Shown here: piece by piece, positions 1-64,000 of the stretch | How the letters are laid out: each line of letters starts with the position of its first letter | Numbering within the stretch: position 1 is the first letter of the stretch | Assembly: GCA_000004695.1 (NCBI GenBank) | Contig: CM000150.2 | Span: 2,880,001 to 2,944,000 of the forward strand | Direction: 5' to 3' | From: Dictyostelium discoideum | Taxonomy: Eukaryota | DNA length: 64,000 bases | Program-made: the position numbers and the translations under genes | Notes under the pieces: generated by a model | Database searches by the model: none | The model's input: only the letters and a program-made list of their open reading frames with translations | Told to the model about the DNA's origin: nothing

Positions 1-2063
<2,063 letters not shown>

Positions 2064-2958
2064 TTTTAAATAAAATTAAAAATTAACAAACAATTCTATA
2101 TTTTGTGTACTTTTTTTTAAAAAATGAAAAATTTTAATTATTTATTATATATTTATTTATACACTTTAATTATTATCCACCCAACAGAAAAAAAAAAATA
2201 AATAAATAAAAATTTAAAAAAAAAATAAACAAAATAAACCAATACAAAAAAAAAAAAAAAAAAGTGGGGGAGATTGGTGATCCTTTATTAAAATTTGTAT
2301 TTGAAAATAAAAAAATAAATAAACACTATATTTAGTAAATGTTGTTATTTATTTTTTTAGTTTTATTTTTTTTTTAATGATGAATAAAAAATTTTTAAAG
2401 AAAAAAAAAAACAAAAAAAAAATAAAAAAAAAATAAAAAAAAAAAATAAAAAAAAAAGAAAATCAAAATCAAGATATTTTTTGTTTAAAAAGGGTGAACT
2501 ATTTTTGAATAATAATAAAAATAAAAATAAAAAAAAATAAAAAAAAGAGCTAAATTAAAAAATAAAAAAATAAAAATAAAAAAAATAAATCTAAATTTAC
2601 ATACATTAAAAAGATAAATCAATTTATTAAAATTTTAATTATTTTTTCTGGTTTTAATAATAACAAAAATATTTTATTGGAGGATGAAGGTTTGAAAATA
2701 AAAAAAAAAAATAAAAAAAAAAAAAAAATAAAAAAATTTAAAAATTAAAAACTTTCATACCTCATATTTTAATATTTTTATTCAAATAATTTGAGGTCGC
2801 CATGGAAAACCATTTTCTTTTTAAAAATTTTTTTTTTTTCAACCCAACATGTGTTGTGATCGTGTCATTATTAATTTTAATATAAAATTTTAAAAATTAA
2901 CAAACTTTTTTATTAGGTAGTACCAATGTAATAATAACTATTTTAATCAAGAAAACAG

Positions 2959-2989
<31 letters not shown>

Positions 2990-3106
2990 AAAAAGAAAAA
3001 AAGAAATTTTTATAACCAACTTTCCACCATAATTTATTATAATTTTTTTAATTAATTCCTTTTTTTGAAGAAGGTGTTGATTTATGTATAAATGAAAATT
3101 CTGGAA

Positions 3107-4312
3107 TTAATCAATTACTAAATATTAATAAAAGTAAATTAAAAAATAATAATAATATTAAAAAAAACAAATAAATAAAAAAATAAATAAATAATATTTC
3201 ATATAACTTACTGTCATTGGAAATTGGTTTTTTGGGTGTTGACAAGAAACTTGTTGAAAGATTTTTTGGAGGTGCCATTATTTCATTTTGTTGAATAATT
3301 TTTTGTGGTTTCTGTTGTTGAAGTGGTTGTTGAGGTTGTTGCTGTTGTTGTACTCCAGAATGTTTTACTGTAATTGGTGACGAACAAAATGATGGAGATC
3401 GATAATTTGATTTAATATTTTTTATTCCATTTATTTGTCTATTTTGAGTAGGAGAATTTCTTGATAAATATCCACTTTGATTTAATTTAAATCCATATGT
3501 TGGTGGTATAATTATATTATTATTATTATTATTATTAATATTATTATTATTATTGGTATTATTGTTTTGGTTATTGATATTGTTTTTATTAGTGATTAAA
3601 TTATTAATACTAATGTTACTATTTTCAATTATACTATTATTTAAATTATTATTATTATTATTATTATTTAAATTATTATTGTTATTATCATTATTTTTAA
3701 TATTATTATTTAAATTATTCATATTTTCTTTTAAAGATAAATAAAGTTCTTCTAATTTTCTTTTTTGTCTTGTTTTTTCAGCAAGTTTTTCTGTTAATTC
3801 CACAATTTCCCTTTTATCATTTTCACCATCATCTTTTTGTAATTTTAATTGTTTTTCTAATGATTCAATTTTAAAAATTAATTCTTCATTTGATTTTTTT
3901 AATTGTTCGAATTGATTCATAGATTGTTGTGCTTGATAAATATAACTTTGAAGATAAACACTAGTTTGATAATTAAAAAATTCTATTGCTTTTTCTGCCA
4001 TTAATAAAACTAAAATTTTAAATTGTTAGTTTTTTAAACAATTTTTTTTTTTTTTTTTTTTTTTATACTTTTTTTAGGAGATAATCCAAATAATAAAATA
4101 TTCTTTTCAATTGAAGAATCAATTGTTGTACCAAATAATGAATCTTTTGAAACCAAACTATTATCACAAATTGGACATAATCTATCATCTGTACATAATT
4201 TATTTGAAGCACATAAATCACAAAAAATATGAGAACAAGATGTAATTATACATCTATCATTTTCAATTATTTCTTTCCAACAACTATTACAATGAATACC
4301 AATTGATTCCAT
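3107..4312 (-). CDS. RING-finger plus coiled-coil protein, HEI10/CCNB1IP1-like E3 ligase. The model has about 3 exons.
   Basis: Exon 1 (4312 to ~4069) reads MESIGIHCNSCWKEIIENDRCIITSCSHIFCDLCASNKLCTDDRLCPICDNS, a C3HC4 RING. A GTATAA donor lies at ~4068 and an ATAG acceptor at ~3983. Exon 2 (~3982-3212) is a coiled coil (...QSMNQFEQLKKSNEELIFKIESLEKQLKLQKDD...) followed by an N/Q-rich region. A GTAAGT donor lies at ~3211, and a short last exon ends with TAA at 3107-3109. The RING and coiled-coil ORFs are only ~30 bp apart on the same strand, so fusing them by an intron is more plausible than two separate genes. Confidence 0.45.
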
Positions 4313-4631
4313 TTTATCTTTTTTTTTTTTTTTATTATTATTTATTTATTTATTTATTTTTTTAATTTGATATATTTAAAAGAAAAAAAAAATAAAAAAA
4401 AATAAATAAAAAAAAAAAAATAATAAAATTGGTTATATTTTAAAAATTTAAAAAAATATTATTTTATAATAAATAAAGATTAAATAAATAAAATTTTAAT
4501 TTATAAAGGTTTTTTTTTTTTTTTTTTATTATTATTAATTTATATATTTTAGACAGTCCAACTAAAGTAATATTTAAGGAATTTCCAAAATTAGAAAATA
4601 AAAATAAAAATTATATTAATATATAGATTTT

Positions 4632-4669
<38 letters not shown>

Positions 4670-4681
4670 ATATTTTTAAAC

Positions 4682-6392
4682 TTACATTCTTAATAAACGA
4701 TCTTTTGAACCAGAAGCAACTCTATCACCATCAGGGGACCAATCAACAGTATAAACTTCATCAGCATGACCAGGTAATTCTTTTTCCATTTTTTTAGTTT
4801 TAATATCCCAAATTTTCAAAGTACTATCTTTACTACCACTAACTAAATATCTACTATCAGAAGACCAACAAACTTGATATACAGCACCAACATGACCTCT
4901 GAAATTACCCAAAAATTTACCAGATTGGCCATCCCAAAGTTTAATTGACTTATCGAATGAAGCACTTGCGAAATAACGACCATCTGGTGAAAAACTAACC
5001 AAATTGATTAATTGCTGATGACCTGTTAAACGAGAGATTGAAGTTTTAGTAACTGATGGATTCCACATGATAACGGTGAAATCATCGGAACCACTAATTA
5101 ATATCTCCATTCCTTTGCTCTTTGCCTTTACATCATTATAACGCTCCAATGCAACTCTTTGTGCTTCTTCCAATGTATCATATTCTTTACCTGTATGATC
5201 GTATGATCCTGTTCTCAAAACGTAATCTGTATTCAATGCCAATGTATTAACCCAATGTGCATGACCATCCAATACTCTAACTAATCTACCATCGGTTGTA
5301 TTAAAAACTCTAACAGTTCTATCTTGTGATCCAGAATAAATCAATCCCTCTCCACCCCATTTCAAACATGTAACTGACATTGTATGACCTGATAATGACA
5401 TTAAATTTTTACAAGATTCTGTATCCCAAATTCTAATTGTTGAATCTTTAGATGATGATGCTAATCTAACACATTTTGGATTTCTATTATTTTTGTTTTT
5501 TTTTTTTTTAAAAAAAAAATTAATTAAAATAATTCAACATATATCAATTAATTTAATTTAATTTAATTTAATACATACAAATGAAATGGTTCCCATGATA
5601 AACCGGTTATAAATTTAGTATGACCTTTTAAAGTTGAACCTAATTGTTTACCAGTTTGTGGACACCAAATTCTGATGTCACCTTCCATACCGGCAGTTGC
5701 AATCTTTTTACTATCTGGTGACCAAGCTACTTGAAGTACCCAATTTGTATGACCTTTTAATGTATGGGTTGGTGTACTTGTATAGATATCCCAAATTCTA
5801 ACGGTTGTATCACCACCAACCGATACAAATCCTTTACCATCTGGACTGAATGCACAATTCAATACTGCCTCTGTATGACCTGACATTGAACTTGCACATC
5901 TTGTAACTGGTCTAACACGAAATACTGCTTGTGGTTGATAATAAATACTTAATGTTGTTTCATCTGATAATCCTTCTAAATGATTCTTTAAATTATTTGT
6001 AATCTCTTGATCATTAACAAAAAATGAGTATGGTAATTGTTCATCCTTTTGAAAAATATAAAAATATAAATATAAAATAAAATATATTAATATTTATATA
6101 TATATATATATATTATATATTAATTATTATCATTATTAATTTTTACATTATTTAATAAACTATTAATAAGCATTTGTAATTGTTCAGTTGTAACATTTTG
6201 TGATATATTGATTGGTGGACCAGTTGTATCATTTTCACTATCTTTATTTTTAAATTGTACAATTAGATTTAATGATGGTTCTTGTGATTCTAATTTTATT
6301 GCTTCACCAACTGTTGTTGGGATATATTCTGGTTTTGAAAACCCAAACTTTTGTTTGGGCATTTGTTTAGTTTTTGGTCTTTCATTACTCAT
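4682..6392 (-). CDS. Notchless homologue (NLE1): WD40-repeat ribosome-biogenesis protein with an N-terminal Nle domain. Three exons.
   Basis: Exons are ~6147-6392, ~5579-6045 and 4682-~5483, with GTAAAA and GTATGT donors and AG acceptors. The protein contains ...IYYQPQAVFRVRPVTRCASSMSGHTEAV... and ...LISGSDDFTVIMWNPS...ASASFDKSIKLWDGQSGKFLGNFRGHVGAVYQVCWSSDSRYLVSGSKDSTLKIWD...LPGHADEVYTVDWSPDGDRVASGSKD. These stretches are near-collinear with metazoan Notchless. Confidence 0.85.
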
Positions 6393-6559
6393 TGTTATTT
6401 ATATATATATATTATTTAAATTTGTTTTTTTATTTTTATTTTTATTTTTATTTCTATTTCTATTTTTTTTTTTTTAAGAAATTAATTTAAAATAAAAAAA
6501 AATAAAAAAAAATAAAAATTAAATGGGCTGACTCGTTTTTCGTTTTTTTTTTTTTTTCA

Positions 6560-6600
<41 letters not shown>

Positions 6601-7576
6601 TAATTTTATTTTTTTTTTTTTTATTTTTATTTTTGATCACTTTATTCCACTCCCGACTATTAATAGAAATTATGAATTGTTTTAAAACAATTTTTTTTAT
6701 TATTTTTTTATTTTTTTATTTTTGGGAATAATAATAAATAATAGAAAAAAGCAAATAGATAAAGATATTTTATAAAAATAAAAAAAAAATGAAATAAAAT
6801 AATAACAATAATAACAATAATAATATTTGTATAAGAATTCTTTTTTTTTTTTTTTTTTTTATTTATTATTTTTCTTTTATCTTGATTTATTAGTATATTA
6901 ACAACCAGGGAAATTGAATTTAATATATCTTCATTAAATTTCGATAGATTTTTTTTTTTTTGGTTTGTTTTTTCAAGCAAAAAAAAAAAAATTCTTATTT
7001 TTGTTTTTTTTTTTTAATTTTTTTTTTTTTTTTTTTATTTTTTTTTTATTTTTGTTATTATTTTTTTTTTTTATTTTCTATAAAATTTTAAAGATTTTTT
7101 TTTAATTTTAATTTTACTTAAAAAATAAAGTTAATTCAAATATAGAATTAAATTGGAATAAATTTATTTAGGGGTTAAATTATATATAATACATATACTC
7201 GAAACGTTCCCACCTTTTTTTTTTTTTTAATTTTTTATATTTATTTTTATTTTATTTTTTTTTTTTTAATTTATTTTTATTTTTTCTATTAAAAAAATTC
7301 AAAATAAACAAAGATTCAAAAAAAAAAAAAAAAAAAAAAAATAAATTAAACAAAAAAACACACACTTAATTTTGTGGATATCATTGAATTGATATTATCA
7401 ATTTCATCATTCAAAATAAATAATAATAAATAATAATAATAATCAAACTCCACCAAAAACAACAGTAGTAATAATAATAATAGAATAATAATAAAGTTAA
7501 TAATACATATAGAAAATAGGTAAACAAGTAAATAGAATAGTGGGAGAAGCAAAAAGTTACTATAAGAGTGAACACA

Positions 7577-7807
7577 ATGAACTCATCAAATTTAGCATTT
7601 CATGAAGATCAAAATGGTCAATCATTATATTATTCAGACTTACCAATCAGGTCACAAATTTTAAGGGATAAATATAGATTCTATGGTAGAAAAATTATAT
7701 TTTATTTATATTTGGCTTATTTTATAACAGCAATAGAGTTGTATGTATTTTTTATTTAAAAAATATAATATATAAAAAACACACACACAAAAGTAATTTA
7801 TATTTAT

Positions 7808-7841
<34 letters not shown>

Positions 7842-8427
7842 TAGGTTTCCAATATTATTAACAAATTTAACATTTTGGGCATGGTTAGTTCATACACTTT
7901 ATTGGGAAACAGATTTAGCAAATTCAAAACATAATATATTTATAAAGATTTTACATCCACTTAGTTTTGTGCTAAGTTTTGTTGTAATGATAACATCAAT
8001 TATATTATTAATTATATTGAATCCAGAATTCATTGCAAATCGAGCCCAATTGGAGGGTCATAGTATAGTGTTTGCTTGGTGTTTAAATATTTTAATTCAT
8101 TGGATTCCACCGATTATGTTAGTGTTTGATTTAATCTTACATAAGGAACATATTAGAAAGAGACATCGTATATTTTTATCAAGAAGAAATAATTTGAAGA
8201 CTTGGATCAAGGATGGTGTTAAAGTATTTTGGTGCGTAGTTTCTCCAATGATTCTAGTGGCTGCTTGGTTTGGCGCAGGTTTTACAATTCAAGGTGTTTA
8301 TGGTGTTACAAATTACAATTTATCTTATCTTATTCCTTCAATGTGTGCTGTTGATATGATTGTAGCTTTTTTCTTTATTTGGGTTGTTAGAAAAAAACCA
8401 GATTCCTATATAAGATTAAATAGTTAA
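7577..8427 (+). CDS. Hypothetical multi-pass membrane protein, about 249 aa, 2 exons.
   Basis: The ATG is at 7577. Exon 1 runs to ~7740, with a GTATGT donor at 7741. A TTTAG acceptor puts exon 2 at ~7845-8427. Several hydrophobic helices are present (LAYFITAIELY, FVLSFVVMITSIILLIIL, WCVVSPMILVAAWFGAGF, CAVDMIVAFFFIWVV). I recognise no catalytic motif. Confidence 0.5.
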
Positions 8428-8657
8428 AAATAAAAAATTTAAAAATATCCATAAATAACTCTTTTTTTTTTTTGCGGGCATTTTTTCAAATTTTTTTTTT
8501 ATTTTATTATTTTTTTTTTTTTATTTTTTTTTTTCATTTTTTTTTTTTTTCCAAATTTTTTTTTTTTTCATTTTTTTATTTTCTTCAACTTCATCGGTTT
8601 TGTGGGTTGGGTATATATATATAAAAAAAAAAAAAAATACACACATACACACACACG

Positions 8658-9988
8658 ATGAGTGATAATACAATGAATACAGAAGAAATCGAAAATGAAA
8701 ATGGATTTGATATTATTAATGATTTTAATAAAGTTTTAAAGTATAATGAAATTTCATTAAAATCATTTTCAGATCATTCATCAAATCAATGGAGAGAATT
8801 CACAATTGATAGTAATAGTCAAGGTTATTATGGTTATAGTAATAACAATGATATCAATTTTATTCAAGATAAATTCACATCAACACCATATAGATCTGGT
8901 GGTTTTAATTATAAGAAATCACCATTAACTGATGGTAGATTCATAATTTGGAGATTGGTTAATAAATCATCAACATTGGAATTATGTGAACATTATTCAC
9001 ATCATTCATTAGAAAGTAATCAAATTAGAATTCATTTCAATAATACATCAATCATTGGTGATGTTTTCATTCAAGAATTAAATGATTATGTTATCATTAT
9101 GGTTACAACTATTTCAAAAACAATTTATCGTTTCTTATTACCACATCCATCAATAATTGAACATTCTGATTCTGTAAGTACTTTTTAAATAAACAATTAA
9201 TATATTCATACATACATACATACATATATACATATATTAATATTATTATTTTAATTTTTTTAATAGAGAGTTGGTATAAAAAGAAAAGTTGAAGTTGATA
9301 GTTTTGGTAGTGGTAGTGGTAATAATAATAAAAGAAATTATAAATCTATATTTTCAAATTTATTAAATTCAAATTTAGATAATCAATGGTCAAGAGTTAG
9401 AGGAGTATTACCAGACTCATTTGAACCAACAGTTATTAGATATTATTCAGCTACTAAATTAATCATTGGTTCAAGTGGATCAGGTTCAACTTGGTTAGAA
9501 TTGAGTGATATTAAACAAAGTGGTGATATCACTGTTAAGAAATTCGATTGCAAAGAAGGTCAAGGTTTCTTTAGTTCTTGGAAATGGGGTGAAAAACAAG
9601 AACCTGTTCAAGATATTCAATTTTTATCAACAACAACAAATAGTAATAATAACAATAATTTCCCTTTAGCATTAATTTTATTAAATAATTCACAATTAAA
9701 AGTTTGGTCTGCAAATGATAAAAAGTTTATAAAAGAAATTACAATTTCACCTGAAAATTGGAATAACAATAATAACAATAACAATGAAAATAATAATAAT
9801 AATAATAATAATATACCTACATCACCAAATATAAATTCAAATCAACAACAGCAACAACAACAAAACCTATCATTAATTCATAAGAGATTTAAGATTTACC
9901 AAAGATCTACTAAAAGTTTCTTATTGGTTGTATATTTTCAATTTAATTCAGAATCTCAAGTAAGTATTAAATTATATTACTATTTTAA

Positions 9989-10045
<57 letters not shown>

Positions 10046-12633
10046 TATTAATGATTTTTTTTTATTTTTTTTTTTTTTTATAATTAGTTCCAATTTTTCT
10101 CAGGCACAAATGATTTCTCAAATGGTATAAACATAAAAGAAGAAAGATTTGCATTTTTAAAAGGAAAAGGTTTAATTGATTTTAATATTCATAATGGAAT
10201 TTTATATTCAATTTGGAGTCAAATTAAAGAAAGAAATTATAATAGAGGTAGAATTAATAGAGATCAAGAATTTGATGAAGATGATAATAAATTTGATAGA
10301 AACCATTTTGTTGATGATAATAATGATCAAGAAGAGGAAGTTATATTTAAACATATTTATATTGGTGATTTAATTAATTTCAATCATCAAAAATTGTCAA
10401 CATCAAATGGTAATGGTAATGGTAATGGTAATAATAATTTAGAAAATGAAAAAGAAATTAATATGGAATATAATCAATTTTATAATGGTGAAATGATTAA
10501 TACATTTGATAAATATTATGAAACTATTATTGAACATTCAGATGAAGATTCTGATCAACCAACTGATCAAACTTATTATTATAATCTATTATTTAATCGT
10601 GGTTTATTCTCACCAAATTCAATTGAACAAGCATTAAATGAATATAAGAAATTGAAAGATATAGATGATCATGGTGGTGATAATGATGTTGAAATGAATA
10701 ATGGATTTGATAATGACAACTCTTTAGAATCTGTAGTTTCAAATATCTTAAATCAAGAAGACTTTAAATTTCAATCAAATGAACAATGGTCAATCTTTTT
10801 TAAATTATGTACAAAATTTCAAAAACAAACTTGTTTACTTGGTTCTGGTTTATTCATTGAACCAACTTCATCAATTATATTTTTAATTAGATCTGTAAGT
10901 TTTATATCTTTAAAAAAATATTAATAATTTTTATATATCTCTCTAACTTTTTTTTTTTTTTTTTATAATAGAATCAACTATCAATTATGAAACCAATGAA
11001 ACCAATTGAATGTTTATATACAATTAGTAATAATATTAATAATAGTAATATTATTAGTGATAAACAATTTTATAATATTATTTTAAATTGTTTTGGATCA
11101 AATTCAAATGTATTGGTTAATGATTTCTTATATTTAATGAAATGTTGTAATTTTATTGATAGATTTATAAAGGATGATTATAGATCATTCGAATATGAAT
11201 TATCACGTCAACATGTTAATCATACTTTATTAAAAGTTTCTGAAAAATTAATTGCAAATTCTTATAACAATTCAAATAATAACAATAATAATAATAATAA
11301 TTCAAATAATAATAATATTGAAGATAATATTAATAATTATTCAATTGGATTTATTAAATTATTTAAACTAATTGAAAATCCAATTGAAACTATTAATTTA
11401 ATATTAAAGAAATTTAAAGAAGAATTTTCAAATCAAAATGATATGGTCATTCAATTACAACAAGGTTATAAGAATATTGATAAAGGTTGGAGTGGTGATT
11501 TATTTGCAGATATCTTAACAAATTGTTTCGTCTCAACAATTGAAATTAAATATCAACTATTGACAAAGTTATCATTATTATTGGGTACAGTTTCAAATCT
11601 TAGAACTCATTTAGGTATTGATACAAAAACATTATTTACATTGGAGAAATCAATTTTACCAGATTCAATTAAACTTTTATCAACTTATTATTTATTAAAT
11701 TGGTTTACAAAACAAAATTTCATTAAATCATTTGATAATTCAACAACAAGTGATATTGATAAAATTTTAATTTCACAAAATCAATATGGTGATGATAGTG
11801 ATAATAATAATAATATTAATAATAATGAATATTATGAAGATCAACAACAACAACAAAATCAACAACAATTTACAATTTCAAAAAATTTAAATATTTTAAC
11901 AATTTTAATTAATAGAAATTTAAATCAATTTACATCAAAGAATGAATTTTTTGAAAATATTGAAAAACAATTATCAAAATTATTATGTGTTTTAGCACCA
12001 CATATGGATTTATTTTCAATGGGTTGTTATTTAGTTGAAAAGAATCAATATAAACAATTGATGGAATTCCTTCAAATCATTGAAAATAATGAATTAATTG
12101 AAATGATTACACCATTCTATTATTTAATGGGTATTTGTTATGCACATTACTCGAAATTCAATGAAGCTTATCAATATTTATTGAAAGCAACAGAATCAAT
12201 TGAAAATCAAAATCAAGATATGTTAAAGATTTGTTCAATCTCAAAGGAAGAATTAGTTTGTAGTTTATTCGTTGATATTCCAATTGATAATAGAATGATG
12301 AATCAAACCAATGCCAACACCACTCAAACTCTAATTAGTAATTATTATTTGAAATGTATTAAAATATTTGAAACTAGAAATCAACCTGAATTCATCATAC
12401 AATTTAGTTTATTTGCTATCGATTATTTAACTTTAGAAAAAGAGAATTTCTCACGTTTAGATTATTTAAATAAATTGGAATCACTTTATTCTTTAGTTTT
12501 CAAATATTCTTTAAAAATTCAAGAATATGATTTAGCATTCACTGCTTCAACTCTTAATCCAAATCAAGATGTTTCACAAGAAAATAAAAGAAGATTAATT
12601 TTAACATTATGTGAAAATAGTGTTACAACTGTA

Positions 12634-12668
<35 letters not shown>

Positions 12669-14331
12669 AAATAATAATACAAATAATAATAATAATATTG
12701 GTAGTGGTAATAGTATTAAAGTTTTATGTAAATTACCATTTCCACAAAAAGATATTGAAGATAATTTATTAAAATTAGCATCTGCTCAAGATTTAAATAA
12801 GAAACCAGATTATCATACAATTCTTTATGCTTATTATATAAGTAGATGTAATTATCGTAATGCTTCAATGATTTATTATGAACGTTCAATTAGAGTAAAT
12901 ATTGAAGGATTAGGTAAATCGCGTGGTAAATCAATCTTTGATCAACAACAATTACTTGATACTAAATTGGAATTATTATCAACAACAATTAATACTTTGA
13001 AATTATTAGATCCATCTGATCAATGGATTGAAATTAATAGTAGTTCTTTAGATATTAGATCAACTAATATTTATAATAATAATAGTTCGTTAAATATTGC
13101 CAATCATCATCAACATCAACATCAACAACGTAAATTTAATTATATTGGTAATAATGATGAATTTAAAGATATTTCAGTTGTAACATTAAAAGAAATTGAA
13201 AAAGAGTATAGTTATTATTTAGCATCAAAACATTTATGTTCAATTGATAGTCAAATTAATAGTGATTTCATATTATCACCACAACAGTTATTAGAAAAGT
13301 TAATTCAATATTCATTATTTGATGTTGCATTTTCATTGGCAATCACTCAAGAGATTGATTTAGGTGCAATCTTTGAATCATTTGCTTCAAAATGCGTTCA
13401 ACTTCAATTGAATCCACAATCAAATCCATTCTTTATAAAAAATACAAATGGTTATGGTAGTGGTGTCATAGGTAATGGTGCCAATAATAATAATAATAAC
13501 TATGGTTTTGATTGTTCAGAATTGCAACATCTTAAAGATAAAGTTACATTGACTTGGAAAGTTTTAGAAAACTATTTACAACGTTATGATTCAGATAAGG
13601 ATTTCCAATGTTTATCACCATCAGAGATTAATGAAAATAGTCAAAATCCAAATACAAAAGCTACAATCATTGGTAATCAACAAATGCAATTGAGAATGTT
13701 TGGTGAGATTCAACAAGGTAGTTTGGTCGATAGAGATTGTAATGGTTGTTCATTCCGTGTTTCAGATTCAAAAGGTTTCTATTTAGATGTTCACTATAGT
13801 CATCGTGTACCACCATTCTTTAATGATACTCAATCAGGTCAACAAGTTATTGTCATTGGTAAATTACAAGATGGTAGATTCATAGCCGATAATGTACTTT
13901 GTAAACAAGGTCAATTACGTTATCATGAATTGGTAGCTGATACTATCCTATATGAAGGTACTTTGGATTTACCAACTTGGTTAATTCAATGGTTCTCAAA
14001 AGGTCGTCAAGATACTCTATTCAAATTATACTTTAGACATAGTCGTTTAATTGATGCTTCGATTACTTTAAGAGATTTATTTAAACATGCTCAATTTGAA
14101 TTAAATCAAATTAATAATAATAATAATAATAATAATACAATTAAAACTTCATCTCAAATAACTTCTAAAACAATATCTTTGAATATCCCATATGATTTAA
14201 TTGATAGATTCTTTATTGAAGCAAAGAAAATTAAATCATCAATAATCGATCAAAAAGAAAAACAACAATTAACTCAAGAATTAACTTTGGCTGAAAATGA
14301 AATGATTAAATATTTTAGTAAAGTGAATTAA
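8658..14331 (+). CDS. Large nucleoporin, Nup160/Nup120-like, about 1790 aa, 4 exons.
   Basis: Exons are 8658-9173, 9267-9959, 10088-10894 and 10972-14331. All donors are GTAAGT and all acceptors are phase 0. The N-terminus (...QWREFT...GRFIIWRLVNKSSTLEL...IRIHF...VIIMVTTISKTIYRFLLPHPS) matches my memory of the human NUP160 N-terminus (HFREFT...FIHWK...TLEL...IRLKF...VIILMLTN...VHRLLLPHPS). In the C-terminal part, HTILYAYYISRCNYRNASMIYYER and LIQYSLFDVAFSLAITQEIDLGAIFESFASKCVQLQ resemble the NUP160 alpha-solenoid. Confidence 0.6.
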
Positions 14332-15261
14332 AAAAAAAGAAAAAAAAAAAGAAAAAGAAATAAAAAAAAATAATTTAAGATTTATATAAAATTTGTGAAC
14401 TTTTTTTTTATTTATTTTGTTTATGTTTGTACCATTTTTATTTTTCGTTTAAAAATATAAAACCTTTGGAAATTTTATTTTCCAATTTCGAAAAAATGTC
14501 TAAATTCCCAGTGATCCCAATTAAAATAATAAAATAAAAAAATGAAAATGATTATTTTGGTTATTTTCAAAAACCGGTGGATTTTTTATTTTTTTTATTT
14601 TTTTATTTTTTATTTTTTTTTTTTACGGTTAATTTTTTTTTAAAGATATTTTGTTTTAAAAATAAATTTATTTTCTAATTTTTTTTGTTGTCGTTGTTAA
14701 CAACAAACAATTACATAAAACTTTTTTTTTTTTTTTTTTTTTTATTAATTTTTTTAATTTTTATTTTTTTATTTAAATTTTCAATTTCTAATCAACTGAT
14801 TAAAAATATCATTGTAAATTATCAATTTCCAAGCCAAATTTATTTTTAGTTCAAAAAATAAAATTTTTTTTTTTCTTTATTTATTTTTATCATCAAAAAA
14901 AAAAAAAAAAAAAAAAAAAAACAAATAAAAAAAAAAAAAAATTAATTAATTAAGAAGAGTAATAAATAAAAATGTAATAATTAAGAATTTAATAAATAAT
15001 TATTTCTGTTTTCTTTTTTTTTTTTTAAATCTTTATCTCACTTTTATTTTTAAATTTTTTTTACAATATCACATTATCAAATTACTTTTTTTTAATTTCT
15101 TTTTTTTTTTTTTTTTTATTTTTTTTTTTTATTTATGTTAATAATATTTTTTAACTTGTATTTAAATATTTTGACAAATTAAACCCACACCACACAACAC
15201 ATATATGGTGCTATATTTTATAGCCATAATCAGTTATAAATTTGTGTGTTTTATGTGTGTG

Positions 15262-15299
<38 letters not shown>

Positions 15300-15799
15300 C
15301 ATTTTTGTTAACATATTAATATTATTATAATTTTATTTATATCTGGGCAATTTCACACCCTTACTACTCACTAATCAAAACAACTCACAAAAAAAAAAAA
15401 AAAAGAAAAAAAAAAAAAAATTAAAATAAATAAATAAATTAAATGCTTAATGGAATTTACTACCAAAAAACCCACACCCATCACTATCAATTAAACAACA
15501 CAAAAAAAAAAAAAAAAAAAAAAAAATTAAATAATTAAATAAATAAAAAAAAATAGATGTATAGTAAAAAAAAAAAAAAAATTTATTTTTTAAAAAAAAA
15601 AAAAAAAAATACATCAATTTACTAATTCATTATTTTATTGTTTTTTTATTATTATTTTTATTATTATTATTTCTATTATTATTATTATTTCTATTATTAT
15701 TATTATTTTAATTTTTAATTTCTATTATTCACAATTATTAATTTTTTATTTATTTTTATTTTTATTTTTTTAAATTCTTCTTTTTAAAGTTACTATTAA

Positions 15800-15947
15800 A
15801 TGGATAGTAATAATAATAATAACAATGAAAATGAAGCTTTTAGTGGAGCCAGTGAAAGTTCAGAAGTAAGTTTTAATTTATTATTATTTAATTTTTTTTT
15901 TTTTTTAATTTTTCCTTTTTATTATTAACAATTAAAATTATTTTATT

Positions 15948-15978
<31 letters not shown>

Positions 15979-17282
15979 CTTTCCCATATTATTATTTTTT
16001 ATTATTTTTTTTTTTTTATTATAATTATTATTTTTTTCAGTTTCGTAAAATTGTAGAAGAAAATGAAAATGAAAGAGAATTTGAACAATCAAATCCTTCT
16101 CCACCAGAATATTCAAACTATGAAAATAAAGATGATGGAATTAATTTAGAAACAATTAATCCAAATATTTCATTAGATAATAATAATAATAATAATCAAA
16201 ATAATCAAAATAATCAAAATAATAATAATAATAATAATAATCAAAATAATAATATTATTAATAATTTAAATAAAAAGAATAAAAAAAGATCAACATTTAA
16301 AAATAGAATTGATTTTTCATTTAAAGATATAAATCATTATGTTCAAATTACCGAAAAAGGTAAAAAGAAAAAAATATCAAAACAAATTTTAACAAATATT
16401 AATGGTCATATTGAGAGTGGAACAATTTTTGCAATTATGGGACCATCGGGTGCGGGTAAAACCACATTGTTGGATATTCTAGCACATAGATTAAATATTA
16501 ATGGTAGTGGAACAATGTATTTGAATGGTAATAAATCTGATTTCAATATTTTTAAAAAACTTTGTGGTTATGTAACACAAAGTGATTCATTGATGCCATC
16601 ATTGACCGTAAGAGAGACATTGAATTTTTATGCTCAACTAAAGATGCCAAGAGATGTTCCATTAAAAGAAAAACTTCAAAGAGTTCAAGATATTATCGAT
16701 GAAATGGGCTTAAATCGTTGTGCTGATACATTGGTTGGTACTGCTGATAATAAAATTAGAGGTATCTCTGGTGGTGAAAGAAGAAGAGTGACAATCTCCA
16801 TAGAGTTGTTAACTGGTCCATCCGTGATTCTATTGGATGAACCAACTTCAGGTTTAGATGCTTCAACAAGTTTCTATGTAATGTCTGCATTGAAAAAGTT
16901 GGCTAAATCTGGTAGAACTATCATTTGCACAATTCATCAACCACGTTCAAATATTTATGATATGTTTGATAACCTTTTATTATTAGGTGATGGTAATACC
17001 ATCTATTATGGTAAAGCAAATAAAGCATTGGAATATTTCAATGCAAATGGTTATCATTGTAGTGAAAAAACAAATCCAGCTGATTTCTTTTTAGATTTAA
17101 TTAATACTCAAGTTGAAGATCAAGCTGATAGTGATGATGATGACTACAATGATGAGGAGGAAGAAATTGGTGGTGGTGGTGGTGGTAGTGGTGGTGGTGC
17201 TGGTGGCATTGAAGATATTGGTATCTCAATTTCACCAACTATGAATGGTTCTGCTGTTGATAATATTAAAAATAATGAACTA

Positions 17283-17319
<37 letters not shown>

Positions 17320-18550
17320 CTACAGATGGTAGAGCTAGAAGAAGAATTAAAAAATTAACAAAAGAAGAAATGGTAATTTTAAAGAAAGAATATCCAAATT
17401 CTGAACAAGGTTTACGTGTAAATGAAACATTGGATAATATTTCCAAAGAGAATAGAACTGACTTTAAATATGAAAAAACTAGAGGTCCAAATTTCTTAAC
17501 TCAATTCAGTTTATTATTAGGTCGTGAAGTTACAAATGCTAAAAGACATCCAATGGCTTTTAAAGTTAATTTAATTCAAGCTATTTTCCAAGGTTTACTT
17601 TGTGGTATTGTTTATTATCAATTAGGTTTAGGTCAATCAAGTGTTCAATCAAGGTAAAAACTCATTCTTTTTTTTTTTTTTTTTTTTTTTTATTAATTAT
17701 AATTTTATTAACTTTTTTAAAAATTATTATAGAACTGGTGTTGTAGCATTTATTATTATGGGTGTAAGTTTTCCAGCTGTTATGAGTAAGTTATATATTT
17801 TATTTTTAATTTTAATTTTGTTTAAACAAGTGTTTTTTAATAATAAAGTTTATTAATTAATTTAATTATTTTATTTATTTTTTTTTTTTAAAAAAAAAAG
17901 GTACAATTCATGTTTTTCCAGATGTAATTACAATATTTTTAAAGGATAGAGCATCAGGAGTTTATGATACATTACCATTCTTTTTAGCTAAATCATTTAT
18001 GGATGCATGCATTGCAGTATTATTACCAATGGTAACAGCAACAATTGTATATTGGATGACAAATCAAAGGGTTGATCCATTTTATTCAGCAGCACCATTC
18101 TTTAGATTTGTATTAATGTTGGTATTAGCAAGTCAAACTTGTCTTTCATTGGGTGTTTTAATTAGTTCATCTGTTCCAAATGTTCAAGTTGGTACAGCAG
18201 TTGCTCCATTGATTGTAATTTTATTCTTTTTATTCAGTGGTTTCTTCATTAATTTAAATGATGTTCCAGGTTGGTTGGTTTGGTTCCCTTATATCTCCTT
18301 CTTTAGATATATGATTGAAGCTGCAGTAATCAATGCCTTTAAAGATGTTCATTTTACTTGTACCGATTCTCAAAAAATTGGAGGTGTATGTCCAGTTCAA
18401 TACGGTAATAATGTCATTGAAAATATGGGTTACGATATTGATCACTTTTGGAGAAATGTTTGGATTTTGGTTTTATATATCATAGGTTTCAGAGTTTTAA
18501 CATTTTTAGTATTAAAACTTAAATCTAGAAATAAGTTTAAACAAGAATAA
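15800..18550 (+). CDS. ABC transporter G-family (White/ABCG2-like) half-transporter, 4 exons.
   Basis: Exons are 15800-15865, 16041-17653, ~17733-17785 and 17901-18550. The NBD carries Walker A (GPSGAGKTTLL), the ABC signature (ISGGERRRVTIS) and Walker B (ILLDEPTSGLD). The C-terminal TMD (…LLPMVTATIVYWMTNQ…, …FPYISFFRYMIEAAVINAF…) matches ABCG topology. An acidic, Gly-rich, poly-Q linker sits between the NBD and the TMD. Confidence 0.8.
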
Positions 18551-18938
18551 ATTATTTTAAATATTTTAAAATAAATCAATTTTAAAAAAAAAAAAATATT
18601 AAGAAATTTTAAAAAAAAATAATAATAAAAACATATATTAATATTGTGTAAAAACAATTAATATATTGATAGTTAAAGTTAATTTTTTTTTTTTTTTTAT
18701 TATTTATGCACCCACAGTGTTTTTCAAAAAAACATCAAATAATAAATTTTAATTATAGTTTTAATTTTTTTTTTATATATTTTTTTAATGCTTCAATTAG
18801 TTTTTTTAACATTTCTAACAAAAATAAGTGACATTAACCTTTTAAAATATCATAAAGTCTCAAGAGAATTCTTCGAATATTGTAAAATGGTTTTTGTCTT
18901 TTTTTTATTGTACATTTTTAAAAAAATAAAAATTTTAT

Positions 18939-19652
18939 TTAATAAAATTCTTCTTTGATAACTAAATCATTTGACCATTGTTGAACGGCCCATTGATTCT
19001 TTTTGATACGATGTCCTCCATATGTGAAATCCATATACATTTCATATGCTGTATTATTACCATCAACGAGTAATTTTAATAATTTTGCTTCATGAATTGT
19101 TGCATTATTTACAAAAGATTCTTCAGCTTTACGATTTGCAGATTTACCAACACGATTAGTTGAATCACCTTTTTCATACATAATTACATCTTGATGATAA
19201 TATTTATCGAATACTTCTAATATTTTATTATCTTGAATACCTTTAATAATTGATTCTAAATTTGATTTGATATTAGTTGATGGTTCTGGTGTTGATGGTG
19301 TTTTAATTTCAACGAATTCTTCTTTAATAATTAAACCATTTGACCATTGTTGGAATGCCCATTGACTCTTTTTGATACGATGTTCGCCATATGTGAAATC
19401 CATAAACATTTCATATGCTGTATTATCACCATCTACGATTGTTTTTAATAATTTTGCTTCATGAATTGTTGCATTATTTACAAAAGATTCTTCAGCTTTA
19501 CGATTTGCAGATTTACCAACACGATTAGTTGAATCACCATTTTCATACATTACAATTTCATCATGATAATATTTATCGAATACTTCTAATATTTTATTGG
19601 TTTGAATCCCTTTAATAACTGCTTCTAAATTTAATTTATTATTTGATGACAT
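18939..19652 (-). CDS. SnoaL/NTF2-like tandem two-domain protein, 237 aa. Copy 1 of 3.
   Basis: Intronless ORF. The protein is an internal duplication of a ~110-aa unit (…ILEVFDKYYHDEIVMYENGDSTNRVGKSANRKAEESFVNNATIHEAKLLK…DGDNTAYEM…FTYGEHRIKKSQWAFQQWSNGLIIKEEF). The pattern fits the SnoaL_2/NTF2-like fold. Confidence 0.6.
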   Translation of the reverse strand: MSSNNKLNLEAVIKGIQTNKILEVFDKYYHDEIVMYENGDSTNRVGKSANRKAEESFVNNATIHEAKLLKTIVDGDNTAYEMFMDFTYGEHRIKKSQWAFQQWSNGLIIKEEFVEIKTPSTPEPSTNIKSNLESIIKGIQDNKILEVFDKYYHQDVIMYEKGDSTNRVGKSANRKAEESFVNNATIHEAKLLKLLVDGNNTAYEMYMDFTYGGHRIKKNQWAVQQWSNDLVIKEEFY

Positions 19653-20454
19653 TTTATTTATTTATTTATTTATTTATTTATTTTTTTTATTTTTATTTAT
19701 ATATTTATTTTTGATTATTGATATTATTTTAATGAATGATTATTATTTTTTTTTTTTTTTACATTTTATAGTTTTTATTGTTATCTTAAATAACTCACAA
19801 TCATTCTCAACTATTCTTGAACTATCAATAAATCACATTTTGAGAAAAAAAAAGAAAAATTAAAAAACACCAGAACAAAACAAGTTTTTTTAAAAAGAAT
19901 TTATGGGACAGGAATTTTAAAAATTTTTTTTTTTTTTTACCAAAAATTTTATTTTTAGAATTTAATTATTTTAGCATTTATCTTTTATTTTGAAGGGGAA
20001 AAAATATTGAATTGGTATATTTTTTTTTTTTTTGATTTAAAATTTTGATAAATAAAATTATAAAAAAACAAACACCCAAGATTAAATTCATTTATTTTTT
20101 TTTTTTTTTTGATTTTAAATTATAAAAAATAAAAATAAAATGTAATAATTATTTAATTTAAATTTTATCTTTTCTTAAAAAAAAATAATAAAAAATTTAT
20201 TCTGATGTGATAAGATTTTGGAGAGGTTCAGATTAATTTTATAAAATGAAATTTAAATCAAAAAAAAAATATAATAAAATAAAAAAATAAAAATGAAAAA
20301 AATAAATAAGATTAAGAATAAGAAATAAAAAAAAAAAAAAAAAAAAAAAAAATAAAAAAAAAAAAAAAAAAAAAAAAATAAATAGATAAAAATATGTATA
20401 TTCTTTGTTTTATTTAAATTTTGTTGTACATTTTTAAAAAAATAAAAATTTTAT

Positions 20455-21168
20455 TTAATAAAATTCTTCTTTGATAACTAAATCATTTGACCATTGTTGA
20501 ACGGCCCATTGGTTCTTTTTGACACGATGTTCACCATATGTGAAATCCATATACATTTCATATGCTGTATTATTACCATCAACGAGTAATTTTAATAATT
20601 TTGCTTCATGAATTGTTGCATTATTTACAAAAGATTCTTCAGCTTTACGATTTGCAGCTTTACCAACACGATTTGTTGAATCACCTTTTTCATACATAAT
20701 TATATCTTGATGATAATATTTATCGAATACTTCTAATATTTTATTATCTTGAATACCTTTAATAATTGATTCTAAATTTGATTTGATATTAGTTGATGGT
20801 TCTGGTGTTGATGGTGTTTTAATTTCAACGAATTCTTCTTTAATAATTAAACCATTTGACCATTGTTGGAATGCCCATTGACTCTTTTTGATACGATGTT
20901 CGCCATATGTGAAATCCATATACATTTCATATGCTGTATTATCACCATCAATGATTGTTTTTAATAATTTTGCTTCATGAATTGTTGCATTGTTTACAAA
21001 AGATTCTTCAGCTTTACGATTTGCAGATTTACCGACACGATTAGTTGAATCACCATTTTCATACATTACAATTTCATCATGATAATATTTATCGAATACT
21101 TCTAATATTTTATTGGTTTGGATACCTTTAATAACTGCTTCTAAATTTGCTCTATTATTTGATGACAT
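20455..21168 (-). CDS. SnoaL/NTF2-like tandem two-domain protein. Copy 2 of 3.
   Basis: It is about 95% identical to the copies at 18939 and 22023. The flanking intergenic DNA is also repeated. Confidence 0.6.
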   Translation of the reverse strand: MSSNNRANLEAVIKGIQTNKILEVFDKYYHDEIVMYENGDSTNRVGKSANRKAEESFVNNATIHEAKLLKTIIDGDNTAYEMYMDFTYGEHRIKKSQWAFQQWSNGLIIKEEFVEIKTPSTPEPSTNIKSNLESIIKGIQDNKILEVFDKYYHQDIIMYEKGDSTNRVGKAANRKAEESFVNNATIHEAKLLKLLVDGNNTAYEMYMDFTYGEHRVKKNQWAVQQWSNDLVIKEEFY

Positions 21169-21236
21169 TTTATTTTATTTATTTATTTATTTATTTATAT
21201 ATTTTTTAATTTTTTTTTTTTTTTTTATTTATATAT

Positions 21237-21271
<35 letters not shown>

Positions 21272-22022
21272 TTTTTGATTATTGATATTATTTTAATGAA
21301 TGGTTATTATTATTTTTTTTTTTTTTTACATTTTATAGTTTTTATTGTTATCTTAAATAACTCACAATCATTCTCAACTATTCTTGAACTATCATTAAAT
21401 CATTTTGAGAAAAAAAAAAAAAAATTAAAAAACACCAGAACAAAACAAGTTTTTTTAAAAAAAATTTATGGGAAAATAAAAACATTTTTTTTTTTTTTTT
21501 TTTTTTTTACCAAAAATTTTATTTTTAGAATTTATTTTACCATTTATCTTTTATTTTGAAGGGGAAAAATAAATTTATTGGATTGAATTGGTATATTTTT
21601 TTTTAAAAATTTAAAATTTGGATAAATAAAATTTTAAAAAAAAAAATAGACATTCAAGATTAAATTCTTTTATTTGTTTTTTTTTGATTTCAAATTTATA
21701 AAAAATAAAAATAAAATGTAATAGTTATTTAATTTAAATTTTATCTTTTCTTTAAAAAAAAAAAAATCAGAAATCTATTCTGATGTGATAAAATTTTGGA
21801 GAGGTTCAGATTAATTTTATAAAATGAAATTTAAATAAAAAAAAAAAAAAATAAAATAAAATAAATAAAATAAAATAAATAAATATAAGAAATAAAATAA
21901 AAAAAATTCAACTCAGTTTTTTTTTGAAAAAATAAAAAAACAAATTAATAGATAAAAAATATGTATATTCTTTGTTTTATTTAAATTTTATTGTACATTT
22001 TTAAAAAAAATAAAAATTTTAT

Positions 22023-22736
22023 TTAATAAAATTCTTCTTTGATAACTAAATCATTTGACCATTGTTGAACGGCCCATTGATTCTTTTTGACACGATGTTC
22101 TCCATATGTGAAATCCATATACATTTCATATGCTGTATTATTACCATCAACGAGTAATTTTAATAATTTTGCTTCATGAATTGTTGCATTATTTACAAAA
22201 GATTCTTCAGCTTTACGATTTGCAGCTTTACCAACACGATTTGTTGAATCACCTTTTTCATACATAATTATATCTTGATGATAGTATTTATCGAATATTT
22301 CTAATATTTTATTATCTTGAATACCTTTAATAATTGATTCTAAATTTGATTTGATATTAGTTGATGGTTCTGGTGTTGATGGTGTTTTAATTTCAACGAA
22401 TTCTTCTTTAATAATTAAACCATTTGACCATTGTTGGAATGCCCATTGACTCTTTTTGATACGATGTTCGCCATATGTGAAATCCATAAACATTTCATAT
22501 GCTGTATTATCACCATCTACGATTGTTTTTAATAATTTTGCTTCATGAATTGTTGCATTGTTTACAAAAGATTCTTCAGCTTTACGATTTGCAGATTTAC
22601 CGACACGATTAGTTGAATCACCATTTTCGTACATTACAATTTCATCATGATAATATTTATCAAATACTTCTAATATTTTATTGGTTTGAATACCTTTAAT
22701 AACTGCTTCTAAATTTAATTTATTATTTGATGACAT
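22023..22736 (-). CDS. SnoaL/NTF2-like tandem two-domain protein. Copy 3 of 3.
   Basis: The N-terminal half matches copy 1 (FMDF). The C-terminal half matches copy 2 (IIMYEKGDSTNRVGKAANRK, GEHRVKKNQ). Confidence 0.6.
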   Translation of the reverse strand: MSSNNKLNLEAVIKGIQTNKILEVFDKYYHDEIVMYENGDSTNRVGKSANRKAEESFVNNATIHEAKLLKTIVDGDNTAYEMFMDFTYGEHRIKKSQWAFQQWSNGLIIKEEFVEIKTPSTPEPSTNIKSNLESIIKGIQDNKILEIFDKYYHQDIIMYEKGDSTNRVGKAANRKAEESFVNNATIHEAKLLKLLVDGNNTAYEMYMDFTYGEHRVKKNQWAVQQWSNDLVIKEEFY

Positions 22737-23076
22737 TTTTTTTATATTATTAATTTATTTTTTTAAATATTTTTTTTTGATAATAATTATTTATTTTTTA
22801 AATTATTTATTTGTATTTTTTTTTTTGTTTTTTTAAATGAATGAATGAATGAAAAATTTAACTTTTTTTTTTTAGTTTTTATATTGAAACTTTTTTTTAA
22901 TTCTAAATTCTGAAATATTCTTGTATACATTTCTTTTTTTTTAGGTTTTTGTTGAATTCCAGAAAAAAAAAAACACCAGAAAAAAAAAAAATAATAAAAA
23001 ATTTATGGGATAAAATCTGAAAAAAATAAGAAAAATAAAATCATTTACTAAATTAATGTCTTCTTTTTTACACTAT

Positions 23077-23121
<45 letters not shown>

Positions 23122-23198
23122 ATAATTTTAAAACTTTATTACAAATATTTTTATTATTTATTTATTTATTTTTTTAATTTTTAATTTTTTTAATTTTT

Positions 23199-24238
23199 TT
23201 AACATTTATCTAAAGCTTGAGAGATATCAGCTAAAAGATCATTAATATCTTCAATACCAACGGATAAACGAATTAAAGTATCAGAGATACCGAGTTTAGC
23301 TCTTTCTTCAGCTGGAACACTTGCGTGAGTCATAACTGATGGAAGTTCAATTAAAGATTCGACACCACCTAAAGATTCAGCAAGAGCAAAGAGTTTAATA
23401 TTCTCCAAGAAAGATCTGCTTTGATCGATTGAACCTTTAACAAAGAAAACAACCATACCACCATAACCTTTCATTTGACGTTTGCAAATCTCATGTTGTG
23501 GATGAGATGGGAGACCTGGATAGATGACTCTTTCAACTTTTGGATGTTTTTCGAGGAAATTGCAAATGGCGAAAGCATTCTTTTGATGAGCTTCCATACG
23601 AACGTGGAGAGTCTTCAAACCACGAAGGGCGAGGAAACAATCGAATGGTGATGGCACGGCACCAATACTATTTTGGAGGAATTTAAGCTTGGCGTAGAGT
23701 TCATCGTTGTTTGTTGCCAAAACACCCATAACGCAATCACTATGACCATTGATATATTTGGTGACAGAGTGCATAACGATATCGGCACCCAAATCCAATG
23801 GATTTTGGAAGTATGGTGACATAAAGGTGTTATCAACAACCAAAGTAGCACCACGACTGTGAACGTAATCTGCAACTGCTTTAATATCAGCTACTTTTAA
23901 TAATGGGTTGGTTGGTGTTTCAATCCATACTAATCTAGTTTTATCGGTGAATGCATTCTTTAAATCGTCTAAAGTTGAAAGATCGACAAAGCTGAATTTC
24001 AAATCGAAATTGGCTGCAACACGTGTAAAATATCTACGTGTACCACCATAAACATCATCAATTGAAATAACTTCATCACCAGATTTTAATAAATGTGTAA
24101 TTGTTGTAAGTGTTGCTAAACCACTTGCAAATGATAATGCATATTTAGCATTTTCACATGCTGCAATACATTCTTCAAATGCTTTTCTTGTTGGATTACC
24201 TGATCTTGAATAATCATATTCCTTTTGGTTTTTAAAAT

Positions 24239-24284
<46 letters not shown>

Positions 24285-24480
24285 AAATAAATAAATTAGT
24301 TTTTATAAAAATAAAAAAAAAAAATAAAGAAAAACTTACAGAATGGAGTACACCTGGTGATGGTTGTAAGAAAGTGGTGGATAATGAAATTGGTACAATT
24401 ACAGCACCTGTATTTTTATCAGCGGATTGACCAGCGTGGATAACGTTGGTTCCAATTTTATAGTTATTTGGTTGTGTCAT
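23199..24480 (-). CDS. Cystathionine gamma-lyase, PLP-dependent Cys/Met-metabolism enzyme, 2 exons.
   Basis: Exon 1 is 24480 to ~24340, ending in a GTAAGT donor. Exon 2 is ~24221 down to 23199. The protein (…EYDYSRSGNPTR…VWIETPTNPLLKVADI…VVDNTFMSPYFQNPLDLGADIVMHSVTKYINGHSD…LQNSIGAVPSPFDCFLALRGLKTLHVRMEAH…VIYPGLPSHPQHEI…MTHASVP…LGISDTLIRLSVGIED) is collinear with human CTH, including the PLP lysine motif (SVTKY.NGH). This may be the Dictyostelium cysA orthologue. Confidence 0.85.
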
Positions 24481-24505
24481 TTTTTAGGTAGTAGTGTTTG
24501 TGCTG

Positions 24506-24544
<39 letters not shown>

Positions 24545-24711
24545 AAAAAATTAAAAAATTAATGAAAAAAAGAAAATAATGAAAAAAGTAAAAAATAAAA
24601 AAAAATTAAAATATTAAAAAAAATAAAAAATAAAAATCTTCCCCAGAACACGCAATTAGTAATTGGAATCCCAACAAAAACATTCTCAACATTTTTTTAA
24701 AAATAAATTAA

Positions 24712-24747
<36 letters not shown>

Positions 24748-25171
24748 AATATTAAAAAATAGTTTTTTATTATAATAATCGATTAAGGGAAAAAGAAAAA
24801 AAAATAAAACAAAAAAAAACAAAAAAAACATAAACAATCTATATAAAATCTCAAAAATAATTTAAGTCCAAATATTTGTTTATAATAATTAAAAACAATA
24901 ATTTTTCTAAAAAAAAATAAAATAAAATAAAATAAAAATGTAAGGAGGTGGAAAAAAAAATTTAAAACAAAAACATTTAGGTTTATTTTTTAATTAAATT
25001 GTATTTATCATTCATTTCTTGTAATTGTTTTTTTTAAGGAACAACAAGAGGGAATATATTTTTTTATATAAAAAAAAACAAAAACAAATAAAAATAAATA
25101 ATCATCCCCAAATTAGGATTGTTTTTTTTATTTCTTTACAAAATTATATATAAATAAATATTTTTATTATT

Positions 25172-25795
25172 TTATTTAAAAAATAAATCTTTATTAGCAC
25201 ATTTGGAGTGATAGGAAGATCTTTTTTCTTTAAATTGTTTTTTGAATTCTTTTAATTCTAAATTACCTTCTAAAAATGAATGAACTATATTATCAGATTC
25301 AGACTCTAAATCAGATATTGAATCATTTAATATTTCCAATAAGTTTTGTTGAGAGTATTTGTCAGCGATTGAATTCTTTTTTTGTTGTAATTGTTCTTGT
25401 TTTCGTTTTAACTCTTCAAGTTTTTGTTTTGATGTCATTAAGTTTGCTGATAAATCATTGATATCATTTGGTAAAGGATCTGTAATCTTTGTTAATCTTT
25501 CATTCTCTGATAATAATTTTGATTTTCTATTTGATAATTCACTAACTTCATCATATGAATAAATAAATGCATTTAATGAATCTTCATTCTTTAATAATTC
25601 TTCTAATTCTTCTACTGATTTTGATTTTAATTCTGGGAATTCTGTTGGTATCATTGGTATTTTATTAGTTCCATTTTGTTGTTGTTGTGGTTTTTGTTGT
25701 ACTGGTTGTGGTTGTTGTTGTGCTGGTTGTTTATTAATTGGTTGATCTTTATATGGTGGAGGTGGGGAGTATTGTTGTTGTGCTTGTTGATTTCT

Positions 25796-25827
<32 letters not shown>

Positions 25828-26221
25828 GCATTGCTTGAGATCTTTTAACCTGCTCAATTAATGTTTCTAATATTCTACTATCTTTTATAAAAGGTTCCAT
25901 TATATGTACAGTTACTGATGCTAAATTACTAATTTGTGTCCATTGATAATTTGGTGGTAATGATACTGGTTGATGTGTTTGTAAAATCTCTAAAAAATAT
26001 GCTGGTGGTGAGTTGGGGAAATTGACTGGTAATGAACTTTGTTTGAAATAAAAAAAATAAATAATTATGTTTTTTATAATAATAAAAATAAAAAAAAAAA
26101 AAATATACATATATACATACATTAATAAATGTACATTTAAGAAAGGAATTTTGAAGGTAGAATCTTTGACAACTTCTATAGTATGACTAAACCTCTCTTT
26201 TAAGAGGTTTATTTGTTTCAT
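25172..26221 (-). CDS. ESCRT-I subunit Vps37-like protein with a Mod(r) domain, 2 exons.
   Basis: Exon 1 is 26221 to ~26121, with a GTATGT donor. Exon 2 is ~26036 down to 25172. The C-terminus (…NLLEILNDSISDLESESDNIVHSFLEGNLELKEFKKQFKEKRSSYHSKCANK…) follows the VPS37 Mod(r) pattern (…FLDGELPLDSFIDVYQSKRKLAHMRRVK…). A poly-Q/P linker and an N-terminal UEV-like region are also present. Confidence 0.5.
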
Positions 26222-26853
26222 TTTACTATGATATTTAATTTTTAATTTTTTTTTTTTTTAAAAAAAAAAAAAACATTAATATTTATAATGAAGTGGATTT
26301 AGTGTATTATAAATTGCTTATTACTTACATTGAAAGAGAATTTAAGTCTGGTTTTGACATTTTCTATTATAATACAAGTTTTTTAATGTGGATTAAAAAA
26401 AAAAAAAAAAATATATACAAACAAATTTTTTTTTTTTTTTTTTTTTTTTATTTTAAAAAAACAAAATTTCAGAAAAAAAAAAAAAAATAAAAAATAAAAA
26501 AAAGGTTTTTTAGGTAATTACTTAAAAAAATAGGAATAAAATTTTTTTTTTTTTTTTTTTTTCTTTATTTATTAATTCTTTTTTTTGGCATTTTATGAAC
26601 AAGACATCCAAAAAAGGTAAACCATTTTTATTTTTTATTTTTTAATTTTATTTTATTTTTTTTAATTTTTTTTCTTTTTTTTAATTTTCTCACTCTCAAC
26701 GATTACAACTGGATCCACATATTTCTTTTTAAATCACAATTTCTTATAATTCCTTTTTTTTTTTTTTATTTTTTTTTTTTTTATTTTTTTTTTTACAAAT
26801 TTTAAAATTCATTTCTTTTTTCAATAACTCACAGCATAAACATAATTTAAGAA

Positions 26854-28497
26854 ATGAAAAAAAGTAGTAATAAATTTGTTTCACCAGTCAAATCAACAAC
26901 AAATAATAATACTACACCCAATAAATTTGTTTCACCAACTAAAACAACTACAGTAACAACATCTAGTAAAGGTACCAAACCAGAAATACCGACACCAACT
27001 AAAACATTTAAAAAATCATCTACTAGTTTTCAATCTCCAACAAAAACAACATCTACAGATACGACAACAACAACAACAGCAACTACTACAACAACAATAC
27101 CAATTAAAACACCAACTAGAAAATTAGGTAGTTCATTTCAAACACCAACAAAACTAACATTTCAAACTCCAAATGATAAGGATGAATCATCATCATCATC
27201 ATCTTCAATTTTAACCAAATCATCACCAATTGGTGAAATATTTAAAACTATACCACAATATATACTACAATATTTAGATAAATATATTGAAAACGATAAA
27301 GAAAAACAAGATTTAAAATCAATTATACAATATTCATATGAAAATTGGAACAATAATCCATTTAATCATAATGATTTAAAGTTATCTTTAAATGAAGATA
27401 ACAATAATAATAGTAAAGATTATATTAAAAAATTAATTTTAAAATTAGTTGAAAATAATATATTAAAAGAAATTATTTTAAATAGTAATAGTGATAAAGT
27501 TGTTAAAGTTTATTCATCAATACCATGGCATAAAGTAACAAGTTATCATTACTTGGAAATGGAAATTAAAAGATTTGAAAAAGAACAACAACAACAACAA
27601 CAAACAAACAATAATAATATCAATAATAAATATAATAAAATTGCACCAAAGAATTCAACAGTATCAATGGTAGCAACTTTATCACCATCAAAATCAAAGA
27701 GTAGTGGTAATCATTTATCAAATTCGCCAATATCATCATCATCAACACCAAATAAAAAAAGAAAACCACCAATTGCTTTCAATTTAAATGAAATTGATAA
27801 TAGTAATTTTGATGGAAGTAAAAAATTTAAAAAAGTTATTAGTGATGATAAGGATTCAAATGTTAGTAGTGGTGGTAAAAATACAATATTATCATCAAAA
27901 TATGAATTACAAATTGAAAGAGAATTACAAAATTTTGTAGATGAAAAGAAAAGAATATTAAAATCAATAGCAGAAAAAAAAGAATTGTTAACAAAGTTTC
28001 AATCAAAATCAAATAGTCCAGTATCTGAACAGAAAAAGACAATTCCAACATCTACAGAAGAGAAGAGAATTGATGATTTAATATTAAAATGGAAAAAGGG
28101 TTGTCAAGATGCTACAACTTTATTACAAGAGAAATTGGTTGAGACATTAGCTCAATCAGCATCTTGTAATAGTGGTAGTGTTAGTGGTGGAGGTGTTAGT
28201 GGTTACAATAGCTATGGTGATAGTAATTATCATGGTGGTGGTGGTGGTAATAATGATGATGATGATGATGAAAATAAAGATTATAGTGAATTCTCTGAAT
28301 ATGAAATTCAAGAGTATAAAGAACAAATGAAGTTAGCAAGAGAACCAATGTCTGCTACCAAACTTTACATTTTAAAACAATTTGGTGTTGATCCTAAATT
28401 TGTAAATTTAGATGAAGAAAATGATTGTTTTTTAAAAGAAGGTGATTTACTTTTAAATAAATCATCAAAAAATTCTAAAACAATAAAAAAAAAGTAA
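26854..28497 (+). CDS. Ser/Thr-rich protein with a C-terminal Sfr1/Mei5-like domain, a candidate Swi5-Sfr1 recombination mediator. Single exon.
   Basis: The N-terminus repeats KFVSP.KTT, SFQSPTKTT and SFQTPTKLT, which are SP/TP motifs. The C-terminal …EEKRIDDLILKWKKGCQDATTLLQEKLVETL… resembles the Sfr1/Mei5 'LI.KW..A.QEA' core. The 547-aa ORF comes from the ORF track. Confidence 0.35.
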   Translation: MKKSSNKFVSPVKSTTNNNTTPNKFVSPTKTTTVTTSSKGTKPEIPTPTKTFKKSSTSFQSPTKTTSTDTTTTTTATTTTTIPIKTPTRKLGSSFQTPTKLTFQTPNDKDESSSSSSSILTKSSPIGEIFKTIPQYILQYLDKYIENDKEKQDLKSIIQYSYENWNNNPFNHNDLKLSLNEDNNNNSKDYIKKLILKLVENNILKEIILNSNSDKVVKVYSSIPWHKVTSYHYLEMEIKRFEKEQQQQQQTNNNNINNKYNKIAPKNSTVSMVATLSPSKSKSSGNHLSNSPISSSSTPNKKRKPPIAFNLNEIDNSNFDGSKKFKKVISDDKDSNVSSGGKNTILSSKYELQIERELQNFVDEKKRILKSIAEKKELLTKFQSKSNSPVSEQKKTIPTSTEEKRIDDLILKWKKGCQDATTLLQEKLVETLAQSASCNSGSVSGGGVSGYNSYGDSNYHGGGGGNNDDDDDENKDYSEFSEYEIQEYKEQMKLAREPMSATKLYILKQFGVDPKFVNLDEENDCFLKEGDLLLNKSSKNSKTIKKK

Positions 28498-28705
28498 TAT
28501 TAAAATTAAAATAATAAAAAGGTTTATTTATATTTTAATTTATGCAATAAATATAATTTTTCTTTTTTTTTATTAATATTACTACTACTATTATGTACAA
28601 TTGATTATTTATTTGATTTCTTTTTCATTTTCATTTTCTTTTTCTTTTTCGCTTATATTTTGGTATTTATATATTTTCTTTTCTTTTTTTTTATTTTTAT
28701 TTTTT

Positions 28706-28893
28706 TTAAGCTGAAGGTGTTGGTGTGTCAGTTGGTTTAACTACATCAATAACTTTATCAACAAGACCAGCATGAATTGCTGCAATAATAATTGAAATAA
28801 TACCGCCTAAAATTAAACAAACTACAATTGATGATATAATAAATGATTTAACAAACTTTTCACTTTTTCCTGCATCTAATTCACCATATCTGT

Positions 28894-28926
<33 letters not shown>

Positions 28927-29031
28927 GTTAGAAATTTCTTTATTTTTTTATTTTTTTATTTTTTTTATTTTTATCTAAATAACAAACCTTGAATCATATT
29001 TATTCATTAGGTTTGATACTTTATTTCCCAT
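28706..29031 (-). CDS. Small predicted membrane protein, about 76 aa, 2 exons, with an N-terminal MGNKVS myristoylation-type start.
   Basis: It is absent from the ORF track because an intron splits it. Exon 1 (29031 to ~28987) reads ATGGGAAATAAAGTATCAAACCTAATGAATAAATATGATTCAAG. A weak GTTTGT donor follows and an ...AAAACAG acceptor is at ~28890. Exon 2 encodes YGELDAGKSEKFVKSFIISSIVVCLILGGIISIIIAAIHAGLVDKVIDVVKPTDTPTPSA*, with one transmembrane helix. Confidence 0.3.
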
Positions 29032-29114
29032 CTTTTAGTTTTTATATATATAAAATAATTTTAAAATTATCTTTCTGTAGTTGGTTTTGAAAAAAAAAAA
29101 AAAAAAAAAAATAA

Positions 29115-29148
<34 letters not shown>

Positions 29149-29189
29149 AAAAAACAATTTATTTGAAAAAACAATTTAATTAAAAATAA

Positions 29190-29220
<31 letters not shown>

Positions 29221-29435
29221 CATTTGTTTTTTTTCGATAAGTTTCACTGGTAAACTGGGAGGTTATATATATAAAATTAAAATTCACACACTTTTATTTT
29301 ATAATTTTTTTTTTTTTTTTATTACTTTCTTATTATTTTATTTAATTAACAAAAATGAATTTCTGAAAATAATTAATTTAATTGAATAAAAAAAAAAAAT
29401 ATAAAAAGTATGAATTTTATTTTATTTTAATTTAT

Positions 29436-30548
29436 TTAATTATTATTATTATTTTTAAAATTTGTATACCATTTTGGTATTATTAAATTAAAATTATCAA
29501 AATGATTTAAAATGATTTTACATCTTTCTTTCATTAATTCAATTTGATTATCATCAATTGATTCAGCCCAAACTATTCCACCAAGACAAGATGTAGCAAC
29601 AAAAGTTGTAAAAGAATACCAAAAATCAGAGGGTGGTTCTTTGTTATTAAAATAACCATCAATTTGACCAACACAAAATGGTATACTTAATCCAACATTA
29701 AAAAATTGAATTTTGTGAAATTCCTGATAACCATAACCAAATTGACTTCTATTAAAATCAATTATACCTAATTTACTAGTATCATTATCATTATTATCAT
29801 TATTATCATTATTATCATTATTATTTTTTATTAATATCATATTACCAAAATGAAAATCATTATGTTTTAAAACTAATTTTGAATTTTGTAAATTTTCATT
29901 TATTTTCACAACTTTTTCTAAATTTAATTTACAATAATCAATTATACATTGGTCATTTTCAAATCTAAATTTACCATTAATATCTTTTTCAAATCTTGAG
30001 ATTACTTCTAACCTTTTTTCTAATCTATCAGTATTAATTATTGGTGGTGGTGGTGGTGGTGGTGGTGGTGTGGTAGTATCATTATTATTATTAATTAATG
30101 ATGATAATGGTATCAAATGAAATCTTTTTAAAATTTTACCAGCATTTAAACCTAATCTATATTGATTTTCAATTGATTCATTAAAGATTGAATCATTAAA
30201 ATCTTCACCTTCAATCCATGTTAGTAACATCCAAACATTCTTTTCTTCATTACACAATCCAATATCAATTGGTTTTGACATTTCAACTTCTAATTTCTCA
30301 TCATCATCATTTAATAATACACTATTAAATATTTTAATTGTTGAAAATTCAATATCCTTCTCTTTAAATAATTTTGATTCTGATATTCTAAGTAATTGAA
30401 ATTTCATTTGTTGTTGTTGTTGTAGTTCTTCTTTTAATTCAACTTTGAATTTTAAATCATTTGAAAATCCTTTATTAATTGGTGTTATGGTTTTCCAATT
30501 ATTAAAATGAGGAATATCTTTTAATATCTCTTCTTTATATGAATTCAT
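29436..30548 (-). CDS. Aminoglycoside-phosphotransferase/choline-kinase-like family protein (PF01636-type).
   Basis: Single 370-aa ORF. It carries the catalytic-loop motif HNDFHFGNMI (H.D....N) and IDFNRSQFGYGYQEF (DF.-type metal-binding motif). Poly-P and (DNN)n inserts are present. Confidence 0.65.
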   Translation of the reverse strand: MNSYKEEILKDIPHFNNWKTITPINKGFSNDLKFKVELKEELQQQQQMKFQLLRISESKLFKEKDIEFSTIKIFNSVLLNDDDEKLEVEMSKPIDIGLCNEEKNVWMLLTWIEGEDFNDSIFNESIENQYRLGLNAGKILKRFHLIPLSSLINNNNDTTTPPPPPPPPPIINTDRLEKRLEVISRFEKDINGKFRFENDQCIIDYCKLNLEKVVKINENLQNSKLVLKHNDFHFGNMILIKNNNDNNDNNDNNDNDTSKLGIIDFNRSQFGYGYQEFHKIQFFNVGLSIPFCVGQIDGYFNNKEPPSDFWYSFTTFVATSCLGGIVWAESIDDNQIELMKERCKIILNHFDNFNLIIPKWYTNFKNNNNN

Positions 30549-30911
30549 ATTCTTTCTTTTTTCTTTTTTTTACAAAACAAAAAAAAAAAAAAAATAAAAA
30601 ATAAAAATTAAAAACTAAAAAAAAAAAAACGAATTAAAATAATTAATTAGATATTATTATCTTTTGATTTTTAATTTTTTTTTATTTTTATTTTTATTTT
30701 TATTTTTATTTTTTTTTTTTTTTTTTGGGAGAAAGGTTAAAGTATTAAAAATAGGTTTTTGTGTAAAGATTGAAATTGCCATTGTTAATTTTTTTTTTTT
30801 TATTTTTTTTTTTTTATTTAATAAAAAATAAAAACAAATGATATTATTAATTTTTATTAAGTTATTTTGTTATTTTATATTGTTTTTTGTTTTTTTGTTT
30901 TTTTTTTTTTT

Positions 30912-30942
<31 letters not shown>

Positions 30943-31004
30943 GTTATTTGTTATTAACTGTTTTGTTTGATTTTTTGTTTGTTTGATTTTTTTTAAAAAA
31001 GTTT

Positions 31005-31890
31005 TTATTTTTGTGGAGTACTCTTTTTAATGTCAGAAGCTAATTTAATGAATGCTTCATCAATTGCAGTTGATTCTTTTGCGCTAGTTTCCATTATTGG
31101 TATATTTAATTCATCTGCAAATTTCTTTGCAATCTTAAAATCAACGGCTCTCTTTGAATTGAGATCACATTTATTACCAACTATTAATTTTAAAACTGAT
31201 GGACTTGCGAATCTATCAACATCGATTAACCATCTCTTTATGCTATTAAAAGAGTCCATTGATGTGATATCATATACAATAATTAAACCATGTGCTCCAC
31301 GATAATAACTTGTTGTAATAGTCTTGAATCTTTCTTGTCCTGCAGTATCCCACTATAAAATATATAAAAATAAAATAAAATAAAAAAATTTTGAGTTAAT
31401 AAAATTATTGTAAAATTGTAGTTATTTTTAATATTTATATAAATAGATATTTATTTTACATACAATTTGTAACTTTATCTTTTTACCATCTAATTCAATC
31501 GTACGAATACAGAAATCAACACCAATTGTTGAAATATAAGAATCAGTGAACCTTGAAATTTTAATTTAATTAATATATTTATTTTATTTATATTTAAAAG
31601 TGAGATGGGTTAGAGATGTTTTTTTTTTGATAATAATAATAATAATAATAATAGTTTATTTCTAGAAATTATTTATTTATTTTATTTTTATTTTTATTTT
31701 TTATTTTAAAAAAAACATACCTATTATCAGCAAAACGTAATAACATACATGATTTACCAACACCAGAATCACCAATTACTAATATTTTTAAAAGCATATC
31801 GTATTCTGGGTGAGATTCACTACCATGAATGAATGATGTCGATGTGGATGAAAATGATCCATTTCCTTCTTTTGATGGACTACAACCCAT
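31005..31890 (-). CDS. Rab-family small GTPase with an N-terminal lipidation motif, 3 exons.
   Basis: Exons are 31890 to ~31721, ~31551 to ~31464 and ~31352 to 31005, with two GTATGT donors. The protein has a P-loop (GDSGVGKS), switch regions ([18 protein letters not shown]), the RabF motif (YYRGAHG) and NKCD. It starts [12 protein letters not shown] and ends ...STPQK, with no C-terminal Cys. Confidence 0.8.
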
Positions 31891-31941
31891 TTAATTAAAT
31901 TAATTAATATATATTATTATACAAAAAAAAAAAAATCAATT

Positions 31942-31977
<36 letters not shown>

Positions 31978-32749
31978 GGAAGAGGAAGAAGAATAAAAAA
32001 AGAATAAATATAAAAAAAAAAAAAAAAAAGGCAAAATATATATATAAATTAAAAATACAATACAAAATTGGGTGTGTGAATTTTTTTTTTTTATTTTTTT
32101 TTTTTTTTTATTATTTTTTTTTTTTTTCAATTTATTTTTTTTTTATTTTTTTACTTTTTTTTTTTTTTTATTTATTTTTTATTTTTGTTTTTTTTTTTTT
32201 TTTTTGCACGAGTCAGAATCAACCAAAAAAAATAAGTTTTAAAAGAAAAATAATATTATAATTTTGTTTTGGGAATTCTTTTTTTTTTTTTTTTTTTTTA
32301 CAAATTTAATTTAAAACTACACATTTTTTCTTTATTTTTTATTTTATAAAACTGAATGAATGAATTCCAATGTATGATTAATAATTATAAATATATTGAC
32401 AGTATTGAGGAGAGAATTTTTTCTATTCTTGAAAAATGAAATAAATAATGGTGAGGATGTAATTAATTGTATTTTGGTTGTTGTAAATTATTATCAAAAT
32501 TTAAATATTTGATATTTTTAAAAAACCTTAGGATGGGAATTCGCCTTGAGAGGAGCCATTCTCGATTGCATATGGAATAGATTTGATGTATTTGGTTTTG
32601 AAACAGGCGAGGCAGAATATCTTGGAATTATAATACTTGGCATTTTTTTTTCTTTTTTTTAATTGTTATTTGTTTTTTAATGAAATAAAAATTATAAATT
32701 TCCTTCATTTTATACTTGATAATATTGTGAATCAAATAACACTGACTAT

Positions 32750-33110
32750 TTTAAAAACTGACACCGGCACTGACACCTCTTGAAAAACCAAAATTATTTT
32801 TTTTTTTTAAAAAAACAAAATACACAACAAACATCTCACGATTTTTTTATAGTCTGGGACAAAATTTCATCAAATACATATGTAAAAGTCTAATAACGCA
32901 TTTAAATGAGACCTTAGCAAATTGTATCACCCAATAAAAAAACATGACACCTTTGCAAAGTGTGTCATCCAGTTGGTTTTCAATGACACCTAAGCATGGA
33001 GGTTTATTGTAATTGTCTCCTAAAAATGGCGCCTTAAGAAAGTGTGTCATCCATTTTTTTTTCAATGACTCCTTAGCATAGTGGTTTATTGTAATTGTCT
33101 CCAAAACGTT
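32750..33110. repeat. GC-richer non-coding block with an ~85 bp tandem duplication and reiterated, partly palindromic (A)TGACACC / GTGTGTCATCC motifs.
   Basis: Similar units occur at 32975-33060 and 33060-33125 (caatgacacctaagcatggaggtttattgtaattgtctcc... versus caatgactccttagcatagtggtttattgtaattgtctcc...). atgacacctttgcaaagtgtgtcat at ~32943 is a near-perfect palindrome. tgacacc occurs at about 32759, 32770, 32944 and 32984. Confidence 0.6.
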
Positions 33111-33153
33111 AGAAGTTAGCAGTTGGTCCAGGGTTCAACTCCCTGAGGGGTCT
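33066..33153 (+). pseudogene. tRNA-like fragment with an intact T-arm and acceptor pairing but no clear anticodon arm. Likely a tRNA pseudogene or tRNA-derived repeat.
   Basis: CAGGG-TTCAACT-CCCTG at ~33129-33145 is a perfect T-stem/loop. The 5' strand GACTCCT (~33066) pairs with the 3' strand AGGGGTC (~33146), with one G-U pair. A D-loop-like AGTGGTT is present. I cannot fold a 17-nt anticodon arm. The fragment sits inside an ~85 bp tandem repeat. Confidence 0.3.
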
Positions 33154-33780
33154 TCCTTTTTGGGGGGGTAACAAAAGTAGATCGCATGTTCGATTCTTAA
33201 AAAATACTGTTAGTATGATTTTTTTTTTTGTTTCTTGAAATATTTGGATTAATTTTCAATATTTAATGAGATTAAAAAGTTAAACAAATATCAGTATATA
33301 TTTTTAATTTCATTAAGTTGTTTTTATTTTTGTTTTATTGTAAAAAAAAAAAAAAAAAAATAGGATTTTGTAAAAAACAAAAAAAAAAACATATAACCTA
33401 ATTAAAAAAAAAAAAAGGGAAATAAATATTCAGAATTTAATTTTGGAATAATAAAATAATCTTGAATTGATTTCTAATAACAGGTAACTATTCCCTTTAG
33501 TTTTTTATATTCCAATATACCAACTCATTGAAATAAAAATGAAAAATTAAAATATTGTCCCCTTCCCAATAGCCAAACACTTGTGGATATTTTTTTAATT
33601 TTTTATTTTTTTTTTTTTTTTTTTTTTTTTGGGCCAATTTTCCATTTCAAAAAAAAACTTTTTTTTTTTTTTTTTTTTTGAATGGTTTTTTATTTTTTAT
33701 TTTTTTTATTTTTTATTTTTTATTTTTTCAATCTCGATGTTTTCGTTTTACCACATTCCAAATTTTAATAATAATTTCAA

Positions 33781-36700
33781 ATGATAAATAAAATTTCTCG
33801 TTTTAAAATATTATTATTGTTTATTTTTATTATTTCATTGACATGTGCTCAAGATGGTAAGTTTTTAATTATTTTCTTTTTTATAAAACATTTGCAAATA
33901 TTGACTTTTTTTTTGAAAAAAAAAAAAAAAAAAAAAAAATTTTAGAGGAATTAATATCAACACCTGAAGGGTATTACGATTTAAAACGGTTTAAAAGATT
34001 TCAACACTATAAAAATATCCAACCCAATGAAGAAGCAGGATATACAGATTTATATTATCCAGATGTTTGTAAAAATGCTATAAGGAATAGAGATGGAGCT
34101 CCAACATTTAATCAGAGAAGCTTTCCAGGTTATACAGGAGTATTCGACACTTTACTAATAACAAAGGGTATTTATCATTGTAAAATTCATAAAAATACAT
34201 CATTTTGAAAAACTTAACATTAACATTTCACCATTATCATTTCATTCAATCAAAGGTACCAATATGACATTGGATTCAACCGGTTTCCTTACTGGTCTGG
34301 GTATCTGGTCACTCTTGACTTTATGTGTTGAAGGAAATTTAACGGTACTTTATAATCCAGATGAATTTTCTTTCGTACCTGTTCATAGGTTAGTTATACT
34401 ACCAGGTGGAACTATAACATCCCATGCAAATTCATTTCTATTCTGGGATACTTACCAAGTTGATGAGAATTTTCAAGAAGAATTAAACAAAAGAGTAAAG
34501 ATTGATCCTTTTAATTTTTTCCCTGGTCTACTAGTCTTGGGAGGAAATTTAAATTTATTTGGTAATAGTCAATTGACTTATACTGCTAAACGATTGAACG
34601 ATACTACATTGGAACTATCAACTCCATTTTTAAATATGAAATTTCTATGGAATAAATATATAATTACAATCTTTACAGAATCAATACCACAAGGTGATGA
34701 TTGTCTTTTTAATATGGATTCAGATAAAAGAACTTTTTACTTAATTAAAACCAACTATGGTACTTGCAATCCATTACGGGAAACAGATAAACTCATGAAA
34801 GTAGTAATCTCATACAACCGATATGAGGATAATTACTCAAGCTATATATCTCTTTTTTCAGATTATTATGGTTTCGAACCAAATGAAGCTTCTATTTTTA
34901 TAACAGGTGATTCAAATGTCTATATTGAAAATTATCTTATTAAAAATTTAGGCAAAACAAAAAATAATGCATACAGTGATACAAAATTAATATTTTCACC
35001 AAATAATACAAGTGAAGTTATAGGGTTTATAAATGGTACCAATCAAAGATTTAGAAGTTCTTTATATATAGAGTTTTCAAATAATGTTATCATTAAAAAT
35101 TGTGTAATTATAGAATCTTCTTCAGAAACAAGATCACCGTTAGTATTTTTTGGTTCAAACGTATATTTATCAGATAATTTAATTTCAAGTAAATCTGGTT
35201 CAAGTTTAATAGCACAATATGGAACTGAAAATATTCAATCTATAAATAATTTTTATTTTCAAAAAGGTGTTTCACATCAAACTGCCTCTCAAATATTAAA
35301 TCCAATTAATATGGATTTTGGAAATGAAGGAAATGGCATTTATTCAGTATCACCAAATCTTTTATCAAGTGATGATTTTTTTATTGGTCAAAATTATTCA
35401 ATTACTTTTAACTTTATTGCCAATAGGTCAAAAATTACTGGTTTTGATCAAGATTGTTATGCACCATGTTTTAGTGATTCAATCAATTTTTCAAATAAAA
35501 TTCAGTATCCTGTAGATTTTAAAATTTTTAATCCAAAGTTTTTACCAACAAATAATACCAATAGCGATTGGTATATTTTAAATATAAATGATAATGGAAA
35601 TCAACCAGGTACCTATTATACAGTAAAAAATTTAACAACTTTAGATCCCGTACAGTTTTCATTGGATAATAGCGCTTTATCCTTTTTAGGTCTAGAAGCA
35701 AGTGAAAATTTTAAAATGAATGGTAATGCCAAAAGATTGGATATTGTTAATTCAATTATCAGTTCAAAAGCTTTAACCAACCAACAACAAATAATTTCAA
35801 AAGTTTCATCATCAGCTATTAGCTTTAAAAATTCTTATATATACAGTAAATTAGGTCAACAAATTACACCTATAGATAATCAGATTTATGGATCATTAAT
35901 TACACCATTTTATTATAATGATTCAGATATTTTAAATCAAGTTAAAATTTTATCAATTTTTCCCAATGTCCCTTTTCAAATTGTATCAGGTTCTATATTA
36001 AATGTTAGCATAAACCTTCAAATTATTTCAACGGCTGATATTTCATGCACTTTCTCTTCAGATAATTCTACTTTTAGTACAACAATTTTGGTTAACCCAT
36101 CAGACGGAAGTTGTGTTTTACCACTTGTTTTTGAAAAAGAAGGTTATTTTAATTTAAAAGTCACATTAAAGATTTCAACATCAAAGGATTATTATTATAT
36201 AGTTGATTTTCCAAAGATTACAGTATATAATGAATATTTATTTTATTCAGGATGGGTAATGATTGATTCAAGCACAGATGAATTTCTATTTGAAGGTAAA
36301 ATATTTAAATCAGGTTGCCAACAACAGGTATTAGGTAATTGTACAATATCAACAAATTCAAAGTTTATAAATGGCTTGCCAAATGTAACAGAAACAGATG
36401 AACTTAATAGATTATTTTCAAGTGGTATAACATCAATCAATCCATATGAACCTGTGACAATTACAATACCAATTGATAAAGAATCAAAAAAGAATCAAAT
36501 CCAATTATTTTTTACTCACCAACCAATTGATATAGAATATAGTCTATTATCAATATATGTAGAAAATCAACCAATATTCCTTTTAGAACAATTACAAAGT
36601 GGTTTAGGTTCAACATTTAAAAATTTAACATTTAATTATGAAAATTCAAAATCACTAGAAATAATCAACATTTCTTTCACAACAAGAGGTGATATCTATT

Positions 36701-37675
36701 TAACTTCAATGGCGGTTTATTCATCAGCCATCCCAATAATCGTTACACCAACACCAACATCAACAACATCAACACCAACACCAACATCAACAACAACATC
36801 AACACCAATTCCGACAACAACACCTACAACAACACCAAAAACATCAAAAACAACCTCCAAAAACAAATTAAAAATTGCTTTACCAATTTGCCTTTTTGCT
36901 CTTTTGGTTGCTGTTGGAGTTTTAATATGTTTTATTTTCAGAAAAAAAAAACAAAAGAAACAAAAATTAGATAATAATATGGAGGATGGAAGTGAGATGT
37001 CTTCAATTAAAATTAAAAAAGAAAATTATAATTCTTTTAACAAGTTTAAAGAGTCAACAGTATTTAAAAACGATGATTTTAAAAATTATTCCAATCCAAC
37101 CGAAACAACAATTTATAGCACTTCCGATTCACTTTTAAACTTTGTTGGCTCTGACTTTTTAAATTACTCTGACCCAAACATCCCCTTATCCTTTAGTAAA
37201 AATATTTTAGAATTTGGATTAAAAGGTTCAAAATGCGATATCAATACCTTCCTTTCCGATTCTTTACGAATAACAAATAACTCTAATATTATATTATGTA
37301 TTTGTACAGTTCTTCCAAGAAATGACTCTGGTGAAGTAAGAATTTTTTGTTTTTTTATTATTATTATAATGAATTTAATTAACTAATCAATAATGAATTT
37401 TTTTTTCAGGTAAATGTTAGTCCAGATTCTTTTGAATTAGATCCAAATCAATCAAGAGAGATAGAATTTTCTTTAAAGTTAAATTGCACAACAAGAGTAG
37501 GTTGAATTTTTATAATTGAATTATTATAATTTAGTTAATATATATACTAACTGCACATCTATTTATATCCTAGTTTTTTGAAAGATTTGCTATTGAGGCT
37601 AGACATACTCACAGTTTCAAGTCAATTCACACTCACCTTTTCATTCATGTTGAATCTAAGATTTCCTCTAAAGTA

Positions 37676-37713
<38 letters not shown>

Positions 37714-38690
37714 GATTTTAACTTAACTTTTCTTTAGTTGGATATAAAAGAGATTGAAGTTAAAGAATTGATTTCACAAAATAATTTATCAACTGTTAAT
37801 ATAGCAAATTATAGAGGTTTACAAGTTGTTTTGAGAAAGATTAAAACTCATAGCGCAAATTACACCAAAACTTACTCTCAAGCAATCAAAAAATTCTACA
37901 CAGAAATGGATATACTCTCAAAGTTAAAAAACAAAAATATTGTTTCATTTATTGGTTGCACTCACGACTCTTCTCACCTTTGGATTGTTACTGAATATGC
38001 ACCATTGGGATCTCTTAGTTCTCTTATCCATCAAAAGAAAGAAAAACTTTCATTAATTCAAAAAGTCAAGTAAGTAAAAAAAAAAAAAACAATAATATTA
38101 TAATTTAGTTCTTTTTTCTAATATTATTAATAGGTTAATGTTAGATACAGCAAAGGGGTGTGAATTTCTACACTCAAATGATATTACGAATTGTAATATA
38201 AAATCAAATAATTTATTACTCTTTTCAACAATGGAAAAAGATGATGTTTGTGTAAAAATTTCAGATTTTGGTATAAAAAGTAATTATTATTATTTTTTAA
38301 ACAATTGTTATTTTTTATACAATGATTATTTCTAACTTTTTACAAAAAAAAAAAAATAAATAAATAAAAATAGAATTTGAAGTACAAAACCAAAATGAAA
38401 AAGAAATTTTTAAAGATGAAAAAGATCAAAAGCTAATTGATGTTTATGAATTTGGAATTACATTCTATGAAACAATGCTTGAAGAAACTCCAGAAAACCT
38501 ATCTAATTTAATATTGGAAGGTGAGAGACCAACTCTTGATTTGGAAAAATTAGATGCAGACATTAGAAACATAATTGAAAGATGCTGGAACCAAAACAAA
38601 AGGTCAACATTTTCAGAGATTAGTATTTCACTAAAAGAAAAATATACAAAATTGTTGGAGAAAAATAATGAATTAATACAAGAGAATTAA
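33781..38690 (+). CDS. Receptor-like protein A: signal peptide, parallel beta-helix ectodomain, transmembrane helix, degenerate cytoplasmic pseudokinase. Eight exons.
   Basis: Exons are 33781-33856 ([25 protein letters not shown]), 33946-34167, 34256-37335, 37410-37496, 37574-37672, 37738-38069, 38134-38279 and 38374-38690. The ectodomain has PbH1-like repeats (…[18 protein letters not shown]…[21 protein letters not shown]…[12 protein letters not shown]…). A T/P-rich stalk leads to the TM helix [23 protein letters not shown]. The kinase-like region keeps subdomain II-V remnants (VVLRKIK…[20 protein letters not shown]…[13 protein letters not shown]), the DFG (ISDFG) and [11 protein letters not shown]. 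It lacks the Gly loop and the HRD catalytic loop ([12 protein letters not shown] instead). Confidence 0.7.
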
Positions 38691-38769
38691 TTTAAAAACT
38701 AACAATAAAAACAAGATAATTTATTATTATCTATGAAATTAGAAATATTTTTTTTTTTTAAATTATTGT

Positions 38770-38945
38770 TAATATTATTTGGATTACTACAAATGATATT
38801 AAAATAGAGATAGTAGATTTAGAGTTAATAGTAGGTGAAGCTGCAATTAAGTGTTAAACACTATTATTATTTGTTGTAGTTGTTGTCGATTTACTTGATT
38901 TTACAACTGGTTGGAACTCCAGATGTTGTACCGTTTGTAATGGAA
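38770..38945 (-). pseudogene. Truncated 3' fragment of a GPI-anchored surface-protein gene, paralogous to 42116-42300.
   Basis: 38760-38940 aligns almost base-for-base with 42110-42300, including the reverse-strand region that encodes the hydrophobic tail ...ISILISFVVIQIILTII* and the S/T-rich stalk. It then diverges, and no upstream ORF follows. Confidence 0.55.
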
Positions 38946-39136
38946 CAAGGAAAATAAAAAATAAGATATTAACAAATGTTTTTATTGAAGATAATTTTGG
39001 TAAAAACCAATTAAAATTTTTTTTTTCTTTTTTTCAATCTCTTAGAAATATGCCTTATTTTTTTTTTTTTTTTTGGATGGCATTCGTTTTTTTTTTTTTG
39101 GAAGACATTTTTTTTTTTTTTCTTATATTCAACAAA

Positions 39137-41830
39137 ATGAAATTAGGACAAAGGATATTTATTTTGATATGCTTAGTTATCAACTCTTTCTCTAATTGTA
39201 AGTCAACAATTAATTAAATATTATTCATTTTTTTATTAAAAAAAAAAAAAAGACTAAAAAAAAAAAAAAAAAAGGCAGTCTTGTGGTTTCACCAAATGGT
39301 TATTATAACATTTATCGAGAAAATAATTTTGGGAATATTTTAAATTTAAAGCCAACAGCAGAAAACAAATTACAAGATTCATATTATCCAGGTGTTTGTA
39401 GCAATGCAGGAAAAAATAAAGATGGTGTGACTAGTTTTTTAATATCCTCTTTCTCTATTTTTTTTTATAAATTACATCAACGTTATTGTTACAAAAGGTA
39501 TGTAAAATTTTATTTTAAATAGAATCATATTATGAAATATAAAATATTAACCAAATGCAATTAATTAACCAATTAGGTTCACATATGGTATTGGGAGATT
39601 TGGAATATTCTAAAATGAGTAATGTTAGAACTTTATTGAATATAGTTTGTGTTGAAGGCTCATTATTATTTTCAACACAAAGTGTTTTATATATGAGTGT
39701 CTTGGTAATGTTACCTGGTGGTAGTTTTGAATGTTTAGATTGCACAATTCGTTTTCGTGAACTACATCCAGCAAGCTCTCAGATCGATCCATTTGGTTTT
39801 TTCCCTGGTGTACTTGCTTTAGGTGGCTCGTTATCTCTTATTGGGAAGCAAAAAACTACATATTCTGCGACCAATATTGGTGGAAATATATTAGAGGTTC
39901 CAGATCTTTCAACATTAGATAGTTTCAATGGTTACAGTTTATCAATATTTAGTGAATCATTTCCTTTGGGAAAATCTTCAACCTTTTCCCATTATTTAAA
40001 TCGAATAAGTGTATTAGATTTGGTTATTCCGAAAACAGATAAAAATATAAGAGTCTTCTTTAATCCAAATTTTTCATTTTTCAACTCAGACAAAATCAGA
40101 TACCGCTTCAATTCATATCACAGGAAATACCAATGTATATAGAAAATTTTTACATCAATTCTTTTGGAAAGACTTCAAATGATCAATATAGCGATACAGA
40201 ATTGGTATTCTCACCTGATGATCCAAATTTAATTACAGAGTTTATAAATGGTAACAAAGATTTAGAAATTCATTATATATAGAGCATTCAAATAATGTTA
40301 CTATAAAAAATAGCGTTATACTTGAAACAAAAGAAACAAGATCACCATTAGTAATTTTTGGTTCAAATGTAAATATATCAGGTAATATAATATCAAGTAA
40401 TTCTGGTTCAAGTATTACAGGATTTGATAAAGATTGCTATTCACCATGCTATAATGATTCGATAAGAGTTTCAAGTAAAGTTCAACATTTATTAGTTCAT
40501 CAAATTACTCTGAGTTTTCTTTTTAGAATCAGCGAAACAGGTAGTAAACAAAGTTCAATTTATAAAATAAAAAATTCAAATTTAAGTTATCCAATTTCAG
40601 TATTATTAGAAAACAACGCATTTATATTAGATAATGTTTATGGTTTTGGTGATTTTAGTAATAATGGTATGATTAAAAGATTTGATATAATAAACTCAAC
40701 ATTAGATCCTTCTGCATCATCATCAATAAGTTTAAACAATTTTTCAAAAGCAATTTGTATTCAAAACTCATTTATGGATTTTAAATCATTTCAAAAACAA
40801 AACAATCAATTATTACACCTTACCTATACTATTTCGAAAATACAATGAATCTTATAAAAGTATCAAAAATGTATCCAAATGTAAACCATCAAATTTTAGC
40901 AGGTACAGTACTAAATATGGGTATTGAAATTATAATTATAGCACCATTATTTGGGAAAATGGATTGCATATTTGAAGATGAAAGTAGTGTTCAAACAATA
41001 CCATTTGATAAATCAAGTAATTCATGTGTTTTACCATACACATTTAAAAATGAAGGTTCATTTAATGTACGAGTTACATTATCACTAAATAACTCTGGAG
41101 ATAGTGTATTTCAAGTATATTTTCCAATGGTTACAGTATTTAATATATTCATTTTATTCAGGATGGGCAATGATTGATTCAAATATAGAAAAAGAAATAA
41201 TAATAGATGGTAATATATTTAAAAAAGGTTGTCAACAACAGGTATTAGGTAATTGTACAATATCAACAAATTCAAAGTTAATAACAGGTTTACCAAATGT
41301 GACAGAATCAGATGAACTTAATAGATTATTTTCAAGTGGTATAACATCTATCAACCCATATGAACATGTAACAATAACAATACCAATTGATAAAGAATCA
41401 AAAAAGAATCAAATCCAATTATTTTTCACACTAACCAATTGATATAGAATCTAGTCTATTATCAATATATGTAGAAAATCAACCAATATTCCTTTTAGAA
41501 CCATTACAAAGTAATTTAGATTCAACATTTAAAAACTTAACATTTCATTATGAAAATTTAAAATCTCAAGAAATAATCAACATATCTTTCACAACAAGAG
41601 GTGATATCTATTTAACTTCAATGGCGGTTTATTCATCAGCCATACCAATAATCGTTACACCAACACCAAAAACATCAAAAACTACCTCCAAAAACAAATT
41701 AAAAATCGCTTTACCGATTTGCCTTTTTGCTCTTTTGGTTGCTGTTGGAGTTTTAATATGTTTTATTTTAAGAAAAAAAAAAAACAAAAATTAACTAATA
41801 TTATGGAAGATGGAAGTGAGATGTCTTCAA
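39137..41830 (+). pseudogene. Receptor-like kinase pseudogene B: multiple frameshifts, in-frame stops, internal deletions and loss of the kinase exons.
   Basis: The signal exon MKLGQRIFILICLVINSFSN and the next exon (VSPNGYYNIYRENNFGNILNLKP…) match gene D. The track splits the body into broken ORFs at 39555-40142, 40845-41177 and 41104-41442, with the stop 'tatatatag' at ~40270. About 230 bp are deleted relative to D between '…SGSS' and 'ITGFDKDCYSPCYND'. The C-terminal stalk and TM (…[15 protein letters not shown]…[23 protein letters not shown]) instead match gene A. Only a short kinase 3' remnant (~41990-42050, …NELTQEN*) survives. Confidence 0.7.
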
Positions 41831-42115
41831 TTAAAATTAGTGTTTCACCTTTATCCAACTTGGGATAAAAAATGTTTTTTTTTTTTTTTTTTGATTACTA
41901 CCTTTTCAGTCCTTATTTTTTTTTGCGATCCAAAAAAAAAATTAAAAAATAAAATTCGGATTACAAATTAAAAAGGAATTTGTTTATCTTAAAGAAAAAT
42001 ATATAAAACTGTTTGGGAAAAGTAATGAATTAACACAAGAGAATTATTTTAAAACTAACAATAAAAACAAGATAATTTATTATTATCTATGAAATTAGAA
42101 ATATTTTTTTTTTTT

Positions 42116-45100
42116 TTAAATTATTGTTAATATTATTTGGATTACTACAAATGATATTAAAATAGAGATAGTGGATTTAGAGTTAATAATAGGTGAAGCT
42201 GCGCTTAAGTGTTCACCACTATTATTATTTGTTGTAGTTGTTGTCGAAGAGTCTGTTGATTTACTTGATGTTTCAACTGGTGCGCCAGTTGTTGTACCGC
42301 TTGTAATTGGAATTGAATAAGGAATTGTATTATTTGAAAAAACTTCAATACCGCACATTGGTATTGAGTACTTGAGATTATCAGATGCCCACTCAATCAT
42401 GAGTGTAACATCAGTTGAACCACTATTCCAATAGAATGGCCCAAATTTTTGATATTTTTGATAAGGTGAAGAAGGTCTTGAGTATGGATCTTGATATTTG
42501 CCATTAATCTTAATTGTGAAAATGGGTAGTGAGTTGACGATGTTGGCTCCAGTGTAATCTGCATTATAAGAGTAGATGAAAAACTTGTATTCTGCATTTG
42601 CTGGTAAAGTTAAATTTACTGAACTTTTAATTCCTAATGTAACATCATTTGATAAATAAGATGTTAACATTGATACTTCATCAGTTGCGCTTCTGATAGT
42701 TCCAGTTGTAGATTCAGTTACCGTTGATGGAATTGGTGATACTTTACTGTATTTACCAGTTACCTTACATATTCCACTAATCCAACCACATTTAGTCCAT
42801 TGGTTGCCTAAAATTGATAGTGCTTTGGAAGATGAACTAAAATCTGGAGTTAAATCTATACCAAGGTAAAACAATTGAACACCAGAATCAACTATATAGG
42901 TTTGAGCATAATATGGTCCAACAATAGATGGATCATTTGGAGCATATAATAGATTGGATGAAACAATAACTGTATAAGGTCCATTAGCTTTTGGGAAATT
43001 GGCAACCTTGGAAATAGGAGAAGCACTTGAAGGGTAATCTATTGATTGAATTACTTCGTTTACAATATATTCTATATTTTGATTTGAACCTAAAAGGTAA
43101 TCGACGTTTGGTTTAAATGATAATAAAAGTTGATTTGAAGTTATTGAATTTACCATTGGGTTAAAATTATATAATGGATATAAACCAAGGACCCCTTCAA
43201 ATATATCTAATTTTGTACCATTTACATTAGAAAGGTATAGCTGTGTGGTATATTTCTTTAAGAATAAAGATGAACTAGAATAATGAGAGAAGAGAGAGTT
43301 TTTAATTGATAAATAACCACACGAAAATGTTTCAGAAAAGAAAACATAATTTCCTTTGGCAATGGAATTAACAATTGATATCGCATTGTATTTGCCATTT
43401 AGAGTGTTTGGAGCATTAGTAAATACTTTCTCATTTGAAGATAGAGAGTTTGCAATATATGGAGAATCATAAAAGATTTCAATGTTTGCTTGGTTTCCGG
43501 TTGAACCAAGAGTTAATGATGGTTGCTGTCGAATATACCAACCAAATTTTATATTAATTTTTAGTGGGGGTTGAGTTCCAATTGGATATCTAACACGTAC
43601 TTCAGTTTCACCTGCAAAGAAATTACTCAAAAAAACAACATTGTTCCAAACATTATTAGTTTTGTAATCAGCAGTGTTATCTTGAGTTAATCCAGAGTGT
43701 ATACCTATCAGTTTATCTGATGCTAAACCCAATGTTGAATATCTACTTTGAATTGGGATTACATGAATTGCACCTCCTTTGAATTTACCTTCAAATGCAT
43801 TTCCTTCATATGTAGAGTAGGGTGATGATGTTATTATACCAACATTTATATAATCTATGTCTGGATAGGTTCTATATGATGAAACTATGCTGGTATCCGA
43901 GTATAAAGAAATGAACCCATTATAGCTAATATCAAATTGCTCTGTTCCATATAATAATGAAATACCACTGATACCTTTTCTCAATGCAAATGCATTACCA
44001 GATATTGTACCAAATGAACGTTTAGCACCAATAAAAGCTCTTGGGATTTCACTTTCTCTTAAAGTATCAATGTAGTCATAATCCATGAACATATTATTCT
44101 TAATATTTACTGCTTCTTTATTATGTAATAAAGTTATTGGATATCTATCAGGTATATTTTTTCCATATTTAAGAACATTATAGTTTGAATTTAATATATT
44201 ATCATCGAGAACATTGCTTGTTGTATGTCCAATATCATAAAAAACACTGTTTTGAATATTAACAATCGATCCAAGAGTAAAAGTCATTGAACTATTATAA
44301 AACCCTTTGATAAATACATTTTTAGACCAAGGTCTCATTACAATATAACCACTTCCACCAAATATTTCTCCTATTATTTCACTTGGGGATGCTGCGATAG
44401 CACTAGTATAATATTGATCCATTGAATAATTAATATTGTAATTTGGATCATAACTTCCACTCATTCTAAATAAAGGTAATCCTGGACTTGAATAAGAAAA
44501 AGGAGTACGGAGGAATGAACCTCCATAAGAACCAGATTTTGATGTGTTCCTTCCTGCCCATATTGACTCAGTGTTAAAACCAATAATGTTAACTGTACCG
44601 CCCAAGGAGATAAAAGGAGATGTTTGAAGAGGATCCCAAGATGGGAAATTCCAATATTCAAAAGCGGGTAAAAATATTGTGTGATTAAAACTTGAAGATG
44701 GTTTTGATTCAAATACACCAGTTGGGAATATAATTGTTTTGGAGACTGTGTAATATGTATTAGCATTTGGATCAAGAACCAATTTTCCTTTAATAATAAT
44801 TGTATAAAGCCAACTGACTCTTCCATAAAACGTAACTGTTACTCCTTCTGGAATAACCAAAACATTTTTTAACAATAATAAACTTCCTGAAGGGTTTTCG
44901 TTAATGTTTATTGGTGGTGTAAATAAATCAGTGGTAAGAAAGTTTGTGTCACTATATATTGTGCAACTTGATTTGAAAGTGTATTTTACTGTATTTGGAT
45001 TTGACTCCAAGTCTGGATAAAAATCACCTTTGTAGTTTGGGTTTTCTGGATAAAAATTAATCTTGAAATGTGGCTGCCCATTAATATTTACACGTGGAGA

Positions 45101-45271
45101 GTTCCAATCGAATGAATAAAGTTCTTGAGAGTAAGTTTCTTATTTTTTTAAATTTATTAAGATTAGTAAATCTATAGGGAAAAAAAAATAAAAAATAAAA
45201 ACAGAAAATTTTAAATAAAAGTATATACTCTGATATAATATAATGACCAGCGTAACTAATAACTTTATCAT
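42116..45271 (-). CDS. Large secreted GPI-anchored cell-surface protein, about 1000 aa, Ser/Thr/Asn-rich, 2 exons.
   Basis: Exon 1 (~45229-45271) reads ATGATAAAGTTATTAGTTACGCTGGTCATTATATTATATCAGA, giving the signal peptide MIKLLVTLVIILYQ, with a GTATAT donor. Exon 2 (42116 to ~45123) is the 964-aa track ORF extended upstream (…KLYSFDWNSPRVNINGQPHFKINFYPENPNYKGDFYPDLESNPNTVKY…). The C-terminus is an S/T-rich stalk (…TTGAPVETSSKSTDSSTTTTT…) followed by a hydrophobic tail ISILISFVVIQIILTII*. That arrangement is typical of a GPI-attachment signal. Confidence 0.65.
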
Positions 45272-45959
45272 TGTAAAGAATAAAATTAATTTCTTTAAAG
45301 CGAAATCTGAAAATCAGATATTGTAAATTGTCAAAGGAAATTAAATTAGTTATTTCTTTTCATTTAAATAATATAATTAAGGGGTATAGACTATATGTTT
45401 GAAAGGCATCTTTAAAATTAAAGGAAAAAATGAAGAATTAGTATATCATTTTAAATAACTGTTCAATATTTAAATGAAAAAAATATATTTGAATTTTGGT
45501 TTTTTAATTTTTAGTTTTTAAATTTTTTTTTATTTTAAAAACAACTTTTTTTAAAATAAAAAATTGCAATTATTAACCACCTATAGCAGAAATGAATATT
45601 TCCAGTTTTTAAACGTTTTTTTTTTTATTTTTTTTTTTTTTATTATATTTTTCTACATGATTTTGTGTATTTTTATGTTTTTTTTTTTTTATTTAAATTT
45701 TGAAAATTTAATTTTCACTTTTTTTTTTTTTTTTTTTTTTTATCTTGAAATTTTTTTATTTTGTTTTAAGATCAAAAAAAAAAAAAAAAAAAAAAAAATG
45801 TTAATTCAATGATTATAAACATCATTTCTGAAATTTAATTTATTTCTTTCCTATGAAATAATAATTAAACACCACACCCCAACCATTAATTTTTTTATTT
45901 TTATTTTTATTTTTTTTTTCAAAATCTTCGCATTTTTGATTTTTTTTTTCTGAAATCTT

Positions 45960-45994
<35 letters not shown>

Positions 45995-46041
45995 CACATA
46001 CGACATTTTTTTTTTTTTTTTCTTATATATTGCTCCACAAG

Positions 46042-49000
46042 ATGAAATTAGAACAAAGGATATTTTTTTTAATATGCCTAGTTATCAACTCTTTCTCTAA
46101 TTGTAAGTCTACAATAAATTTATTTAATATTTTTCACATTTTTACTAACCTTTTAAAATAAAAAATAAAAAAATAAAAAATAAAATAATAAAATAATAAA
46201 AAAAAGGTAGTCTTTTGGTTGCTCCAGATGGTTATTATAACATTTACCGAGAAAATAAAATTGAAAATATTTTAAATTTAAAACCAAATGGTAACAAATC
46301 ACAAGATTCATATTATCCAGATGTGTGTAGTAAAGCGGTAAAAAATAAAGAAGGTGTAAAAAGTTTTATCTTATCTTCATTCCCTCTTTCAACTAAAGAG
46401 TATGCTAACGTTATTGTAACAAAGGGTATGTAGATTTTATTTTTATTTTTTATAGTAAATTATAGTATATTTATAAATATTAACAATAAGCAATTAATTC
46501 CTAGGTTCACATATGACATTGGGTGATGGAGAATATCATCAAATATTTAATATCAATAGATTTTTGAATATAGTTTGTGTTGAGGGTTCACTTGTATTTA
46601 GTACAAAAGATGTTGTATATATGAGTGCGTTGGTAATATTACCTGGTGGTAATTTTGAATGTATAGATTGCACCATCAAATTTCGAGATCTATATCCAAC
46701 CAACTCATTAATTGACCCATTTGGTTTTTTACCTGGAATTATTACTTTGGGAGGTTCATTATCTCTTTTAGGAAAGCAAAAAACTGTGTATAGTGCAGTT
46801 TTAATAGATGAAAATATATTAGAGGTTCAGGATATTTCATCACTAGATATTTTCAATGGTTATAGTTTATTTATTTTTAGCGAATCATTTCCTTTGGGAA
46901 AGGCATCAACTTTTACTTTTAATTCAAATCAAATAAAAGTTTTGGAAATCAAAATACCAAAAACAGATAAAAGCATTAGAGTATTTTTTTATTCAAGATT
47001 TTCTACTTTCTCAACTTCAACTACTGCTTCAATTCATATCACAGGTAACTCAAATGTGCATATCGAAAACTTTTATATAGACTCTTTTGGGAGGACAACA
47101 AACGATCAATATAGCGATACAGAATTGATTTTCTCTCAAGATGATCCAAATTTAATTACTGGGTTTATAAATGGTAGCAATCAAAGATTTAGAAGTTCTT
47201 TATATATAGAGCATTCAAATAATGTTACCATAAAAAATAGTGTTATACTTGAAAATAGAGGAGAAACAAGATCACCATTAATATTCTTTGGTTCAAATGT
47301 AAATATATCAGGTAATATAATATCAAGTAAATCTGGCTCAAGTTTAATAGCGCAATATGGAACTGAAAATATTCAATCAACAAATAATTATTATTCATTA
47401 TCTTTACCACTTTTAAAATCATTAAATTCAACTCTTGATAGTATGGATTATGGAAATGAAGGAAATGGTATTTTTTCGATATCGCCAAAAATAAATTCTA
47501 TTAATGATATATTCAATGGGCAAATAATAGCAATCAATCATATAATATTATCAGATAGATCAAGTATTACAGGATTTGATAAAGATTGCTATTCACCATG
47601 CTATAATGATTCGATAAGAGTTTCAAGTAAAGTTCAACATTCAGTGGAATTTAAAATAACAGGATCAACATTTATTAGTTCATCAAATTACTCTGAAAGT
47701 AGTTTTCTTTTTAGAATCAGCGAAACAGGTAGTAAACAAAGTTCATTTTATAAAATAATAAATTCAAATTTAAGTTATCCAATTTCAGTATTGTTAGAAA
47801 ACAATGCATTTATATTAGATAATGTTTATGGTTTTGGTAATTTTACAATTAATGGTCTTATTAAAAGATTGGATATAATAAACTCAACATTAGATCCTTC
47901 TGTAACATCATCAATAAGTTTAAGCAATTTTTCAAAAGCAATTAGTATTCAAAATTCATTTATGGATTATAGATCATTTCAAAAACAAAACAATCAAATC
48001 TATGGATCAATTATTACACCTTACCTCTACTATTTCGAAAATACAATGAATCTTATAAAAGTATCAAAAATGTATCCAAATGTAAACCATCAAATTTTAG
48101 CAGGTACAGTACTAAATATGGGTATTGAAATTATAATTATAGCACCATTATTTGGGAAAATGGATTGCATATTTGAAGATGAAAGTGGTATTCAAACAAT
48201 ACCATTTAATAAATCAAGTAATTCATGTGTTTTACCATACTTATTTAAAAATGAAGGCTCATTTAATGTACGAGTTACATTATCACTAACGAAATCTTTA
48301 GATAATATTATATTTCAAGTATATTTTCCAATGGTTACAGTATTTAATATATATTCATTTTATTCAGGATGGGCAATGATTGATTCAAATATAGAAAAAG
48401 AAATAATAATAGATGGTAATATATTTAAAAAAGGTTGTCAACAACAGGTATTAGGTAATTGTACAATATCAACAAATTCAAAGTTAATAACAGGTTTACC
48501 AAGTGTAACAGAATCAGACAAACTTAATAGACTATTTTCAAGTGGTATAACATCTATCAACCCATATGAACCTGTAACAATAACAATACCAATTGATAAA
48601 GAATCAAAAAAGAATCAAATCCAATTATTTTTCACTCACCAACCAATTGATATAGAAACCAGTCTATTATCAATATATGTAGAGAATCAACCAATATTCC
48701 TTTTAGAACCATTACAAAGTAATTTAGATTCAACATTTAAAAATTTAACATTTCATTATGAAAATTCAAAATCATTAGAAAAAATCAAAATTACATTTAT
48801 AACAAGAGGCGATATTTATTTAACATCTACAGCGATTTATTCATCAACTAACCAACCTATATATAACGAAGTTATTGGTATAAATGAACAATTAAATATA
48901 TTAGCAATTGTACTACCAATAACGATTTCATTGTTTGCAGCGGCATCAATATTGGCTGGTTATTTAGTAATTAAAAAATATAAAAAACCAAACATGTATT

Positions 49001-50199
49001 ATAATAGAAATACCAATGGAAATATCGGAATGAAGGTTTTCTCAACAAAATTTAAAAGAAGACCCAAAAAGGTAATACCACTTTCAATCCCATTAAGTAC
49101 AAATAGAATTACAAAGAAATCATTACAATCTTTAGATTCAATGGCTGAAAACCCTGTGATATTACTTTCCATTCCAGAATTGGAGAAAGCCAATGAACCA
49201 GAATTTAATCCTGAAAAAACTTTCTTACAAGAATCAGAATTATTAGATTTACCAACACCAAAGGTAGAACCAGAAGAGCCAAGAATTAATATTGTTCCCC
49301 TCCCTCGTTTTCCAACCGTATATAAAAAAGAAGATAACGATAAATTATTAAAAGAATTGAATATAACTGGTCCTATCACCTCTGAAAATATTGAATCATT
49401 CTTTGAAGTTGATGTTGGTTTGCCATCTTTAATAATAAAGAATGAATCTGAAATCATTCTACAAGAAATTGATTATATTGAAACTGGTGAAATTCAAGAA
49501 ATGGAAGGTAGCTTTTTGGAAGATAAATCAACTGATACAACCGTTATAGTAACAAAAAGTGATGGTTTACCTAAATTTTTTCAAACCAAAGTCTTTTCCA
49601 AACGATTTAATGATATATCCAAATTTGATAATGATTTCTTTGATCTAAAGGAATACATAGTTGAACATCAAGAAGAATCTTTTGAAATACCTTTTATGAC
49701 CTCGGAAGATGAAGTAGATGAAACCAAAATTAATATAATAGACTTTTTACTCAGTCCCAAATCTAATAAAGTTGCACTAAATATGTATTTAAAATCATTT
49801 CAAAATAGAAACCATAAACTTTGTTATGGAAAGTATGGTTCAAATAAAAATTCTATTCTTGTTATTGAAGGCACATCTTATTATTATGATTGTACAGATG
49901 TTAGGTTACCAATATCAACACCTCGTAGTAATCTTAATTTTGGAATAACAGATGGTAATAAATGTATAGTTGATAGAAAATATAGAGAAAGGTTACAATA
50001 TATAAATGTTTATAGTGAACCATTTAGAATTTATACTCTTTTTCCAGATAGTAATGATAATGTAACAATTACAACTTCAGAATGTTGTAAAGAAATAGAC
50101 CCATTTGGTTCATTAGATGTAGATATATTTGTAACTTTAAAAACAACAACCAAAGTAAGTATTTTAAAAAAAAAAAAAAAAAAAAAAGAATTATAAACT

Positions 50200-50230
<31 letters not shown>

Positions 50231-51347
50231 CATAAAAAAAACATAATAATAGTTTAATGAAAAAGTTACAATTCGTTATGAAACTGATGATAAAGAATTA
50301 GCATTTTCAACATTTGTTTATTTAAATTTAGAGAGTCAAGTATCATCAAAAATTGATTTTGATGAAATAGTTCTCGAAAAATATTTATCTGAAGGTTCAT
50401 TTGGAGTTGTATATAGTGCTATTTGGAGATCATCATCAGTTGCGGTCAAATTATTCAAACATCATTATTCTAAAGATGAAATTGATAAAGAAACATCAAT
50501 TTTATCAAAAATAAAACATCCAAATATAGTTTCATTCATTGGAAGTTTAAATTTTTTAAATACATATGGTATTGTAATTGATTATCATCCAAGAGGTTCT
50601 TTAAATTATTATACTCGTAATCAAAATATTAAACTATCAATGGTACAAAATATTAGGTATGTAATAATTAAAATATTATTATTTATTATTATTATATTAT
50701 TTATTAATTTTTTTTTTTTTTTTAGGATTTCATTGGATATTTCAAGAGCTTGTTCATTTCTTCATAAAAATGGTATTATTCATCGAGATTTAAAACCAGA
50801 TAATGTTTTAATTGTTTCATTTGATCCAGATTCTTCAATTTGCGCAAAGATATCAGATTTTGGTACTTGCAGAGGTATGTTTTTTTTTTTTTTTTTTTTT
50901 GATATATTCAAATTTTTTTTTTTTTTTTTGAATTCAACTAACTATTTTTGTTTTAAATTAAAAAAAGAAATTAATGGAAAGCATGAATTAAACTCAAAAG
51001 CTGGAACAACACGTTATATGAGTCCAGAAATTTTAGAAGGTCTTCCATATACATATTCTACAGATGTTTATTCTTTTGCAATCCTTTTCTTTGAATTACT
51101 TTCCGGAAGAGTACCATTTAGAGAAATTCCAAAAAGAGAAATTCCAAGATTTGTACGTTTAGGAACAAGACCTCGTTTAGATCAAGATGTATTTGCCGAT
51201 AATGATATATCATTAATTTTATTAGCTTGTTGGAATCCAAATCCTCGTGGTAGACCAACATTTGATACTTTAATAGATTTATTAGAAAAATTATTAAAAA
51301 AATATAAAGAAAGAGCAAAAAGAAATAAAAAAAATCAAAATCAATAA
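46042..51347 (+). CDS. Receptor-like kinase D: signal peptide, beta-helix ectodomain, transmembrane helix, intact cytoplasmic Ser/Thr (TKL-like) kinase. Six exons.
   Basis: Exons are 46042-46102 (MKLEQRIFFLICLVINSFSN), 46207-46425, 46505-50154, 50253-50656, 50726-50874 and 50968-51347. The TM helix is ILAIVLPITISLFAAASILAGYLVI. The kinase is intact: GSFGVVYSA (Gly loop), VAVKLF (beta-3 Lys), HRDLKPDN, DFG, GTTRYMSPE and DVYSFAILFFELL. The ectodomain is ~60-70% identical to gene A. Confidence 0.75.
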
Positions 51348-51413
51348 TCGTTGGTTATTTTGTATAAATATACATTAAAATAGTGATATTTTATTAAATA
51401 AATAAATTGTTGT

Positions 51414-51464
<51 letters not shown>

Positions 51465-52514
51465 TTAATTACAAAAAGGAATTTTTAAAGTTGATCTTAA
51501 AATTAAATTACTTAATTGAACAATTACAACTTCAGGTTTTATTATTGGAATAAAATGAGTTGAATAAATTGAAAATTGAAAAGAGTTTTTTGATAATTTT
51601 GATAATTGATGTTGTCTTGAAACCCAAGATTCTGTATCATTAGAATTTGAAACAACCACCATTGGTAAATTACCTAATGGATTATTTGGAATTGATGAAG
51701 AATTAAATAATTCATCTAATCTTTGAGAACTTGATGTTAATGTAGACAATTCTTGATGTAAAGCTTTTAACATATTTTGATTTGGGTTTGTAATAATTTT
51801 TTGAGTAATTTCAATTGATGGAAATATTAATTTCGAATTATTTGTAAACCAACCTTGATCTTGAGTTAACATACCCTGACCACATATTAATTTAAACATA
51901 TCATTTGGTAAACTAATTACTGATTCTAATTGTTGAATTTGATTTTCAAGTTGACTATTGAATAAAGGATCGATATAATTTCTAAATGAACTATCAATAG
52001 TTAATATACCTTTTATTAATTGTGGATATTTCATAGAAAACATTTGAGCATTTAAACCACCATATGACCAACCAACATAAAAAAATCTTTTATTTTTTAA
52101 AAATGGTATTAAATCAATGGATTGTTTTAGCATTGAAACAAAATTTTCAACGCCAAGTGGTTCAGGTGAAAGATCTGACCATCCATAACCATATCTATCA
52201 AAGAAACATGCACTCTCGATACCCATTGCAGACATTACTTCTTTTTTTGACATTAATTCAATAACATTACCATATGCGGAAGAAAAGAAAGGAAATCCGG
52301 AATCAAAAATTGCAATTTCACCCTTTGAAAAATTTGGATCTTGATTTTTATAACATCTAAAATGCATTTTTAAACCATTAACCATTGGAAAGTAACTTAC
52401 ACCTTTATCATTTTTTCCAATTAAATTTGGTAATGGATAATTTTCATTCATTTGATTATTTGAAAAACAATATTTAATATTACAAATTAAAAATAAAAAT
52501 AAAATAATTATCAT
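51465..52514 (-). CDS. Secreted alpha/beta-hydrolase fold protein, a lipase/esterase-type.
   Basis: The likely start is the internal Met, MIIILFLFLICNIKYCFS, a signal peptide. The nucleophile elbow GWSYGG fits G.S.G. The rest of the ORF has an AB-hydrolase-like layout. Confidence 0.6.
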   Translation of the reverse strand: MIIILFLFLICNIKYCFSNNQMNENYPLPNLIGKNDKGVSYFPMVNGLKMHFRCYKNQDPNFSKGEIAIFDSGFPFFSSAYGNVIELMSKKEVMSAMGIESACFFDRYGYGWSDLSPEPLGVENFVSMLKQSIDLIPFLKNKRFFYVGWSYGGLNAQMFSMKYPQLIKGILTIDSSFRNYIDPLFNSQLENQIQQLESVISLPNDMFKLICGQGMLTQDQGWFTNNSKLIFPSIEITQKIITNPNQNMLKALHQELSTLTSSSQRLDELFNSSSIPNNPLGNLPMVVVSNSNDTESWVSRQHQLSKLSKNSFQFSIYSTHFIPIIKPEVVIVQLSNLILRSTLKIPFCN

Positions 52515-53203
52515 TTTTTTTTTTTTATTACAAAAAAAAAAAAAAAAAAAATTAATATACAAATAAAATAAAATAAATAAATAAATAAATAAAATAAATA
52601 AAATTAATATATATAAATAAAAATTAATATATAGATGATTATATATATAAAATATACAAAAATAAATAAATTTTTAATTTAAACAATTACATAAAAATAA
52701 ATTAATTAAAATTAGTAATAATAAAAAAATAAATTTTAGATATTTTTTTTTTTTTTTTAAATAATAGATAAAATTTTAAAAATAAAAAAATAAATTATTA
52801 ATAATAATAAAAAAAAAAAAAAAAAAAAAAGAAAAAAAACTATTAATAGAATCTTTTAAATTATTTTGAACAGAAAGATTAAACAATGATTTTTTTATTA
52901 TTGTTATTGTTGGAAAGATTTATTTTTTTTTTTTTTAAAATTTGAGTGCATCTATTTTTGAAAATTTATGATTTTTTTTTTATTTATAAATTTACACAAA
53001 TATATTGATATAAAATGAAATTTAATTTGAATCATAATACTACCCCTTTAATAATTTTTTTTTTTTTTTTATTATCAGGGAATGATGATGCAATAAATAA
53101 CATTTAAAAAATTGGTGAGACCAGAAATAAAAAATTGAGAAACAAAACAGTGTATCTGTTAATGGGTGAGTGTGGTTTAAATTATTACTGTTAATATTTA
53201 TTT

Positions 53204-53265
<62 letters not shown>

Positions 53266-53711
53266 AAAATAAAAAAGAAATTGATTTATTAATTATTTCA
53301 TCCAATTCATTATTATTGCTATTTATTTTTATTATCATCTCTCAAAATTGTAAGTGGTTATTTTAAAAATACTATTTTATTTTTATAACGATATAATTAT
53401 AAAATCTTATTAAAAGTAAACAGGAAAAAATAAAAAAAAAATATATTGGCTCGATCACCAAACAGCGAACCAAATTTTTATAAAATAATAAAAGGAAGGA
53501 AAAGTATATATTTTTATTAATTTGTGTCGGTACAATTTAACTTTTTTTTTCTTTTTTTCTTCTTTCTTTTTTTCTATAAAAAAAAAATTAAAAAATATAA
53601 AATTAAAAAAATAAAAAGGTTGGAAAAAAAAAAAACAAAAAAAAAAAAAGATTAGGTTTTTTTTTTTTTTTTTCTTTGTCAAGGTAGTTGATGGGTGGTT
53701 GTTATTGATTA

Positions 53712-59194
<5,483 letters not shown>

Positions 59195-59435
59195 TATATA
59201 TAAACGTCTTTTTTTTTTTTTTGTTTTTTTTTTCTTTACAGGTTTGAAGAAAAAAAAAAATAAAAATAAAAATAAAAATAATAATTACACAAAAAAGTAC
59301 GAAAAAATAATTTGTGATGTTTTAATAATAAGGTTTGTTAAAGATTGAAATTTTGTGTGTATATATATATATAATATGTATAAATTAAAAAAAAAAAATG
59401 GAGAATTTGATTGTATATATAATGATGAAAATAAA

Positions 59436-59467
<32 letters not shown>

Positions 59468-59475
59468 CTATGTGA

Positions 59476-59513
<38 letters not shown>

Positions 59514-59817
59514 TATGTGTGTGTTTTCTATACAGGTTAGAAAAAAAAAAAAAAAAGAGAAAAAAAAAAAAAAAATTTTTAAAAAAAAAAAAATAAAAAA
59601 AATAAAATAAAAAAAAAAAAATTAAAAAAAAATAAAATTTTTATTATTTTTTTTTATTTTTTTTTATTTTTTTATTTTTTTTTTAACCAAAACGACATTA
59701 TTTGATAACACTGTATTGGCAGTGTATATATTAAACAGGCATGTTTAAAATTTTTTTTTAAAAAAAAAAAATTATTTAATTATCGCACTGCGTTTGTATA
59801 TTTCGATTTAAAAATAC

Positions 59818-59856
<39 letters not shown>

Positions 59857-60067
59857 TGCTGGCAATAATTTAGGAAATATAAGTCCTCAACAATCGAATT
59901 CTTCTGAAATATCTCCAACCAATTGAACAATTAAAAAAAAAAAAAAAAAAATTAAAAAAAAAAAAAGATTTATTTATTCAAAAATAAGTTTTAAATTTAT
60001 TTTTTTAAATTTATTTTTTTAAAATTATTTTTTTAAAATTATTTTTTAAATTTTATTTTTAAATTTT

Positions 60068-61175
<1,108 letters not shown>

Positions 61176-61555
61176 TTGATTTTAAACTTTTATTTGAGAA
61201 GTTTTTGGAATGAAAAAATAAAAAAAAAAAAAAATGAAATGGAAAAAAAAAAATAAAAATATAATTTGTTTGCGACAGTAAAAATTTAAAAATAAAAAAA
61301 AAATAAAAAAAAAAATAAAAAAAAAATATTCCATGTTTTGACTTTTAAATTGAAAAAATAATAATATGTAAATAAAAAAAGAATTATTTTTTTTTTTTTA
61401 TTTTTTTTTTTTACAATTATAACCAAATATAGTAATAATATTGGTTTTTTTTTTTTTTTTTTTTTTTTATTTTAGGTTACACATAAATTGGAATTGAAAG
61501 TTTTTTTTTTTTTTTTTCAATTTAAAATTACAATAAAAAATGTGATTTCTTTTTT

Positions 61556-61915
61556 TTAACTATCGGCAGCCTTTGCTTTAATTTCACCTAATAATGCAGA
61601 GTGATTGTTTGGTTTAATTGTAGTATTTTCATTAATCTTTGGTGCAGATTTATCATCAGTCTCAGCGTGTTTTAATTTAGCACCTTGTTCAACCTCGGAA
61701 AGTAAACTTGCGTGATCGTTCTTCTTAATGTGGACATCTACGTTTTGGTAAAATATAAAAATTAAAAAATTAGTTTAAAATTTAATTTATTAATTTATTT
61801 ATATAACGGGATATTTACCAGAACCAATCTTTGGGGCACTCTTATCTTGGGTTTCGGTGTGTTTTAAATCAGCACCTTTGTTGATTTCAGCTAATAATGG
61901 ATTTGGGGCAGACAT
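61556..61915 (-). CDS. Actobindin paralogue with WH2/thymosin-beta-like repeats, 2 exons.
   Basis: Exon 1 reads MSAPNPLLAEINKGADLKHTETQDKSAPKIGS. A GTAAAT donor lies at ~61803. Exon 2 reads …VDVHIKKNDHASLLSEVEQGAKLKHAETDDKSAPKINENTTIKPNNHSALLGEIKAKAADS*. The LL.EI..G..LKH.ET.DKSAP repeats are the actobindin signature. Confidence 0.75.
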
Positions 61916-62535
61916 TGTGTGTATATTTATATTTATTTATAATTTGTATGTTTGTGAGTTAATTAAAAAATTAATTTTTTTTTTGGGTTTTTATTAAAAA
62001 AAAAAAAAAATAATAAAAAATTAAAATTAAAAAAAAAAAATTAAATAAAAATTAAAATTAAAAAAATTAAAATTAAAATTAAATTCATTGAAAATCAAAA
62101 CAGTTGGCTTGATTTGTGTTATTAAAAAAAAAAATATTTTCTTTTTTTTTTTTTTTTTATTTTTTTAATTTTTTATTTTTTATTTTTTTGGTTTTTTTTT
62201 ATTATCAATTCAATTTGGAAATTCAGCCCCAGTTCAAAGAAAATTATTGACAATGAAAATAAGAAATAACAATTTTTTAAAATAAATGGAATTTTGTTTG
62301 GAAATTATAGTTACTATAAACCAAATTATTTTTAATAATTGATTTTTAAATAAAGAAAAAAAAAAAAAAAAAATATATATTTAGTAATAAAATTTTAAAT
62401 AAAGAAAAAAAATATTTAATAATTAATTTTTAAATAAAGCAAAAAAATAATTTTAACAATTTTTTTTTTTTTAATACAACATTTTTTTTTTATTTTATTT
62501 TTTTTTTTCGTTAATAAATAATTTAACATTATAAT

Positions 62536-62930
62536 TTATTCTTGAGCTTTTGATTTGATTTCGCCTAATAAAGCAGAGTGGTTGTTGGATTTGACGGTGG
62601 CACCTTCAGTGACTGGAGCTGAACGATCTTGAGTTTCAACATGTTTTAATTGAGCACCTTTTTCAACTTCACCAAGTAAAGAAGAGTGATCATTCTTTTT
62701 GATTGGAACGTCTGTTAATTTTATTATTTTGGATATTAATTATTTGGAAATATTTTTTTTAAAAAAAAAAATAAAAATAAAACAAAATAAATAAATAAAT
62801 ATAAAAAATTTTAAAATAAAATATTACTTTCAATTATTGGGGCACTCTTATCTTGGGTTTCAGCGTGTTTTAAGTCAGTACCTTTGTTGATTTCAGCTAA
62901 TAATGGATTGGCAGTGGTAGACATTATGTT
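62536..62930 (-). CDS. Actobindin paralogue, 2 exons, near-identical to the + strand copy at 63585.
   Basis: It reads MSTTANPLLAEINKGTDLKHAETQDKSAPIIE, then an intron, then …VPIKKNDHSSLLGEVEKGAQLKHVETQDRSAPVTEGATVKSNNHSALLGEIKSKAQE*. Confidence 0.75.
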
Positions 62931-63010
62931 AATTTATATTTATTTATTTATGATTTGTTGTTAAGGAAAATTAAAATAAAAATTTTTGAAATTTATATTA
63001 AATCAAAAAC

Positions 63011-63064
<54 letters not shown>

Positions 63065-63584
63065 AAAAAAAAGGCAACTGTTTCAAATAATAAAAAATTT
63101 AATTAAAATAATGTTTGATATTTTTAAAAAAAAAAATGATAAAAAATGAACTTCTGAAATAGATATTTTTTTTTTTTTTTTTAAAAAAAAATTTATTAGA
63201 AAAAAAAAAAAAAAAAAAAATTAATAATAAAAAAAAAAATGTATATGAAAAAAAATTTATATATAAAAAATTTTGAATACAAAAATGAATGAACGATTAT
63301 AAAATTATTTTAAATATTATTTATTAGTTATTATTTTATTTTTTTTTATTTTATTTTTTTTTTATTGATAATAGTATGGATTATTTGTTCATTTTCAACT
63401 AAAATAATTTTAAACCCACCCAAGATCCACAAAAAAAAATTTTCAACCCATTTTTTTTTTTCAAACCATCCAATTTTTTTTTTTTATTTTTTTTTTTTTT
63501 TGGTATAAAAACATTCACTTTTTTTTTTTTTATTTTATCAATCACAAACAAAAATAAATACAAATATAAATATAAATAAACATA

Positions 63585-63988
63585 ATGTCTACCACTGCCA
63601 ATCCATTATTAGCTGAAATCAACAAAGGTACTGATTTGAAACACGCTGAAACCCAAGATAAGAGTGCCCCAATAATTGAAAGTAATATTTTATTTTTTAA
63701 ATTTATTTAATATATTCCACCCTCTCCCCCCCCCCCACCCACACAAATAATATTAAAAAACTAATCCAATATTTTTTTTAATAAAATAAAAAATAATAAT
63801 AATAATTAACAGACGTTCCAATCAAAAAGAATGATCACTCTTCTTTACTTGGTGAAGTTGAAAAAGGTGCTCAATTAAAACATGTTGAAACTCAAGATCG
63901 TTCAGCTCCAGTCACTGAAGGTGCCACCGTCAAATCCAACAACCACTCTGCTTTATTAGGCGAAATCAAATCAAAAGCTCAAGAATAA
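63585..63988 (+). CDS. Actobindin paralogue, 2 exons, divergently oriented from the copy at 62536-62930.
   Basis: Exon 1 is 63585 to ~63681, with a GTAATA donor. Exon 2 is ~63813-63988. The protein is identical or nearly identical to the 62.5-62.9 kb copy. Confidence 0.75.
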
Positions 63989-64000
63989 ATTATGAAAATC

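Follow-up and report, generated by a model that had tools for sequence, protein, structure and literature searches.

The window analysed here, a 64,000-nt stretch of Dictyostelium discoideum DNA, carries one three-exon gene on the minus strand at 4312-3048. On sequence comparison, its product is the D. discoideum orthologue of HEI10/CCNB1IP1; HEI10, a RING-plus-coiled-coil ubiquitin ligase, marks the sites of meiotic crossovers in mammals and plants. The locus is DDB_G0269498 on chromosome 1, annotated merely as "hypothetical / RING-type domain-containing protein". With a probability of about 80%, we read it as a single-copy-looking HEI10/CCNB1IP1 orthologue of three exons and 364 aa that acts in crossover designation with Msh4-Msh5, a role suggested by orthology. 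A HEI10 orthologue in D. discoideum is already known, having been shown in Fig. 8 of Chelysheva et al. 2012 (PMC3405992), and the main addition here is the corrected gene model. The accession of the D. discoideum sequence was not found in the text or supplements of that paper, and we therefore infer its identity with DDB_G0269498. HEI10 is not included in two amoebozoan meiosis inventories (PMC6263441, PMC2488364), and a literature text search for DDB_G0269498 gave no match and no expression, localisation or mutant data.

Gene model and the C-terminal exon

Two listed minus-strand ORFs, a RING ORF and a coil ORF, lie 32 bp apart. ORF 4312-4034 encodes MESIGIHCNSCWKEIIENDRCIITSCSHIFCDLCASNKLCTDDRLCPICDNSL..., and ORF 4001-3111 starts MAEKAIEFFNYQ... 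and is helical and heptad-like, as a preliminary description of this DNA had reported. That description had also taken the two ORFs for exons of one gene, and manual splicing of the listed ORFs bore this out: intron 1 fuses them in frame (Table 1), and the spliced products are identical throughout to the public D. discoideum proteins XP_646013.1/Q55DW8, which is DDB_G0269498 (350 aa), and KAM9941273.1 (364 aa). The GC content of the exons is 0.21-0.23 compared to 0.08 in intron 1, which is placed between K81 and I82 at the boundary of linker and coiled coil. When exon 1 was analyzed by tblastn, matches at 4297-4076 were obtained with HEI10 of Mastigamoeba, Balamuthia, mammals and Heterostelium. 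The gene had first been placed at 3107-4312. The upper end of this span was right, while 3107 is wrong as the gene end because the read-through ORF continues into intron 2; the gene reaches 3048 by way of a second intron and a third exon. In the 364-aa product, a C3HC4 RING (C8-C49) is followed by one helix of ~110 residues (79-189), then by a disordered tail rich in Asn and Gln and, at the C-terminus, by a short conserved motif, which together with a basic tip is the product of exon 3.

Table 1. Positions in the window of the features of the HEI10/CCNB1IP1-type gene
Feature	Position	Strand	Description
Exon 1	4069..4312	-	244 nt; Met1 to first base of codon 82; RING and linker ending G76-L-S-P79
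RING finger core	4166..4291	-	all eight zinc ligands; Pfam zf-RING_5
Intron 1	4010..4068	-	59 nt, GTATAA...TTTTAG, phase 1, GC 0.08
Exon 2	3212..4009	-	798 nt; coiled-coil helix, disordered tail, then D347 of C-terminal motif
Coiled-coil helix part of exon 2	4009-3687	-	to about residue 189
Disordered tail part of exon 2	3686-3216	-	residues 190-346, Asn/Gln/Ser/Pro-rich
Intron 2	3101..3211	-	111 nt, GTAAGT...TTCCAG, phase 1, GC 0.09
Exon 3	3048..3100	-	53-nt mini-exon, stop TAA at 3050-3048; encodes (K)FSFIHKSTPSSKKGIN

The AX4 reference model (350 aa) takes an upstream AG at 3119/3118 as its acceptor and ends ...NDIID. Judged by sequence conservation, this acceptor is the wrong one and the C-terminal mini-exon (DKFSFIHKSTP...) is missing from the model. 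Since it lacks a motif that five dictyostelid-type sequences have kept, the 350-aa model was not accepted as the main isoform; it could be a minor isoform. A model of two exons with read-through (380 aa, with ...LLLLIFSN at its end) is absent from all collections; it enters AT-rich intron sequence and was therefore rejected. No transcript-derived contigs carrying the 350-aa or the 364-aa isoform were found, the matching records being genomic only. As the AX4 model is without the conserved C-terminal exon, constructs for tagging, knockout or expression designed from it would omit or disrupt this exon; higher-order assembly of human HEI10 requires the corresponding part of its tail (PMC13174674).

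The tail preceding the motif is disordered and of low complexity, with pLDDT below 55 in the AlphaFold model and 48 Asn among its 157 residues. The terminal motif follows the pattern F-x-Phi-I-(H/K)-(K/R)-x-T-P with basic residues after it. As DK[FY]x[FMLY]I[HK][KR]xTP it was also found in P. violaceum, H. album (in the frame of a GTAAGT donor), A. subglobosum and P0048, and the mini-exon motif is conserved in 5 of the 5 dictyostelid-type sequences examined. In the family alignment it is aligned with the ..RPETP.. tails of other HEI10s, the tail ending ..RPETP.. in non-dictyostelid amoebae and ..IHKxTP.. in dictyostelids. The terminal motif resembles the Phe patches and basic tip of human HEI10 in position and composition alone, its match to the human FFSF patch being weak (a 21-column BLASTP segment, E=0.81).

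Amoebozoan orthologues were identified in Heterostelium album (PPL_04682), Polysphondylium violaceum (CYY_007485), Acytostelium subglobosum (SAMD00019534_068990) and, under the name 'CCNB1IP1', in Mastigamoeba and Balamuthia. Identity in the N-terminal core ranges from 36 to 59% and is 53% to the reconstructed P. violaceum orthologue and likewise to the annotated H. album protein; the eight zinc ligands are kept in all four dictyostelids compared. Both D. discoideum introns have position and phase in common with P. violaceum (intron 1 falling between ND and V), and the codon (at the D-K junction) and phase of intron 2 are common to P. violaceum and H. album. For each of the three dictyostelid orthologues the public model is either incomplete or shifted in frame: those of P. 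violaceum and A. subglobosum are without the RING exon, whereas that of H. album uses a different donor and loses the C-terminal motif. With orthologues mis-modelled in three other dictyostelid genomes, the gene may seem absent or RING-less in automated surveys.

Family placement and predicted structure

In a phmmer search of the PDB, the top match was human CCNB1IP1/HEI10 (9ges, E=1.1e-17), covering RING and coil at residues 20-175, while the second, RNF4 (1e-8), covered the RING only. Mammalian CCNB1IP1 was matched by BLASTP at 4e-21 over 201 columns. A HEI10 profile scored 158.6 bits at residues 5-207; it had been built without dictyostelids from proteins chosen for similarity to the query, and the independent anchor is therefore the single-sequence PDB match. 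The comparison of family profile A1 with the PDB is likewise not independent evidence, because A1 includes a mammalian CCNB1IP1. Exhaustive HMMER searching of 1.84 billion proteins gave 411 family matches, almost all 250-400 aa long and aligned from their own N-termini to query residues 6-177; relatives named CCNB1IP1 at source came from Mastigamoeba, Balamuthia, Streblomastix and mammals. The exhaustive search was needed, as searching a word-indexed protein collection with the 181 N-terminal residues returned only two matches and missed the query's own cluster. At the level of sequence similarity, a chance match is excluded by the phmmer E-value and the 411 family matches. The best match outside the gene's own lineage is thus HEI10/CCNB1IP1 over RING and coil, and the HEI10/CCNB1IP1-type RING-coil architecture originally proposed is in agreement with the sequence, profile and Foldseek comparisons alike, none of which favored another RING family.

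Pfam reported RING families alone, with zf-RING_5 matched at 5.3e-11 over residues 7-50. The zinc ligands C8, C11, C26, H28, C31, C34, C46 and C49 are all present (C3HC4), and the RING core contains the HEI10/CCNB1IP1 signature T24-x-C26-S-H28-x-F30-C31. The motif said at the outset to be common to HEI10s was recovered as TSCSHIFC, which aligns with TACSHIFC of mammalian CCNB1IP1. In an alignment of 36 family sequences there is no variation at T24, C26, H28, C31, C46 and C49, and conservation is 90% or more at C8, N9, C11, F30 and P47. The RING occupies residues 5-63 of the AlphaFold2 model with a pLDDT of about 90.

Downstream of the RING, the linker and helix cap G-L-x-P is followed by the F-[WF]-x-Y-Q block, both found in HEI10/CCNB1IP1; in the same alignment F92 and Q96 are invariant, and G76 and P79 reach 90% conservation or more. 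Residues with described roles in the human tetramer core (P82, L86, L93, F95, W96 and Y98; PMC13174674) correspond to P79, L83, I90, F92, F93 and Y95 and are kept. The coil segment aligns with residues 84-184 of the human HEI10 coil, and at its end EKTRQKRKLEELY fits the family consensus EKxRQKRKLQELY, giving a coil of ~100-110 residues. AlphaFold predicted a helix at 79-189 with pLDDT 94-98. The heptad signal itself was modest, the hydrophobic fraction at a/d positions being 0.65 compared to 0.56 in shuffles and reached by 7 of 500 shuffles. The heptad-rich coil of the preliminary description is thus upheld as a predicted coiled coil mainly by homology to the solved HEI10 coil and by the AlphaFold helix. 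With the AlphaFold2 model as query, the top Foldseek match was 9ges, 'Crystal structure of HEI10', over 175 columns. Human fibre-lattice residues are changed in the family alignment (Y22 to R20, W24 to I22, R43 to D42 and R63 to G61). As these contacts are not conserved, higher-order assembly may proceed in a different way, as in Arabidopsis.

Proposed role and alternative readings

As suggested by its human and Arabidopsis orthologues, the protein would form a rod-like tetramer, in which two parallel coiled-coil dimers meet head to head and the four RINGs cluster at the middle of the rod. The tail motifs would drive concentration-dependent assembly into foci, by which E3 ubiquitin-ligase activity would be turned on. 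In the zygote (macrocyst), HEI10 would gather at some of the recombination intermediates along with Msh4-Msh5 and Mlh1-Mlh3, which are retained, and would designate these intermediates as class I crossovers, the breaks being made without SPO11. AtHEI10 has been shown to be a ZMM protein (Chelysheva et al. 2012, PMC3405992), and Msh4, Msh5, Mlh1 and Mlh3 were scored as present in Dictyostelium (Malik 2008, Table 2). The absence of SPO11, to which attention had been drawn beforehand, is backed by PMC6263441 and PMC6369745. Dictyostelids have also lost HOP1, ZIP4, DMC1 and REC8 (PMC6263441) as well as Mer3 (Malik 2008), so the usual partners and platform of HEI10 are partly missing. Dictyostelium shows crossovers spaced regularly at 500-1000 kb, and the way in which its crossover sites are chosen has been termed mysterious (PMC6369745). 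We tentatively put forward, as a possibility we rate below even odds, a stripped-down designation system in dictyostelids, in which coarsening of HEI10 with Msh4-Msh5/Mlh1-Mlh3 might pattern non-SPO11 breaks without ZIP4, MER3, HOP1 or DMC1 and in which assembly might be switched by a proline-directed phospho-site in the dictyostelid-specific mini-exon motif DKFxFIHKxTP. If true, crossover-site choice in an SPO11-independent meiosis would have its first molecular handle in HEI10. A conserved and apparently functional HEI10 is a candidate for the crossover-designation step that can be knocked out.

A true HEI10 orthologue might instead have been kept for a non-meiotic job, such as the ubiquitylation, in growing amoebae, of cyclin B or some other substrate in the cell cycle or DNA repair, with crossovers designated independently of HEI10. 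The first descriptions of mammalian CCNB1IP1 concerned cyclin B and cell-invasion phenotypes, and the name of the protein derives from cyclin B1 binding. The loss of the meiotic partners SPO11, HOP1, ZIP4, DMC1, REC8 and Mer3 would fit such a role, as would the good conservation of the gene in four genera, since its retention needs some selected function. However, HEI10 mutants lose class I crossovers everywhere they were tested (mouse, Arabidopsis; PMC3405992, PMC13174674), and the retained Msh4/Msh5 and Mlh1/Mlh3 and the regular crossover spacing of Dictyostelium represent the very pathway served by HEI10. We therefore regard a non-meiotic function as unlikely and prefer a role in crossover designation.

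It is very improbable that the protein belongs to the sister Zip3/RNF212/ZHP-3 group of SUMO-ligase type and not to HEI10 proper. Members of both groups have an N-terminal RING, a coiled coil and a Ser-rich tail in common and match Pfam zf-RING_5, and there is a distant relationship between the groups (Chelysheva et al. 2012, PMC3405992). Beyond the RING, however, no similarity to Zip3/RNF212 was found: an RNF212 profile scored 16.2 bits at residues 6-49 only, compared to the far higher score of the HEI10 profile, and the BLASTP match to RNF212 (3e-4) extended across just 29 RING residues. The HEI10-specific blocks G-L-x-P...F-[WF]-x-Y-Q and EKxRQKRKLEELY are, in addition, present.

Hardly any weight can be given to the reading of the RING and coil ORFs as two genes, or of the product as an unrelated TRIM-, RNF8- or TRAF-like RING protein with a coil. 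Stop codons do lie between the ORFs in the genomic sequence, and the P. violaceum and A. subglobosum annotations give a coil-only protein. Yet the products of the in-frame GT..AG intron are those of two independent D. discoideum annotations, single homologous proteins of other phyla span both exons collinearly, and the RING exons missing from the P. violaceum and A. subglobosum models sit just upstream of the annotated starts. TRIM- or RNF8-type homology, named beforehand as the finding that would speak against HEI10, was not the best match: the RING is N-terminal, no B-box, FHA, TRAF domain or other TRIM/RNF8 feature was reported by Pfam, and Foldseek matches to RNF8, TRAF6 and TRIM structures were confined to the RING region of ~65-90 residues. 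Least probable of all is a decaying relic, on its way to becoming a pseudogene, of a crossover pathway that SPO11 loss had made superfluous, a reading which the long Asn-rich tail insertion (Asn runs being usual for proteins of D. discoideum) and the loss of several meiotic genes in the lineage might suggest, but which is opposed by the intact reading frame, the canonical splice sites, the retained zinc ligands and family-invariant residues, the 53% core identity and the conservation of a tiny C-terminal exon across distant dictyostelid genera.

Comparison with known HEI10 and Zip3/RNF212 systems

The best sequence and fold match is human/mouse HEI10 (9ges; PMC13174674), with 28% identity over 201 columns and a common layout of N-terminal RING, short linker, coil of ~110 residues and disordered tail. 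Dictyostelium has C-x2-C as its first zinc pair where the human protein has C-x4-C, and the sixth zinc ligand is Cys in Dictyostelium whereas it is His in human HEI10. The Dictyostelium tail is Asn/Gln-rich and ~60 residues longer than that of human/mouse HEI10. The C-terminal aromatic patch, followed by basic residues, reads FSF in Dictyostelium and FFSF in human. Milburn et al. 2026 (PMC13174674) described a tetrameric core of human HEI10, with formation of K63 ubiquitin chains dependent on assembly and a requirement for the Phe-rich tail patches and the basic C-tip. A bulky tag at the N-terminus prevents fibre assembly of human HEI10. Unlike human and mouse, Dictyostelium is without SPO11, HOP1, ZIP4 and DMC1.

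The Zip3/RNF212/RNF212B/ZHP-3 proteins (SUMO-type), distant homologs of HEI10, likewise combine a RING, a coiled coil and a Ser-rich tail and act at crossover sites. Their alignment with the Dictyostelium protein is limited to the RING, and RNF212 has neither the linker nor the coil blocks specific to HEI10.

Arabidopsis/rice HEI10 (PMC3405992) has the conserved N-terminal core in common with the Dictyostelium protein. Plant HEI10 foci depend on the tail and form without the mammalian fibre contacts; plant tails end ..LLLSPxKRP.., while the dictyostelid tail ends DKFxFIHKxTP. Plants, unlike dictyostelids, have SPO11, MER3 and ZIP4. HEI10 is the sole pro-crossover RING protein of plants, which are without RNF212, and this is the situation most likely to hold for Dictyostelium.

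Gene structure of DDB_G0269498 and its neighbours

The DNA here is AT-rich and of the Dictyostelium type. The preliminary description had proposed that a RING ORF and a coiled-coil ORF at 3107-4312 were exons of one gene like HEI10/CCNB1IP1, the ubiquitin ligase marking meiotic crossover sites in plants and mammals. Both ORFs were confirmed, and they were joined in frame across intron 1 as ...GLSPKK|ILLMAEKAIEFF...; the GC content of this intron was 0.08, compared with 0.21-0.23 in the exons on either side. That they belong to a single gene, and that the DNA comes from Dictyostelium, was borne out by exact matches of the spliced products to public D. discoideum proteins. The 350-aa product was identical, residue for residue, to XP_646013.1 / EAL72099.1 / UniProt Q55DW8 in the public protein collections, which is DDB_G0269498 of D. 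discoideum AX4 (chromosome 1, 4.92-Mb contig), where its only names are 'hypothetical protein' and 'RING-type domain-containing protein'. Likewise, KAM9941273.1, which comes from a more recent assembly of D. discoideum, was identical to the 364-aa product. No match to the read-through form, with intron 2 unspliced, was found in these collections, and 3107, the lower coordinate given earlier, is simply the end of the read-through ORF within intron 2. The AX4 reference model, using acceptor A, omits a conserved C-terminal mini-exon (3100-3048); KAM9941273.1 includes it.

Immediately upstream, on the same strand, lies a Notchless homologue, a WD40 gene with several exons and an NLE domain. The end of its last exon is about 370 nt away from the start codon of HEI10, and the DNA between the two genes is 97% A+T. 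Elsewhere in the window, each of three tandem genes is made up of an internally duplicated SnoaL-like (NTF2-fold) unit of ~110 aa (Pfam SnoaL_5, 1.5e-11), and the three look like a recent local gene amplification. The sole tRNA gene in the window probably contains an intron, since it is long for a tRNA.

Coordinates of DDB_G0269498 features and other genes in the window
Feature	Position	Strand	Description
ORF 1 (RING)	ATG at 4312	minus	encodes MESIGIHCNSCWKEIIENDRCIITSCSHIFCDLCASNKLCTDDRLCPICDNSL...
Intron 1	GT at 4068, AG at 4011/4010	minus	59 nt, phase 1
ORF 2	from 4001	minus	starts MAEKAIEFFNYQ..., then charged helical segment, then Asn/Gln runs
Intron 2 donor	3211	minus	consensus GTAAGT, breaks ORF after ...PISND
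Intron 2 acceptor A	AG 3119/3118	minus	product ...NDIID*, 350 aa
Intron 2 acceptor B	AG 3102/3101	minus	product ...NDKFSFIHKSTPSSKKGIN*, 364 aa, stop 3050-3048
Notchless homologue	4682-5886	minus	
Three SnoaL-like genes	18939-19652, 20455-21168, 22023-22736	minus	tandem, near-identical, 237 aa, about 1.5 kb apart
tRNA-Trp (CCA)	33067-33153	plus	87 nt

Assignment to the HEI10 family

The DDB_G0269498 product belongs to the HEI10 family, as first suggested from the sequence, and its RING-linker-coil-tail layout is intact and conserved. When residues 1-181 were compared with all PDB chains by single-sequence phmmer, the top match was human CCNB1IP1/HEI10 (9ges, E=1.1e-17, residues 20-175), with an alignment taking in the RING, the linker and nearly all of the coil. 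BLASTP against mammalian CCNB1IP1 gave 4e-21 over 201 columns. Exhaustive searching of 1.84 billion representative proteins with HMMER returned 411 family matches at E<=1e-3; nearly all of the best 150 of the 411 were 250-400 aa long, with their own N-termini aligned to query ~6-177, and this uniformity indicated one coherent family. Relatives named CCNB1IP1 in their sources came from Mastigamoeba balamuthi, Balamuthia mandrillaris, Streblomastix strix and a 48-member mammalian cluster, and fern, chytrid and Mucoromycota proteins were also found. With mammalian, Mastigamoeba, Balamuthia and Heterostelium proteins as queries, tblastn matched exons 1 (4297-4076) and 2 (4013-3726) in collinear order; the rest of the 64-kb window gave no other match of note.

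Other RING families were weighed against this assignment. For RNF212, the Zip3-type sister group, contrast profiles were built from HEI10 (dictyostelids left out) and from genuine RNF212 sequences; the former scored 158.6 bits over residues 5-207, whereas the latter scored 16.2 bits over residues 6-49, and BLASTP against RNF212 aligned 29 RING residues. Of the domains expected in unrelated families such as TRIM, RNF8 or TRAF, Pfam detected neither a B-box nor an FHA or TRAF domain in the product, its sole match being the RING (zf-RING_5, 5.3e-11). The second PDB match, RNF4 (1e-8), was confined to the RING.

A clear eukaryotic HEI10 homologue, P0002, has been entered under the title 'MAG: hypothetical protein [archaeon]' on JAUXWV010000825.1 (L002, 3589 nt), where it adjoins an ornithine decarboxylase gene. 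In BLASTP it covered 83% of the 181-aa query at 37% identity, and its HMMER alignment extended over query residues 22-175, RING plus coil (E=6e-18); the contig is probably eukaryotic and mis-binned into an archaeal MAG.

The HEI10 assignment in D. discoideum is already known, though databases still label the gene hypothetical, because Chelysheva et al. 2012 (PMC3405992) list an orthologue. They stated that OrthoMCL, eggNOG and reciprocal BLAST reveal orthologues in amoebae, and included a D. discoideum sequence in their family alignment; its accession is absent from the text and supplements of that paper, and we infer that it is DDB_G0269498. HEI10 was not included in the amoebozoan (PMC6263441) or eukaryote-wide (PMC2488364) meiosis inventories. 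The finding is ordinary in kind and moderately useful in context.

C-terminal mini-exon and other dictyostelid orthologues

The P. violaceum homologue ends in ...LLDKFSMIHKNTPVRKTPTNYN, and its last intron matches the GTAAGT intron of D. discoideum in both codon (D|K) and phase. The motif was present as ..DKYMYIKRTP.. in A. subglobosum, as ..DKFSLIHRHTP.. in the 1653-aa fused model P0048 and as ..DKFALIKRTPVHKSGIN.. in H. album, there obtained only with the GTAAGT donor. Because the motif is conserved in other dictyostelids, at the same intron position in P. violaceum, comparison of the sequences makes the 364-aa model the well-supported one, and the conserved element dropped by the AX4 reference model is probably functional. 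In the family alignment the motif stands opposite ..RPETP.., the sequence with which many protist HEI10s end. Its similarity to the human FFSF patch, which together with a basic C-terminal tip is required for higher-order assembly (PMC13174674), was weak (a short 21-column BLASTP segment, E=0.81).

The full P. violaceum gene was reconstructed with five exons encoding 325 aa, with 53% identity to D. discoideum HEI10 over a 185-residue core. Its annotation, CYY_007485 (L001:3555-4796, AJWJ01000402.1), and that of A. subglobosum, SAMD00019534_068990 (L005:~1401, DF837585.1), both lack the RING exon, which sits just upstream of the annotated start. In H. album PPL_04682 (L004:~2715-2790, GL290986.1) the annotated donor is the next GT, 4 nt downstream of GTAAGT, so that the last exon is out of frame and DKFALIKRTP is lost. 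What this analysis adds is a corrected C-terminus for the D. discoideum protein, a mini-exon motif conserved among dictyostelids, and the recognition that the models in three further dictyostelid genomes are faulty.

Proposed role and comparison with human and Arabidopsis HEI10

Judging by orthology, the protein would be a pro-crossover (ZMM) factor that designates class I crossovers, the role that HEI10 has in mouse and Arabidopsis (PMC3405992); it would form tetramers, undergo tail-driven, concentration-dependent assembly and support ubiquitin-chain formation dependent on that assembly (PMC13174674). The literature agrees that dictyostelids lack SPO11, as the preliminary description had noted for Dictyostelium; REC8, HOP1, ZIP4 and DMC1 (PMC6263441) as well as Mer3 are also lost, and Msh4, Msh5, Mlh1 and Mlh3 are kept (PMC2488364, Table 2). 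Many Dictyostelium crossovers are separated by 500-1000 kb, some lie close together, and their designation was termed non-random, its mechanism mysterious, by the authors (PMC6369745). A module of HEI10, MutS-gamma and MutL-gamma working downstream of SPO11-independent lesions fits these data. The main rival explanation is that DDB_G0269498 has been retained for a non-meiotic function.

An AlphaFold2 model, with a 36-sequence family alignment as input, predicted the RING confidently at residues 5-63 (pLDDT about 90), and a single unbroken helix at 79-189 (pLDDT 94-98); the tail was predicted to be disordered, with pLDDT below 55. The top Foldseek match in the PDB was 9ges, 'Crystal structure of HEI10' (E=7.5e-7, 175 columns); the remaining matches covered the RING region alone. 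In the alignment T24, C26, H28, C31, C46, C49, F92 and Q96 were invariant and C8, N9, C11, F30, P47, G76 and P79 were at least 90% conserved; all eight zinc ligands were present in the Dictyostelium protein.

Human HEI10 is a 29-nm tetramer (Milburn et al. 2026, PMC13174674), with a four-helix bundle via L86 and L93, a helix-capping P82 packed on W96 and RING-to-coil contacts via F95 and Y98. These residues correspond to L83, I90, P79, F93, F92 and Y95 in Dictyostelium, and the tetramer core is therefore plausibly conserved. In contrast, the human fibre-lattice residues Y22, W24, R43 and R63 are replaced by R20, I22, D42 and G61, and in this the Dictyostelium protein is similar to HEI10 of Arabidopsis, which assembles into foci and does not make fibres.

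Follow-up and report, generated by a model that had tools for sequence, protein, structure and literature searches.

An intron-containing tRNA-Trp(CCA) gene of Dictyostelium discoideum and the partial copies of its 5' half

The tRNA-Trp(CCA) gene and its Pol III signals

The window analysed here, a 64-kb stretch of Dictyostelium discoideum DNA, holds on its plus strand a tRNA-Trp(CCA) gene with an intron, Pol III signals within and behind it, and a series of incomplete tRNA-like copies in front of it (Table 1). ARAGORN called tRNA-Trp on the genomic DNA, and in a 1.3-kb Rfam run the same segment matched RF00005 over the complete model (positions 1-71) with 44.8 bits (E = 5.6e-8; the gathering score is 29), a positive outcome of the covariance-model check that a sequence-only reading of this DNA had proposed. 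In the Rfam alignment, a 14-nt insert came directly after CUCCAA, behind the anticodon. Excision of 13 nt at position 37/38 restored a 5-bp anticodon stem, and the resulting 74-nt spliced sequence was folded by ARAGORN into a standard Trp(cca) cloverleaf, in which the acceptor stem has 7 bp, the T-arm has a GTTCAAC loop, and the anticodon reads CCA.

Table 1. Features of the tRNA-Trp locus (positions in the window; numbers with a sign are relative to the first tRNA nucleotide, +1)
Feature	Position	Strand	Remarks
GC-richer non-coding block	32307-32737	.	separate from the tRNA-derived repeats
Short fragment S0a	32760 (start)	+	starts with GACACC
Short fragment S0b	32772-32789	+	starts with GACACC; GACACCTCTTGAAAAACC
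Spurious 85-aa ORF	32847-33104	-	TTG start; crosses the repeats and the tRNA 5' exon
Mini copy S1	32908-32932	+	5' half without D-loop segment; repeat search (family D2), fuzzy motif search
82-bp tandem duplication	32940-33103	+	two units, 32940-33021 and 33022-33103
Mini copy S2	32946-32970	+	as S1
Pseudo 5' half S3	32985-33021	+	GACACCTAAGCATGGAGGTTTATTGTAATTGTCTCCT; A box mutated, without B box, would-be anticodon CCT
Mini copy S4	33028-33052	+	GGCGCCTTAAGAAAGTGTGTCATCC; -39 to -15 flank of the functional gene
tRNA-Trp(CCA) gene	33067-33153	+	87 nt, discriminator U counted in; ARAGORN, Rfam RF00005
Exon 1	33067-33104	+	
Internal A box	33074-33084	+	TAGCATAGTGG; tRNA positions +8 to +18; read from sequence
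Intron	33105-33117	+	13 nt, AACGTTAGAAGTT; canonical 37/38 position
Exon 2	33118-33153	+	
Internal B box	33126-33141	+	GTCCAGGGTTCAACTC; exact fit to GTCnnnnGTTCRAnYC
Pol III terminator	33157-33161	+	T5 run, 3 nt past the gene end
External B box (ex-B)	33188-33196	+	GTTCGATTC; 35 bp downstream of the tRNA 3' end, without GTC signature

Both elements picked out earlier as parts of a tRNA-like 3' half, a T-arm (CAGGG-TTCAACT-CCCTG) and an acceptor stem that pairs GACTCCT with AGGGGTC, are present in the gene. This half is no orphan: the gene is complete because the matching 5' half directly precedes it. At gathering thresholds over the whole 64-kb window, Rfam did not report the gene. The miss looks like an effect of the filters on the intron, because the gene scored above the gathering score in the 1.3-kb run, and large-window Rfam searches at default filters can thus overlook intron-containing tRNA genes. 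Two features of the molecule are unusual, a weak D-stem (G-U, C-G, A-U, U.U) and the discriminator base U, which is kept in all five genomes compared below; the discriminator of yeast and human tRNA-Trp is A.

The internal A box fits the general A-box consensus TRGCNNAGTGG and stands at +8, where the A box of tRNA genes is fixed (PMC5391098 for the latter). The consensus to which the internal B box conforms is quoted in PMC3159450. Its core, GTTCRAnYC, has three matches in the window (128 kb, both strands taken together), and two of the three are the internal B box and ex-B, the latter 55 bp beyond the former on the same strand. Following standard Pol III and tRNA biology, TFIIIC would bind the A box and the internal B box, probably also ex-B, and bring TFIIIB into place some 30 bp in front of the gene. 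The 87-nt gene would then be transcribed by Pol III with the T5 run as the stop, and the pre-tRNA ends would be trimmed by RNase P and RNase Z. The 13-nt intron would be cut out at 37/38 by the tRNA splicing endonuclease and ligase, followed by CCA addition; this pathway is the one we infer for transcription and processing of tRNA-Trp.

Conservation and class of the gene

In each of five Dictyostelium genomes the tRNA-Trp gene was found in synteny, flanked on one side by a gene for a kinase and on the other by one for a Rab-like GTPase. The comparison was made with related loci of 21 kb each (L001-L005, the last two from D. citrinum and D. firmibasis) and took in two further lineages of the D. 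discoideum complex in addition to these two species. An NCBI assembly contig is 99.65% identical to the window, and the orthologues found carry the names Dictyostelium discoideum, cf. discoideum, citrinum, and firmibasis. Among the five genomes, no substitution was found in the 74 exon positions and 3 of the 13 intron columns were variable; both flanks of the gene diverge fast while the exons are invariant. Judged from these alignments, the mature tRNA-Trp sequence is under purifying selection. A T-run at the place of the terminator and the sequence GGTTCRAnT(C/T) at the place of ex-B are likewise kept in all five.

Directly behind ex-B, the D. firmibasis locus carries an insertion with a poly(A) tail and a 12-bp target-site duplication, as would fit a Pol III locus that serves tRNA-targeting retroelements as a landing site. 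The earlier suggestion that the block is related to tRNA and is a landmark of the kind that TRE elements target was right. Sequence of a TRE5, TRE3, or DGLT-A element would be expected about 50 bp upstream or about 100 bp downstream of a tRNA gene. The search for these elements in the window itself rests on ORFs, Pfam domains, and target-site duplications, and it yielded no long ORF and no Pfam domain in 31900-33770 and no insertion with a target-site duplication in the window.

The pairing of an internal with an external B box and the use as a retroelement landmark, seen here in the D. firmibasis insertion, are shared with the D. discoideum nuclear tRNA genes that carry an ex-B, as described by Hofmann et al. 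1991 (cited in PMC3159450) and in the TRE5-A work of the Winckler laboratory. In 66% of D. discoideum tRNA genes, an ex-B without the GTC signature lies about 41 bp downstream (PMC3159450), compared with 35 bp at the present locus, and there is no essential difference. Genes of this kind are already known: the tRNA-Trp locus is a Pol III gene of the type usual in Dictyostelium, with an intron and an external B box. From D. discoideum, Peffley and Sogin reportedly cloned a tRNA-Trp gene that has an intervening sequence of 13 bp and is associated with repetitive DNA (Biochemistry, 1981), and the gene described here has the same isoacceptor identity and a 13-nt intron directly 3' of the anticodon. 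The tRNA genes of the D. discoideum genome are routinely catalogued; the block is a matter of annotation and not a new RNA or repeat family.

Upstream copies, GC-richer block, and their turnover

The GC content in 200-bp windows was 0.25-0.40 over 32400-33300 versus 0.075-0.16 in the flanks (32000-32300 and 33200-33500), which bears out the raised GC noticed earlier. The tandem repeat reported for this region is real, with a period of 82 instead of about 85 bp: Tandem Repeats Finder gave 1.8 copies with 88% matches at 32957-33106, and a repeat search gave two 82-nt copies with 83% identity. Each unit reaches from -45 to +37, joining 45 bp of 5' flank to the first 37 tRNA positions, and the second unit continues into the functional gene. 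The tetranucleotide AAAC opens unit 1 (32940-32943) and recurs immediately past unit 2 (33104-33107). No B-box motif was found near the pseudo 5' half S3 in a motif search. The mini copies S1 and S2 are spaced by 38 bp from start to start, S2 forms the near-palindrome ATGACACC...GTGTGTCAT, and S4 is followed by a T9 run (33054-33062). Each repeat unit keeps the register of the gene, in its 5' half as well as in the flank before it.

The motifs that had been listed as five copies of (A)TGACACC with inverted partners are decayed copies of two parts of the 5' half, the acceptor part and the anticodon-stem part. Four exact copies of TGACACC were found on the plus strand (32759, 32771, 32945, and 32984), and the fifth reads TGACTCC (33066). 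The five lie on one strand within 314 bp and represent five of the nine TGACWCC matches in the 64 kb (both strands), for which a window total of 3.7 was expected. The inverted partner GTGTGTCAT occurs twice (32960 and 33042) and nowhere else in the window, and the near-palindrome ATGACACCTTTGCAAAGTGTGTCAT at 32944-32968, with 7-bp outer arms, 5-bp inner arms, and one bulged base, was recovered as described. The repeat region folds somewhat better than shuffled sequences (z about -2.1 on both strands).

No 82-bp or tRNA-derived copies were found outside this intergenic region, neither in the 64-kb window nor in the five related 21-kb loci, and metagenome scans for either half of tRNA-Trp gave no match. 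Within the DNA covered, the copies read as a local partial self-duplication, and a dispersed SINE-like family is unlikely. The locus has tRNA-like sequence outside a complete tRNA gene in common with tRNA-derived SINEs, but its repeat units lack a B box, poly(A), and a target-site duplication, keep the register of the parental flank, and have no dispersed counterparts in the window or the related loci. Class I RNA genes carry a DUSE, [AT]CCCA[CT]AA, about 60 nt upstream and an 11-nt motif, CCTTACAGCAA. S1 contains CCTTAGCAA, which resembles the latter superficially, a likeness that comes from the tRNA acceptor stem, U8-A9, and D-stem. The 11-nt motif had no match with up to two mismatches in 32300-33300, and the DUSE suggested for a check was not found upstream on the plus strand near the block.

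The GC-richer block farther upstream is about 90% identical to D. cf. discoideum, the ordinary (neutral) intergenic level for this species pair, and it is missing in L002 as well as in D. citrinum and D. firmibasis. Indels of 1-2 nt relative to D. cf. discoideum break every one of its frames. It gave no Pfam match, in line with the earlier statement that there is no convincing ORF, no RNA-folding signal (z -0.7 to +1.4), and no paralogue in the window or the related loci. The block is unrelated non-coding DNA with no detectable function. The 85-aa ORF across the repeats exists as reported; it overlaps the tRNA-Trp gene by 38 nt and has no Pfam match, the DNA under it is not conserved in L002 or L003, and no gene is called at this place in the annotated assembly.

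Several candidate origins of the block were considered and rejected. An old duplicate of the tRNA 3' flank with ex-B (repeat families D7/I3) was discarded because its local alignments scored no better than shuffles or the window-wide background. A small spliced gene at 32340-32665 would need a 49-nt GTAA...TAG intron that is not frame-compatible, and indels break its frames. A relic of a protein or transposable element gave neither a Pfam nor a tblastn match (six frames against the rest of the window and the loci), a structured RNA is not borne out by the folding values given above, and the segment that replaces the block in L002 has the left border alone in common with it.

The partial copies differ between lineages. 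S0-S4 are present in the window and L001. L002 has three mini copies spaced by 38-40 bp plus one distant copy; these minis read GACTCC...TTTCACC, form no palindrome, and are each followed by an A-rich run, and S0a and S0b are missing at the homologous place. L003 has a single diverged copy about 510 bp upstream, and none was found in D. citrinum (L004) or D. firmibasis (L005). S4 can also be aligned to native sequence upstream of the gene in L003 and L004. The copies of all three lineages that carry them, whether independent or re-amplified, begin in the 5' flank and end in the anticodon loop or where the intron starts, which is between the A box and the B box.

Across three lineages, partial copies have repeatedly arisen or changed place, more often than one accident would predict, and this is a point against the duplication reading set out below.

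Origin of the partial copies and competing explanations

The differences in copy number and sequence between lineages, and the absence from D. citrinum and D. firmibasis, indicate that the partial copies are most likely non-functional duplication debris. The upstream tRNA-like features are probably leftovers of DNA-level tandem duplications of the segment from about -45 to the anticodon loop. An older copy without the D-loop segment may have been amplified at 38-bp spacing to give S1, S2, and S4, and a later 82-bp duplication with AAAC microhomology at its bounds may have given S3; slippage or microhomology is the mechanism we infer. Since the units include the 45-bp flank with a T4-T9 run, they were copied as DNA and not through a Pol III transcript. 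The palindromes would exist only because, in the shortened copies, GACAC from the acceptor stem and GTGTC from the mutated anticodon stem are complementary by chance, and partial self-duplications of a tRNA gene can in this manner pass for "palindromic motif arrays". Transcription of S1-S4 would not be expected, because they lack a B box and are followed by T-runs.

Local tandem duplication is a general source of tRNA pseudogene fragments, and remnants of duplication and decay are well known from organelle genomes. The present copies are like these in standing head to tail beside the parent, in having lost promoter elements, and in decaying quickly. They differ from the organelle remnants in being nuclear, in comprising the 5' half and 5' flank alone, and in having been re-amplified at 38-40 bp in some lineages. 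With 5'-half copies that turn over rapidly and by lineage beside a gene that is perfectly conserved, the locus offers a small, clean case of duplication and decay next to a Pol III gene, and it may be of minor use for studies of tRNA-gene instability or retroelement target sites.

On this evidence we are confident that the gene is a functional nuclear tRNA-Trp(CCA) gene and that the tRNA-like repeats upstream are debris of its tandem duplication. That it is instead a conserved-looking pseudogene or a tRNA-derived element, akin to the degenerate tRNA gene proposed earlier, might be argued from the weak D-stem, the discriminator U, and the missed call in the whole-window Rfam run. Against this stand the canonical cloverleaf, the ARAGORN call and the Rfam score above threshold, the intact A and B boxes, terminator, and ex-B, and exons that stayed free of substitutions while the intron varied and the flanks diverged, so that this option is barely credible. 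Equally remote is a cis-regulatory transcription-factor array formed by TGACACC and its inverted partners, serving the neighbouring Pol II genes or the tRNA gene; Dictyostelium G-box binding factor, which binds GT/CA-rich half-sites, would be one possible ligand. The strong clustering of the motifs, their inverted pairs, the folding of the repeat region, and its position between two Pol II genes would suit an array. However, the motifs are accounted for by homology to the tRNA 5' half, and they are not kept in L002-L005, whereas the flanking genes and the tRNA are conserved. This lack of conservation between lineages argues against a structured ncRNA as well, which had been the other suggestion.

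It is very unlikely that an unannotated small RNA, such as a box C/D snoRNA related to DdR15, or a short protein is encoded by the GC-richer block, by the minus strand at 32851-32992, or by both. The exon-level GC without an ORF and the identity to D. cf. discoideum might raise this idea, as might a weak minus-strand match to DdR15 in Rfam (25.3 bits, E = 1.3). The DdR15 match falls far short of the gathering score (70), and L002 and L003 lack the segment that it covers. For the block, the identity is the usual one between intergenic regions of the species pair, the lineages lacking it, the frame-breaking indels, the missing Pfam match, and the folding z near 0 speak against a product, and the annotated assemblies call no gene there. 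Retroposition of a pre-tRNA leader with exon 1 by tRNA-targeting non-LTR machinery acting about 45-50 bp upstream, or by-products of aberrant TRE5-type integration and repair, would be another source of the partial copies, though quite an improbable one. The left edge of the 82-bp unit at -45 falls inside the 37-50 bp range of TRE5-A integration (PMC5391098, PMC3159450), and target-site alterations are documented after integration of 5'-truncated TRE5-A (PMC3159450). The units stop near the end of exon 1, A-rich runs follow each mini copy of L002, and the copies of all three lineages have the orientation of the gene. But a Pol III transcript would neither begin 45 bp upstream nor pass the T4-T9 run in the unit, and the window locus has no retroelement sequence, reverse-transcriptase ORF, or target-site duplication. 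The A-runs are native to the anticodon loop (CCAAAAC) and the AT-rich flank as well, and AAAC microhomology at both breakpoints fits simple slippage.

A further idea, which we regard as unlikely, is that the tRNA-Trp locus is a recurrent hotspot of partial self-duplication in the same orientation. If it were one, the break or template-switch site might be set by the bound TFIIIC/TFIIIB-Pol III complex in a conflict of replication with transcription, or by nicking at about -45 by tRNA-targeting retroelements, and the arrays would be the natural footprint of such a process and not of random slippage.

An intron-containing tRNA-Trp(CCA) gene

Between 32400 and 33300 the GC content rises to 0.25-0.40 versus 0.075-0.16 in the flanks, in a window of extremely AT-rich base composition. 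A GC scan, Tandem Repeats Finder and motif counts confirmed what the sequence-only reading had observed here, namely a GC-richer block, a tandem repeat, short motifs and an ORF; its interpretation was supported in part. The tRNA-Trp(CCA) gene in this region is intact, contains an intron and has a Dictyostelium external B box; lineage-specific partial self-duplications lie upstream of it. This is an object of an already known kind.

Features of the tRNA-Trp locus in window coordinates
Feature	Position	Strand	Remarks
tRNA-Trp(CCA) gene	33067-33153	+	ARAGORN
Intron AACGTTAGAAGTT	33105-33117	+	13 nt, canonical 37/38 position
A box TAGCATAGTGG	+8 of tRNA gene		
Internal B box GTCCAGGGTTCAACTC			exact match to Dictyostelium consensus
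T5 run	3 nt past gene end		
External B box GTTCGATTC	33188		GTTCRAnYC, 35 bp downstream of gene, without GTC signature
82-bp unit 1	32940-33021		83% identity to unit 2 (repeat search)
82-bp unit 2	33022-33103		
Pseudo 5′ half S3	32985-33021		in unit 1; damaged A box, without B box
Minis S1, S2, S4	32908, 32946, 33028		25 nt each, 5′ half without D-loop segment
Fragments S0a, S0b	32760, 32772		two shorter fragments
Gene-free gap			1.9 kb, contains tRNA-Trp gene and repeats
Rab-like GTPase gene	31005-31890	-	one border of gap
112-aa gene	start ~33771		other border of gap, beside kinase gene
Kinase gene	start ~34254		same side of gap as 112-aa gene

Excision of the intron yielded a 74-nt sequence that ARAGORN folded into a standard cloverleaf tRNA-Trp. 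Therefore, the "tRNA-like 3′ half" described earlier is tRNA-related but no orphan: it is the second exon of a complete gene, and the last "repeat" copy supplies exon 1. The Rfam tRNA model recovered the gene over its full length at 44.8 bits (E 5.6e-8, gathering score 29), with a 14-nt insertion immediately 3′ of the anticodon, though only in a 1.3-kb search with laxer filters. At gathering thresholds, the whole 64-kb window gave no Rfam match and the tRNA was missed, apparently a filter effect of the intron; the Rfam speed filters can drop tRNA genes that contain an intron.

The Dictyostelium internal B-box consensus is GTCnnnnGTTCRAnYC (PMC3159450). Its GTTCRAnYC part occurs only three times in the window, both strands counted, and two of these are the internal and external B boxes of the tRNA-Trp gene; the latter is the "external B box", which 66% of tRNA genes in D. 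discoideum are reported to have ~41 bp downstream (PMC3159450). The search for the Dictyostelium upstream motif (DUSE) gave none upstream on the plus strand, and a class I RNA motif was absent. A weak minus-strand Rfam match to snoRNA DdR15 was rejected (25.3 bits versus a gathering score of 70; matched DNA not conserved). The 85-aa ORF starts with TTG on the minus strand and has no Pfam match.

Conservation of the gene across five genomes

The orthologous loci of four other genomes were fetched using the adjacent APH-family (aminoglycoside phosphotransferase-like) gene as anchor, whose orthologues carry the names Dictyostelium discoideum, D. cf. discoideum, D. citrinum and D. firmibasis. In addition, an NCBI assembly (GCA_054883475.1) has a contig 99.65% identical to window 19375-40558 (21 kb). 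The order kinase, gap, Rab-like GTPase, APH was kept among the fetched loci, and the gap contained the tRNA-Trp(CCA) gene in all four; a "tRNA-Leu(caa)" call in D. cf. discoideum was the same gene, register shifted. In the five-way alignment neither exon varied and the three variable columns of the gene were all intronic. The T-run and the external B box were also kept, and the upstream flank diverges fast. This is the pattern that a working, spliced tRNA gene would show, and the proposal of a degenerate one gives way to an intact gene with invariant exons.

The discriminator base (33153) was U in all five Dictyostelium genomes; yeast and human cytoplasmic tRNA-Trp have A73, by which the eukaryotic Trp-tRNA synthetase identifies its tRNA. 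Directly 3′ of the external B box, the D. firmibasis locus carries a GC-rich insertion of 331 bp (7235-7589 of that locus) with a poly(A) end, an internal repeat of ~110 bp and a perfect 12-bp direct repeat in its flanks (AATCTGGTAGAA on the tRNA strand). The insertion resembles a tRNA-gene-targeting retroelement, either short or 5′-truncated, with a target-site duplication; retroelement insertions of this kind mark Pol III loci that are active in dictyostelids.

Origin and turnover of the partial copies

The tandem repeat, previously put at ~85 bp, has a period of 82 (Tandem Repeats Finder: 1.8 copies, 88% matches, 32957-33106). Five plus-strand copies of TGAC(A/T)CC lie within 314 bp (nine in the whole window, both strands counted, versus 3.7 expected), and both occurrences of GTGTGTCAT in the window fall in this region. 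Anchored on the tRNA's +1, every TGAC(A/T)CC-like site proves to be a copy of the 5′ end of the gene itself. In the minis, the 5′-half copies without D-loop segment, the acceptor-stem part GACAC and a mutated anticodon-stem part GTGTC are complementary by chance, and therefore form the near-palindrome ATGACACC...GTGTGTCAT. The repeats are partial self-duplications of the tRNA 5′ half and its flank rather than SINE-like elements, as judged from the 64-kb window and five related loci of 21 kb, where no copy turned up outside this intergenic region.

In each 82-bp unit, 45 bp of 5′ flank precede tRNA positions +1 to +37, and unit 2 runs into the real gene. AAAC opens unit 1 and recurs immediately beyond unit 2, so that a tandem duplication mediated by microhomology is the probable origin. 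For the 82-bp unit a retroposition origin is unlikely, because the long 5′ flank with its T4-T9 runs argues for copying as DNA rather than through a Pol III transcript. For the minis, too, retroposition is the less likely origin; neither a retroelement ORF nor a target-site duplication was found at the window's locus.

The same array was present in the 99.65% identical assembly. A diverged D. discoideum lineage carried three tandem minis spaced 38-40 bp start to start, of different sequence and non-palindromic (GACTCCTTAGGATAGTATTTCACCTC), and one further complete 5′ half ~740 bp upstream. D. cf. discoideum had a single diverged copy ~510 bp upstream, reaching 8 nt into the intron, and the D. 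citrinum and D. firmibasis loci had no partial copies. Because number, sequence and position of the copies change while the adjacent gene stays identical, the array would most simply be non-functional duplication debris, and the same variability speaks against a structured ncRNA or a transcription-factor binding array. The sole mildly unusual point is how frequently close relatives have formed 5′-partial copies at this single locus; we consider it unlikely that a specific mechanism, linked to the Pol III complex or to nicking by retroelements, lies behind this.

The upstream block and neighbouring genes

The upstream part of the GC-richer region (32307-32737) is not tRNA-derived. It is present at this position in the window and in D. 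cf. discoideum and absent from the diverged D. discoideum lineage, D. citrinum and D. firmibasis. Its ~90% identity to D. cf. discoideum is the ordinary intergenic level for this pair, since a sliding comparison with the window gave 0.72-0.91 for intergenic and 0.91-0.99 for coding DNA. No reading frame survives its 1-2-nt indels, the block had no Pfam match, neither the window nor the fetched loci contained a paralogue, and it folded no better than shuffles. We regard it as dispensable non-coding DNA, which may be a mobile-element relic; a significance test did not bear out the idea that it descends from an older duplicate of the 3′ flank of the tRNA. In the diverged D. discoideum lineage, the stretch that separates the distant pseudo 5′ half from the mini array (~7660-7760 of that locus) has, in place of the block, a long (TTTA)n microsatellite and unrelated AT-rich sequence. 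The intergenic region is heavily rearranged between these lineages, both labelled D. discoideum; their APH proteins share only 92% identity.

The APH-family gene (29436-30548, minus strand; 370 aa, without introns) is a candidate for horizontal transfer from bacteria, because its orthologues were found only in close Dictyostelium relatives, after which proteins of Clostridium and other Firmicutes come next (33-39% identity). An exact DUSE-like motif, TCCCATAA at 31973-31980 (minus strand), lies 83 nt upstream of the Rab-like GTPase ATG (31890, minus strand), and more DUSE-like matches precede three SnoaL-like paralogues. The latter (237 aa; ~88-96% DNA identity) lie in tandem at 18939-22736 (minus strand), and their copy number varies among related genomes: the fetched loci show 1-3 copies. 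Paralogues of the kinase gene beside the tRNA (1-5671 of the 99.65% identical locus, window ~34900-40550) occupy 41119-48846 and share DNA segments 75-100% identical to it, indicating a recent local duplication of this gene family.

Follow-up and report, generated by a model that had tools for sequence, protein, structure and literature searches.

The window, a stretch of 64,000 nucleotides from chromosome 1 of Dictyostelium discoideum AX4, carries a cluster with the gene order gdt6 – psi-gdt – DG1041 – gdt4. A social amoeba had been correctly recognised as the source from the letters alone. Members gdt1 and gdt2 of the GDT family were reportedly dealt with by Zeng in 2000 and Chibalina in 2004. 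Descriptions of the GDT proteins as a family of TKL receptor kinases date from 2000-2006 (kinome paper PMC1420674), and gdt6, gdt4 and DG1041 are already annotated and known; an earlier note on this DNA had left them, as genes A, D and C respectively, outside any named family. What seems to be new is that DG1041 is a kinase-less relative of the GDT outer domain and neighbours GDT receptors at several loci, and that DG1041 and gdt4 have in common a short stretch of extreme variability between strains. In the GDT literature, we found no account of the fold of the gdt_ex ectodomain, of the kinship of DG1041 or of a conserved gene neighbourhood.

Three paralogous units lie on the plus strand, as first described, at 33781-38690 (gene A), 39137-41865 (gene B) and 46042-51347 (gene D). 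A signal-peptide exon and a Cys-containing exon 2 are present in all three (EGYYDLKRF...LYYPDVC in A, NGYYNIYREN...YYPGVC in B and DGYYNIYREN...YYPDVC in D). The arrangement of ectodomain, TM helix and kinase proposed for all units holds for A and D, whose ectodomains span ~870-950 aa, but not for B, in which the kinase region is gone. Gene A, gdt6 (DDB_G0270544, UniProt Q55DV2), codes for a receptor-like pseudokinase; its spliced model, built against the orthologue P0009, has 8 exons (33781-33856, 33946-34179, 34256-37335, 37410-37496, 37574-37672, 37738-38069, 38134-38279 and 38374-38690). The AX4 protein (P0061) falls within one 90% cluster with P0008, itself 99.8% identical to the window. 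Gdt6 is classified as inactive in Table S2 of the kinome paper, with motifs VVLR and NCNIKSNN (PMC1420674), both of which were also found in the translated model from the window. Gene D, gdt4 (DDB_G0270550, UniProt Q55DU7), encodes 1620 aa in 6 exons placed by exact exon mapping (about 46042-46104, 46209-46427, 46507-50154, 50253-50657, 50727-50873 and 50967-51347) and matches P0001 at 100%. Its TM helix occupies aa 890-913 and its Pfam kinase domain aa 1350-1598, with motifs VAVK, HRDLKPDN and DFG all intact. Both genes have the organization of the GDT family, i.e., a signal peptide, a 'gdt_ex' ectodomain, one TM and a TKL kinase, gdt6 being inactive like gdt1 and gdt4 of the active type like gdt2. 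The kinome paper calls the GDT ectodomain 'presumed to detect ligands' (PMC1420674), and gdt4- cells show reduced sensitivity to polyphosphate (PMC8262924).

DG1041 (gene C; DDB_G0269126, UniProt O15733) occupies 42116..45271 on the minus strand in two exons (45271-45229 and 45138-42116). The protein is composed of a signal peptide, a G8/beta-helix region, beta-sandwich domains, an S/T stalk and a hydrophobic GPI-type C-terminal tail. The gene is indeed intact with a signal sequence and a GPI-type tail, as had been noticed; it is not giant, since it encodes 1021 aa, nor S/T/N-rich throughout, the S/T-rich part being the stalk only. DG1041 and gdt4, whose downstream neighbour is an alpha/beta-hydrolase gene, are arranged head-to-head and separated in the gene models by 770 bp (45272..46041), which presumably act as a bidirectional promoter; similar head-to-head gdt/DG1041-like spacing of 0.5-1.4 kb is also found at loci L001, L003, L004 and L005.

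The earlier note had regarded gene C as a family separate from the receptors. Profile alignment with hhalign instead links DG1041 over its whole length to the GDT ectodomain (probability 97-99%, E of 4e-11 in local and 4e-18 in global mode, ~800 columns), while reversed and shuffled controls gave E of 0.04-0.9. On these profiles, DG1041 is a remote paralogue of that ectodomain throughout, and the two form one family. Their C-termini are a TM helix plus kinase or pseudokinase in GDTs and a GPI-type signal in DG1041. A DG1041 profile search retrieved 138 proteins, among which remote matches with Pfam G8 and CEMIP_beta-hel align at positions ~105-435, and motifs G-x-T-T, R-Y/F and G-T-E are shared with them. 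Neither family scores above threshold for the Pfam G8 domain. In the GDT ectodomain and in DG1041 alike, a divergent G8 domain runs without a break into a right-handed beta-helix of the CEMIP/TMEM2 type, after which come beta-sandwich domains and a stalk. As members of the G8/CEMIP beta-helix superfamily, both have folds that can be placed, whereas the earlier note could not assign either to a named Pfam family beyond the beta-helix and kinase folds. The proposed architecture of receptor-like kinases with a GPI-type partner gene was borne out; the beta-helix is confined to the first ~350-450 aa, and the remainder is beta-sandwich in AF2 models. Homology to the G8/CEMIP-TMEM2-PKHD1 proteins (PF10162, PF24606; TMEM2 structure 8C6I) is at profile level and extends over G8 and the initial turns of the beta-helix; the continuity of G8 with the right-handed beta-helix, the beta-sandwich domains that follow and the cell-surface location are also alike. 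GDT and DG1041 proteins differ in matching below Pfam thresholds, in their degenerate His cluster, in lacking TMEM2-type GG/lectin insertions and in the fusion of the ectodomain to a kinase or GPI signal. Since amoebae are not known to make hyaluronan, there is no hyaluronan link for these proteins.

Between gdt6 and DG1041 lie the remains of a duplication. Gene B is an unnamed gdt pseudogene and a mosaic, with a gdt4-like 5' part and a gdt6-like 3' part (self-blastn, sliding identity); homology to the gdt4 promoter begins upstream of it at 39054. Relative to A it has lost ~1.6 kb including the kinase region, and relative to the intact 957-aa orthologue P0006 of strain ACTFIW it has at least 5 frameshifts and a ~270-nt deletion, so its pseudogene status in AX4 is upheld; it is intact in ACTFIW and ACTFIR. 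Its N-terminus is unlike Gdt3_ps. The 3' stub of gene C reported at about 38.77-38.95 kb proved on alignment and translation to be real and disabled: C' (38766..38945, minus strand) retains the last ~58 codons of a lost DG1041 copy with an in-frame stop and indels, and tblastn places P0029 aa 990-1012 on it. The stub is part of a 330-nt blastn match (38631-38945 vs 41988-42312, 88%) that also holds the final ~60 nt of a gdt6-type last exon, a remnant of which (41988..42047, plus strand, aligned with 38631-38690) thus persists downstream of B. A tract encoding the membrane-proximal ectodomain (36270..36720 in gdt6, 41180-41630 in B and 48390-48840 in gdt4, plus strand) shows 84-94% nucleotide identity between A and D vs ~50% in flanking sequence, and B turns from D-like to A-like just downstream of it, so that this tract is likely the site of crossover or gene conversion. 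D. firmibasis carries an intact gdt4 <-> DG1041 -> <- gdt6 arrangement, with neither B nor the stub. This triplet is the ancestral unit. In the D. discoideum lineage, gdt4 and gdt6 recombined in a single unequal crossover, from which B and the C' stub derive. The exchange, most likely within the near-identical membrane-proximal tract, generated the order A-C'-B-C-D; C' subsequently decayed to a stub, and B was left without a kinase region and, in AX4, without an intact reading frame. The duplicated unit, initially thought to be a convergent kinase and GPI-protein pair, did carry both gene types along but derives from a triplet; a convergent GPI-type gene lies beyond A (C') and B (C), while D has none. 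Such a crossover copies anything located between gdt4 and gdt6, and local duplication alone is therefore uninformative on function.

The same layout recurs in two paralogous triplets, gdt2/DDB_G0269850/gdt8 and gdt3/C-like/gdt5, in the latter of which gdt3 and gdt5 have kinases in ACTFIY but lack them in AX4. Gene order and orientation are thus kept in all three paralogous copies, although their proteins have diverged to only 40-60% identity. Beyond the triplets, gdt9 and a D. purpureum gdt each lie head-to-head with a DG1041-like gene; head-to-head pairing with a gdt2/3/4/9-type kinase is more widely conserved than the convergent arrangement originally emphasized. The C-like gene of Heterostelium has no adjacent gdt, and more distant DG1041-like genes also lack a gdt neighbour (L007, L008).

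Comparison of AX4, ACTFIW and ACTFIY delimited a hyper-divergent haplotype block of ~3.2 kb (43900..47100), in which AX4 and ACTFIW are 66-80% identical against a background of 96-98%. It spans the N-terminal half of DG1041, the shared intergenic region, gdt4 exons 1-2 and the first ~600 nt of exon 3; it is centred on the shared promoter, its edges fall within the two coding sequences, and neither gene has a broken frame in any genome compared. Since only 5-6 genomes were compared, some possibly from cryptic species, this is not a population sample. Two to three allele classes were distinguished, as divergent as sister species: identity between classes is 71-72% for DG1041 aa 20-360 (67-74% between species) and 62-72% for gdt4 aa 22-300, and dS of the gdt4 N-terminus is 0.84 for AX4-ACTFIW, similar to 0.88 for AX4-D. 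firmibasis. Omega is 0.2 for the gdt4 N-terminus and ~1.0-1.25 for DG1041, with a confidence interval that includes 1 and a low dS that may inflate the value. The classes cut across taxon labels, AX4 grouping with a 'cf. discoideum' isolate apart from 'D. discoideum' ACTFIW and ACTFIR. They are not derived as copies of sampled paralogues, and the B copies hold another N-terminal cassette type. No such block was found at the paralogous pairs of gdt9 and DDB_G0269850 in the same strains. The paralogous triplets and the hyper-divergent block lend support to the idea of a receptor/co-receptor or recognition module.

The block recalls TgrB1/TgrC1, whose genes are likewise adjacent, divergently transcribed and code for surface proteins, with extreme localised divergence between strains, mosaicism, duplicates and pseudogenes. 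By analogy, gdt4 as receptor and DG1041 as surface cue would bind each other allele-specifically through their N-terminal modules, in trans or cis, and balancing or diversifying selection for self/non-self, prey or pathogen recognition would keep the polymorphism. The head-to-head genes, one with a kinase, the contiguous block over both 5' halves, the sister-species depth and taxon-crossing distribution of classes that are not paralogue copies, and the extra B cassette, reminiscent of tgrBC locus mosaicism (PMC12745789), all agree with this. We nevertheless hold it to be unlikely: the few and possibly cryptic genomes, the omega values and the lack of a block at the other two pairs count against it, gdt phenotypes on record concern the growth/differentiation switch rather than segregation, and the block could have arisen without selection, by introgression or by ancient ectopic exchange with the lost C'-B pair. 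Moreover, the ectodomain is a beta-helix whereas Tgr proteins have an IPT/TIG fold, only one partner carries a kinase, gdt4 and DG1041 are mutual paralogues, and their polymorphism is known here from the sequences of a handful of genomes. Alternatively, gdt and DG1041-like genes may be adjacent merely by common descent: a single G8/beta-helix gene would have been duplicated in tandem, with a TM helix and kinase added to one of the copies. The triplets would then persist through whole-block duplication and for want of rearrangement, and the block would be a recombination or gene-conversion by-product in a duplication-prone region. Homology between the two families makes a tandem origin the simplest account of their adjacency; B and the stub are a mechanical result of non-allelic recombination, conversion tracts and birth-and-death recur in the region (B, gdt3 and gdt5 differ between strains), and distant DG1041-like genes form tandem arrays without gdt. 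Such an absence of functional coupling has some plausibility but is not what we expect, given the preservation of order and orientation in three such diverged copies, the pair kept in D. purpureum, and a block that is centred on the promoter and covers homologous N-terminal modules with every frame intact.

The beta-helix fold occurs in enzymes and adhesins alike, and the ectodomains might be surface polysaccharide depolymerases or modifiers, G8/CEMIP/TMEM2 or pectate-lyase-like, acting on bacterial capsule or amoebal matrix, with DG1041 a free GPI-anchored enzyme and GDTs enzyme-kinase fusions. Sequence relatives combine G8 with CEMIP_beta-hel, some with dockerin or CBM-type modules, and a Glu (GTE) and an Arg (RY/RF), both invariant, also occur in the remote G8 proteins. 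Yet of the His cluster R-Y-P-x-H-x-H-H, which is strongly conserved in these proteins, DG1041 keeps one His and GDTs none, identity to any characterised enzyme is 6-15%, and the non-enzymatic adhesins PfbA, Vag8 and pertactin score as well. TMEM2 itself has no assignable active site (PMC10206443) and its activity is disputed (PMC10276149, PMC10474455). A fast-changing N-terminal beta-helix also suits a binding surface more than a conserved catalytic cleft, and we find catalysis quite improbable.

Plants offer modules in which a receptor kinase works with a kinase-less GPI-anchored partner, such as LysM CERK1 with CEBiP/LYM and FERONIA with LLG1, the partner genes not usually being neighbours. 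The likeness lies in a carbohydrate-binding-type ectodomain on a single-pass kinase alongside a GPI-anchored protein, which in the LysM case has the same ectodomain type. The best Foldseek PDB matches of the DG1041 C-terminal part are FERONIA/ANXUR malectin-like ectodomains, with low TM-scores. Folds and kinase families are unrelated, and interaction of gdt4 with DG1041 is purely hypothetical.

We consider it probable that the gdt6/psi-gdt/DG1041/gdt4 cluster combines the crossover history outlined above with glycan-sensing GDTs and a GPI-anchored co-receptor or decoy. Against a co-receptor, the conserved adjacency could stem from tandem duplication alone, and the more distant DG1041-like genes and the C-like gene of Heterostelium have no adjacent gdt. 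Under the glycan-sensing model, the beta-helix ectodomains would bind an extracellular glycan or polyanion, and kinase-bearing GDTs may relay this signal into the growth/differentiation decision, as the published gdt1, gdt2 and gdt4 mutant phenotypes suggest. DG1041, transcribed from the shared promoter, would be a putative kinase-less co-receptor or decoy for the adjacent GDT, and the membrane-distal N-terminal modules may form the fast-evolving, specificity-determining part.

The window has a G+C content of ~22%, and its receptor-like units proved to be named genes. The long exon of unit D matches AX4 DDB_G0270550, the 'probable serine/threonine-protein kinase gdt4' (Q55DU7), at 100% identity, and exact-sequence look-ups together with kinome tables identified unit A as gdt6 (DDB_G0270544, Q55DV2), annotated as a 'probable inactive' kinase, and the opposite-strand gene C as DDB_G0269126, 'uncharacterized protein DG1041'. 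The receptor-like proteins of the earlier note are therefore a rediscovery of annotated genes; the GDT family was recognised two decades ago as the principal group of classic receptor kinases in this amoeba. GDT proteins form a Dictyostelium-specific TKL family, six members of which have the classic receptor-kinase layout, with a conserved ectodomain 'presumed to detect ligands' (PMC1420674). The transition from growth to differentiation is held back by Gdt1 and Gdt2, and loss of gdt4 lowers the sensitivity of cells to extracellular polyphosphate (PMC8262924).

Gene models were rebuilt through spliced mapping of orthologues. On the forward strand, gdt6 (33781-38690) consists of 8 exons encoding ~1456 aa and gdt4 (46042-51347) of 6 exons encoding 1620 aa, with a signal peptide at aa 1-21, a transmembrane helix at 890-913 and an intact kinase domain at 1350-1598. 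Both encode a signal peptide, the GDT ectodomain termed gdt_ex, a single transmembrane helix and a C-terminal ePK domain. The kinase motifs of gdt4 are complete (VAVK, HRDLKPDN, DFG); gdt6 carries VVLR for VAIK and NCNIKSNN for HRDLKxxN, with DFG kept, and is thus a pseudokinase, as annotated. DG1041 (45271-42116, reverse strand) has 2 exons and is intact, yet at 1021 aa it is not the giant protein first described. It bears an S/T-rich stalk and a C-terminal tail of GPI-signal type (...SAAS-PIINSKST-ISILISFVVIQIILTII) conserved in most close relatives; by inspection, it has an N-terminal signal peptide and, at the C-terminus, a small-residue site, a spacer and a hydrophobic tail without cytoplasmic residues, as expected of a putative GPI-anchored surface protein. 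A tRNA-Trp (CCA) gene lies at 33067-33153, about 630 bp upstream of gdt6, and an 85-nt direct repeat surrounds it (32940-33024 vs 33022-33106, 84%). Another local tandem family comprises three SnoaL-like ORFs of 237 aa on the reverse strand (18939-19652, 20455-21168 and 22023-22736).

Neither family could be placed from direct searches. Pfam scans of the GDT ectodomains and DG1041 at E up to 10 revealed no domain, PF10162 (G8) and PF24606 gave no match at E <= 10 in gdt4, gdt5, gdt9, DG1041 and three relatives, the scanned full-length DG1041 relatives P0068, P0069 and P0072 had no Pfam match, and PDB sequences searched with a DG1041-family profile yielded nothing meaningful. The UniRef name of the D. 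purpureum orthologue is 'G8 domain-containing', and a faint G8 match is recorded for one tandem relative. Pairwise BLASTP between DG1041 and gdt4 was not significant (E 0.33), so that detecting homology needed profile-profile comparison. By this approach, 21 GDT ectodomains aligned end to end with 27 DG1041-family proteins over ~800 columns at 22% identity, with a probability of 97-99% and E-values of 4e-11 (local) and 4e-18 (global), against 0.04-0.9 for reversed, column-shuffled and block-shuffled control profiles. So decisive a score makes DG1041 a paralogue of the GDT ectodomain that lacks the kinase and ends in a GPI-type signal, rather than a representative of a separate family.

Used in an exhaustive HMM search, the DG1041 profile retrieved 138 proteins, and outside the dictyostelid relatives the matches were confined to positions ~105-435. 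Pfam G8 scored above threshold in all 13 scanned among the about 120 remote matches (best E 1e-16), as did CEMIP_beta-hel in 7 of these 13, and the same G8 proteins were retrieved by BLASTP with GDT sequences. Columns shared with the remote proteins include the G8 glycines, D-P, G-(R/H/K)-T-T, R-(Y/F) and an invariant G-T-E. AlphaFold2 models of DG1041 (pLDDT 78, pTM 0.82) and of the gdt4 ectodomain (pLDDT 68, pTM 0.67) both display a right-handed beta-helix at the N-terminus, with beta-sandwich domains after it. The GDT ectodomain and DG1041, which the earlier note could not place in a named Pfam family, thus belong to one G8/CEMIP-type beta-helix family, in which G8 forms the first turns of a right-handed parallel beta-helix. 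The proposal that the whole ectodomain is a parallel beta-helix holds for its N-terminal part but not for the remainder, which is modelled as beta-sandwich. In a Foldseek search with the C-terminal half of the DG1041 model (ma5e7d1c7c4ab), the best PDB matches were the tandem malectin-like ectodomains of the plant receptor kinases FERONIA/ANXUR (E ~1e-6, TM-scores only 0.14/0.34), with CBM35 and CBM22 modules next; the model suggests lectin/CBM-like sandwiches after the beta-helix.

Pseudogene B (39137-41865, forward strand) retains the signal-peptide exon, the Cys exon, the ectodomain and the transmembrane helix. Although a kinase region had been attributed to it, the ~1.6 kb coding for the cytoplasmic and kinase part of gdt6 is missing, and, set against an orthologue of 957 aa that is intact in another isolate, B has a ~270-nt deletion and five or more changes of frame. 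It is the loss of both kinase region and reading frame that makes B a pseudogene. B is not the published Gdt3_ps, from which it differs in N-terminal sequence, and the gdt3 orthologue sits at another locus. B is open over 733 aa in ACTFIY (D. cf. discoideum) and encodes an intact kinase-less protein of 957-960 aa in ACTFIW (957 aa; L009 2913-5947) and ACTFIR, both labelled D. discoideum. Other gdt genes also vary between isolates: gdt3 is a pseudogene in AX4 vs an 1855-aa gene in ACTFIY, and gdt5 is kinase-less in AX4 (1176 aa) vs kinase-bearing in ACTFIY (1561 aa; gdt3/gdt5 at L002 1298-7247 and 13221-18386).

The 3' stub of DG1041 noticed at first reading is real: 38631-38945 matches 41988-42312 at 88%, and the match runs from the final part of a gdt6-type last exon across the intergenic spacer into the ~58 terminal codons of DG1041, now disabled in the stub. 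B itself is a mosaic, with a 5' part 72-100% identical to gdt4 at the nucleotide level, a gdt6-like part (91-98%) from about 41.6 kb on, and a 3' flank that is again the gdt6 3' end followed by DG1041. The DNA of gdt6 and gdt4 is ~50% identical except for a 450-nt membrane-proximal tract at 84-94%, and the switch of B from gdt4-like to gdt6-like is located within this tract. In D. firmibasis, the same flanking genes enclose gdt4 head-to-head with DG1041, which converges on gdt6, with neither B nor the stub. On the simplest history, gdt4 and gdt6 recombined once by unequal crossover on a chromosome of order A-C-D, yielding A-C'-B-C-D, where C' is the lost DG1041 copy. About 3.6 kb of C' was deleted first, then the kinase part of B, a deletion common to other isolates, and the frameshifts of AX4 B came last. 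The duplicated unit did hold both gene types, as proposed, but unequal crossover copies everything between the recombining paralogues and the duplicated pair is consequently no evidence of functional pairing.

To find out what accompanies DG1041-like genes elsewhere, their neighbourhoods were read in other genomes, paralogous triplets being taken from isolates other than AX4. In AX4, gdt4 is head-to-head with DG1041, not convergent with it as first thought, and DG1041 converges on gdt6 with B in between. At one paralogous locus, gdt2 is head-to-head with the DDB_G0269850 orthologue, which converges on a gdt8-like gene followed by a kinase-less gdt; at another, an intact gdt3 and a DDE transposase gene precede a DG1041-like gene that converges on a kinase-bearing gdt5. 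The transposase gene (DDE_1, L002 8335-9673) lies inside the head-to-head spacer. The gdt9 locus also has a head-to-head DG1041-like gene, and D. purpureum has such a pair with a second gdt alongside. Overall, a head-to-head pair with a gdt2/3/4/9-type kinase occurs at all six group-4 loci examined in the close subfamily, and a convergent gdt5/6/8-type gene at four of the six. Locus-tag distance was rejected as a guide to gene spacing, since tags 007120 and 007138/9 of D. firmibasis belong to adjacent genes. In Heterostelium, the DG1041-like gene sits amid unrelated neighbours with a gdt-like kinase gene 7 kb off, and a distant DG1041-like subfamily (41-44% identity) forms gdt-free tandem arrays. 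One such array holds three copies, two of them fused in one 1922-aa model (subfamily loci L007 3293-13094 and L008 10001-16420), and at both loci a DG1041-like gene converges on an unrelated gene of ~950-965 aa without a Pfam domain. In gene order, the pairing goes beyond local duplication and fits a conserved module.

The assemblies of the other isolates belong to a study of tropical material in which some isolates may be cryptic species (PMC12745789), and consequently do not form a population sample. ACTFIW and ACTFIY have the gene order of AX4. The flanking alpha/beta-hydrolase gene (51465-52562, reverse strand) is syntenic in D. firmibasis and both isolates, and the APH-family gene (29436-30548, reverse strand) in D. 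firmibasis, the sole compared locus reaching that far; both help to anchor orthology. All pairs among the three genomes are 94-98% identical across 25 kb, save for a sharply bounded block of ~3.2 kb at about 43.9-47.1 kb. Within it, AX4-ACTFIW and ACTFIY-ACTFIW identities are 66-80%, against an AX4-ACTFIW background of 96-98%, and AX4-ACTFIY identity is 89-95%; AX4 is in the same haplotype class as the 'cf. discoideum' isolate (window 43900-47100; L009, L010). Uniform strain divergence, as a blastn identity of ~87% over 12.6 kb might imply, is refuted by sliding windows, which show a discrete block. It runs from the N-terminal half of DG1041 through the 770 bp of intergenic DNA that the two genes share to gdt4 exons 1-2 and the first ~200 codons of exon 3, that is, the membrane-distal G8/beta-helix modules of both proteins.

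DG1041 aa 20-360 are 71-72% identical between classes and 67-74% between species, with 92-94% downstream (aa 480-960); gdt4 aa 22-300 are 62-72% identical between classes and ~71% with D. firmibasis, with 92-96% downstream (aa 360-880). For the gdt4 N-terminus, dS between classes is 0.84, on a par with the 0.88 that separates AX4 from D. firmibasis, and omega is ~0.2; in the neighbouring hydrolase, dS is 0.08 and omega 0.05. A third gdt4 class occurs in ACTFIZ and a further type in all B copies; the five genomes, few and some possibly cryptic species, hold 2-3 haplotype classes. The DDB_G0269850 and gdt9 pairs of the same isolates show no comparable block. For DG1041, omega is ~1.0-1.25, yet positive selection is not established, as the confidence interval includes 1 and an oddly low dS may inflate omega. 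Between AX4 and D. firmibasis (L003), dS is 0.2-0.3 in DG1041 (42116-45138) vs 0.6-0.9 in the adjacent gdt4 (46507-50154). DG1041 has the highest G+C in the window (30.6%), and together these features may stem from selection on codon usage in a gene with high expression.

None of the divergent alleles is a copy of a sampled paralogue. The ACTFIW-type gdt4 N-terminus shares 87-88% protein identity with B copies, and its 5' DNA 87% with AX4 B, but only 51-61% with paralogues. Recent gene conversion from B was rejected, as the DG1041 half cannot come from B, and so was conversion from the sampled paralogues. The block could reflect balancing selection on long-lived allelic classes, of the kind known at tgrB1/tgrC1; introgression is a second possibility, and an ancient exchange with the lost head-to-head pair of C' and B a third.

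How might such a system work? The gene identities, the domain architecture, the kinship of DG1041 with the GDT ectodomain, the crossover history, the conserved neighbourhoods and the divergent block are established. Beyond these, we tentatively favour, at somewhat less than even confidence, a mechanism in which a glycan- or polyanion-binding beta-helix ectodomain would act via the GDT kinase on the growth/differentiation switch, DG1041, expressed from the shared promoter, would act as co-receptor or decoy, and the N-terminal modules would set specificity. The rival readings do not exclude one another. Since the two families are homologous, descent from tandem duplicates plus block duplication would suffice as a non-functional explanation of their proximity; that gdt and DG1041-like genes are neighbours by descent only is rated somewhat unlikely. 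Enzymes degrading surface polysaccharides are a less probable alternative still. The beta-helix relatives invite the idea, but of the His cluster that the remote proteins conserve (RYPxHxHH) only one His is left in DG1041 and none in GDTs. The searches matched no well-characterised enzyme family whose catalytic residues are conserved here, and no active site has been defined in TMEM2 (PMC10206443).

Allele-specific recognition of the Tgr kind is likewise unlikely for gdt4/DG1041, if slightly less so than enzymatic activity. Like the Tgr pair, DG1041 (reverse) and gdt4 (forward) are adjacent, divergently transcribed surface-protein genes, 770 bp apart; unlike the IPT/TIG repeats of Tgr proteins, their fold is beta-helix plus beta-sandwich, so they are not Tgr family members. 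The boldest extension, which we regard as improbable, is that gdt4 and DG1041 would constitute a polymorphic recognition locus in addition to, and independent of, the Tgr one. The receptor kinase and its GPI-type paralogue would bear matched N-terminal beta-helix cassettes that diverged long ago, co-inherited across the shared promoter, shuffled by duplication/conversion and kept across species boundaries by balancing selection, coupling self, kin, prey or pathogen glycan recognition to the growth/differentiation decision.

The base observation is ordinary for a specialist, and the system combines known kinds, a receptor kinase with a GPI-type paralogue and a polymorphic head-to-head surface-gene pair. 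DG1041 and the DDB_G identifiers were not mentioned in the literature searched, from which three results are also absent: the joint G8/CEMIP-type family, the conserved gdt/DG1041-like/gdt triplets and the hyper-divergent head-to-head block. For GDT receptors, the fold of the ectodomain points to a glycan or polyanion ligand, and a GPI-type paralogue kept beside GDT genes at several paralogous loci is a candidate partner. Should the block reflect balancing selection, it would mark a second polymorphic locus for surface recognition in Dictyostelium, one linked to a kinase; otherwise the cluster is still a clean example of receptor-gene birth-and-death by unequal crossover. The hyper-variable block, with its sharp bounds and its position over the outermost modules of both genes, is a concrete, testable lead on GDT ligand recognition.

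Follow-up and report, generated by a model that had tools for sequence, protein, structure and literature searches.

The gdt6 gene of Dictyostelium discoideum very probably encodes a protein that is catalytically dead but functional and would signal without phosphotransfer via its kinase-fold module. As far as sequence comparison goes, the combination of lesions shared among orthologues, an intact reading frame and a low dN/dS indicates that gdt6 is a functional, selectively maintained pseudokinase rather than a decaying gene. The contrast between an inactive gdt6 and an active gdt4 was already published in 2006 (PMC1420674, Table S2) and is reflected in the UniProt names of the two proteins. 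Added here are the conservation among orthologues, the dN/dS values, a deletion in the activation segment, an ASH/MSP-like domain and the placement of gdt6 in the family tree.

[quoted passage not shown] Two of the six GDT receptor kinases of strain AX4, gdt1 and gdt6, were predicted to be inactive. Table S2 of that study lists Gdt6 as inactive with the motifs VVLR / NCNIKSNN / DFG and the remark "R instead of K72", Gdt4 as "kd, a, VAVK, HRDLKPDN, DFG", and Gdt1 as "i, multiple insults" with ALLK / QKTLRARN / DLT, and proteins with a scaffolding or regulatory function were considered likely to be found among the predicted-inactive kinases (PMC1420674). Later work cites Gdt1 and Gdt2 as proteins that negatively regulate the growth-differentiation transition and describes gdt4- cells as having a reduced sensitivity to polyphosphate (PMC8262924). 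A literature search on gdt6 found no discussion of this gene beyond kinome tables.

Identity and Gene Models of gdt6 and gdt4

The window, i.e., the whole stretch of 64,000 nucleotides that was analyzed, has a GC content of about 22%, which is typical of Dictyostelium, and the introns of its spliced genes are short and bounded by GT..AG, as expected for this organism. All coordinates refer to this window, and the features of gdt6 and gdt4 lie on the plus strand. The gene called A in the preliminary description is gdt6 (DDB_G0270544; UniProt Q55DV2, "Probable inactive serine/threonine-protein kinase gdt6"), and its hand-built translation was letter-for-letter identical to the database protein. 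The gene extends from 33781 to 38690 and has eight exons (33781-33856, 33946-34167, 34256-37335, 37410-37496, 37574-37672, 37738-38069, 38134-38279, and 38374-38690), separated by introns of 64-94 nt that are all of the GT..AG type. The spliced translation is free of stops and comprises 1452 amino acids. An alternative donor site, GTATAA at 38271, was rejected: it would break the DFG motif, whereas the 146-nt exon that results from the annotated donor is shared by all four species and agrees with the database sequence.

Gene D is gdt4 (DDB_G0270550; UniProt Q55DU7, "Probable serine/threonine-protein kinase gdt4"), for which the hand-built model was likewise an exact match. It is located 7 kb downstream of gdt6 (46042-51347) and its six exons (46042-46102, 46207-46425, 46505-50154, 50253-50656, 50726-50874, and 50968-51347) encode 1620 amino acids of an ordinary, predicted-active member of the GDT family. 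Next to gdt6 lies gene B (39054-42299), a frameshifted pseudogene of the GDT family from which the kinase domain has been lost. Gene C (42116-45010, minus strand) was dropped as a candidate GDT paralogue, as BLASTP gave no similarity (E = 0.30).

Gdt6 has the layout of a type I membrane protein and consists of a signal peptide, the GDT ectodomain, a single transmembrane helix (36868-36939), an ASH/MSP-like domain and the pseudokinase domain. Its ectodomain can be aligned to that of Gdt4 over the whole length, in keeping with the GDT architecture.

Lesions and Retained Elements in the Kinase Domain of Gdt6

The pseudokinase domain of Gdt6 (37738-38690, amino acids 1189-1452) is encoded by exons 6-8, which are separated by introns at 38070-38133 and 38280-38373. 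It matched the Pfam family PK_Tyr_Ser-Thr (PF07714) with E = 9.5e-28 and 97.6 bits (cutoff 23.1), but only at profile positions 33-255, which leaves the beginning of the N-lobe without a match. For the kinase domain of Gdt4, with which it shares 32% identity, the values were E = 1e-49 and 169.6 bits over positions 2-256. The alignment of both domains to a kinase profile, as proposed in the preliminary description, thus gave a full-length match for Gdt4 and a partial one for Gdt6. A Foldseek search with the kinase part of an AlphaFold2 model of Gdt6 had Roco4 and BRAF as best matches, and both the kinase profile and the kinase fold agree with a placement of Gdt6 in the TKL group and the GDT family.

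The motif correspondences between Gdt6 and Gdt4 were derived from pairwise and family alignments combined with coordinate mapping, and an independent alignment of Gdt6 to Arabidopsis CTR1 from the PDB gave the same correspondences. Gdt4 keeps all catalytic motifs, as predicted from the first inspection of the sequence: a glycine-rich loop LSEGSFGVV (50385-50411), in which the first glycine of GxGxxG is a serine (SEGSFG), VAVK (50439-50450), the catalytic loop IIHRDLKPDN (50775-50804), DFG (50856-50864) and GTTRYMSPE (51003-51029). In Gdt6, the sequence aligned to this glycine-rich loop and to IGAGSFGTV of CTR1 is ISQNNLSTV (37771-37797), which does not contain a single glycine. In the β3 strand VVLRK (37825-37839), the lysine of the VAIK motif (PKA K72) is replaced by arginine. 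The 10 residues of the former catalytic loop (38183-38212) have NCN in place of HRD, so that the catalytic aspartate (D166) is an asparagine, and this substitution was confirmed by the CTR1 alignment. The lysine and asparagine of the loop (PKA K168 and N171) are retained, as are the DFG motif (D184; 38264-38272), the αC glutamate and the whole C-lobe, including DVYEFG (38439-38456) and ERCW (38577-38588). Compared to active relatives, what is left of the activation segment (38276-38441, spanning the intron 38280-38373) lacks 13 residues, and with them the P+1 loop/APE motif GTxxYMSPE.

The loss of the glycine-rich loop, the replacement of the HRD aspartate and the retention of DFG and the C-lobe had all been seen before and were borne out by these alignments; the exchange of K72 for arginine and the 13-residue deletion of the P+1 loop/APE were absent from the earlier list. 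Kinome surveys regard a kinase domain as a pseudokinase when at least one of the residues K72, D166 and D184 is missing. Gdt6 lacks K72 and D166 and keeps D184, and the earlier designation as a pseudokinase therefore stands.

Different exon boundaries had been named as a possible way of restoring the lost motifs. None of the patterns GxGxxG, HRD, HxD[LIVM]K, DxKxxN, [AS]PE and VAxK occurs in any plus-strand frame of the region 37300-38700, and different exon boundaries can therefore not rescue them; neither alternative splicing nor alternative frames that restore the motifs were found in this region.

An ASH/MSP-like Domain Precedes the Kinase Domain

The interval 37410-38690 had been flagged for the pseudokinase of gdt6. 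Its first two exons (37410-37496 and 37574-37672) do not encode kinase sequence, but the second half of an ASH/MSP-like β-sandwich, and the kinase domain starts only at 37738. The complete cytoplasmic ASH/MSP (PapD-like) Ig β-sandwich (37162-37672, amino acids 1069-1188) is formed by the end of exon 3 together with exons 4 and 5, is interrupted by introns at 37336-37409 and 37497-37573 and directly adjoins the kinase domain. In the AlphaFold2 model of amino acids 1069-1452 (mean pLDDT 82), an all-beta domain is succeeded by a kinase fold. Disorder is confined to the shortened activation segment, with pLDDT <50 at model residues 279-293. An ASH/MSP-like domain is also present ahead of the kinase domain in Gdt4 and in every family member aligned.

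This domain assignment also bears on the claim that the kinase region of gdt6 is split into more exons than that of gdt4. It is correct that gdt6 has more introns, but the kinase core of either gene contains two introns, and their positions match. The additional pair in gdt6 is located inside the ASH-like domain (37336-37409) and at its junction with the kinase domain (37673-37737).

Conservation of gdt6 in Four Dictyostelium Species

Orthologues were recovered by exhaustive searching with HMMER and by a word-indexed search. When the query was the cytoplasmic fragment of Gdt6 (384 aa), the word-indexed search returned no homologue at E <= 1e-10. We take this to reflect a limit of candidate selection, since the family was recovered with the full-length protein as query and also by HMMER. 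Orthologues of gdt6 with 90, 75, and 64% identity were found in D. cf. discoideum (P0004), D. citrinum (P0154) and D. firmibasis (P0155), respectively. The loci are syntenic, with APH and Arf genes upstream, followed by gdt6, one minus-strand gene, gdt4 and an abhydrolase gene. The intact reading frame and the 8-exon structure of gdt6 are common to the four species, and the exons in the interval 37410-38690 have identical sizes in all of them (87, 99, 332, 146, and 317-323 nt). In the comparison with D. cf. discoideum, where this was checked directly, the length of every indel in the coding sequence is a multiple of three and no splice site has been lost.

The lesions are conserved as well. 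All four orthologues lack glycine in the former glycine-rich loop, have arginine at the position of the β3 lysine and share the 13-residue deletion in the activation segment, which appears as a gap in the alignment. At the HRD position they have (N/R)CN within a loop reading (T/I)(N/R)CNIK(S/P)NN. The DFG motif is intact in all four, and the 12-residue stretch noted together with it is invariant.

Selection on the pseudokinase domain was estimated by the Nei-Gojobori method (NG86) in four pairwise comparisons. The dN/dS values were 0.38 for AX4 versus D. cf. discoideum (p = 0.007 against neutrality), 0.245 for AX4 versus D. citrinum (p = 2.6e-9), 0.35 for AX4 versus D. firmibasis (p = 1e-6) and 0.27 for D. 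citrinum versus D. firmibasis (p = 6e-10); these values are approximate, as NG86 is a crude method for a genome with about 78% A+T and dS reached 0.4-0.7 in the more distant pairs. The pseudokinase domain did not have a higher dN/dS than the ectodomain of Gdt6 (0.35-0.41) and was comparable to the active kinase domain of Gdt4 (0.34-0.61). Conservation of the degenerate loop among orthologues had been proposed as a mark of a functional pseudokinase, and the loop is indeed conserved in the four species, at a dN/dS of 0.25-0.38 for the domain.

The conservation is unevenly distributed along the protein. Across the four species, 79% of the positions from the former catalytic loop to DFG and 80% of those from αC to the hinge are invariant, compared to 53% in the ectodomain and 39% in the remnant of the activation segment. 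The region of the former catalytic cleft is thus the best conserved part of Gdt6, and cleft and αC are under purifying selection in a domain with an intact fold and conserved lesions.

Phylogenetic Position of gdt6 and Its Relation to gdt4

In a neighbour-joining tree of kinase domains with 100 bootstraps, the gdt6 orthologues formed one group (100/100). Their sister group is formed by gdt8-like genes (90/100), and this clade then joins a third set, the P0006 group (100/100). A grouping of gdt6 with gdt4 was recovered in 0/100 bootstraps of this tree. The preliminary description had presented the two genes as a classic pseudokinase/kinase paralogue pair, which is not supported by the tree: gdt6 and gdt4 are not each other's closest paralogues, and a pairing of the HER3/HER2 type is a hypothesis and not a finding. 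All three lineages, gdt6, the gdt8-like genes and the P0006 group, lack the glycine-rich loop, and its loss therefore predates the further, gdt6-specific lesions. The remaining catalytic residues are kept in the gdt8-like genes (VAVKK, HGD, DFG) and in the P0006 group (VVIK, HRD, DFG).

Close neighbourhood of gdt6 and gdt4, with one gene between them, is found in all four species. In the membrane-proximal ectodomain (amino acids ~772-920 of Gdt6), the two proteins are 70-100% identical within each species, compared to about 40% elsewhere. In the core of this tract, Gdt6 and Gdt4 are 98-100% identical within a species, whereas the Gdt6 orthologues are only 76% identical. An identity of 98% between paralogues against 76% between orthologues points to gene conversion between gdt6 and gdt4 in D. 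discoideum. The links between the two genes, genomic proximity and a gene-conversion tract, are only circumstantial, and both are expected of neighbouring paralogues.

Discussion

Gdt6 can be described as a single-pass, GDT receptor-like protein of the TKL group in which a predicted cytoplasmic ASH/MSP-like Ig domain is fused to a kinase-fold domain. This module would act by binding rather than by phosphotransfer; it could provide a docking site or scaffold, or regulate an active kinase allosterically as its partner. A scaffold or allosteric role is suggested by the analogy with Gdt1, which is predicted to be inactive and is nevertheless genetically active, and with pseudokinases in general. 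We infer from the same analogy that the signalling role of Gdt6 may be non-catalytic.

Some pseudokinases that were identified by their motifs keep weak or atypical activity, and Gdt6 might likewise retain residual catalysis via a rearranged active site. The protein retains the DFG motif, the catalytic-loop lysine and asparagine and the αC glutamate, its conservation is highest in the cleft region, and a lysine directly follows the substituted arginine (VVLRK). With DFG, K168 and N171 in place, nucleotide or metal binding is conceivable. However, four independent lesions coincide, affecting the glycine-rich loop, K72, D166 and the P+1 loop/APE. An exchange of aspartate for asparagine at the catalytic base is a standard kinase-dead mutation, and the top-scoring PDB sequence, a CTR1 variant, reads HRN at this very position. 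The lysine next to the arginine would probably face away from the cleft, as expected for neighbouring residues of a β strand. Altogether, we regard residual catalysis as very unlikely. There is hardly any probability left for a further view, namely that gdt6 is decaying or serves as a decoy receptor in which only the ectodomain matters and the cytoplasmic tail drifts. Its profile score is far below that of Gdt4 (97.6 versus 169.6 bits), and gene B next to it is a true frameshifted pseudogene without a kinase domain. In gdt6, by contrast, frameshifts, premature stops, lost splice sites and a dN/dS near 1 were not observed. The reading frame is intact with the same exon structure in four species, the dN/dS of the pseudokinase domain is equal to or lower than that of the ectodomain, and the cleft and αC regions are more conserved than the ectodomain. 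The interpretation as a decaying pseudogene was rejected on the basis of the intact reading frame, the in-frame indels, the shared exons and the dN/dS values.

In another reading, Gdt6 might form a heterodimer with its neighbour Gdt4 and activate it allosterically in a dedicated pair similar to HER3/HER2. Both are receptor-like GDT proteins of the same architecture, the order gdt6 - one gene - gdt4 is conserved in four species, and the two share the nearly identical membrane-proximal tract with its signature of gene conversion. We nevertheless consider such a dedicated pair unlikely: the identity of the kinase domains is no more than 32%, the sister group of gdt6 consists of gdt8-like genes with no bootstrap support for a grouping with gdt4, and adjacency and gene conversion are expected of tandem paralogues without functional coupling. 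A related and similarly doubtful proposal is that catalytic elements were lost step by step in a GDT subclade, with gdt6 as the final stage, and that Gdt6 has become a non-catalytic co-receptor on which an active GDT kinase, possibly Gdt4, would obligatorily rely. The clade would first have lost the glycine-rich loop while keeping the lysine, HRD (HGD in the gdt8-like genes) and DFG. Subsequently gdt6 would have lost K72, D166 and the P+1 loop, with the cleft still strongly conserved, and gene conversion would keep the membrane-proximal ectodomain modules of Gdt6 and Gdt4 identical. If true, a HER3-like system would have evolved independently in the Amoebozoa.

Comparison with Known Systems

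Receptor-like proteins with a kinase fold that lacks the catalytic aspartate and occurs beside active paralogues, as in the case of Gdt6, are represented by HER3/HER2, the JH2 domain of JAK and the plant protein BIR2. HER3 keeps the glycine-rich loop and the β3 lysine and still binds ATP, and biochemical work has shown that it partners with HER2. Unlike HER3, Gdt6 has neither the glycine-rich loop nor the β3 lysine nor the P+1/APE motif, and Gdt4 is not its closest paralogue. Apart from the kinase fold that they have in common, the HER3/HER2 and GDT families are not related.

Among solved structures, the kinase domain of Arabidopsis CTR1 (PDB 3p86 / 3ppz) is the closest to Gdt6 in sequence (E = 7e-20), and D. 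discoideum Roco4 (4f0f and related entries) and BRAF are the closest in fold. CTR1, Roco4 and BRAF belong to the TKL group like Gdt6, but the CTR1 and Roco4 entries are active kinases or engineered mutants of such kinases and have neither a receptor architecture nor an ASH/MSP-like domain.

The genes themselves are those of the Dictyostelium kinome study, and the motif strings and the inactive and active calls given there for Gdt6 and Gdt4 are identical to those obtained here (Goldberg et al., 2006, PMC1420674). With inactive Gdt6 and active Gdt4 listed since 2006, our observation adds nothing to the kinase catalogue and does not make a long-standing question newly testable; the conservation analysis lends modest support to a function, in that the dead kinase domain is of old origin, has been maintained by selection and is highly conserved in what was once the catalytic cleft. 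The closest counterpart is Gdt1 (gdtA), a member of the same family with the same architecture that is also predicted to be inactive. Its lesions differ from those of Gdt6 in that they are more extensive and include the loss of DFG. Gdt1 is reported to regulate the growth-differentiation transition negatively; for gdt6, the literature search yielded no phenotype. Like gdt1, gdt6 is a reasonable candidate for non-catalytic receptor signalling at the switch from growth to development in a genetically tractable amoeba.

A disrupted GDT copy between gdt6 and gdt4

The interval between gdt6 and gdt4 contains a further GDT sequence, gene B (window positions 39054-42299, plus strand; ORF fragments from 39137), which is a chimeric and disrupted GDT copy, i.e., a pseudogene. 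Its 5′ part shares 77-91% DNA identity with gdt4 (45957-48855) and its 3′ part 88-92% with gdt6 (36825-37015 and 38631-38933). The ASH-like and kinase regions are missing in full, as revealed by DNA comparison within the window. A kinase-less 957-aa counterpart of gene B (P0164) is present in another D. discoideum isolate, and to align it with gene B in the window, the reading frame had to be switched several times and a deletion inside the sequence allowed for. Inspection of the syntenic loci of D. citrinum and D. firmibasis revealed no gene at this position.

We also found that the 3′ end of gdt6 together with its downstream flank (38631-38933) is repeated with 88% identity at 41988-42299, downstream of pseudogene B. 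The copy at 41988-42299 overlaps gene C, on the minus strand, at the 3′ end of that gene, and consequently a fragment resembling the gene C tail appears to lie just after gdt6. Gene C itself (42116-45010, minus strand) is located between the GDT genes and has a long ORF of 964 aa with a hydrophobic C-terminus. BLASTP detected no similarity between gene C and gdt6 (E = 0.30). A minus-strand gene of about 1000 aa occupies the position of gene C in all four species with gdt6 loci.

A gene-conversion-like tract and sequence variation at gdt6

A gene-conversion-like tract was identified by DNA and protein identity in the membrane-proximal ectodomain, spanning 36112-36726 in gdt6 and 48226-48846 in gdt4, with an overall DNA identity of 84.6%. 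Around residues 819-869 of gdt6, the two proteins are 98-100% identical in both D. discoideum and D. cf. discoideum. Over these residues, protein identity between gdt6 and gdt4 is just 70% in D. firmibasis, and that between gdt6 orthologues just 76%.

At the gdt6 locus of D. cf. discoideum (L001), a Leu codon (14811-14813) replaces the stop codon found at 38688-38690 of the window, and the protein has two additional residues, ending …QENLI. As annotated, the first exon of this gene consists of the ATG alone, which is probably an annotation artefact, since the signal-peptide exon aligns upstream.

Tandem ORFs and a further GDT group

Elsewhere in the window, three tandem minus-strand ORFs of 237 aa each (18939-19652, 20455-21168, and 22023-22736) share 97-98% mutual identity. 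Every one of them appears to consist of a duplicated unit of about 115 aa.

Proteins P0006, P0156, P0157, P0159, and P0160, from D. citrinum, D. cf. discoideum, a D. discoideum isolate, and D. dimigraforme, form a third group within the GDT family, one with gdt6 and gdt8 as relatives. No AX4 protein of this group occurred among the homologue search matches, and its motifs matched no AX4 Gdt entry in the accessible part of the kinome tables (Goldberg et al., 2006; PMC1420674). The group may be absent from AX4 or unannotated there. According to the family alignment, its members lack the Gly-rich loop and retain VVIK, HRD, and DFG, with HCD instead of HRD in one isolate.

Follow-up and report, generated by a model that had tools for sequence, protein, structure and literature searches.

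B, a gdt-like locus at 39137-42050 of the window (the 64,000-nucleotide stretch of Dictyostelium discoideum AX4 chromosome 1 that was examined), is probably a chimeric member of the gdt family, formed by non-allelic recombination between the two genes that flank it, gdt6 and gdt4. We give this reading a probability of roughly 0.8. Judged from sequence, gdt4 appears to be the parent of the 5' part of B and gdt6 the parent of its 3' part. The original prediction, which had placed a pseudogene here and read it as a mosaic of these two paralogues, located the gene correctly, and the comparisons below support its reading of B.

The mosaic structure of B

The gene order in AX4 is A-C'-B-C-D, with B between its two parents. 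The neighbouring features, in window positions, are:

33782-38690, forward strand: gene A, gdt6 (DDB_G0270544); exon 1 and the translation were read, and the name comes from a look-up of the cluster
38631-38945, forward strand: last part of gdt6 with the 3' flank and C', paralogous to 41988-42312
42051-45240, reverse strand: gene C, convergent, ~1017 aa and intact in AX4 (ORF 42116-45010)
46043-51347, forward strand: gene D, gdt4 (DDB_G0270550), with a translation 100% identical to XP_646034.2

The annotation of gdt6 is 'probable inactive kinase', and its catalytic loop departs from HRDLKPxN, both in the translation that we read and in the kinome paper (Goldberg et al., 2006, Table S2, PMC1420674). 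Orthologous models of gene C in the comparison genomes are 1003-1020 aa long, and its ORF has no match in Pfam. C' is a remnant of the last ~260 bp of C, the duplicated part being the 3' end of C up to 42312. A local alignment of 38631-38945 with 41988-42312, which takes in the kinase-3' remnant (...NELTQEN) and the 3' flank, gives 88% identity including gaps and 93.5% over aligned columns. There is no Pfam model for the gdt ectodomain, and a Pfam scan of the exon-3 ORFs of gdt6 and gdt4 returned no meaningful ectodomain family, only sub-threshold matches on the stalk and transmembrane region of gdt6.

B itself is built of three layers, one gdt4-like and old, one nearly identical to gdt4, and one gdt6-like:

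39021-39136, forward strand: proximal upstream region, gdt4-like, resembling 45933-46042 (~73% identity in T-rich low-complexity sequence, a weak assignment)
39137-40216, forward strand: segment I, running from the signal exon by way of two introns and exon 2 into the beginning of exon 3; gdt4-like, anciently diverged
40217-41546, forward strand: segment II, near-identical to gdt4, with the junction of a 222-bp deletion (40407/40408) and further frameshifting deletions
41546-41567, forward strand: interval of the switch from gdt4-like to gdt6-like sequence
41567-41839, forward strand: segment III, of gdt6 type, with the stalk, the transmembrane helix and the first part of the cytoplasmic tail
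41840-41987, forward strand: unrelated filler of 148 bp in place of the gdt6 juxtamembrane region and kinase
41988-42050, forward strand: remnant of the last gdt6 kinase exon, ending in KEKYIKLFGKSNELTQEN, with the stop codon gone through a 1-bp deletion

From the ATG at 39137, exon 1 of B encodes MKLGQRIFILICLVINSFSN, for which the gdt4 counterpart is MKLEQRIFFLICLVINSFSN. This exon and both intron positions agree with gdt4 and not with gdt6. Because the intron positions and the signal exon are common to B and gdt4, B appears to be an unprocessed duplicate. A processed (retrotransposed) pseudogene is ruled out, with both gdt4 introns kept in place and B in tandem with its parents.

Over segment I the identity between B and gdt4 is only 77.4% (K2P 0.27, AX4 dS ~0.53), while in segment II it is 92.1% at 40217-40407 and 96.2% at 40408-41546. 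The corresponding change point lies near 40216, where identity rises from 77% to 96% (log-likelihood ratio 93). We also considered placing this shift at the junction of the 222-bp deletion and rejected it, as the change point is ~190 bp further upstream. The original prediction had the first ~300 codons follow gdt4 nearly codon for codon. The gdt4-like 5' end, with exon 1 and introns of gdt4 type, is borne out; however, the gdt4-like part really extends over ~2.4 kb (~800 codons), and its first ~1.1 kb is the part least like gdt4.

The switch from gdt4-like to gdt6-like sequence was located by aligning B to both parents (maximum chi-square 30.3, permutation p <= 1e-4), which rejects the notion that B is uniformly equidistant from them. 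To the left of the switch 33 informative sites are gdt4-like and 7 gdt6-like; to the right, 1 is gdt4-like and 17 are gdt6-like. Identity to gdt4 is 71.4% at 41567-41650, beyond which gdt4 becomes unalignable, and identity to gdt6 is 59.4% at 39137-41155. Segment III is 96.0% identical to gdt6 over aligned columns (91.6% by BLAST), with a Thr/Pro stalk shorter in B than in gdt6 (88 gap columns). A stalk, transmembrane helix and kinase-3' remnant of gdt6 type had been predicted and are found. Beyond ~41850 in the 3' direction the three-way MAFFT alignment could not be relied on, and pairwise alignments and BLAST anchors were used there.

The predicted loss of the kinase is likewise seen. The kinase region of gdt6 (37016-38630, ~1.6 kb) has no counterpart in B, and the filler found in its place supplies a new C-terminus, SVSPLSNLG, with a stop at 41866-41868. 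Compared with gdt6 (AX4, D. citrinum) and gdt4, the filler gave no matches other than poly-T runs. At the other end of the gene, the gap between C' and the gdt4-like promoter (38946-39020) was searched against the body of C, the C-D intergenic DNA and the DNA upstream of gdt6, and nothing could be assigned.

B and its exchanges in related genomes

The D. discoideum-complex genomes used for comparison (ACTFIW, ACTFIR, ACTFIY and ACTFIZ) represent diverged lineages or cryptic species. The order is gdt6-C-gdt4, with a single copy of C and neither B nor C', in both D. firmibasis and D. citrinum. The same truncated C' adjoins gdt6 in five D. discoideum-complex genomes, and in four of these five (AX4, ACTFIW, ACTFIR and ACTFIY) the whole order A-C'-B-C-D is present. 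The point at which gdt4-like gives way to gdt6-like sequence is identical in all four copies of B, which also have in common the left junction of the kinase deletion and the new C-terminus. The recombination between paralogues claimed in the original prediction thus rests on a significant breakpoint common to four copies of B, on the place of B between its parents, on the duplicated gdt6 3' flank with the end of C, and on two species with the parental order and no B.

In ACTFIW and ACTFIR, B is an intact ORF of 957-960 aa. P0006, one of the intact orthologues, aligns to gdt4 with 86% identity over 63% of it, and dN/dS values of 0.14-0.33 suggest that intact B evolves under purifying selection. 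A locus that seems dead in the reference strain is, in wild relatives, an intact gdt gene without a kinase and apparently under selective constraint. In AX4 B is a pseudogene, as predicted, with 11 frame-disrupting indels relative to the intact ACTFIW orthologue and, in addition, the deletion at 40407/40408. This deletion, put at ~230 bp in the original prediction, is real and measures 222 bp; its gdt4 counterpart is:

47338-47559, forward strand: stretch of gdt4 that matches the 222 bp lost in AX4 B, with a TCAAGT direct repeat on either side

The intact orthologue shows the 222-bp deletion to be a separate, AX4-specific event. Together with the frameshifts it would be late in the AX4 lineage, whereas the chimera and the loss of the kinase appear ancient and common to the sampled D. 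discoideum-complex lineages. Frameshifts and deletion do follow recombination, as had been proposed, but the kinase loss is old and shared, contrary to the order implied. B is also decayed in ACTFIY, through lesions independent of those in AX4.

ACTFIZ differs in having, directly after A-C', a single gene with a B-like segment I and a gdt4-like 3' end; C is missing. This gene looks like the product of a reciprocal-type event, B5'/D3' with gene C deleted. The turnover that had been predicted for the cluster is evident in this fusion in one lineage and in the independent decay of B in two. In ACTFIW and ACTFIR it is gdt4 that carries a B-type segment I, placed outside the clade of AX4, ACTFIW and ACTFIY B (96% bootstrap), and to explain this one needs gene flow or else an old conversion combined with lineage sorting. 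We asked as well whether the cluster is unusually polymorphic between isolates and rejected this, the flanking genes being similarly diverged (91/88/85% identity to AX4).

The predicted concerted evolution is apparent in segment II. Over 40408-41546, B and gdt4 cluster by genome and not by locus (B and gdt4 of ACTFIY, 100% bootstrap; B and gdt4 of ACTFIW/ACTFIR, 92%). Within genomes the B-gdt4 dS is 0.057-0.079 (AX4 0.058), compared with 0.114-0.117 for gdt4 between genomes; the comparison assemblies combine Nanopore and Illumina reads, and in them the polishing of paralogues could make the copies within a genome look more alike than they are, but the Sanger-based AX4 sequence has the same pattern. 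Unlike segment II, segment I groups by locus. Its tree is a four-way star, and its B-gdt4 dS across genomes (0.53-0.57) is roughly equal to that of gdt4 between D. discoideum and D. citrinum (0.50-0.55). These trees and distances point to B and gdt4 evolving in concert through interlocus gene conversion over a bounded tract.

A single exchange predicts a single age, and the parts of B differ in age, so later conversion is needed in two of the three segments. For segment II such conversion is directly supported by the sequence trees. For segment III, where the partner would be gdt6, it is weakly supported by a gdt6-B K of ~0.05, against 0.12-0.16 between the gdt6 genes of AX4 and D. citrinum. 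Continued exchange with gdt4 would explain both the 92-96% likeness to gdt4 at 40217-41546 and the old divergence retained at 39137-40216.

The two parents also seem to exchange sequence with each other, in a block of ~400 bp next to the membrane-spanning part:

36245-36660, forward strand: gdt6 copy of the membrane-proximal block shared with B and gdt4, with 90% identity between gdt6 and gdt4 against ~55% upstream
48362-48775, forward strand: gdt4 copy of the conversion block, with gdt4-specific sequence starting just 3' of it

Between gdt6 and gdt4, identity in the block is 90-100% in every genome examined, while outside it the two are ~55% identical over most of their ectodomains. The block tree groups gdt6 and gdt4 by species (K = 0.003 between the two D. 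citrinum genes; 100% bootstrap for the D. firmibasis pair), and the right edge of the block is at the same place in five genomes. Interlocus gene conversion probably keeps the block alike between gdt6 and gdt4, and it can be flagged as a conversion hotspot across species. The switch within B sits on the 3' edge of this block, that is, at high parental identity. Because gdt6, B and gdt4 are homogenised within the block, the exchange point can be placed only within 41150-41567.

Probable origin of the chimera

The ancestral order would have been gdt6, convergent C and gdt4, as kept in D. citrinum and D. firmibasis. A misaligned exchange within the ~400-bp block, or at its 3' edge, would have fused two pieces: from gdt4 the 5' 2.4 kb, with DNA close to the promoter, the signal exon, both introns and the larger share of the ectodomain; from gdt6 the 3' part, with the stalk, transmembrane helix, tail, kinase and 3' flank, together with the adjacent C. 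The product, gdt6 - C - [gdt4 5'/gdt6 3'] - C - gdt4, would be the 'anti-Lepore' duplication of unequal crossing-over. The upstream copy of C may then have been cut to the ~260-bp remnant C', and the gdt6-type kinase region of B, presumably already catalytically dead, deleted, leaving a kinase-less type-I membrane protein of ~957 aa. Both the truncation of C' and the kinase deletion would precede the split of the sampled D. discoideum-complex lineages. Kinase-less B would have persisted under purifying selection while exchanging with gdt4, and maybe also with gdt6, until in the AX4 lineage it decayed through the 11 indels and the 222-bp deletion, probably of slippage type.

B lies in the position that unequal crossing-over would give it, but of the intervening DNA expected to be duplicated the locus has just the gdt6 3' flank and ~260 bp from the end of C; the absence of the rest of the expected C copy calls for later deletion or another mechanism. 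The first C copy has left no trace of its 5' part, nor is there any of the C-D intergenic DNA more than ~116 bp upstream of B, and a crossover followed by a 3.6-kb deletion is therefore indistinguishable from a one-step rearrangement. Such a rearrangement, by template switching (FoSTeS/MMBIR-like) in place of reciprocal crossover and later deletion, would run from gdt6 into the 3' end of C, from there to ~100 bp upstream of gdt4, along gdt4 for 2.4 kb, and back into gdt6 via the block. It yields A-C'-B-C-D directly with no separate 3.6-kb deletion, accounts for the same truncated C' in all five B-bearing lineages, and agrees with homologous sequence at one junction and AT-rich DNA without homology at the other. 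We regard it as possible though doubtful, since the junction between C' and the DNA upstream of B has no diagnostic microhomology that can be read, with ~75 bp (38946-39020) unassignable, and since unequal crossover between the same genes is seen independently in ACTFIZ. Between crossover plus deletion and a one-step switch, as for the direction of single conversion events, our choice is inferred. B could also have existed before D. citrinum and D. firmibasis branched off, and so be no novelty of the D. discoideum complex; recombination between the direct repeats at the 3' ends of gdt6 and B would have removed it in those two species and restored A-C-D without a scar. The depth of segment I, with a B-gdt4 dS as large as that of gdt4 between species and a star-like tree, agrees with such an age. 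An older B is nevertheless unlikely in our view: it demands two independent losses, or a single loss and a species tree of a certain shape; the species split is far older than segments II and III and the C'/C pair; and synteny parsimony favours gain of B.

A further scheme starts from a tandem duplicate of gdt6 that ended inside C and in which conversion from gdt4, in a single tract or several, later replaced the promoter and the 5' 2.4 kb. C' directly upstream of B is what a single duplication endpoint in C would leave, conversion between B and gdt4 is demonstrably frequent, and the two layers of the gdt4-like part could be two conversion events of different age. Yet conversion needs homology, and gdt6 and gdt4 are ~40-65% identical over most of the 2 kb to be replaced, with unrelated signal exons and upstream DNA. 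Moreover, no gdt6-upstream sequence was found in the upstream region of B, and the tract would have to end by coincidence less than ~100 bp from the duplication junction, which makes the scheme improbable. Finally, there may have been no recombination, with B keeping the ancestral architecture and gdt4 gaining a new 3' end, or the pattern may be chance or an assembly artefact. All that speaks for this is the ectodomain common to the gdt family. Identity between gdt6 and B climbs from 59% to 96% within one gene and stays high into the non-coding 3' flank, a 3' end of gdt4 type is already present in the gdt4 orthologues of D. citrinum and D. firmibasis, and the same structure recurs in four independent assemblies. 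With the breakpoint test (p <= 1e-4), the common switch position and this jump in identity we consider the no-recombination reading refuted, its residual probability being very small. An unequal exchange between gdt6 and gdt4, followed by bounded conversion, is the reading that we adopt.

Family membership and known systems

B has an N-terminal signal peptide, a gdt ectodomain collinear with those of gdt4 and gdt6, and a single predicted transmembrane helix after the Thr/Pro-rich stalk (41650-41770, 96% to gdt6, the helix being assigned by eye and homology). A C-terminal TKL kinase domain is missing from B, no kinase Pfam domain was found in the B orthologue proteins P0006 and P0030, and B is best described from its sequence as a kinase-less relative of the gdt genes, not a kinase. 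The GDT family consists of Dictyostelium-specific receptor-like TKL kinases (gdt1, gdt2, gdt4, gdt6, gdt8 and gdt9), alongside which a kinase-less gdt5 (1176 aa, no kinase Pfam match) and a pseudogene, Gdt3_ps, are known (Goldberg et al., 2006, PMC1420674). B shares with the family the signal peptide, large ectodomain and single transmembrane helix. Like gdt5 it has no kinase; unlike the kinase-bearing members it lacks the kinase and, in AX4, an open reading frame. B is not Gdt3_ps, which starts MGLLLKV... and keeps HRDLKPEN (PMC1420674). It was not found in the text or supplements of the kinome paper (PMC1420674), as would be expected of a locus with no kinase sequence by which to detect it. 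We also looked for B as 'gdt7', a name not mentioned in any paper or supplement text searched, and a literature search for DDB_G0270544, DDB_G0270546, DDB_G0270548 and DDB_G0270550 returned nothing. The gdt2 paper of Chibalina and colleagues from 2004 reportedly describes one of the two pseudogenes then known.

In wild lineages B may be a maintained kinase-less chimeric receptor, conceivably a decoy or co-receptor for gdt4, and at the same time a donor cassette for gdt4, a tentative suggestion with rather low odds. Under it, a predicted gdt4-type ligand-binding ectodomain would be carried on a gdt6-type stalk and transmembrane helix, and the N-terminal 350 codons of B (dS ~0.55 from gdt4) would have moved twice onto a gdt4 that bears the kinase, once through conversion (ACTFIW/ACTFIR) and once through fusion (ACTFIZ); these parts share its low odds. 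If true, the cluster switches gdt4 between two deeply divergent ectodomain heads. Work on growth-to-differentiation signalling by gdt4 and gdt6 in AX4/AX2 alone may miss a family member, and gdt orthology calls and phylogenies that ignore the mosaic structure will mislead.

The case of B is one of textbook unequal recombination and gene conversion in a small cluster, with no new kind of mechanism; it offers a clean, fully mapped exchange of Lepore/anti-Lepore type, with bounded interlocus conversion, in a social amoeba. The Lepore and anti-Lepore haemoglobins are delta/beta-globin fusions made by unequal crossing-over, and chimeric beta/delta globins occur in mammals (PMC4041002). Like an anti-Lepore globin, B takes its 5' part from the parent downstream of it and its 3' part from the one upstream, and lies between the two intact parents, though of the intervening DNA only the gdt6 3' flank and the end of C are seen in duplicate; the ACTFIZ gene, with the 5' part of B and the 3' part of gdt4, resembles a Lepore globin in having lost the intervening gene C. 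In both systems the exchange falls in high paralogue identity and gene conversion goes on alongside. They differ in that the gdt parents are only ~55% identical except in a short homogenised block, that an unrelated convergent gene intervenes and its duplicate is a stub, and that B lost the whole kinase domain after an exchange whose reciprocal crossover is deduced, not observed. Interlocus conversion, concerted evolution and mosaic divergence in tandem paralogues have also been modelled (bioRxiv 10.1101/2025.10.29.685298). B and gdt4 resemble that model in their patchy divergence, with a homogenised segment that groups by genome next to a segment that groups by locus, and depart from it in that the gdt cluster has three loci, one of which is a pseudogene or intact depending on the lineage.

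Gene content and mosaic structure of B

The window is AT-rich (GC ~14-32% in 1-kb windows) and carries two members of the GDT family, a Dictyostelium-specific group of receptor-like TKL kinases that combine a signal peptide and conserved ectodomain with one TM helix and a C-terminal kinase (PMC1420674). The translated large exon of gene D is 100% identical to AX4 DDB_G0270550 (4.92-Mb chromosome 1 record), which is 'probable serine/threonine-protein kinase gdt4' in UniProt. In gene A, gdt6, another sequence (10 residues) replaces the catalytic loop HRDLKPxN, both in our translation and in Table S2 of the kinome paper. The product of gene C (~1017 aa) has a Ser/Thr-rich C-terminus, and a Pfam search with it returned no domain.

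Features of the gdt cluster (window positions)
33782-38690, gdt6 (gene A, DDB_G0270544), 'probable inactive serine/threonine-protein kinase gdt6'
39137-42050, B, the chimeric pseudogene
42116-45010, minus strand, ORF of gene C (gene 42116-45240), between B and gdt4, convergent
46513-50193, large exon of gdt4 (gene D)

The catalytic motifs of the gdt6 kinase (37740-38690) are degenerate, yet its ORF is conserved in the assembly ACTFIY and the kinase is found in gene models of every species examined; it looks like a maintained pseudokinase. Elsewhere in the window, three tandem 237-aa ORFs on the minus strand (18939-19652, 20455-21168 and 22023-22736), each with two SnoaL-like domains (Pfam SnoaL_5, SnoaL_2) and with 97% protein identity in the one pair compared, are a second tandem array, young or homogenised.

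B starts with an ATG at 39137 and has its signal exon and both intron positions in common with gdt4, none of them being gdt6-like. Its identity to the two genes changes along its length.

Nucleotide identity of B to gdt4 and gdt6
39137-40216, gdt4, 77.4%
40217-40407, gdt4, 92.1%
40408-41546, gdt4, 96.2%
41567-41650, gdt4, 71.4%, unalignable beyond
39137-41155, gdt6, 59.4%
41156-41546, gdt6, 90.7%
41567-41839 (stalk, TM and a 12-residue stretch), gdt6, 96.0%
41988-42312, gdt6 38631-38945, 93.5%, last kinase-exon remnant (...NELTQEN) and 3' flank

For the 58 sites where B matches one parent only, a maximum chi-square test located a D-to-A switch in the interval 41546-41567 (chi-square 30.3, permutation p <= 1e-4), with 33 D-like and 7 A-like sites to its left and 1 and 17 to its right. 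B is therefore not uniformly equidistant from A and D, and the mosaic, D-like 5' and A-like 3' as originally predicted, is real. The prediction had its signal exon, second exon and first ~300 codons following gene D nearly codon for codon; the shared signal exon and intron positions bear out the affinity, but D-likeness spans ~2.4 kb and the first 1.1 kb is its least gdt4-like part. The A-like stalk, TM and kinase-3' remnant were called correctly, as was the loss of the kinase: the gdt6 juxtamembrane region and kinase (37016-38630, ~1.6 kb) are missing. A search of gdt6 and gdt4 for the origin of the 148 bp in their place detected none; this filler encodes a new end, ...ISVSPLSNLG, with a stop at 41866-41868. 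A further deletion, put at ~230 bp, measures 222 bp (40407/40408), and the matching gdt4 stretch is flanked by a TCAAGT direct repeat, a typical slippage feature.

B in related genomes

The comparison assemblies were taken from work on tgr allorecognition loci published in 2025 (PMC12745789), in whose text 'gdt' is absent; within the D. discoideum clade they represent lineages that have diverged, or cryptic species. Their flanking genes are ~91%, 88% and 85% identical to those of AX4, a similar divergence, so that the gdt cluster does not stand out as unusually variable. Searching with the gdt4 protein returned annotated proteins at the position of B.

Annotated proteins at the position of B
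P0006, ACTFIW_009942, 957 aa, at B position
P0030, ACTFIR_004705, 960 aa, cluster-mate of P0006
P0007, ACTFIY_000761, 733-aa gene model, at B position

P0006 is an uninterrupted ORF, rebuilt exactly from the DNA with gdt4 intron positions. It has the architecture of AX4 B, a gdt4-like N-terminus followed by a gdt6-like stalk and TM, and is kinase-less to its end (last 21 residues not shown). ACTFIW, ACTFIR and ACTFIY share the arrangement A-B-C-D; D. firmibasis and D. citrinum have A-C-D with one C 3' end each, without B or C', the remnant of the C 3' end. In ACTFIZ, A-C' is followed directly by one kinase-bearing gene. The position of gene C between gdt6/B and gdt4 is kept in all genomes examined but ACTFIZ. 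Upstream of gdt6, ACTFIR has a reverse-transcriptase gene (RVT_1, L006 155-2803) where other lineages have APH and Arf-like genes, which may be a lineage-specific retroelement insertion or rearrangement adjoining the cluster.

The D-to-A switch lies at the identical position in all four B copies, and the states specific to gdt4 and those specific to gdt6 are both conserved 3' of it in D. citrinum and D. firmibasis. The four copies also agree in their new C-terminus and in the left-hand junction of the kinase deletion; the chimera and the kinase loss are therefore older than the split of these lineages. The predicted frameshifts are present in AX4 and do not predate that split, which makes them younger than the chimera. 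Scored against the intact P0006, AX4 B carries twelve lesions.

Lesions of AX4 B (bp, window position)
+1 at 39458; -2 at 40076; -2 at 40138; -4 at 40255
-222 at 40408; -31 at 40482; -5 at 40513; -13 at 40805
-2 at 41143; -2 at 41429; -7 at 41782; +2 at 41869

ACTFIY B has different lesions (-2, -476 and -2), none common to AX4, and ACTFIR B differs from ACTFIW B by in-frame indels only. Between intact copies dN/dS is 0.14-0.33, near the 0.16-0.20 of gdt4, and it is higher (0.39-0.64) in pairs with either decayed copy. For most of its history, then, B was a gene without a kinase but under constraint, and its death occurred on at least two independent occasions. The 476-bp internal deletion of ACTFIY lies at L002 ~11793, the other two lesions being 2-bp frameshifts; all three are skipped by the gene model behind the annotated 733-aa protein.

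Sequence exchange and the origin of B

A likelihood change point after ~40216, where B-D identity rises from 77% to 96% (log-likelihood ratio 93), divides the gdt4-like part into segment I (39137-40216) and segment II (40217-41546). Apart from one exception, segment I groups by locus: a clade of B copies stands opposite a clade of AX4 and ACTFIY gdt4, at K2P 0.27 and dS 0.53-0.57, similar to D. discoideum versus D. citrinum gdt4 (K2P 0.29, dS 0.50). Segment II groups by genome, with 100% bootstrap for B and gdt4 of ACTFIY, 92% for the ACTFIW/ACTFIR copies together and only 44% for AX4; B-D dS within a genome (0.057-0.079) is below that of gdt4 between genomes (0.114-0.117). Such a pattern is the signature of repeated interlocus gene conversion, in line with the concerted evolution originally proposed. 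The exception is the gdt4 of ACTFIW/ACTFIR, which is B-type in segment I (K 0.076 to its own B versus 0.27 to AX4 gdt4), so sequence also passed from B into a functional kinase gene. It branches just outside the B clade of AX4, ACTFIW and ACTFIY (96% bootstrap), a position that points either to an older event with later lineage sorting or to gene flow. The B-type start covers the first ~1.1 kb (L001 17089-18300 in ACTFIW, L006 17100-18300 in ACTFIR).

Across most of the ectodomain gdt6 and gdt4 are ~40-75% identical, two stretches excepted. One is a ~400-bp membrane-proximal block (gdt6 36245-36660, gdt4 48362-48775), 90% identical in AX4, in which the two genes cluster by species. For D. firmibasis, bootstrap support for the gdt6-gdt4 pair is 100%. 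In D. citrinum K is 0.003 (330 ungapped columns), with 100% identity over ~300 bp (five consecutive 60-column windows; L004 ~12590-12930 in gdt6, 21668-22000 in gdt4) and ~50% on both sides, which points to a very recent conversion at the hotspot of the B junction. Given the grouping by species and a right edge identical in five genomes, the block is a long-standing conversion tract older than B. The switch in B sits at this edge, and because all three genes are homogenised in the block the original exchange can be placed only within ~41150-41567. In the other stretch (B 40250-40450, gdt6 35035-35240, gdt4 47173-47380; an 18-residue run, then ...ETRSPL.FFGSNV...) gdt6-gdt4 identity is 84-93% in each of the five genomes; either the motif is under strong constraint or conversion has acted on a second tract.

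B stays gdt6-like beyond its stop, into non-coding DNA and the final ~260 bp of gene C. Downstream of gdt6, the paralogous sequence (38631-38945) stops abruptly with only a stub of C, which is C'; ~75 bp of AT-rich DNA with no assignable origin follow, and the proximal upstream of B (39021-39136) is T-rich and weakly similar to the gdt4 upstream (45933-46042). This gives gdt6 - C' - B - C - gdt4 as the order of the locus.

Unequal crossing-over is the simplest account of B, which upholds the original proposal of crossing-over or conversion between paralogues with a more detailed history. The shared block would have let gdt4 of one chromatid align with gdt6 of the other, yielding gdt6 - C - [gdt4 5'/gdt6 3'] - C - gdt4, an 'anti-Lepore' duplication. 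Two deletions would then have followed before the sampled lineages diverged, one (~3.6 kb) taking the bulk of the first C copy and of the C-gdt4 intergenic DNA, the other (~1.6 kb) the gdt6-type kinase, catalytically dead beforehand. Such exchanges do happen at this cluster. The ACTFIZ gene, contiguous with gdt6-C', resembles B in segment I (86-93% identity, against 75-79% to gdt4) and gdt4 after the switch (92-96%, against ~54% to B), and gene C is not present at the locus; the gene is what an exchange between B and gdt4 leaves as its 'Lepore' deletion product, and with the repeated death of B it bears out the predicted turnover. This fusion (L005 10001-15274, D. cf. discoideum, GCA_054859235.1) encodes P0004, an intact gene model of 1602 aa, B-like over its first ~1.1 kb.

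One-step template switching may instead have produced A-C'-B-C-D directly. It is unlikely that B began as a plain duplicate of gdt6 and that gdt4 later converted its 5' 2.4 kb, because gdt6 and gdt4 share scant homology for such a tract and the upstream of B holds no gdt6-like remnant. The timing is uncertain. Synteny favours an origin of B after the D. citrinum split, segment I is about as deep as that split, and a loss of B by recombination between the gdt6-like direct repeats would be scarless.

Comparison with known systems

B is not the published pseudogene Gdt3_ps, a candidate rejected on comparison with the kinome paper, and searches of the literature turned up neither the locus nor its neighbours' identifiers. 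It shares the ectodomain, signal peptide and TM of the gdt lineage and departs from the family in lacking a kinase, as does gdt5; in AX4 it also lacks an intact ORF. What is a 'pseudogene' in the reference strain is, in wild relatives, an intact receptor-like gene that lacks a kinase and is under constraint. The mechanism is nothing new but a classical case, well resolved here and a caution for gdt phylogenies: Lepore/anti-Lepore exchange with gene conversion in a tandem family, as in the chimeric beta/delta globins (PMC4041002).

Follow-up and report, generated by a model that had tools for sequence, protein, structure and literature searches.

In human TMEM2 (CEMIP2) and CEMIP (KIAA1199), a G8 domain runs on into a beta-helix, after which come a beta-sandwich and a lectin-type domain (TMEM2 ectodomain, PDB 8C6I). 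TMEM2 has been reported to be a cell-surface hyaluronidase (PMC10474455); its activity is disputed, and the catalytic site of CEMIP and TMEM2 is undefined (PMC10206443). In Dictyostelium, the receptor kinases of the Gdt family (gdt1-gdt9) are regulators of the growth-to-development switch. In 2006 their extracellular part was known only as a conserved, unique domain (the 'gdt domain'), which was modelled by an in-house profile and presumed to detect a starvation ligand (PMC1420674), and gdt2- and gdt4- cells show lower sensitivity to polyphosphate (PMC8262924). Gdt proteins further possess a transmembrane helix and a cytoplasmic TKL kinase or pseudokinase. Receptor kinases with a GPI-anchored partner are found in plants, where the malectin-like receptor kinase FERONIA acts with LLG/LORELEI and the LysM receptor kinase CERK1 with CEBiP/LYM.

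The window analyzed here comprises 64,000 nucleotides of Dictyostelium discoideum contig CM000150.2. At 42116-45271 it contains a two-exon gene on the minus strand that encodes 1,021 amino acids, with exons of 43 nt and 3,023 nt separated by an intron of 90 nt (Table 1). The original prediction had treated the product as novel and belonging to no recognizable family. However, the gene is real and already annotated in D. discoideum AX4 as DDB_G0269126, the spliced product matching XP_646033.1 (UniProt O15733, 'Uncharacterized protein DG1041') at every residue, and the N-terminal half and part of the C-terminal region could be assigned as described below. DG1041 is unstudied; literature searches on DDB_G0269126, DG1041 and DDB_G0269850 retrieved no papers. 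The D. cf. discoideum orthologue differs by a 3-nt in-frame indel within exon 1 and by a 4-nt, non-triplet indel in the intron, and two paralogues likewise have the intron acceptor directly ahead of SQE(L/I)Y. Three Logan contigs of ~3.6 kb carrying the DG1041 ORF were rejected as transcripts, since they follow the genomic sequence colinearly, retain the intron and are therefore silent on splicing. DG1041 is under purifying selection: comparison with the orthologue at locus L004 yielded a dN/dS of 0.21 at a dS of 0.15, and values of 0.25-0.40 were obtained against the paralogues. A pseudogene was ruled out by this ratio and by the intact ORF. Every species sampled from the D. discoideum group has kept an orthologue, as has D. 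purpureum.

Table 1. Features of the DG1041 locus; positions are those of the window.
Feature	Position	Strand	Basis or remarks
Intact gdt-family receptor kinase gene, unit A; 3' end abuts the relic	33948..38690	+	tblastn 49% to gdt4 over ectodomain; also kinase exons
3' relic of a deleted DG1041 paralogue, last ~60 codons with indels, and 3' UTR	38695..38945	-	tblastn 87% over 30 aa; blastn 88% over 330 nt
gdt pseudogene, tail-to-tail neighbour	39137..41788	+	tblastn frames and ORF fragments
Remnant of the last ~20 codons of the gdt kinase gene at 39137..41788 (LKEKYIKLFGKSNELTQEN), in the DG1041 3' UTR region	41988..42050	+	compared with the end of ORF 38475-38690
DG1041 exon 2, 3,023 nt including TAA stop; remainder of protein	42116..45138	-	
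GPI-attachment-like signal, residues 993-1021	42119..42205	-	SAAS, spacer PIINSKST, hydrophobic end ISILISFVVIQIILTII at C-terminus
Ser/Thr-rich stalk, residues ~955-992	42206..42319	-	60% S/T in best 30-aa window; pLDDT <50
Second C-terminal beta-sandwich, residues ~787-949	42335..42823	-	invariant WTKCxW..C pair
First C-terminal beta-sandwich, residues ~594-779, putative	42845..43402	-	all-beta secondary structure in both AF2 models; boundaries inferred from DSSP strings, not coordinates
G8/CEMIP-type right-handed parallel beta-helix, residues ~36-575	43457..45076	-	motif GHTT..LDDN..GKN.PDRYPITLLHN and invariant YGTEQ
Intron, 90 nt, GT..AG (GTATAT...ATAAG), very AT-rich	45139..45228	-	
DG1041 exon 1, 43 nt	45229..45271	-	ATG and most of signal peptide (MIKLLVTLVIILYQ and first base of K15)
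gdt4 (DDB_G0270550; UniProt Q55DU7), receptor-like TKL kinase, head-to-head neighbour	46042..51344	+	100% identity to P0029; kinase domain in 50640-51347 ORF

DG1041 is flanked by gdt genes on both sides. The start codons of DG1041 and gdt4 are only ~770 bp apart, and on the other side lies a gdt pseudogene matching gdt4 aa 1-921 with repeated frame changes, in which aa 361-448 are missing and the kinase domain is lost. The D. cf. discoideum counterpart of this pseudogene is annotated as a 733-aa kinase-less protein. The intact gdt gene of unit A is probably gdt6 (DDB_G0270544), a name inferred from cluster membership. A DG1041 fragment had been noticed at 38.77-38.95 kb and proved to be real: 38631-38945 is 88% identical to 41988-42312, the last ~60 codons and 3' UTR of DG1041, with a 4-nt insertion and a 12-nt deletion, the alignment running on through the gdt remnant in the 3' UTR region. 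Further upstream in the alignment similarity to DG1041 is absent, and the fragment is therefore regarded as the 3' relic of a deleted paralogue. A 64-nt match between 42056-42118 and 50662-50724 (78%) was weak and was treated as AT-rich chance similarity.

The N-terminus of DG1041 (MIKLLVTLVIILYQKTYS/QELY) has the shape of a signal peptide. The paralogues retain the position of the intron as well as the SQE(L/I)Y junction. The most hydrophobic segment of the protein is formed by its final 17-20 residues (mean Kyte-Doolittle hydropathy 2.2); it reaches the very end, the last 15 residues are free of charge, and the small-residue triplets SAA/AAS at 993-996 precede it across a spacer of 5-9 residues. 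By a rule-based check, DG1041 shows the features of a GPI signal, namely an N-terminal signal peptide, small residues at omega, omega+1 and omega+2, a polar spacer and a hydrophobic end, in line with the predicted GPI-like C-terminus. This tail pattern is kept in most tail-bearing paralogues, the close ones carrying the triplets SAA, NAA, SVA, SGA or NSS; four more distant homologues retain the hydrophobic end alone, and 12 family members stop before stalk and tail. Signal-peptide and GPI-type termini are conserved in orthologues, paralogues and deeper dictyostelid homologues. Based on these sequence features and their conservation, DG1041 is probably a secreted surface protein of the GPI type, and removal of signal peptide and GPI signal would leave ~975 aa, close to the expected mature length of about 980 aa.

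It is very improbable that the hydrophobic end represents a plain transmembrane anchor without GPI exchange, or that the gene is a decaying duplicate without function. The locus does lose genes, as evident from the decayed gdt copy and the decayed paralogue at 38.7 kb; the DG1041 ORF, however, is intact across 1,021 codons, its dN/dS is low and its orthologues are retained. Moreover, the hydrophobic stretch ends the protein with neither cytosolic residues nor stop-transfer charges, whereas the transmembrane segment encoded by the neighbouring gdt gene is followed by RKKK.

The Ser/Thr stalk of the original prediction was found as a stretch of ~38 aa, which is predicted to be disordered on account of its low pLDDT (Table 1). 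The many N-glycosylation sequons assumed for the protein were not confirmed. DG1041 contains 8 N-x-S/T sequons compared to 17.4 ± 3.6 in composition-preserving shuffles, 0.3% of which had 8 or fewer, demonstrating that sequons are depleted. A heavily N-glycosylated, mucin-like protein was ruled out by this depletion and by the shortness of the Ser/Thr stretch.

Pfam scanning of DG1041 returned no family at E ≤ 1, including the curated G8 family (PF10162) and any CAZy-type family, and PDB sequences gave no match even at E ≤ 10 using phmmer with DG1041 or hmmsearch with the family profile. Weak G8 matches were obtained for six of the 29 family members scanned (best E 0.0031), and the D. purpureum member is named 'G8 domain-containing protein' in UniRef. 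The assignment to the superfamily is therefore founded on fold comparison and on profile-profile matches. A search with the DG1041-family profile yielded 94 representatives at E ≤ 1e-3. The non-dictyostelid matches (E 3e-12 to 1e-9, profile positions ~105-430) fall on Pfam G8 and CEMIP_beta-hel, with positions ~105-215 aligning to the G8 regions of P0074, P0075, P0077, P0082 and P0084. Aligning the family to non-dictyostelid G8 proteins by hhalign gave a probability of 99.7% (E 2e-25). In DG1041 the G8 region passes without a break into a right-handed parallel beta-helix; the AF2 model of the protein has a pTM of 0.77. Full-length Foldseek comparison with the PDB, where TM-scores of 0.1-0.2 are diluted by the multidomain query, serves as a pointer only, towards FERONIA/CBM35 and tailspikes. 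The HHpred- and AlphaFold-type check of the ectodomain that had been suggested thus led to a family: by profile and fold comparisons, the N-terminal half of DG1041 is a divergent member of the G8/CEMIP-type beta-helix superfamily.

The C-terminal part is predicted to fold into two beta-sandwiches, at least one of which matches malectin-type modules. Its domains match modules of the malectin, CBM57 and CBM35 type, the best matches being CBMs attached to glycosidases, and the second sandwich is probably a malectin/CBM-like module. The structure 6a5e of FER-LLG2 was among the structure-search matches of DG1041, and a malectin-like fold is common to DG1041 and the FERONIA-type system. Like G8/CEMIP-type proteins (PF10162 and PF24606; bacterial-type multidomain proteins P0074-P0092), with which the N-terminal beta-helix is homologous over ~400 residues, DG1041 is predicted to be extracellular, with accessory beta-sandwich domains following the helix. 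It differs from them in staying below the Pfam thresholds and in its accessory parts, i.e., the malectin/CBM-like module, the Ser/Thr stalk and the GPI-type signal. TMEM2 and CEMIP share with DG1041 the predicted surface location and the order of helix and beta-sandwich. They gave no direct sequence match, however, even with the family profile. In contrast to these proteins, no GG (FAM3/POMGNT1-like lectin) domain was detected within the helix of DG1041 by Pfam, and no chain of FAM3/POMGNT1 type occurred among the 60 matches listed; the predicted GPI-type anchor differs from the type II transmembrane anchor of TMEM2. Hyaluronan is not known in Dictyostelium, and the ligand of DG1041 must therefore differ from that of TMEM2/CEMIP.

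Motifs common to DG1041 and the G8/CEMIP-type proteins are DPxQ, G(R/H)TT, DD(T/N), GxN, RYP and GxGI....G(T/V)E. Where canonical proteins read GRTT..DDT..GTNQxGRYPLHxHH and GxGI.EDGxE, DG1041 has GHTT..DDN..GKN.PDRYPITLLH and SGISLLYGTE. The aligned canonical members share an invariant polar cluster, RYP(L/I)HxHH...H...EDGxE, from which DG1041 (RYPITLLH and LLYGTE) retains R, Y, P, a single His and the second Glu but has lost two His of HxHH and the ED pair before G-x-E. Across the DG1041 family, HxHH as well as H312 and E334 of A7 are mostly replaced. Polar residues invariant within the family are D316, H319, R346, H353, E414, D441, E464, R480, E525 and E527 (full-length numbering).

These replacements speak against DG1041 being an active polysaccharide-degrading surface enzyme, in which a hydrolase or lyase helix is targeted by the CBM/malectin-like module and which, during feeding, trims glycans of the bacterial capsule or cell wall or, in development, remodels the slime sheath or matrix. 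Such an activity is possible, if rather unlikely. The fold class of the helix consists mostly of glycoside hydrolases, lyases and epimerases, and the combination of a catalytic beta-helix with a CBM, here of the glycosidase-attached kind, is a classic enzyme architecture. The many invariant acidic and basic residues in the helix region and the hyaluronidase activity reported for TMEM2 (PMC10474455) argue in the same direction; the missing CAZy-type match in Pfam does not, and even for TMEM2 the activity is disputed and the active site unassigned (PMC10206443). DG1041 shares with TMEM2 and CEMIP the question of enzyme or binder (PMC10206443). With the catalytic site of CEMIP/TMEM2 itself undefined (PMC10206443), an inactive protein does not follow from the missing HxHH.

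Pairing with gdt genes extends beyond the window. At all six other DG1041-family loci fetched, D. purpureum included, a gdt-type gene lies within 5 kb, in five of them head-to-head, and L001, L002 and L004 carry a second gdt-type gene tail-to-tail. This bears out the fixed position relative to the receptor kinases that had been proposed, with physical pairs at seven loci including that in the window. The identity matrices of DG1041-type and gdt genes correlate with r = 0.81 (7 loci).

Profile-profile comparison matched the gdt ectodomain to the DG1041 family with a probability of 94.7% (E 6e-8, 395 columns) and to G8 proteins with 98.3% (E 2e-14), the latter being matched by HMM searches too. 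BLASTP of DG1041 against gdt ectodomains was not significant (E 0.19, 0.32), and the gdt-DG1041 relationship is therefore based on profile-profile comparison. Judged by these profiles, the Gdt ectodomain is a G8/beta-helix homologue that shares the helix and the YGTE motif with DG1041, whereas its C-terminal half has no match to DG1041, and DG1041 in turn differs by the absence of a transmembrane helix and kinase. Each family lies at least as near to the bacterial-type G8 proteins as it does to the other; the two are therefore not recent duplicates, and an origin of DG1041 by recent tandem duplication of a gdt ectodomain was rejected.

A role in sensing rather than in adhesion is indicated by the conserved pairing with receptor kinases whose ectodomain is of the same type. 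A function in cell-cell or cell-substrate adhesion via protein-protein contacts, with the beta-helix acting purely as a rigid scaffold of the kind seen in bacterial autotransporter adhesins, is improbable. Adhesins are typically stalked with GPI-type anchoring, and anchorless secreted forms occur among the DG1041-family members; however, the homologous families and the C-terminal module are carbohydrate-related, and the known adhesion proteins of Dictyostelium have no homology to DG1041.

The class originally suggested, an adhesion or recognition protein, is reasonable, and the domain content points to recognition or processing of carbohydrates in particular. We somewhat favour the view that DG1041 is a secreted, probably GPI-anchored surface protein for carbohydrate recognition, perhaps alongside the Gdt receptors. 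After removal of the signal peptide, the mature protein would begin with the divergent G8/CEMIP-type beta-helix, a fold shared with TMEM2/CEMIP and with polysaccharide hydrolases and lyases of the pectin-lyase-like type, followed by two beta-sandwiches, at least one of them malectin/CBM-like, and would be closed by a short, O-glycosylatable Ser/Thr stalk and the GPI signal. An extracellular polysaccharide or glycoconjugate would be the most likely ligand of the helix groove and the CBM-like module, candidates being the surfaces of bacterial prey or Dictyostelium's own matrix. Since the HxHH cluster and the first acidic pair of the canonical proteins are largely lost, a binding, pseudo-enzyme-like role is favoured over catalysis. 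DG1041 may act in the same extracellular sensing pathway as the Gdt kinases, as suggested by its retention beside gdt genes that encode a homologous beta-helix ectodomain. Nevertheless, this adjacency can persist by co-duplication alone, without functional coupling.

The arrangement resembles the plant pairs in that a GPI-anchored extracellular binder would stand beside a single-pass receptor kinase, an analogy only and without homology. In the LysM pair of CERK1 and CEBiP/LYM both partners share a homologous glycan-binding ectodomain, comparable to the beta-helix shared by DG1041 and Gdt, although the folds differ (beta-helix rather than LysM) and the DG1041-Gdt pairing seen here is one of gene position. 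Speculatively, and with a fairly low probability, DG1041-type proteins could serve the Gdt kinases encoded next to them as co-receptors or as decoys, in GPI-anchored or secreted form. This would amount to an amoebozoan system of receptor kinases and receptor-like proteins with a shared G8/beta-helix glycan-binding ectodomain and conserved head-to-head gene pairs. The growth-to-differentiation transition would then be controlled through the sensing of a polymer outside the cell, for example a bacterial glycan or some other polyanion.

As an annotated gene DG1041 is ordinary; what matters is its assignment, by which an 'uncharacterized protein' becomes a testable candidate for glycan recognition. 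At the same time the Gdt kinases gain a recognisable extracellular fold, and, the ectodomain being a beta-helix, their ligands may be polysaccharides or extended polymers of another kind. The conserved gdt/DG1041 pairs make a receptor/co-receptor relation accessible to simple genetics in a tractable organism.

The gene at 42116-45271, originally drawn by eye with two exons on the minus strand, has a codon split at the splice (one base from exon 1 and two from exon 2), followed by 1,021 open codons. An exact-sequence look-up of its product returned DDB_G0269126 (XP_646033.1, UniProt O15733), listed as "Uncharacterized protein DG1041", and the by-eye model is therefore identical to the reference model. 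A literature search on DG1041/DDB_G0269126 yielded no paper naming the gene. The window is AT-rich (~30% GC in coding regions, ~15% in spacers), and three Logan contigs with the DG1041 ORF are colinear with the genome, intron included, rather than spliced. The intron is supported by the D. cf. discoideum orthologue (93% identical), in which the exon 1 indel of 3 nt is in-frame whereas the intron indel is 4 nt long, and by the acceptor immediately 5′ of the SQE codons, which is kept in two paralogues. Comparison with this orthologue gave dN 0.032, dS 0.151 and dN/dS 0.21, and dN/dS was 0.25-0.40 in comparisons with paralogues and with the homologue of D. purpureum; judged from such comparisons, DG1041 appears to be functional as a gene. 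All 28 relatives returned by a word-indexed search come from Dictyostelium species, and an exhaustive profile search with the family gave 14 representatives at E≤1e-30. The four homologues that were read (E 1e-66 to 1e-116) are full-length with 1,008-1,114 aa. One protein of 1,901 aa (P0060) apparently represents two tandem family copies joined in one gene model.

Features of the DG1041 locus and other genes in the window
Feature	Position	Strand	Remarks
DG1041 exon 1	45271-45229	-	43 nt, ATGATAAAG...TATCAGA
DG1041 intron	45228-45139	-	90 nt, GT...AG
DG1041 exon 2	45138-42116	-	ends in TAA
gdt4 (DDB_G0270550)	46042-51344	+	divergent from DG1041, ~770 bp between start codons
gdt pseudogene	39137-41788	+	tail-to-tail with DG1041; matches gdt4 aa 1-921
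Kinase-gene remnant of gdt pseudogene	41988-42050	+	last ~20 codons; in DG1041 3′ region near stop codon
Intact gdt gene, probably gdt6	33948-38690	+	further left; stop codon ~70 bp from that of the relic
3′ relic of DG1041 paralogue	38631-38945		aligned to 41988-42312
Nup160/Nup120 ORF	10987-14331	+	long ORF
SnoaL-like ORFs	18939-19652, 20455-21168, 22023-22736	-	three in tandem, 237 aa each
Cys/Met-metabolism PLP enzyme	23199-24002	-	fragment
Alpha/beta-hydrolase	51465-52562	-	
PHD-finger protein	53886-58961	-	1,691 aa

DG1041 alone gave no match in a Pfam scan at E≤1 or in a PDB sequence search, and the original prediction had recognised no family. This has to be revised. The DG1041-family profile, searched against 1.84 billion representatives, retrieved 94 proteins at E≤1e-3, and the matches outside the dictyostelid family (E 3e-12 to 1e-9) aligned to profile positions ~105-430. 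All eight non-dictyostelid matches scanned carried the Pfam domains G8, CEMIP_beta-hel or both, with best E values of 1.7e-21 and 2.1e-17, respectively. When the DG1041 family was compared, profile to profile, with an alignment of 16 G8/beta-helix proteins, the probability was 99.7% (E 2.1e-25, 403 columns), and by both approaches the N-terminal half of DG1041 belongs to the G8/CEMIP-type beta-helix superfamily. In human TMEM2, the G8 "domain" amounts to the opening turns of a beta-helix that runs on without a break, and beta-sandwich and lectin-like domains come after it (PMC10206443). DG1041 shares this general plan. DG1041 is already annotated, its fold is plain in the public model, and it is a divergent member of an established superfamily. 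As far as checked, two points go beyond existing annotation: DG1041 and the ectodomain of the Gdt receptor-like kinases are both explicitly placed in this superfamily, and the gdt/DG1041 gene pairing is conserved.

The N-terminus of DG1041 (MIKLLVTLVIILYQKTYS/QELY) has the shape of the proposed signal peptide, with a basic start, a hydrophobic core of 10 residues and positions -3 and -1 occupied by small residues; across the family, the consensus is a variable hydrophobic N-terminus running into SQE(L/I)Y. The proposed Ser/Thr stalk was located at residues ~955-992, which are predicted to be disordered and reach 60% Ser/Thr in their richest window of 30 aa. The claim of many N-glycosylation sequons fails because they are in fact depleted: DG1041 contains 8 N-x-S/T sites against 17.4 ± 3.6 expected, and only 0.3% of same-composition shuffles had 8 or fewer. 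The depletion may stem from selection that keeps glycosylation off the folded beta-helix. Hydrophobicity is highest in the segment formed by the last 17-20 residues (ISILISFVVIQIILTII), with no residues following and the last 15 uncharged, and SAA/AAS at 993-996, a few residues upstream, provides candidate small residues for omega, omega+1 and omega+2. This pattern recurs in most tail-bearing relatives, close ones showing LSAAS, LNAAS, LSVAS, SSGAS or NSSAP, while four more distant, presumably dictyostelid homologues (P0063, P0064, P0066, P0068) have kept only the hydrophobic end. A GPI anchor of DG1041, as originally suggested, is thus a well-supported prediction from rules and conservation; that the tail is a plain transmembrane anchor, or the gene without function, appears very improbable. 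Twelve family members (P0016-P0019, P0021-P0028; ~40%) stop after the last beta-sandwich and lack both stalk and tail. They would be secreted, and the family would hold anchored as well as secreted forms.

Residues 575-960, modelled separately (pLDDT 78.7), match carbohydrate-binding modules over 141-169 aligned residues, which is the size of one of the two beta-sandwiches of DG1041. We infer that the match belongs to the second, which bears the invariant WTKCxW..C pair. Alignment of 16 canonical G8/beta-helix proteins revealed DPxQ, GRT, G.N, RY, HxHH, a further His, GxG, E.G.E and N as invariant. Of these, the DG1041 family retains DPLQ, G(H)T, G.N, RYP, the last His, G.G, the Asn and the second Glu (in an invariant YGTEQ). 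Other residues stand at the first acidic position and in place of two of the three clustered His. These losses are only suggestive, since no active site is established for CEMIP/TMEM2 and TMEM2 activity itself is disputed (PMC10206443 versus PMC10474455); we rate a binding, pseudo-enzyme-like role about twice as probable as an active enzyme. An active polysaccharide-degrading DG1041, rather unlikely in our judgement, is kept alive by invariant acidic residues of the family's own. Beside the carbohydrate-binding-module match, an adhesin that binds proteins seems improbable. We lean, if only slightly, towards a GPI-anchored surface protein whose beta-helix and malectin/CBM-like module recognise an extracellular glycan.

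The receptor kinases beside DG1041 are TKL kinases of the Gdt family. An ORF at 46513-50196 is 100% identical to DDB_G0270550. In the gdt pseudogene, the reading frame changes repeatedly relative to gdt4, aa 361-448 are missing and the entire kinase domain is gone. The fragment originally noticed at 38.77-38.95 kb is real and matches the DG1041 3′ end at 88%; the alignment includes a 4-nt insertion and a 12-nt deletion, its translated part spans DG1041 residues 984-1013, and upstream all similarity is lost. This relic is the 3′ end of a DG1041 paralogue that lost ~3.6 kb. Because gdt4, the pseudogene, the kinase remnant, the intact gdt gene and the relic are so arranged, the locus is a tandem array of gdt > < DG1041-like units that decayed reciprocally: unit A has kept the kinase and lost its DG1041 copy, unit B has kept DG1041 and lost the kinase.

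Elsewhere in the window, each of the three tandem ORFs has two SnoaL-like (polyketide-cyclase-like) domain matches, which looks like a local triplication. The ORF with Nup160/Nup120 domains also has a CcmE-domain match (E 1.7e-9, residues 898-973), an odd combination. The PHD-finger protein, the PLP enzyme fragment and the alpha/beta-hydrolase, which likewise lies after gdt4 in the orthologous locus of D. cf. discoideum, represent ordinary housekeeping context.

Six further family loci from D. discoideum-group strains and D. purpureum were fetched and scanned with a Gdt ectodomain HMM. The fixed position relative to the receptor kinases was borne out: a gdt-type gene lies within 5 kb in all six, head-to-head with a divergent promoter in five (all but L009), and an additional one is tail-to-tail in L001, L002 and L004. 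Pairwise identities of the DG1041-like proteins and their upstream Gdt partners were correlated (r = 0.81 with the orthologue pair left out; seven loci, pairs not independent), which weakly suggests co-duplication of the pair.

Arrangement of gdt-type genes around DG1041-family members
Locus	Family member	Head-to-head gdt-type gene	Tail-to-tail gdt-type gene
Window	DG1041	gdt4	gdt pseudogene
L004 (D. cf. discoideum)	P0001 (orthologue)	yes	yes, counterpart of the gdt pseudogene, annotated as a 733-aa kinase-less protein
L001	P0014	yes	yes, 21-bp gap
L002	P0009	yes	yes
L008	P0017	yes	no
L003 (D. purpureum)	P0020	yes	no
L009	P0024	no; kinase-less gdt-type gene ~5 kb upstream, same strand	no

The growth-differentiation transition is under negative control by Gdt1 and Gdt2. 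Loss of gdt2 or gdt4 makes cells less sensitive to extracellular polyphosphate (PMC8262924). In the 2006 kinome paper, the Gdt extracellular domain was represented solely by an in-house "extracellular gdt domain" profile and was called highly conserved and a presumed detector of starvation ligands (PMC1420674). Profile-profile comparison aligned the Gdt family with the DG1041 family (probability 94.7%, E 6e-8, 395 columns) and, using hhalign, with bacterial-type G8 proteins (98.3%, E 2.1e-14). The Gdt ectodomain HMM matches one of the latter, P0074, over ~360 residues, with GRTT..DT..GTNQR.R and YGTE / G.E as common motifs. By these matches, both families have divergent G8/beta-helix ectodomains, the Gdt ectodomain of gdt4 and the gdt6-like gene being a divergent G8/CEMIP-type beta-helix. 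Were DG1041-type proteins co-receptors or decoys for the adjoining Gdt kinases, a role we regard as doubtful, the two would resemble the receptor-kinase/GPI-protein pairs of plants.
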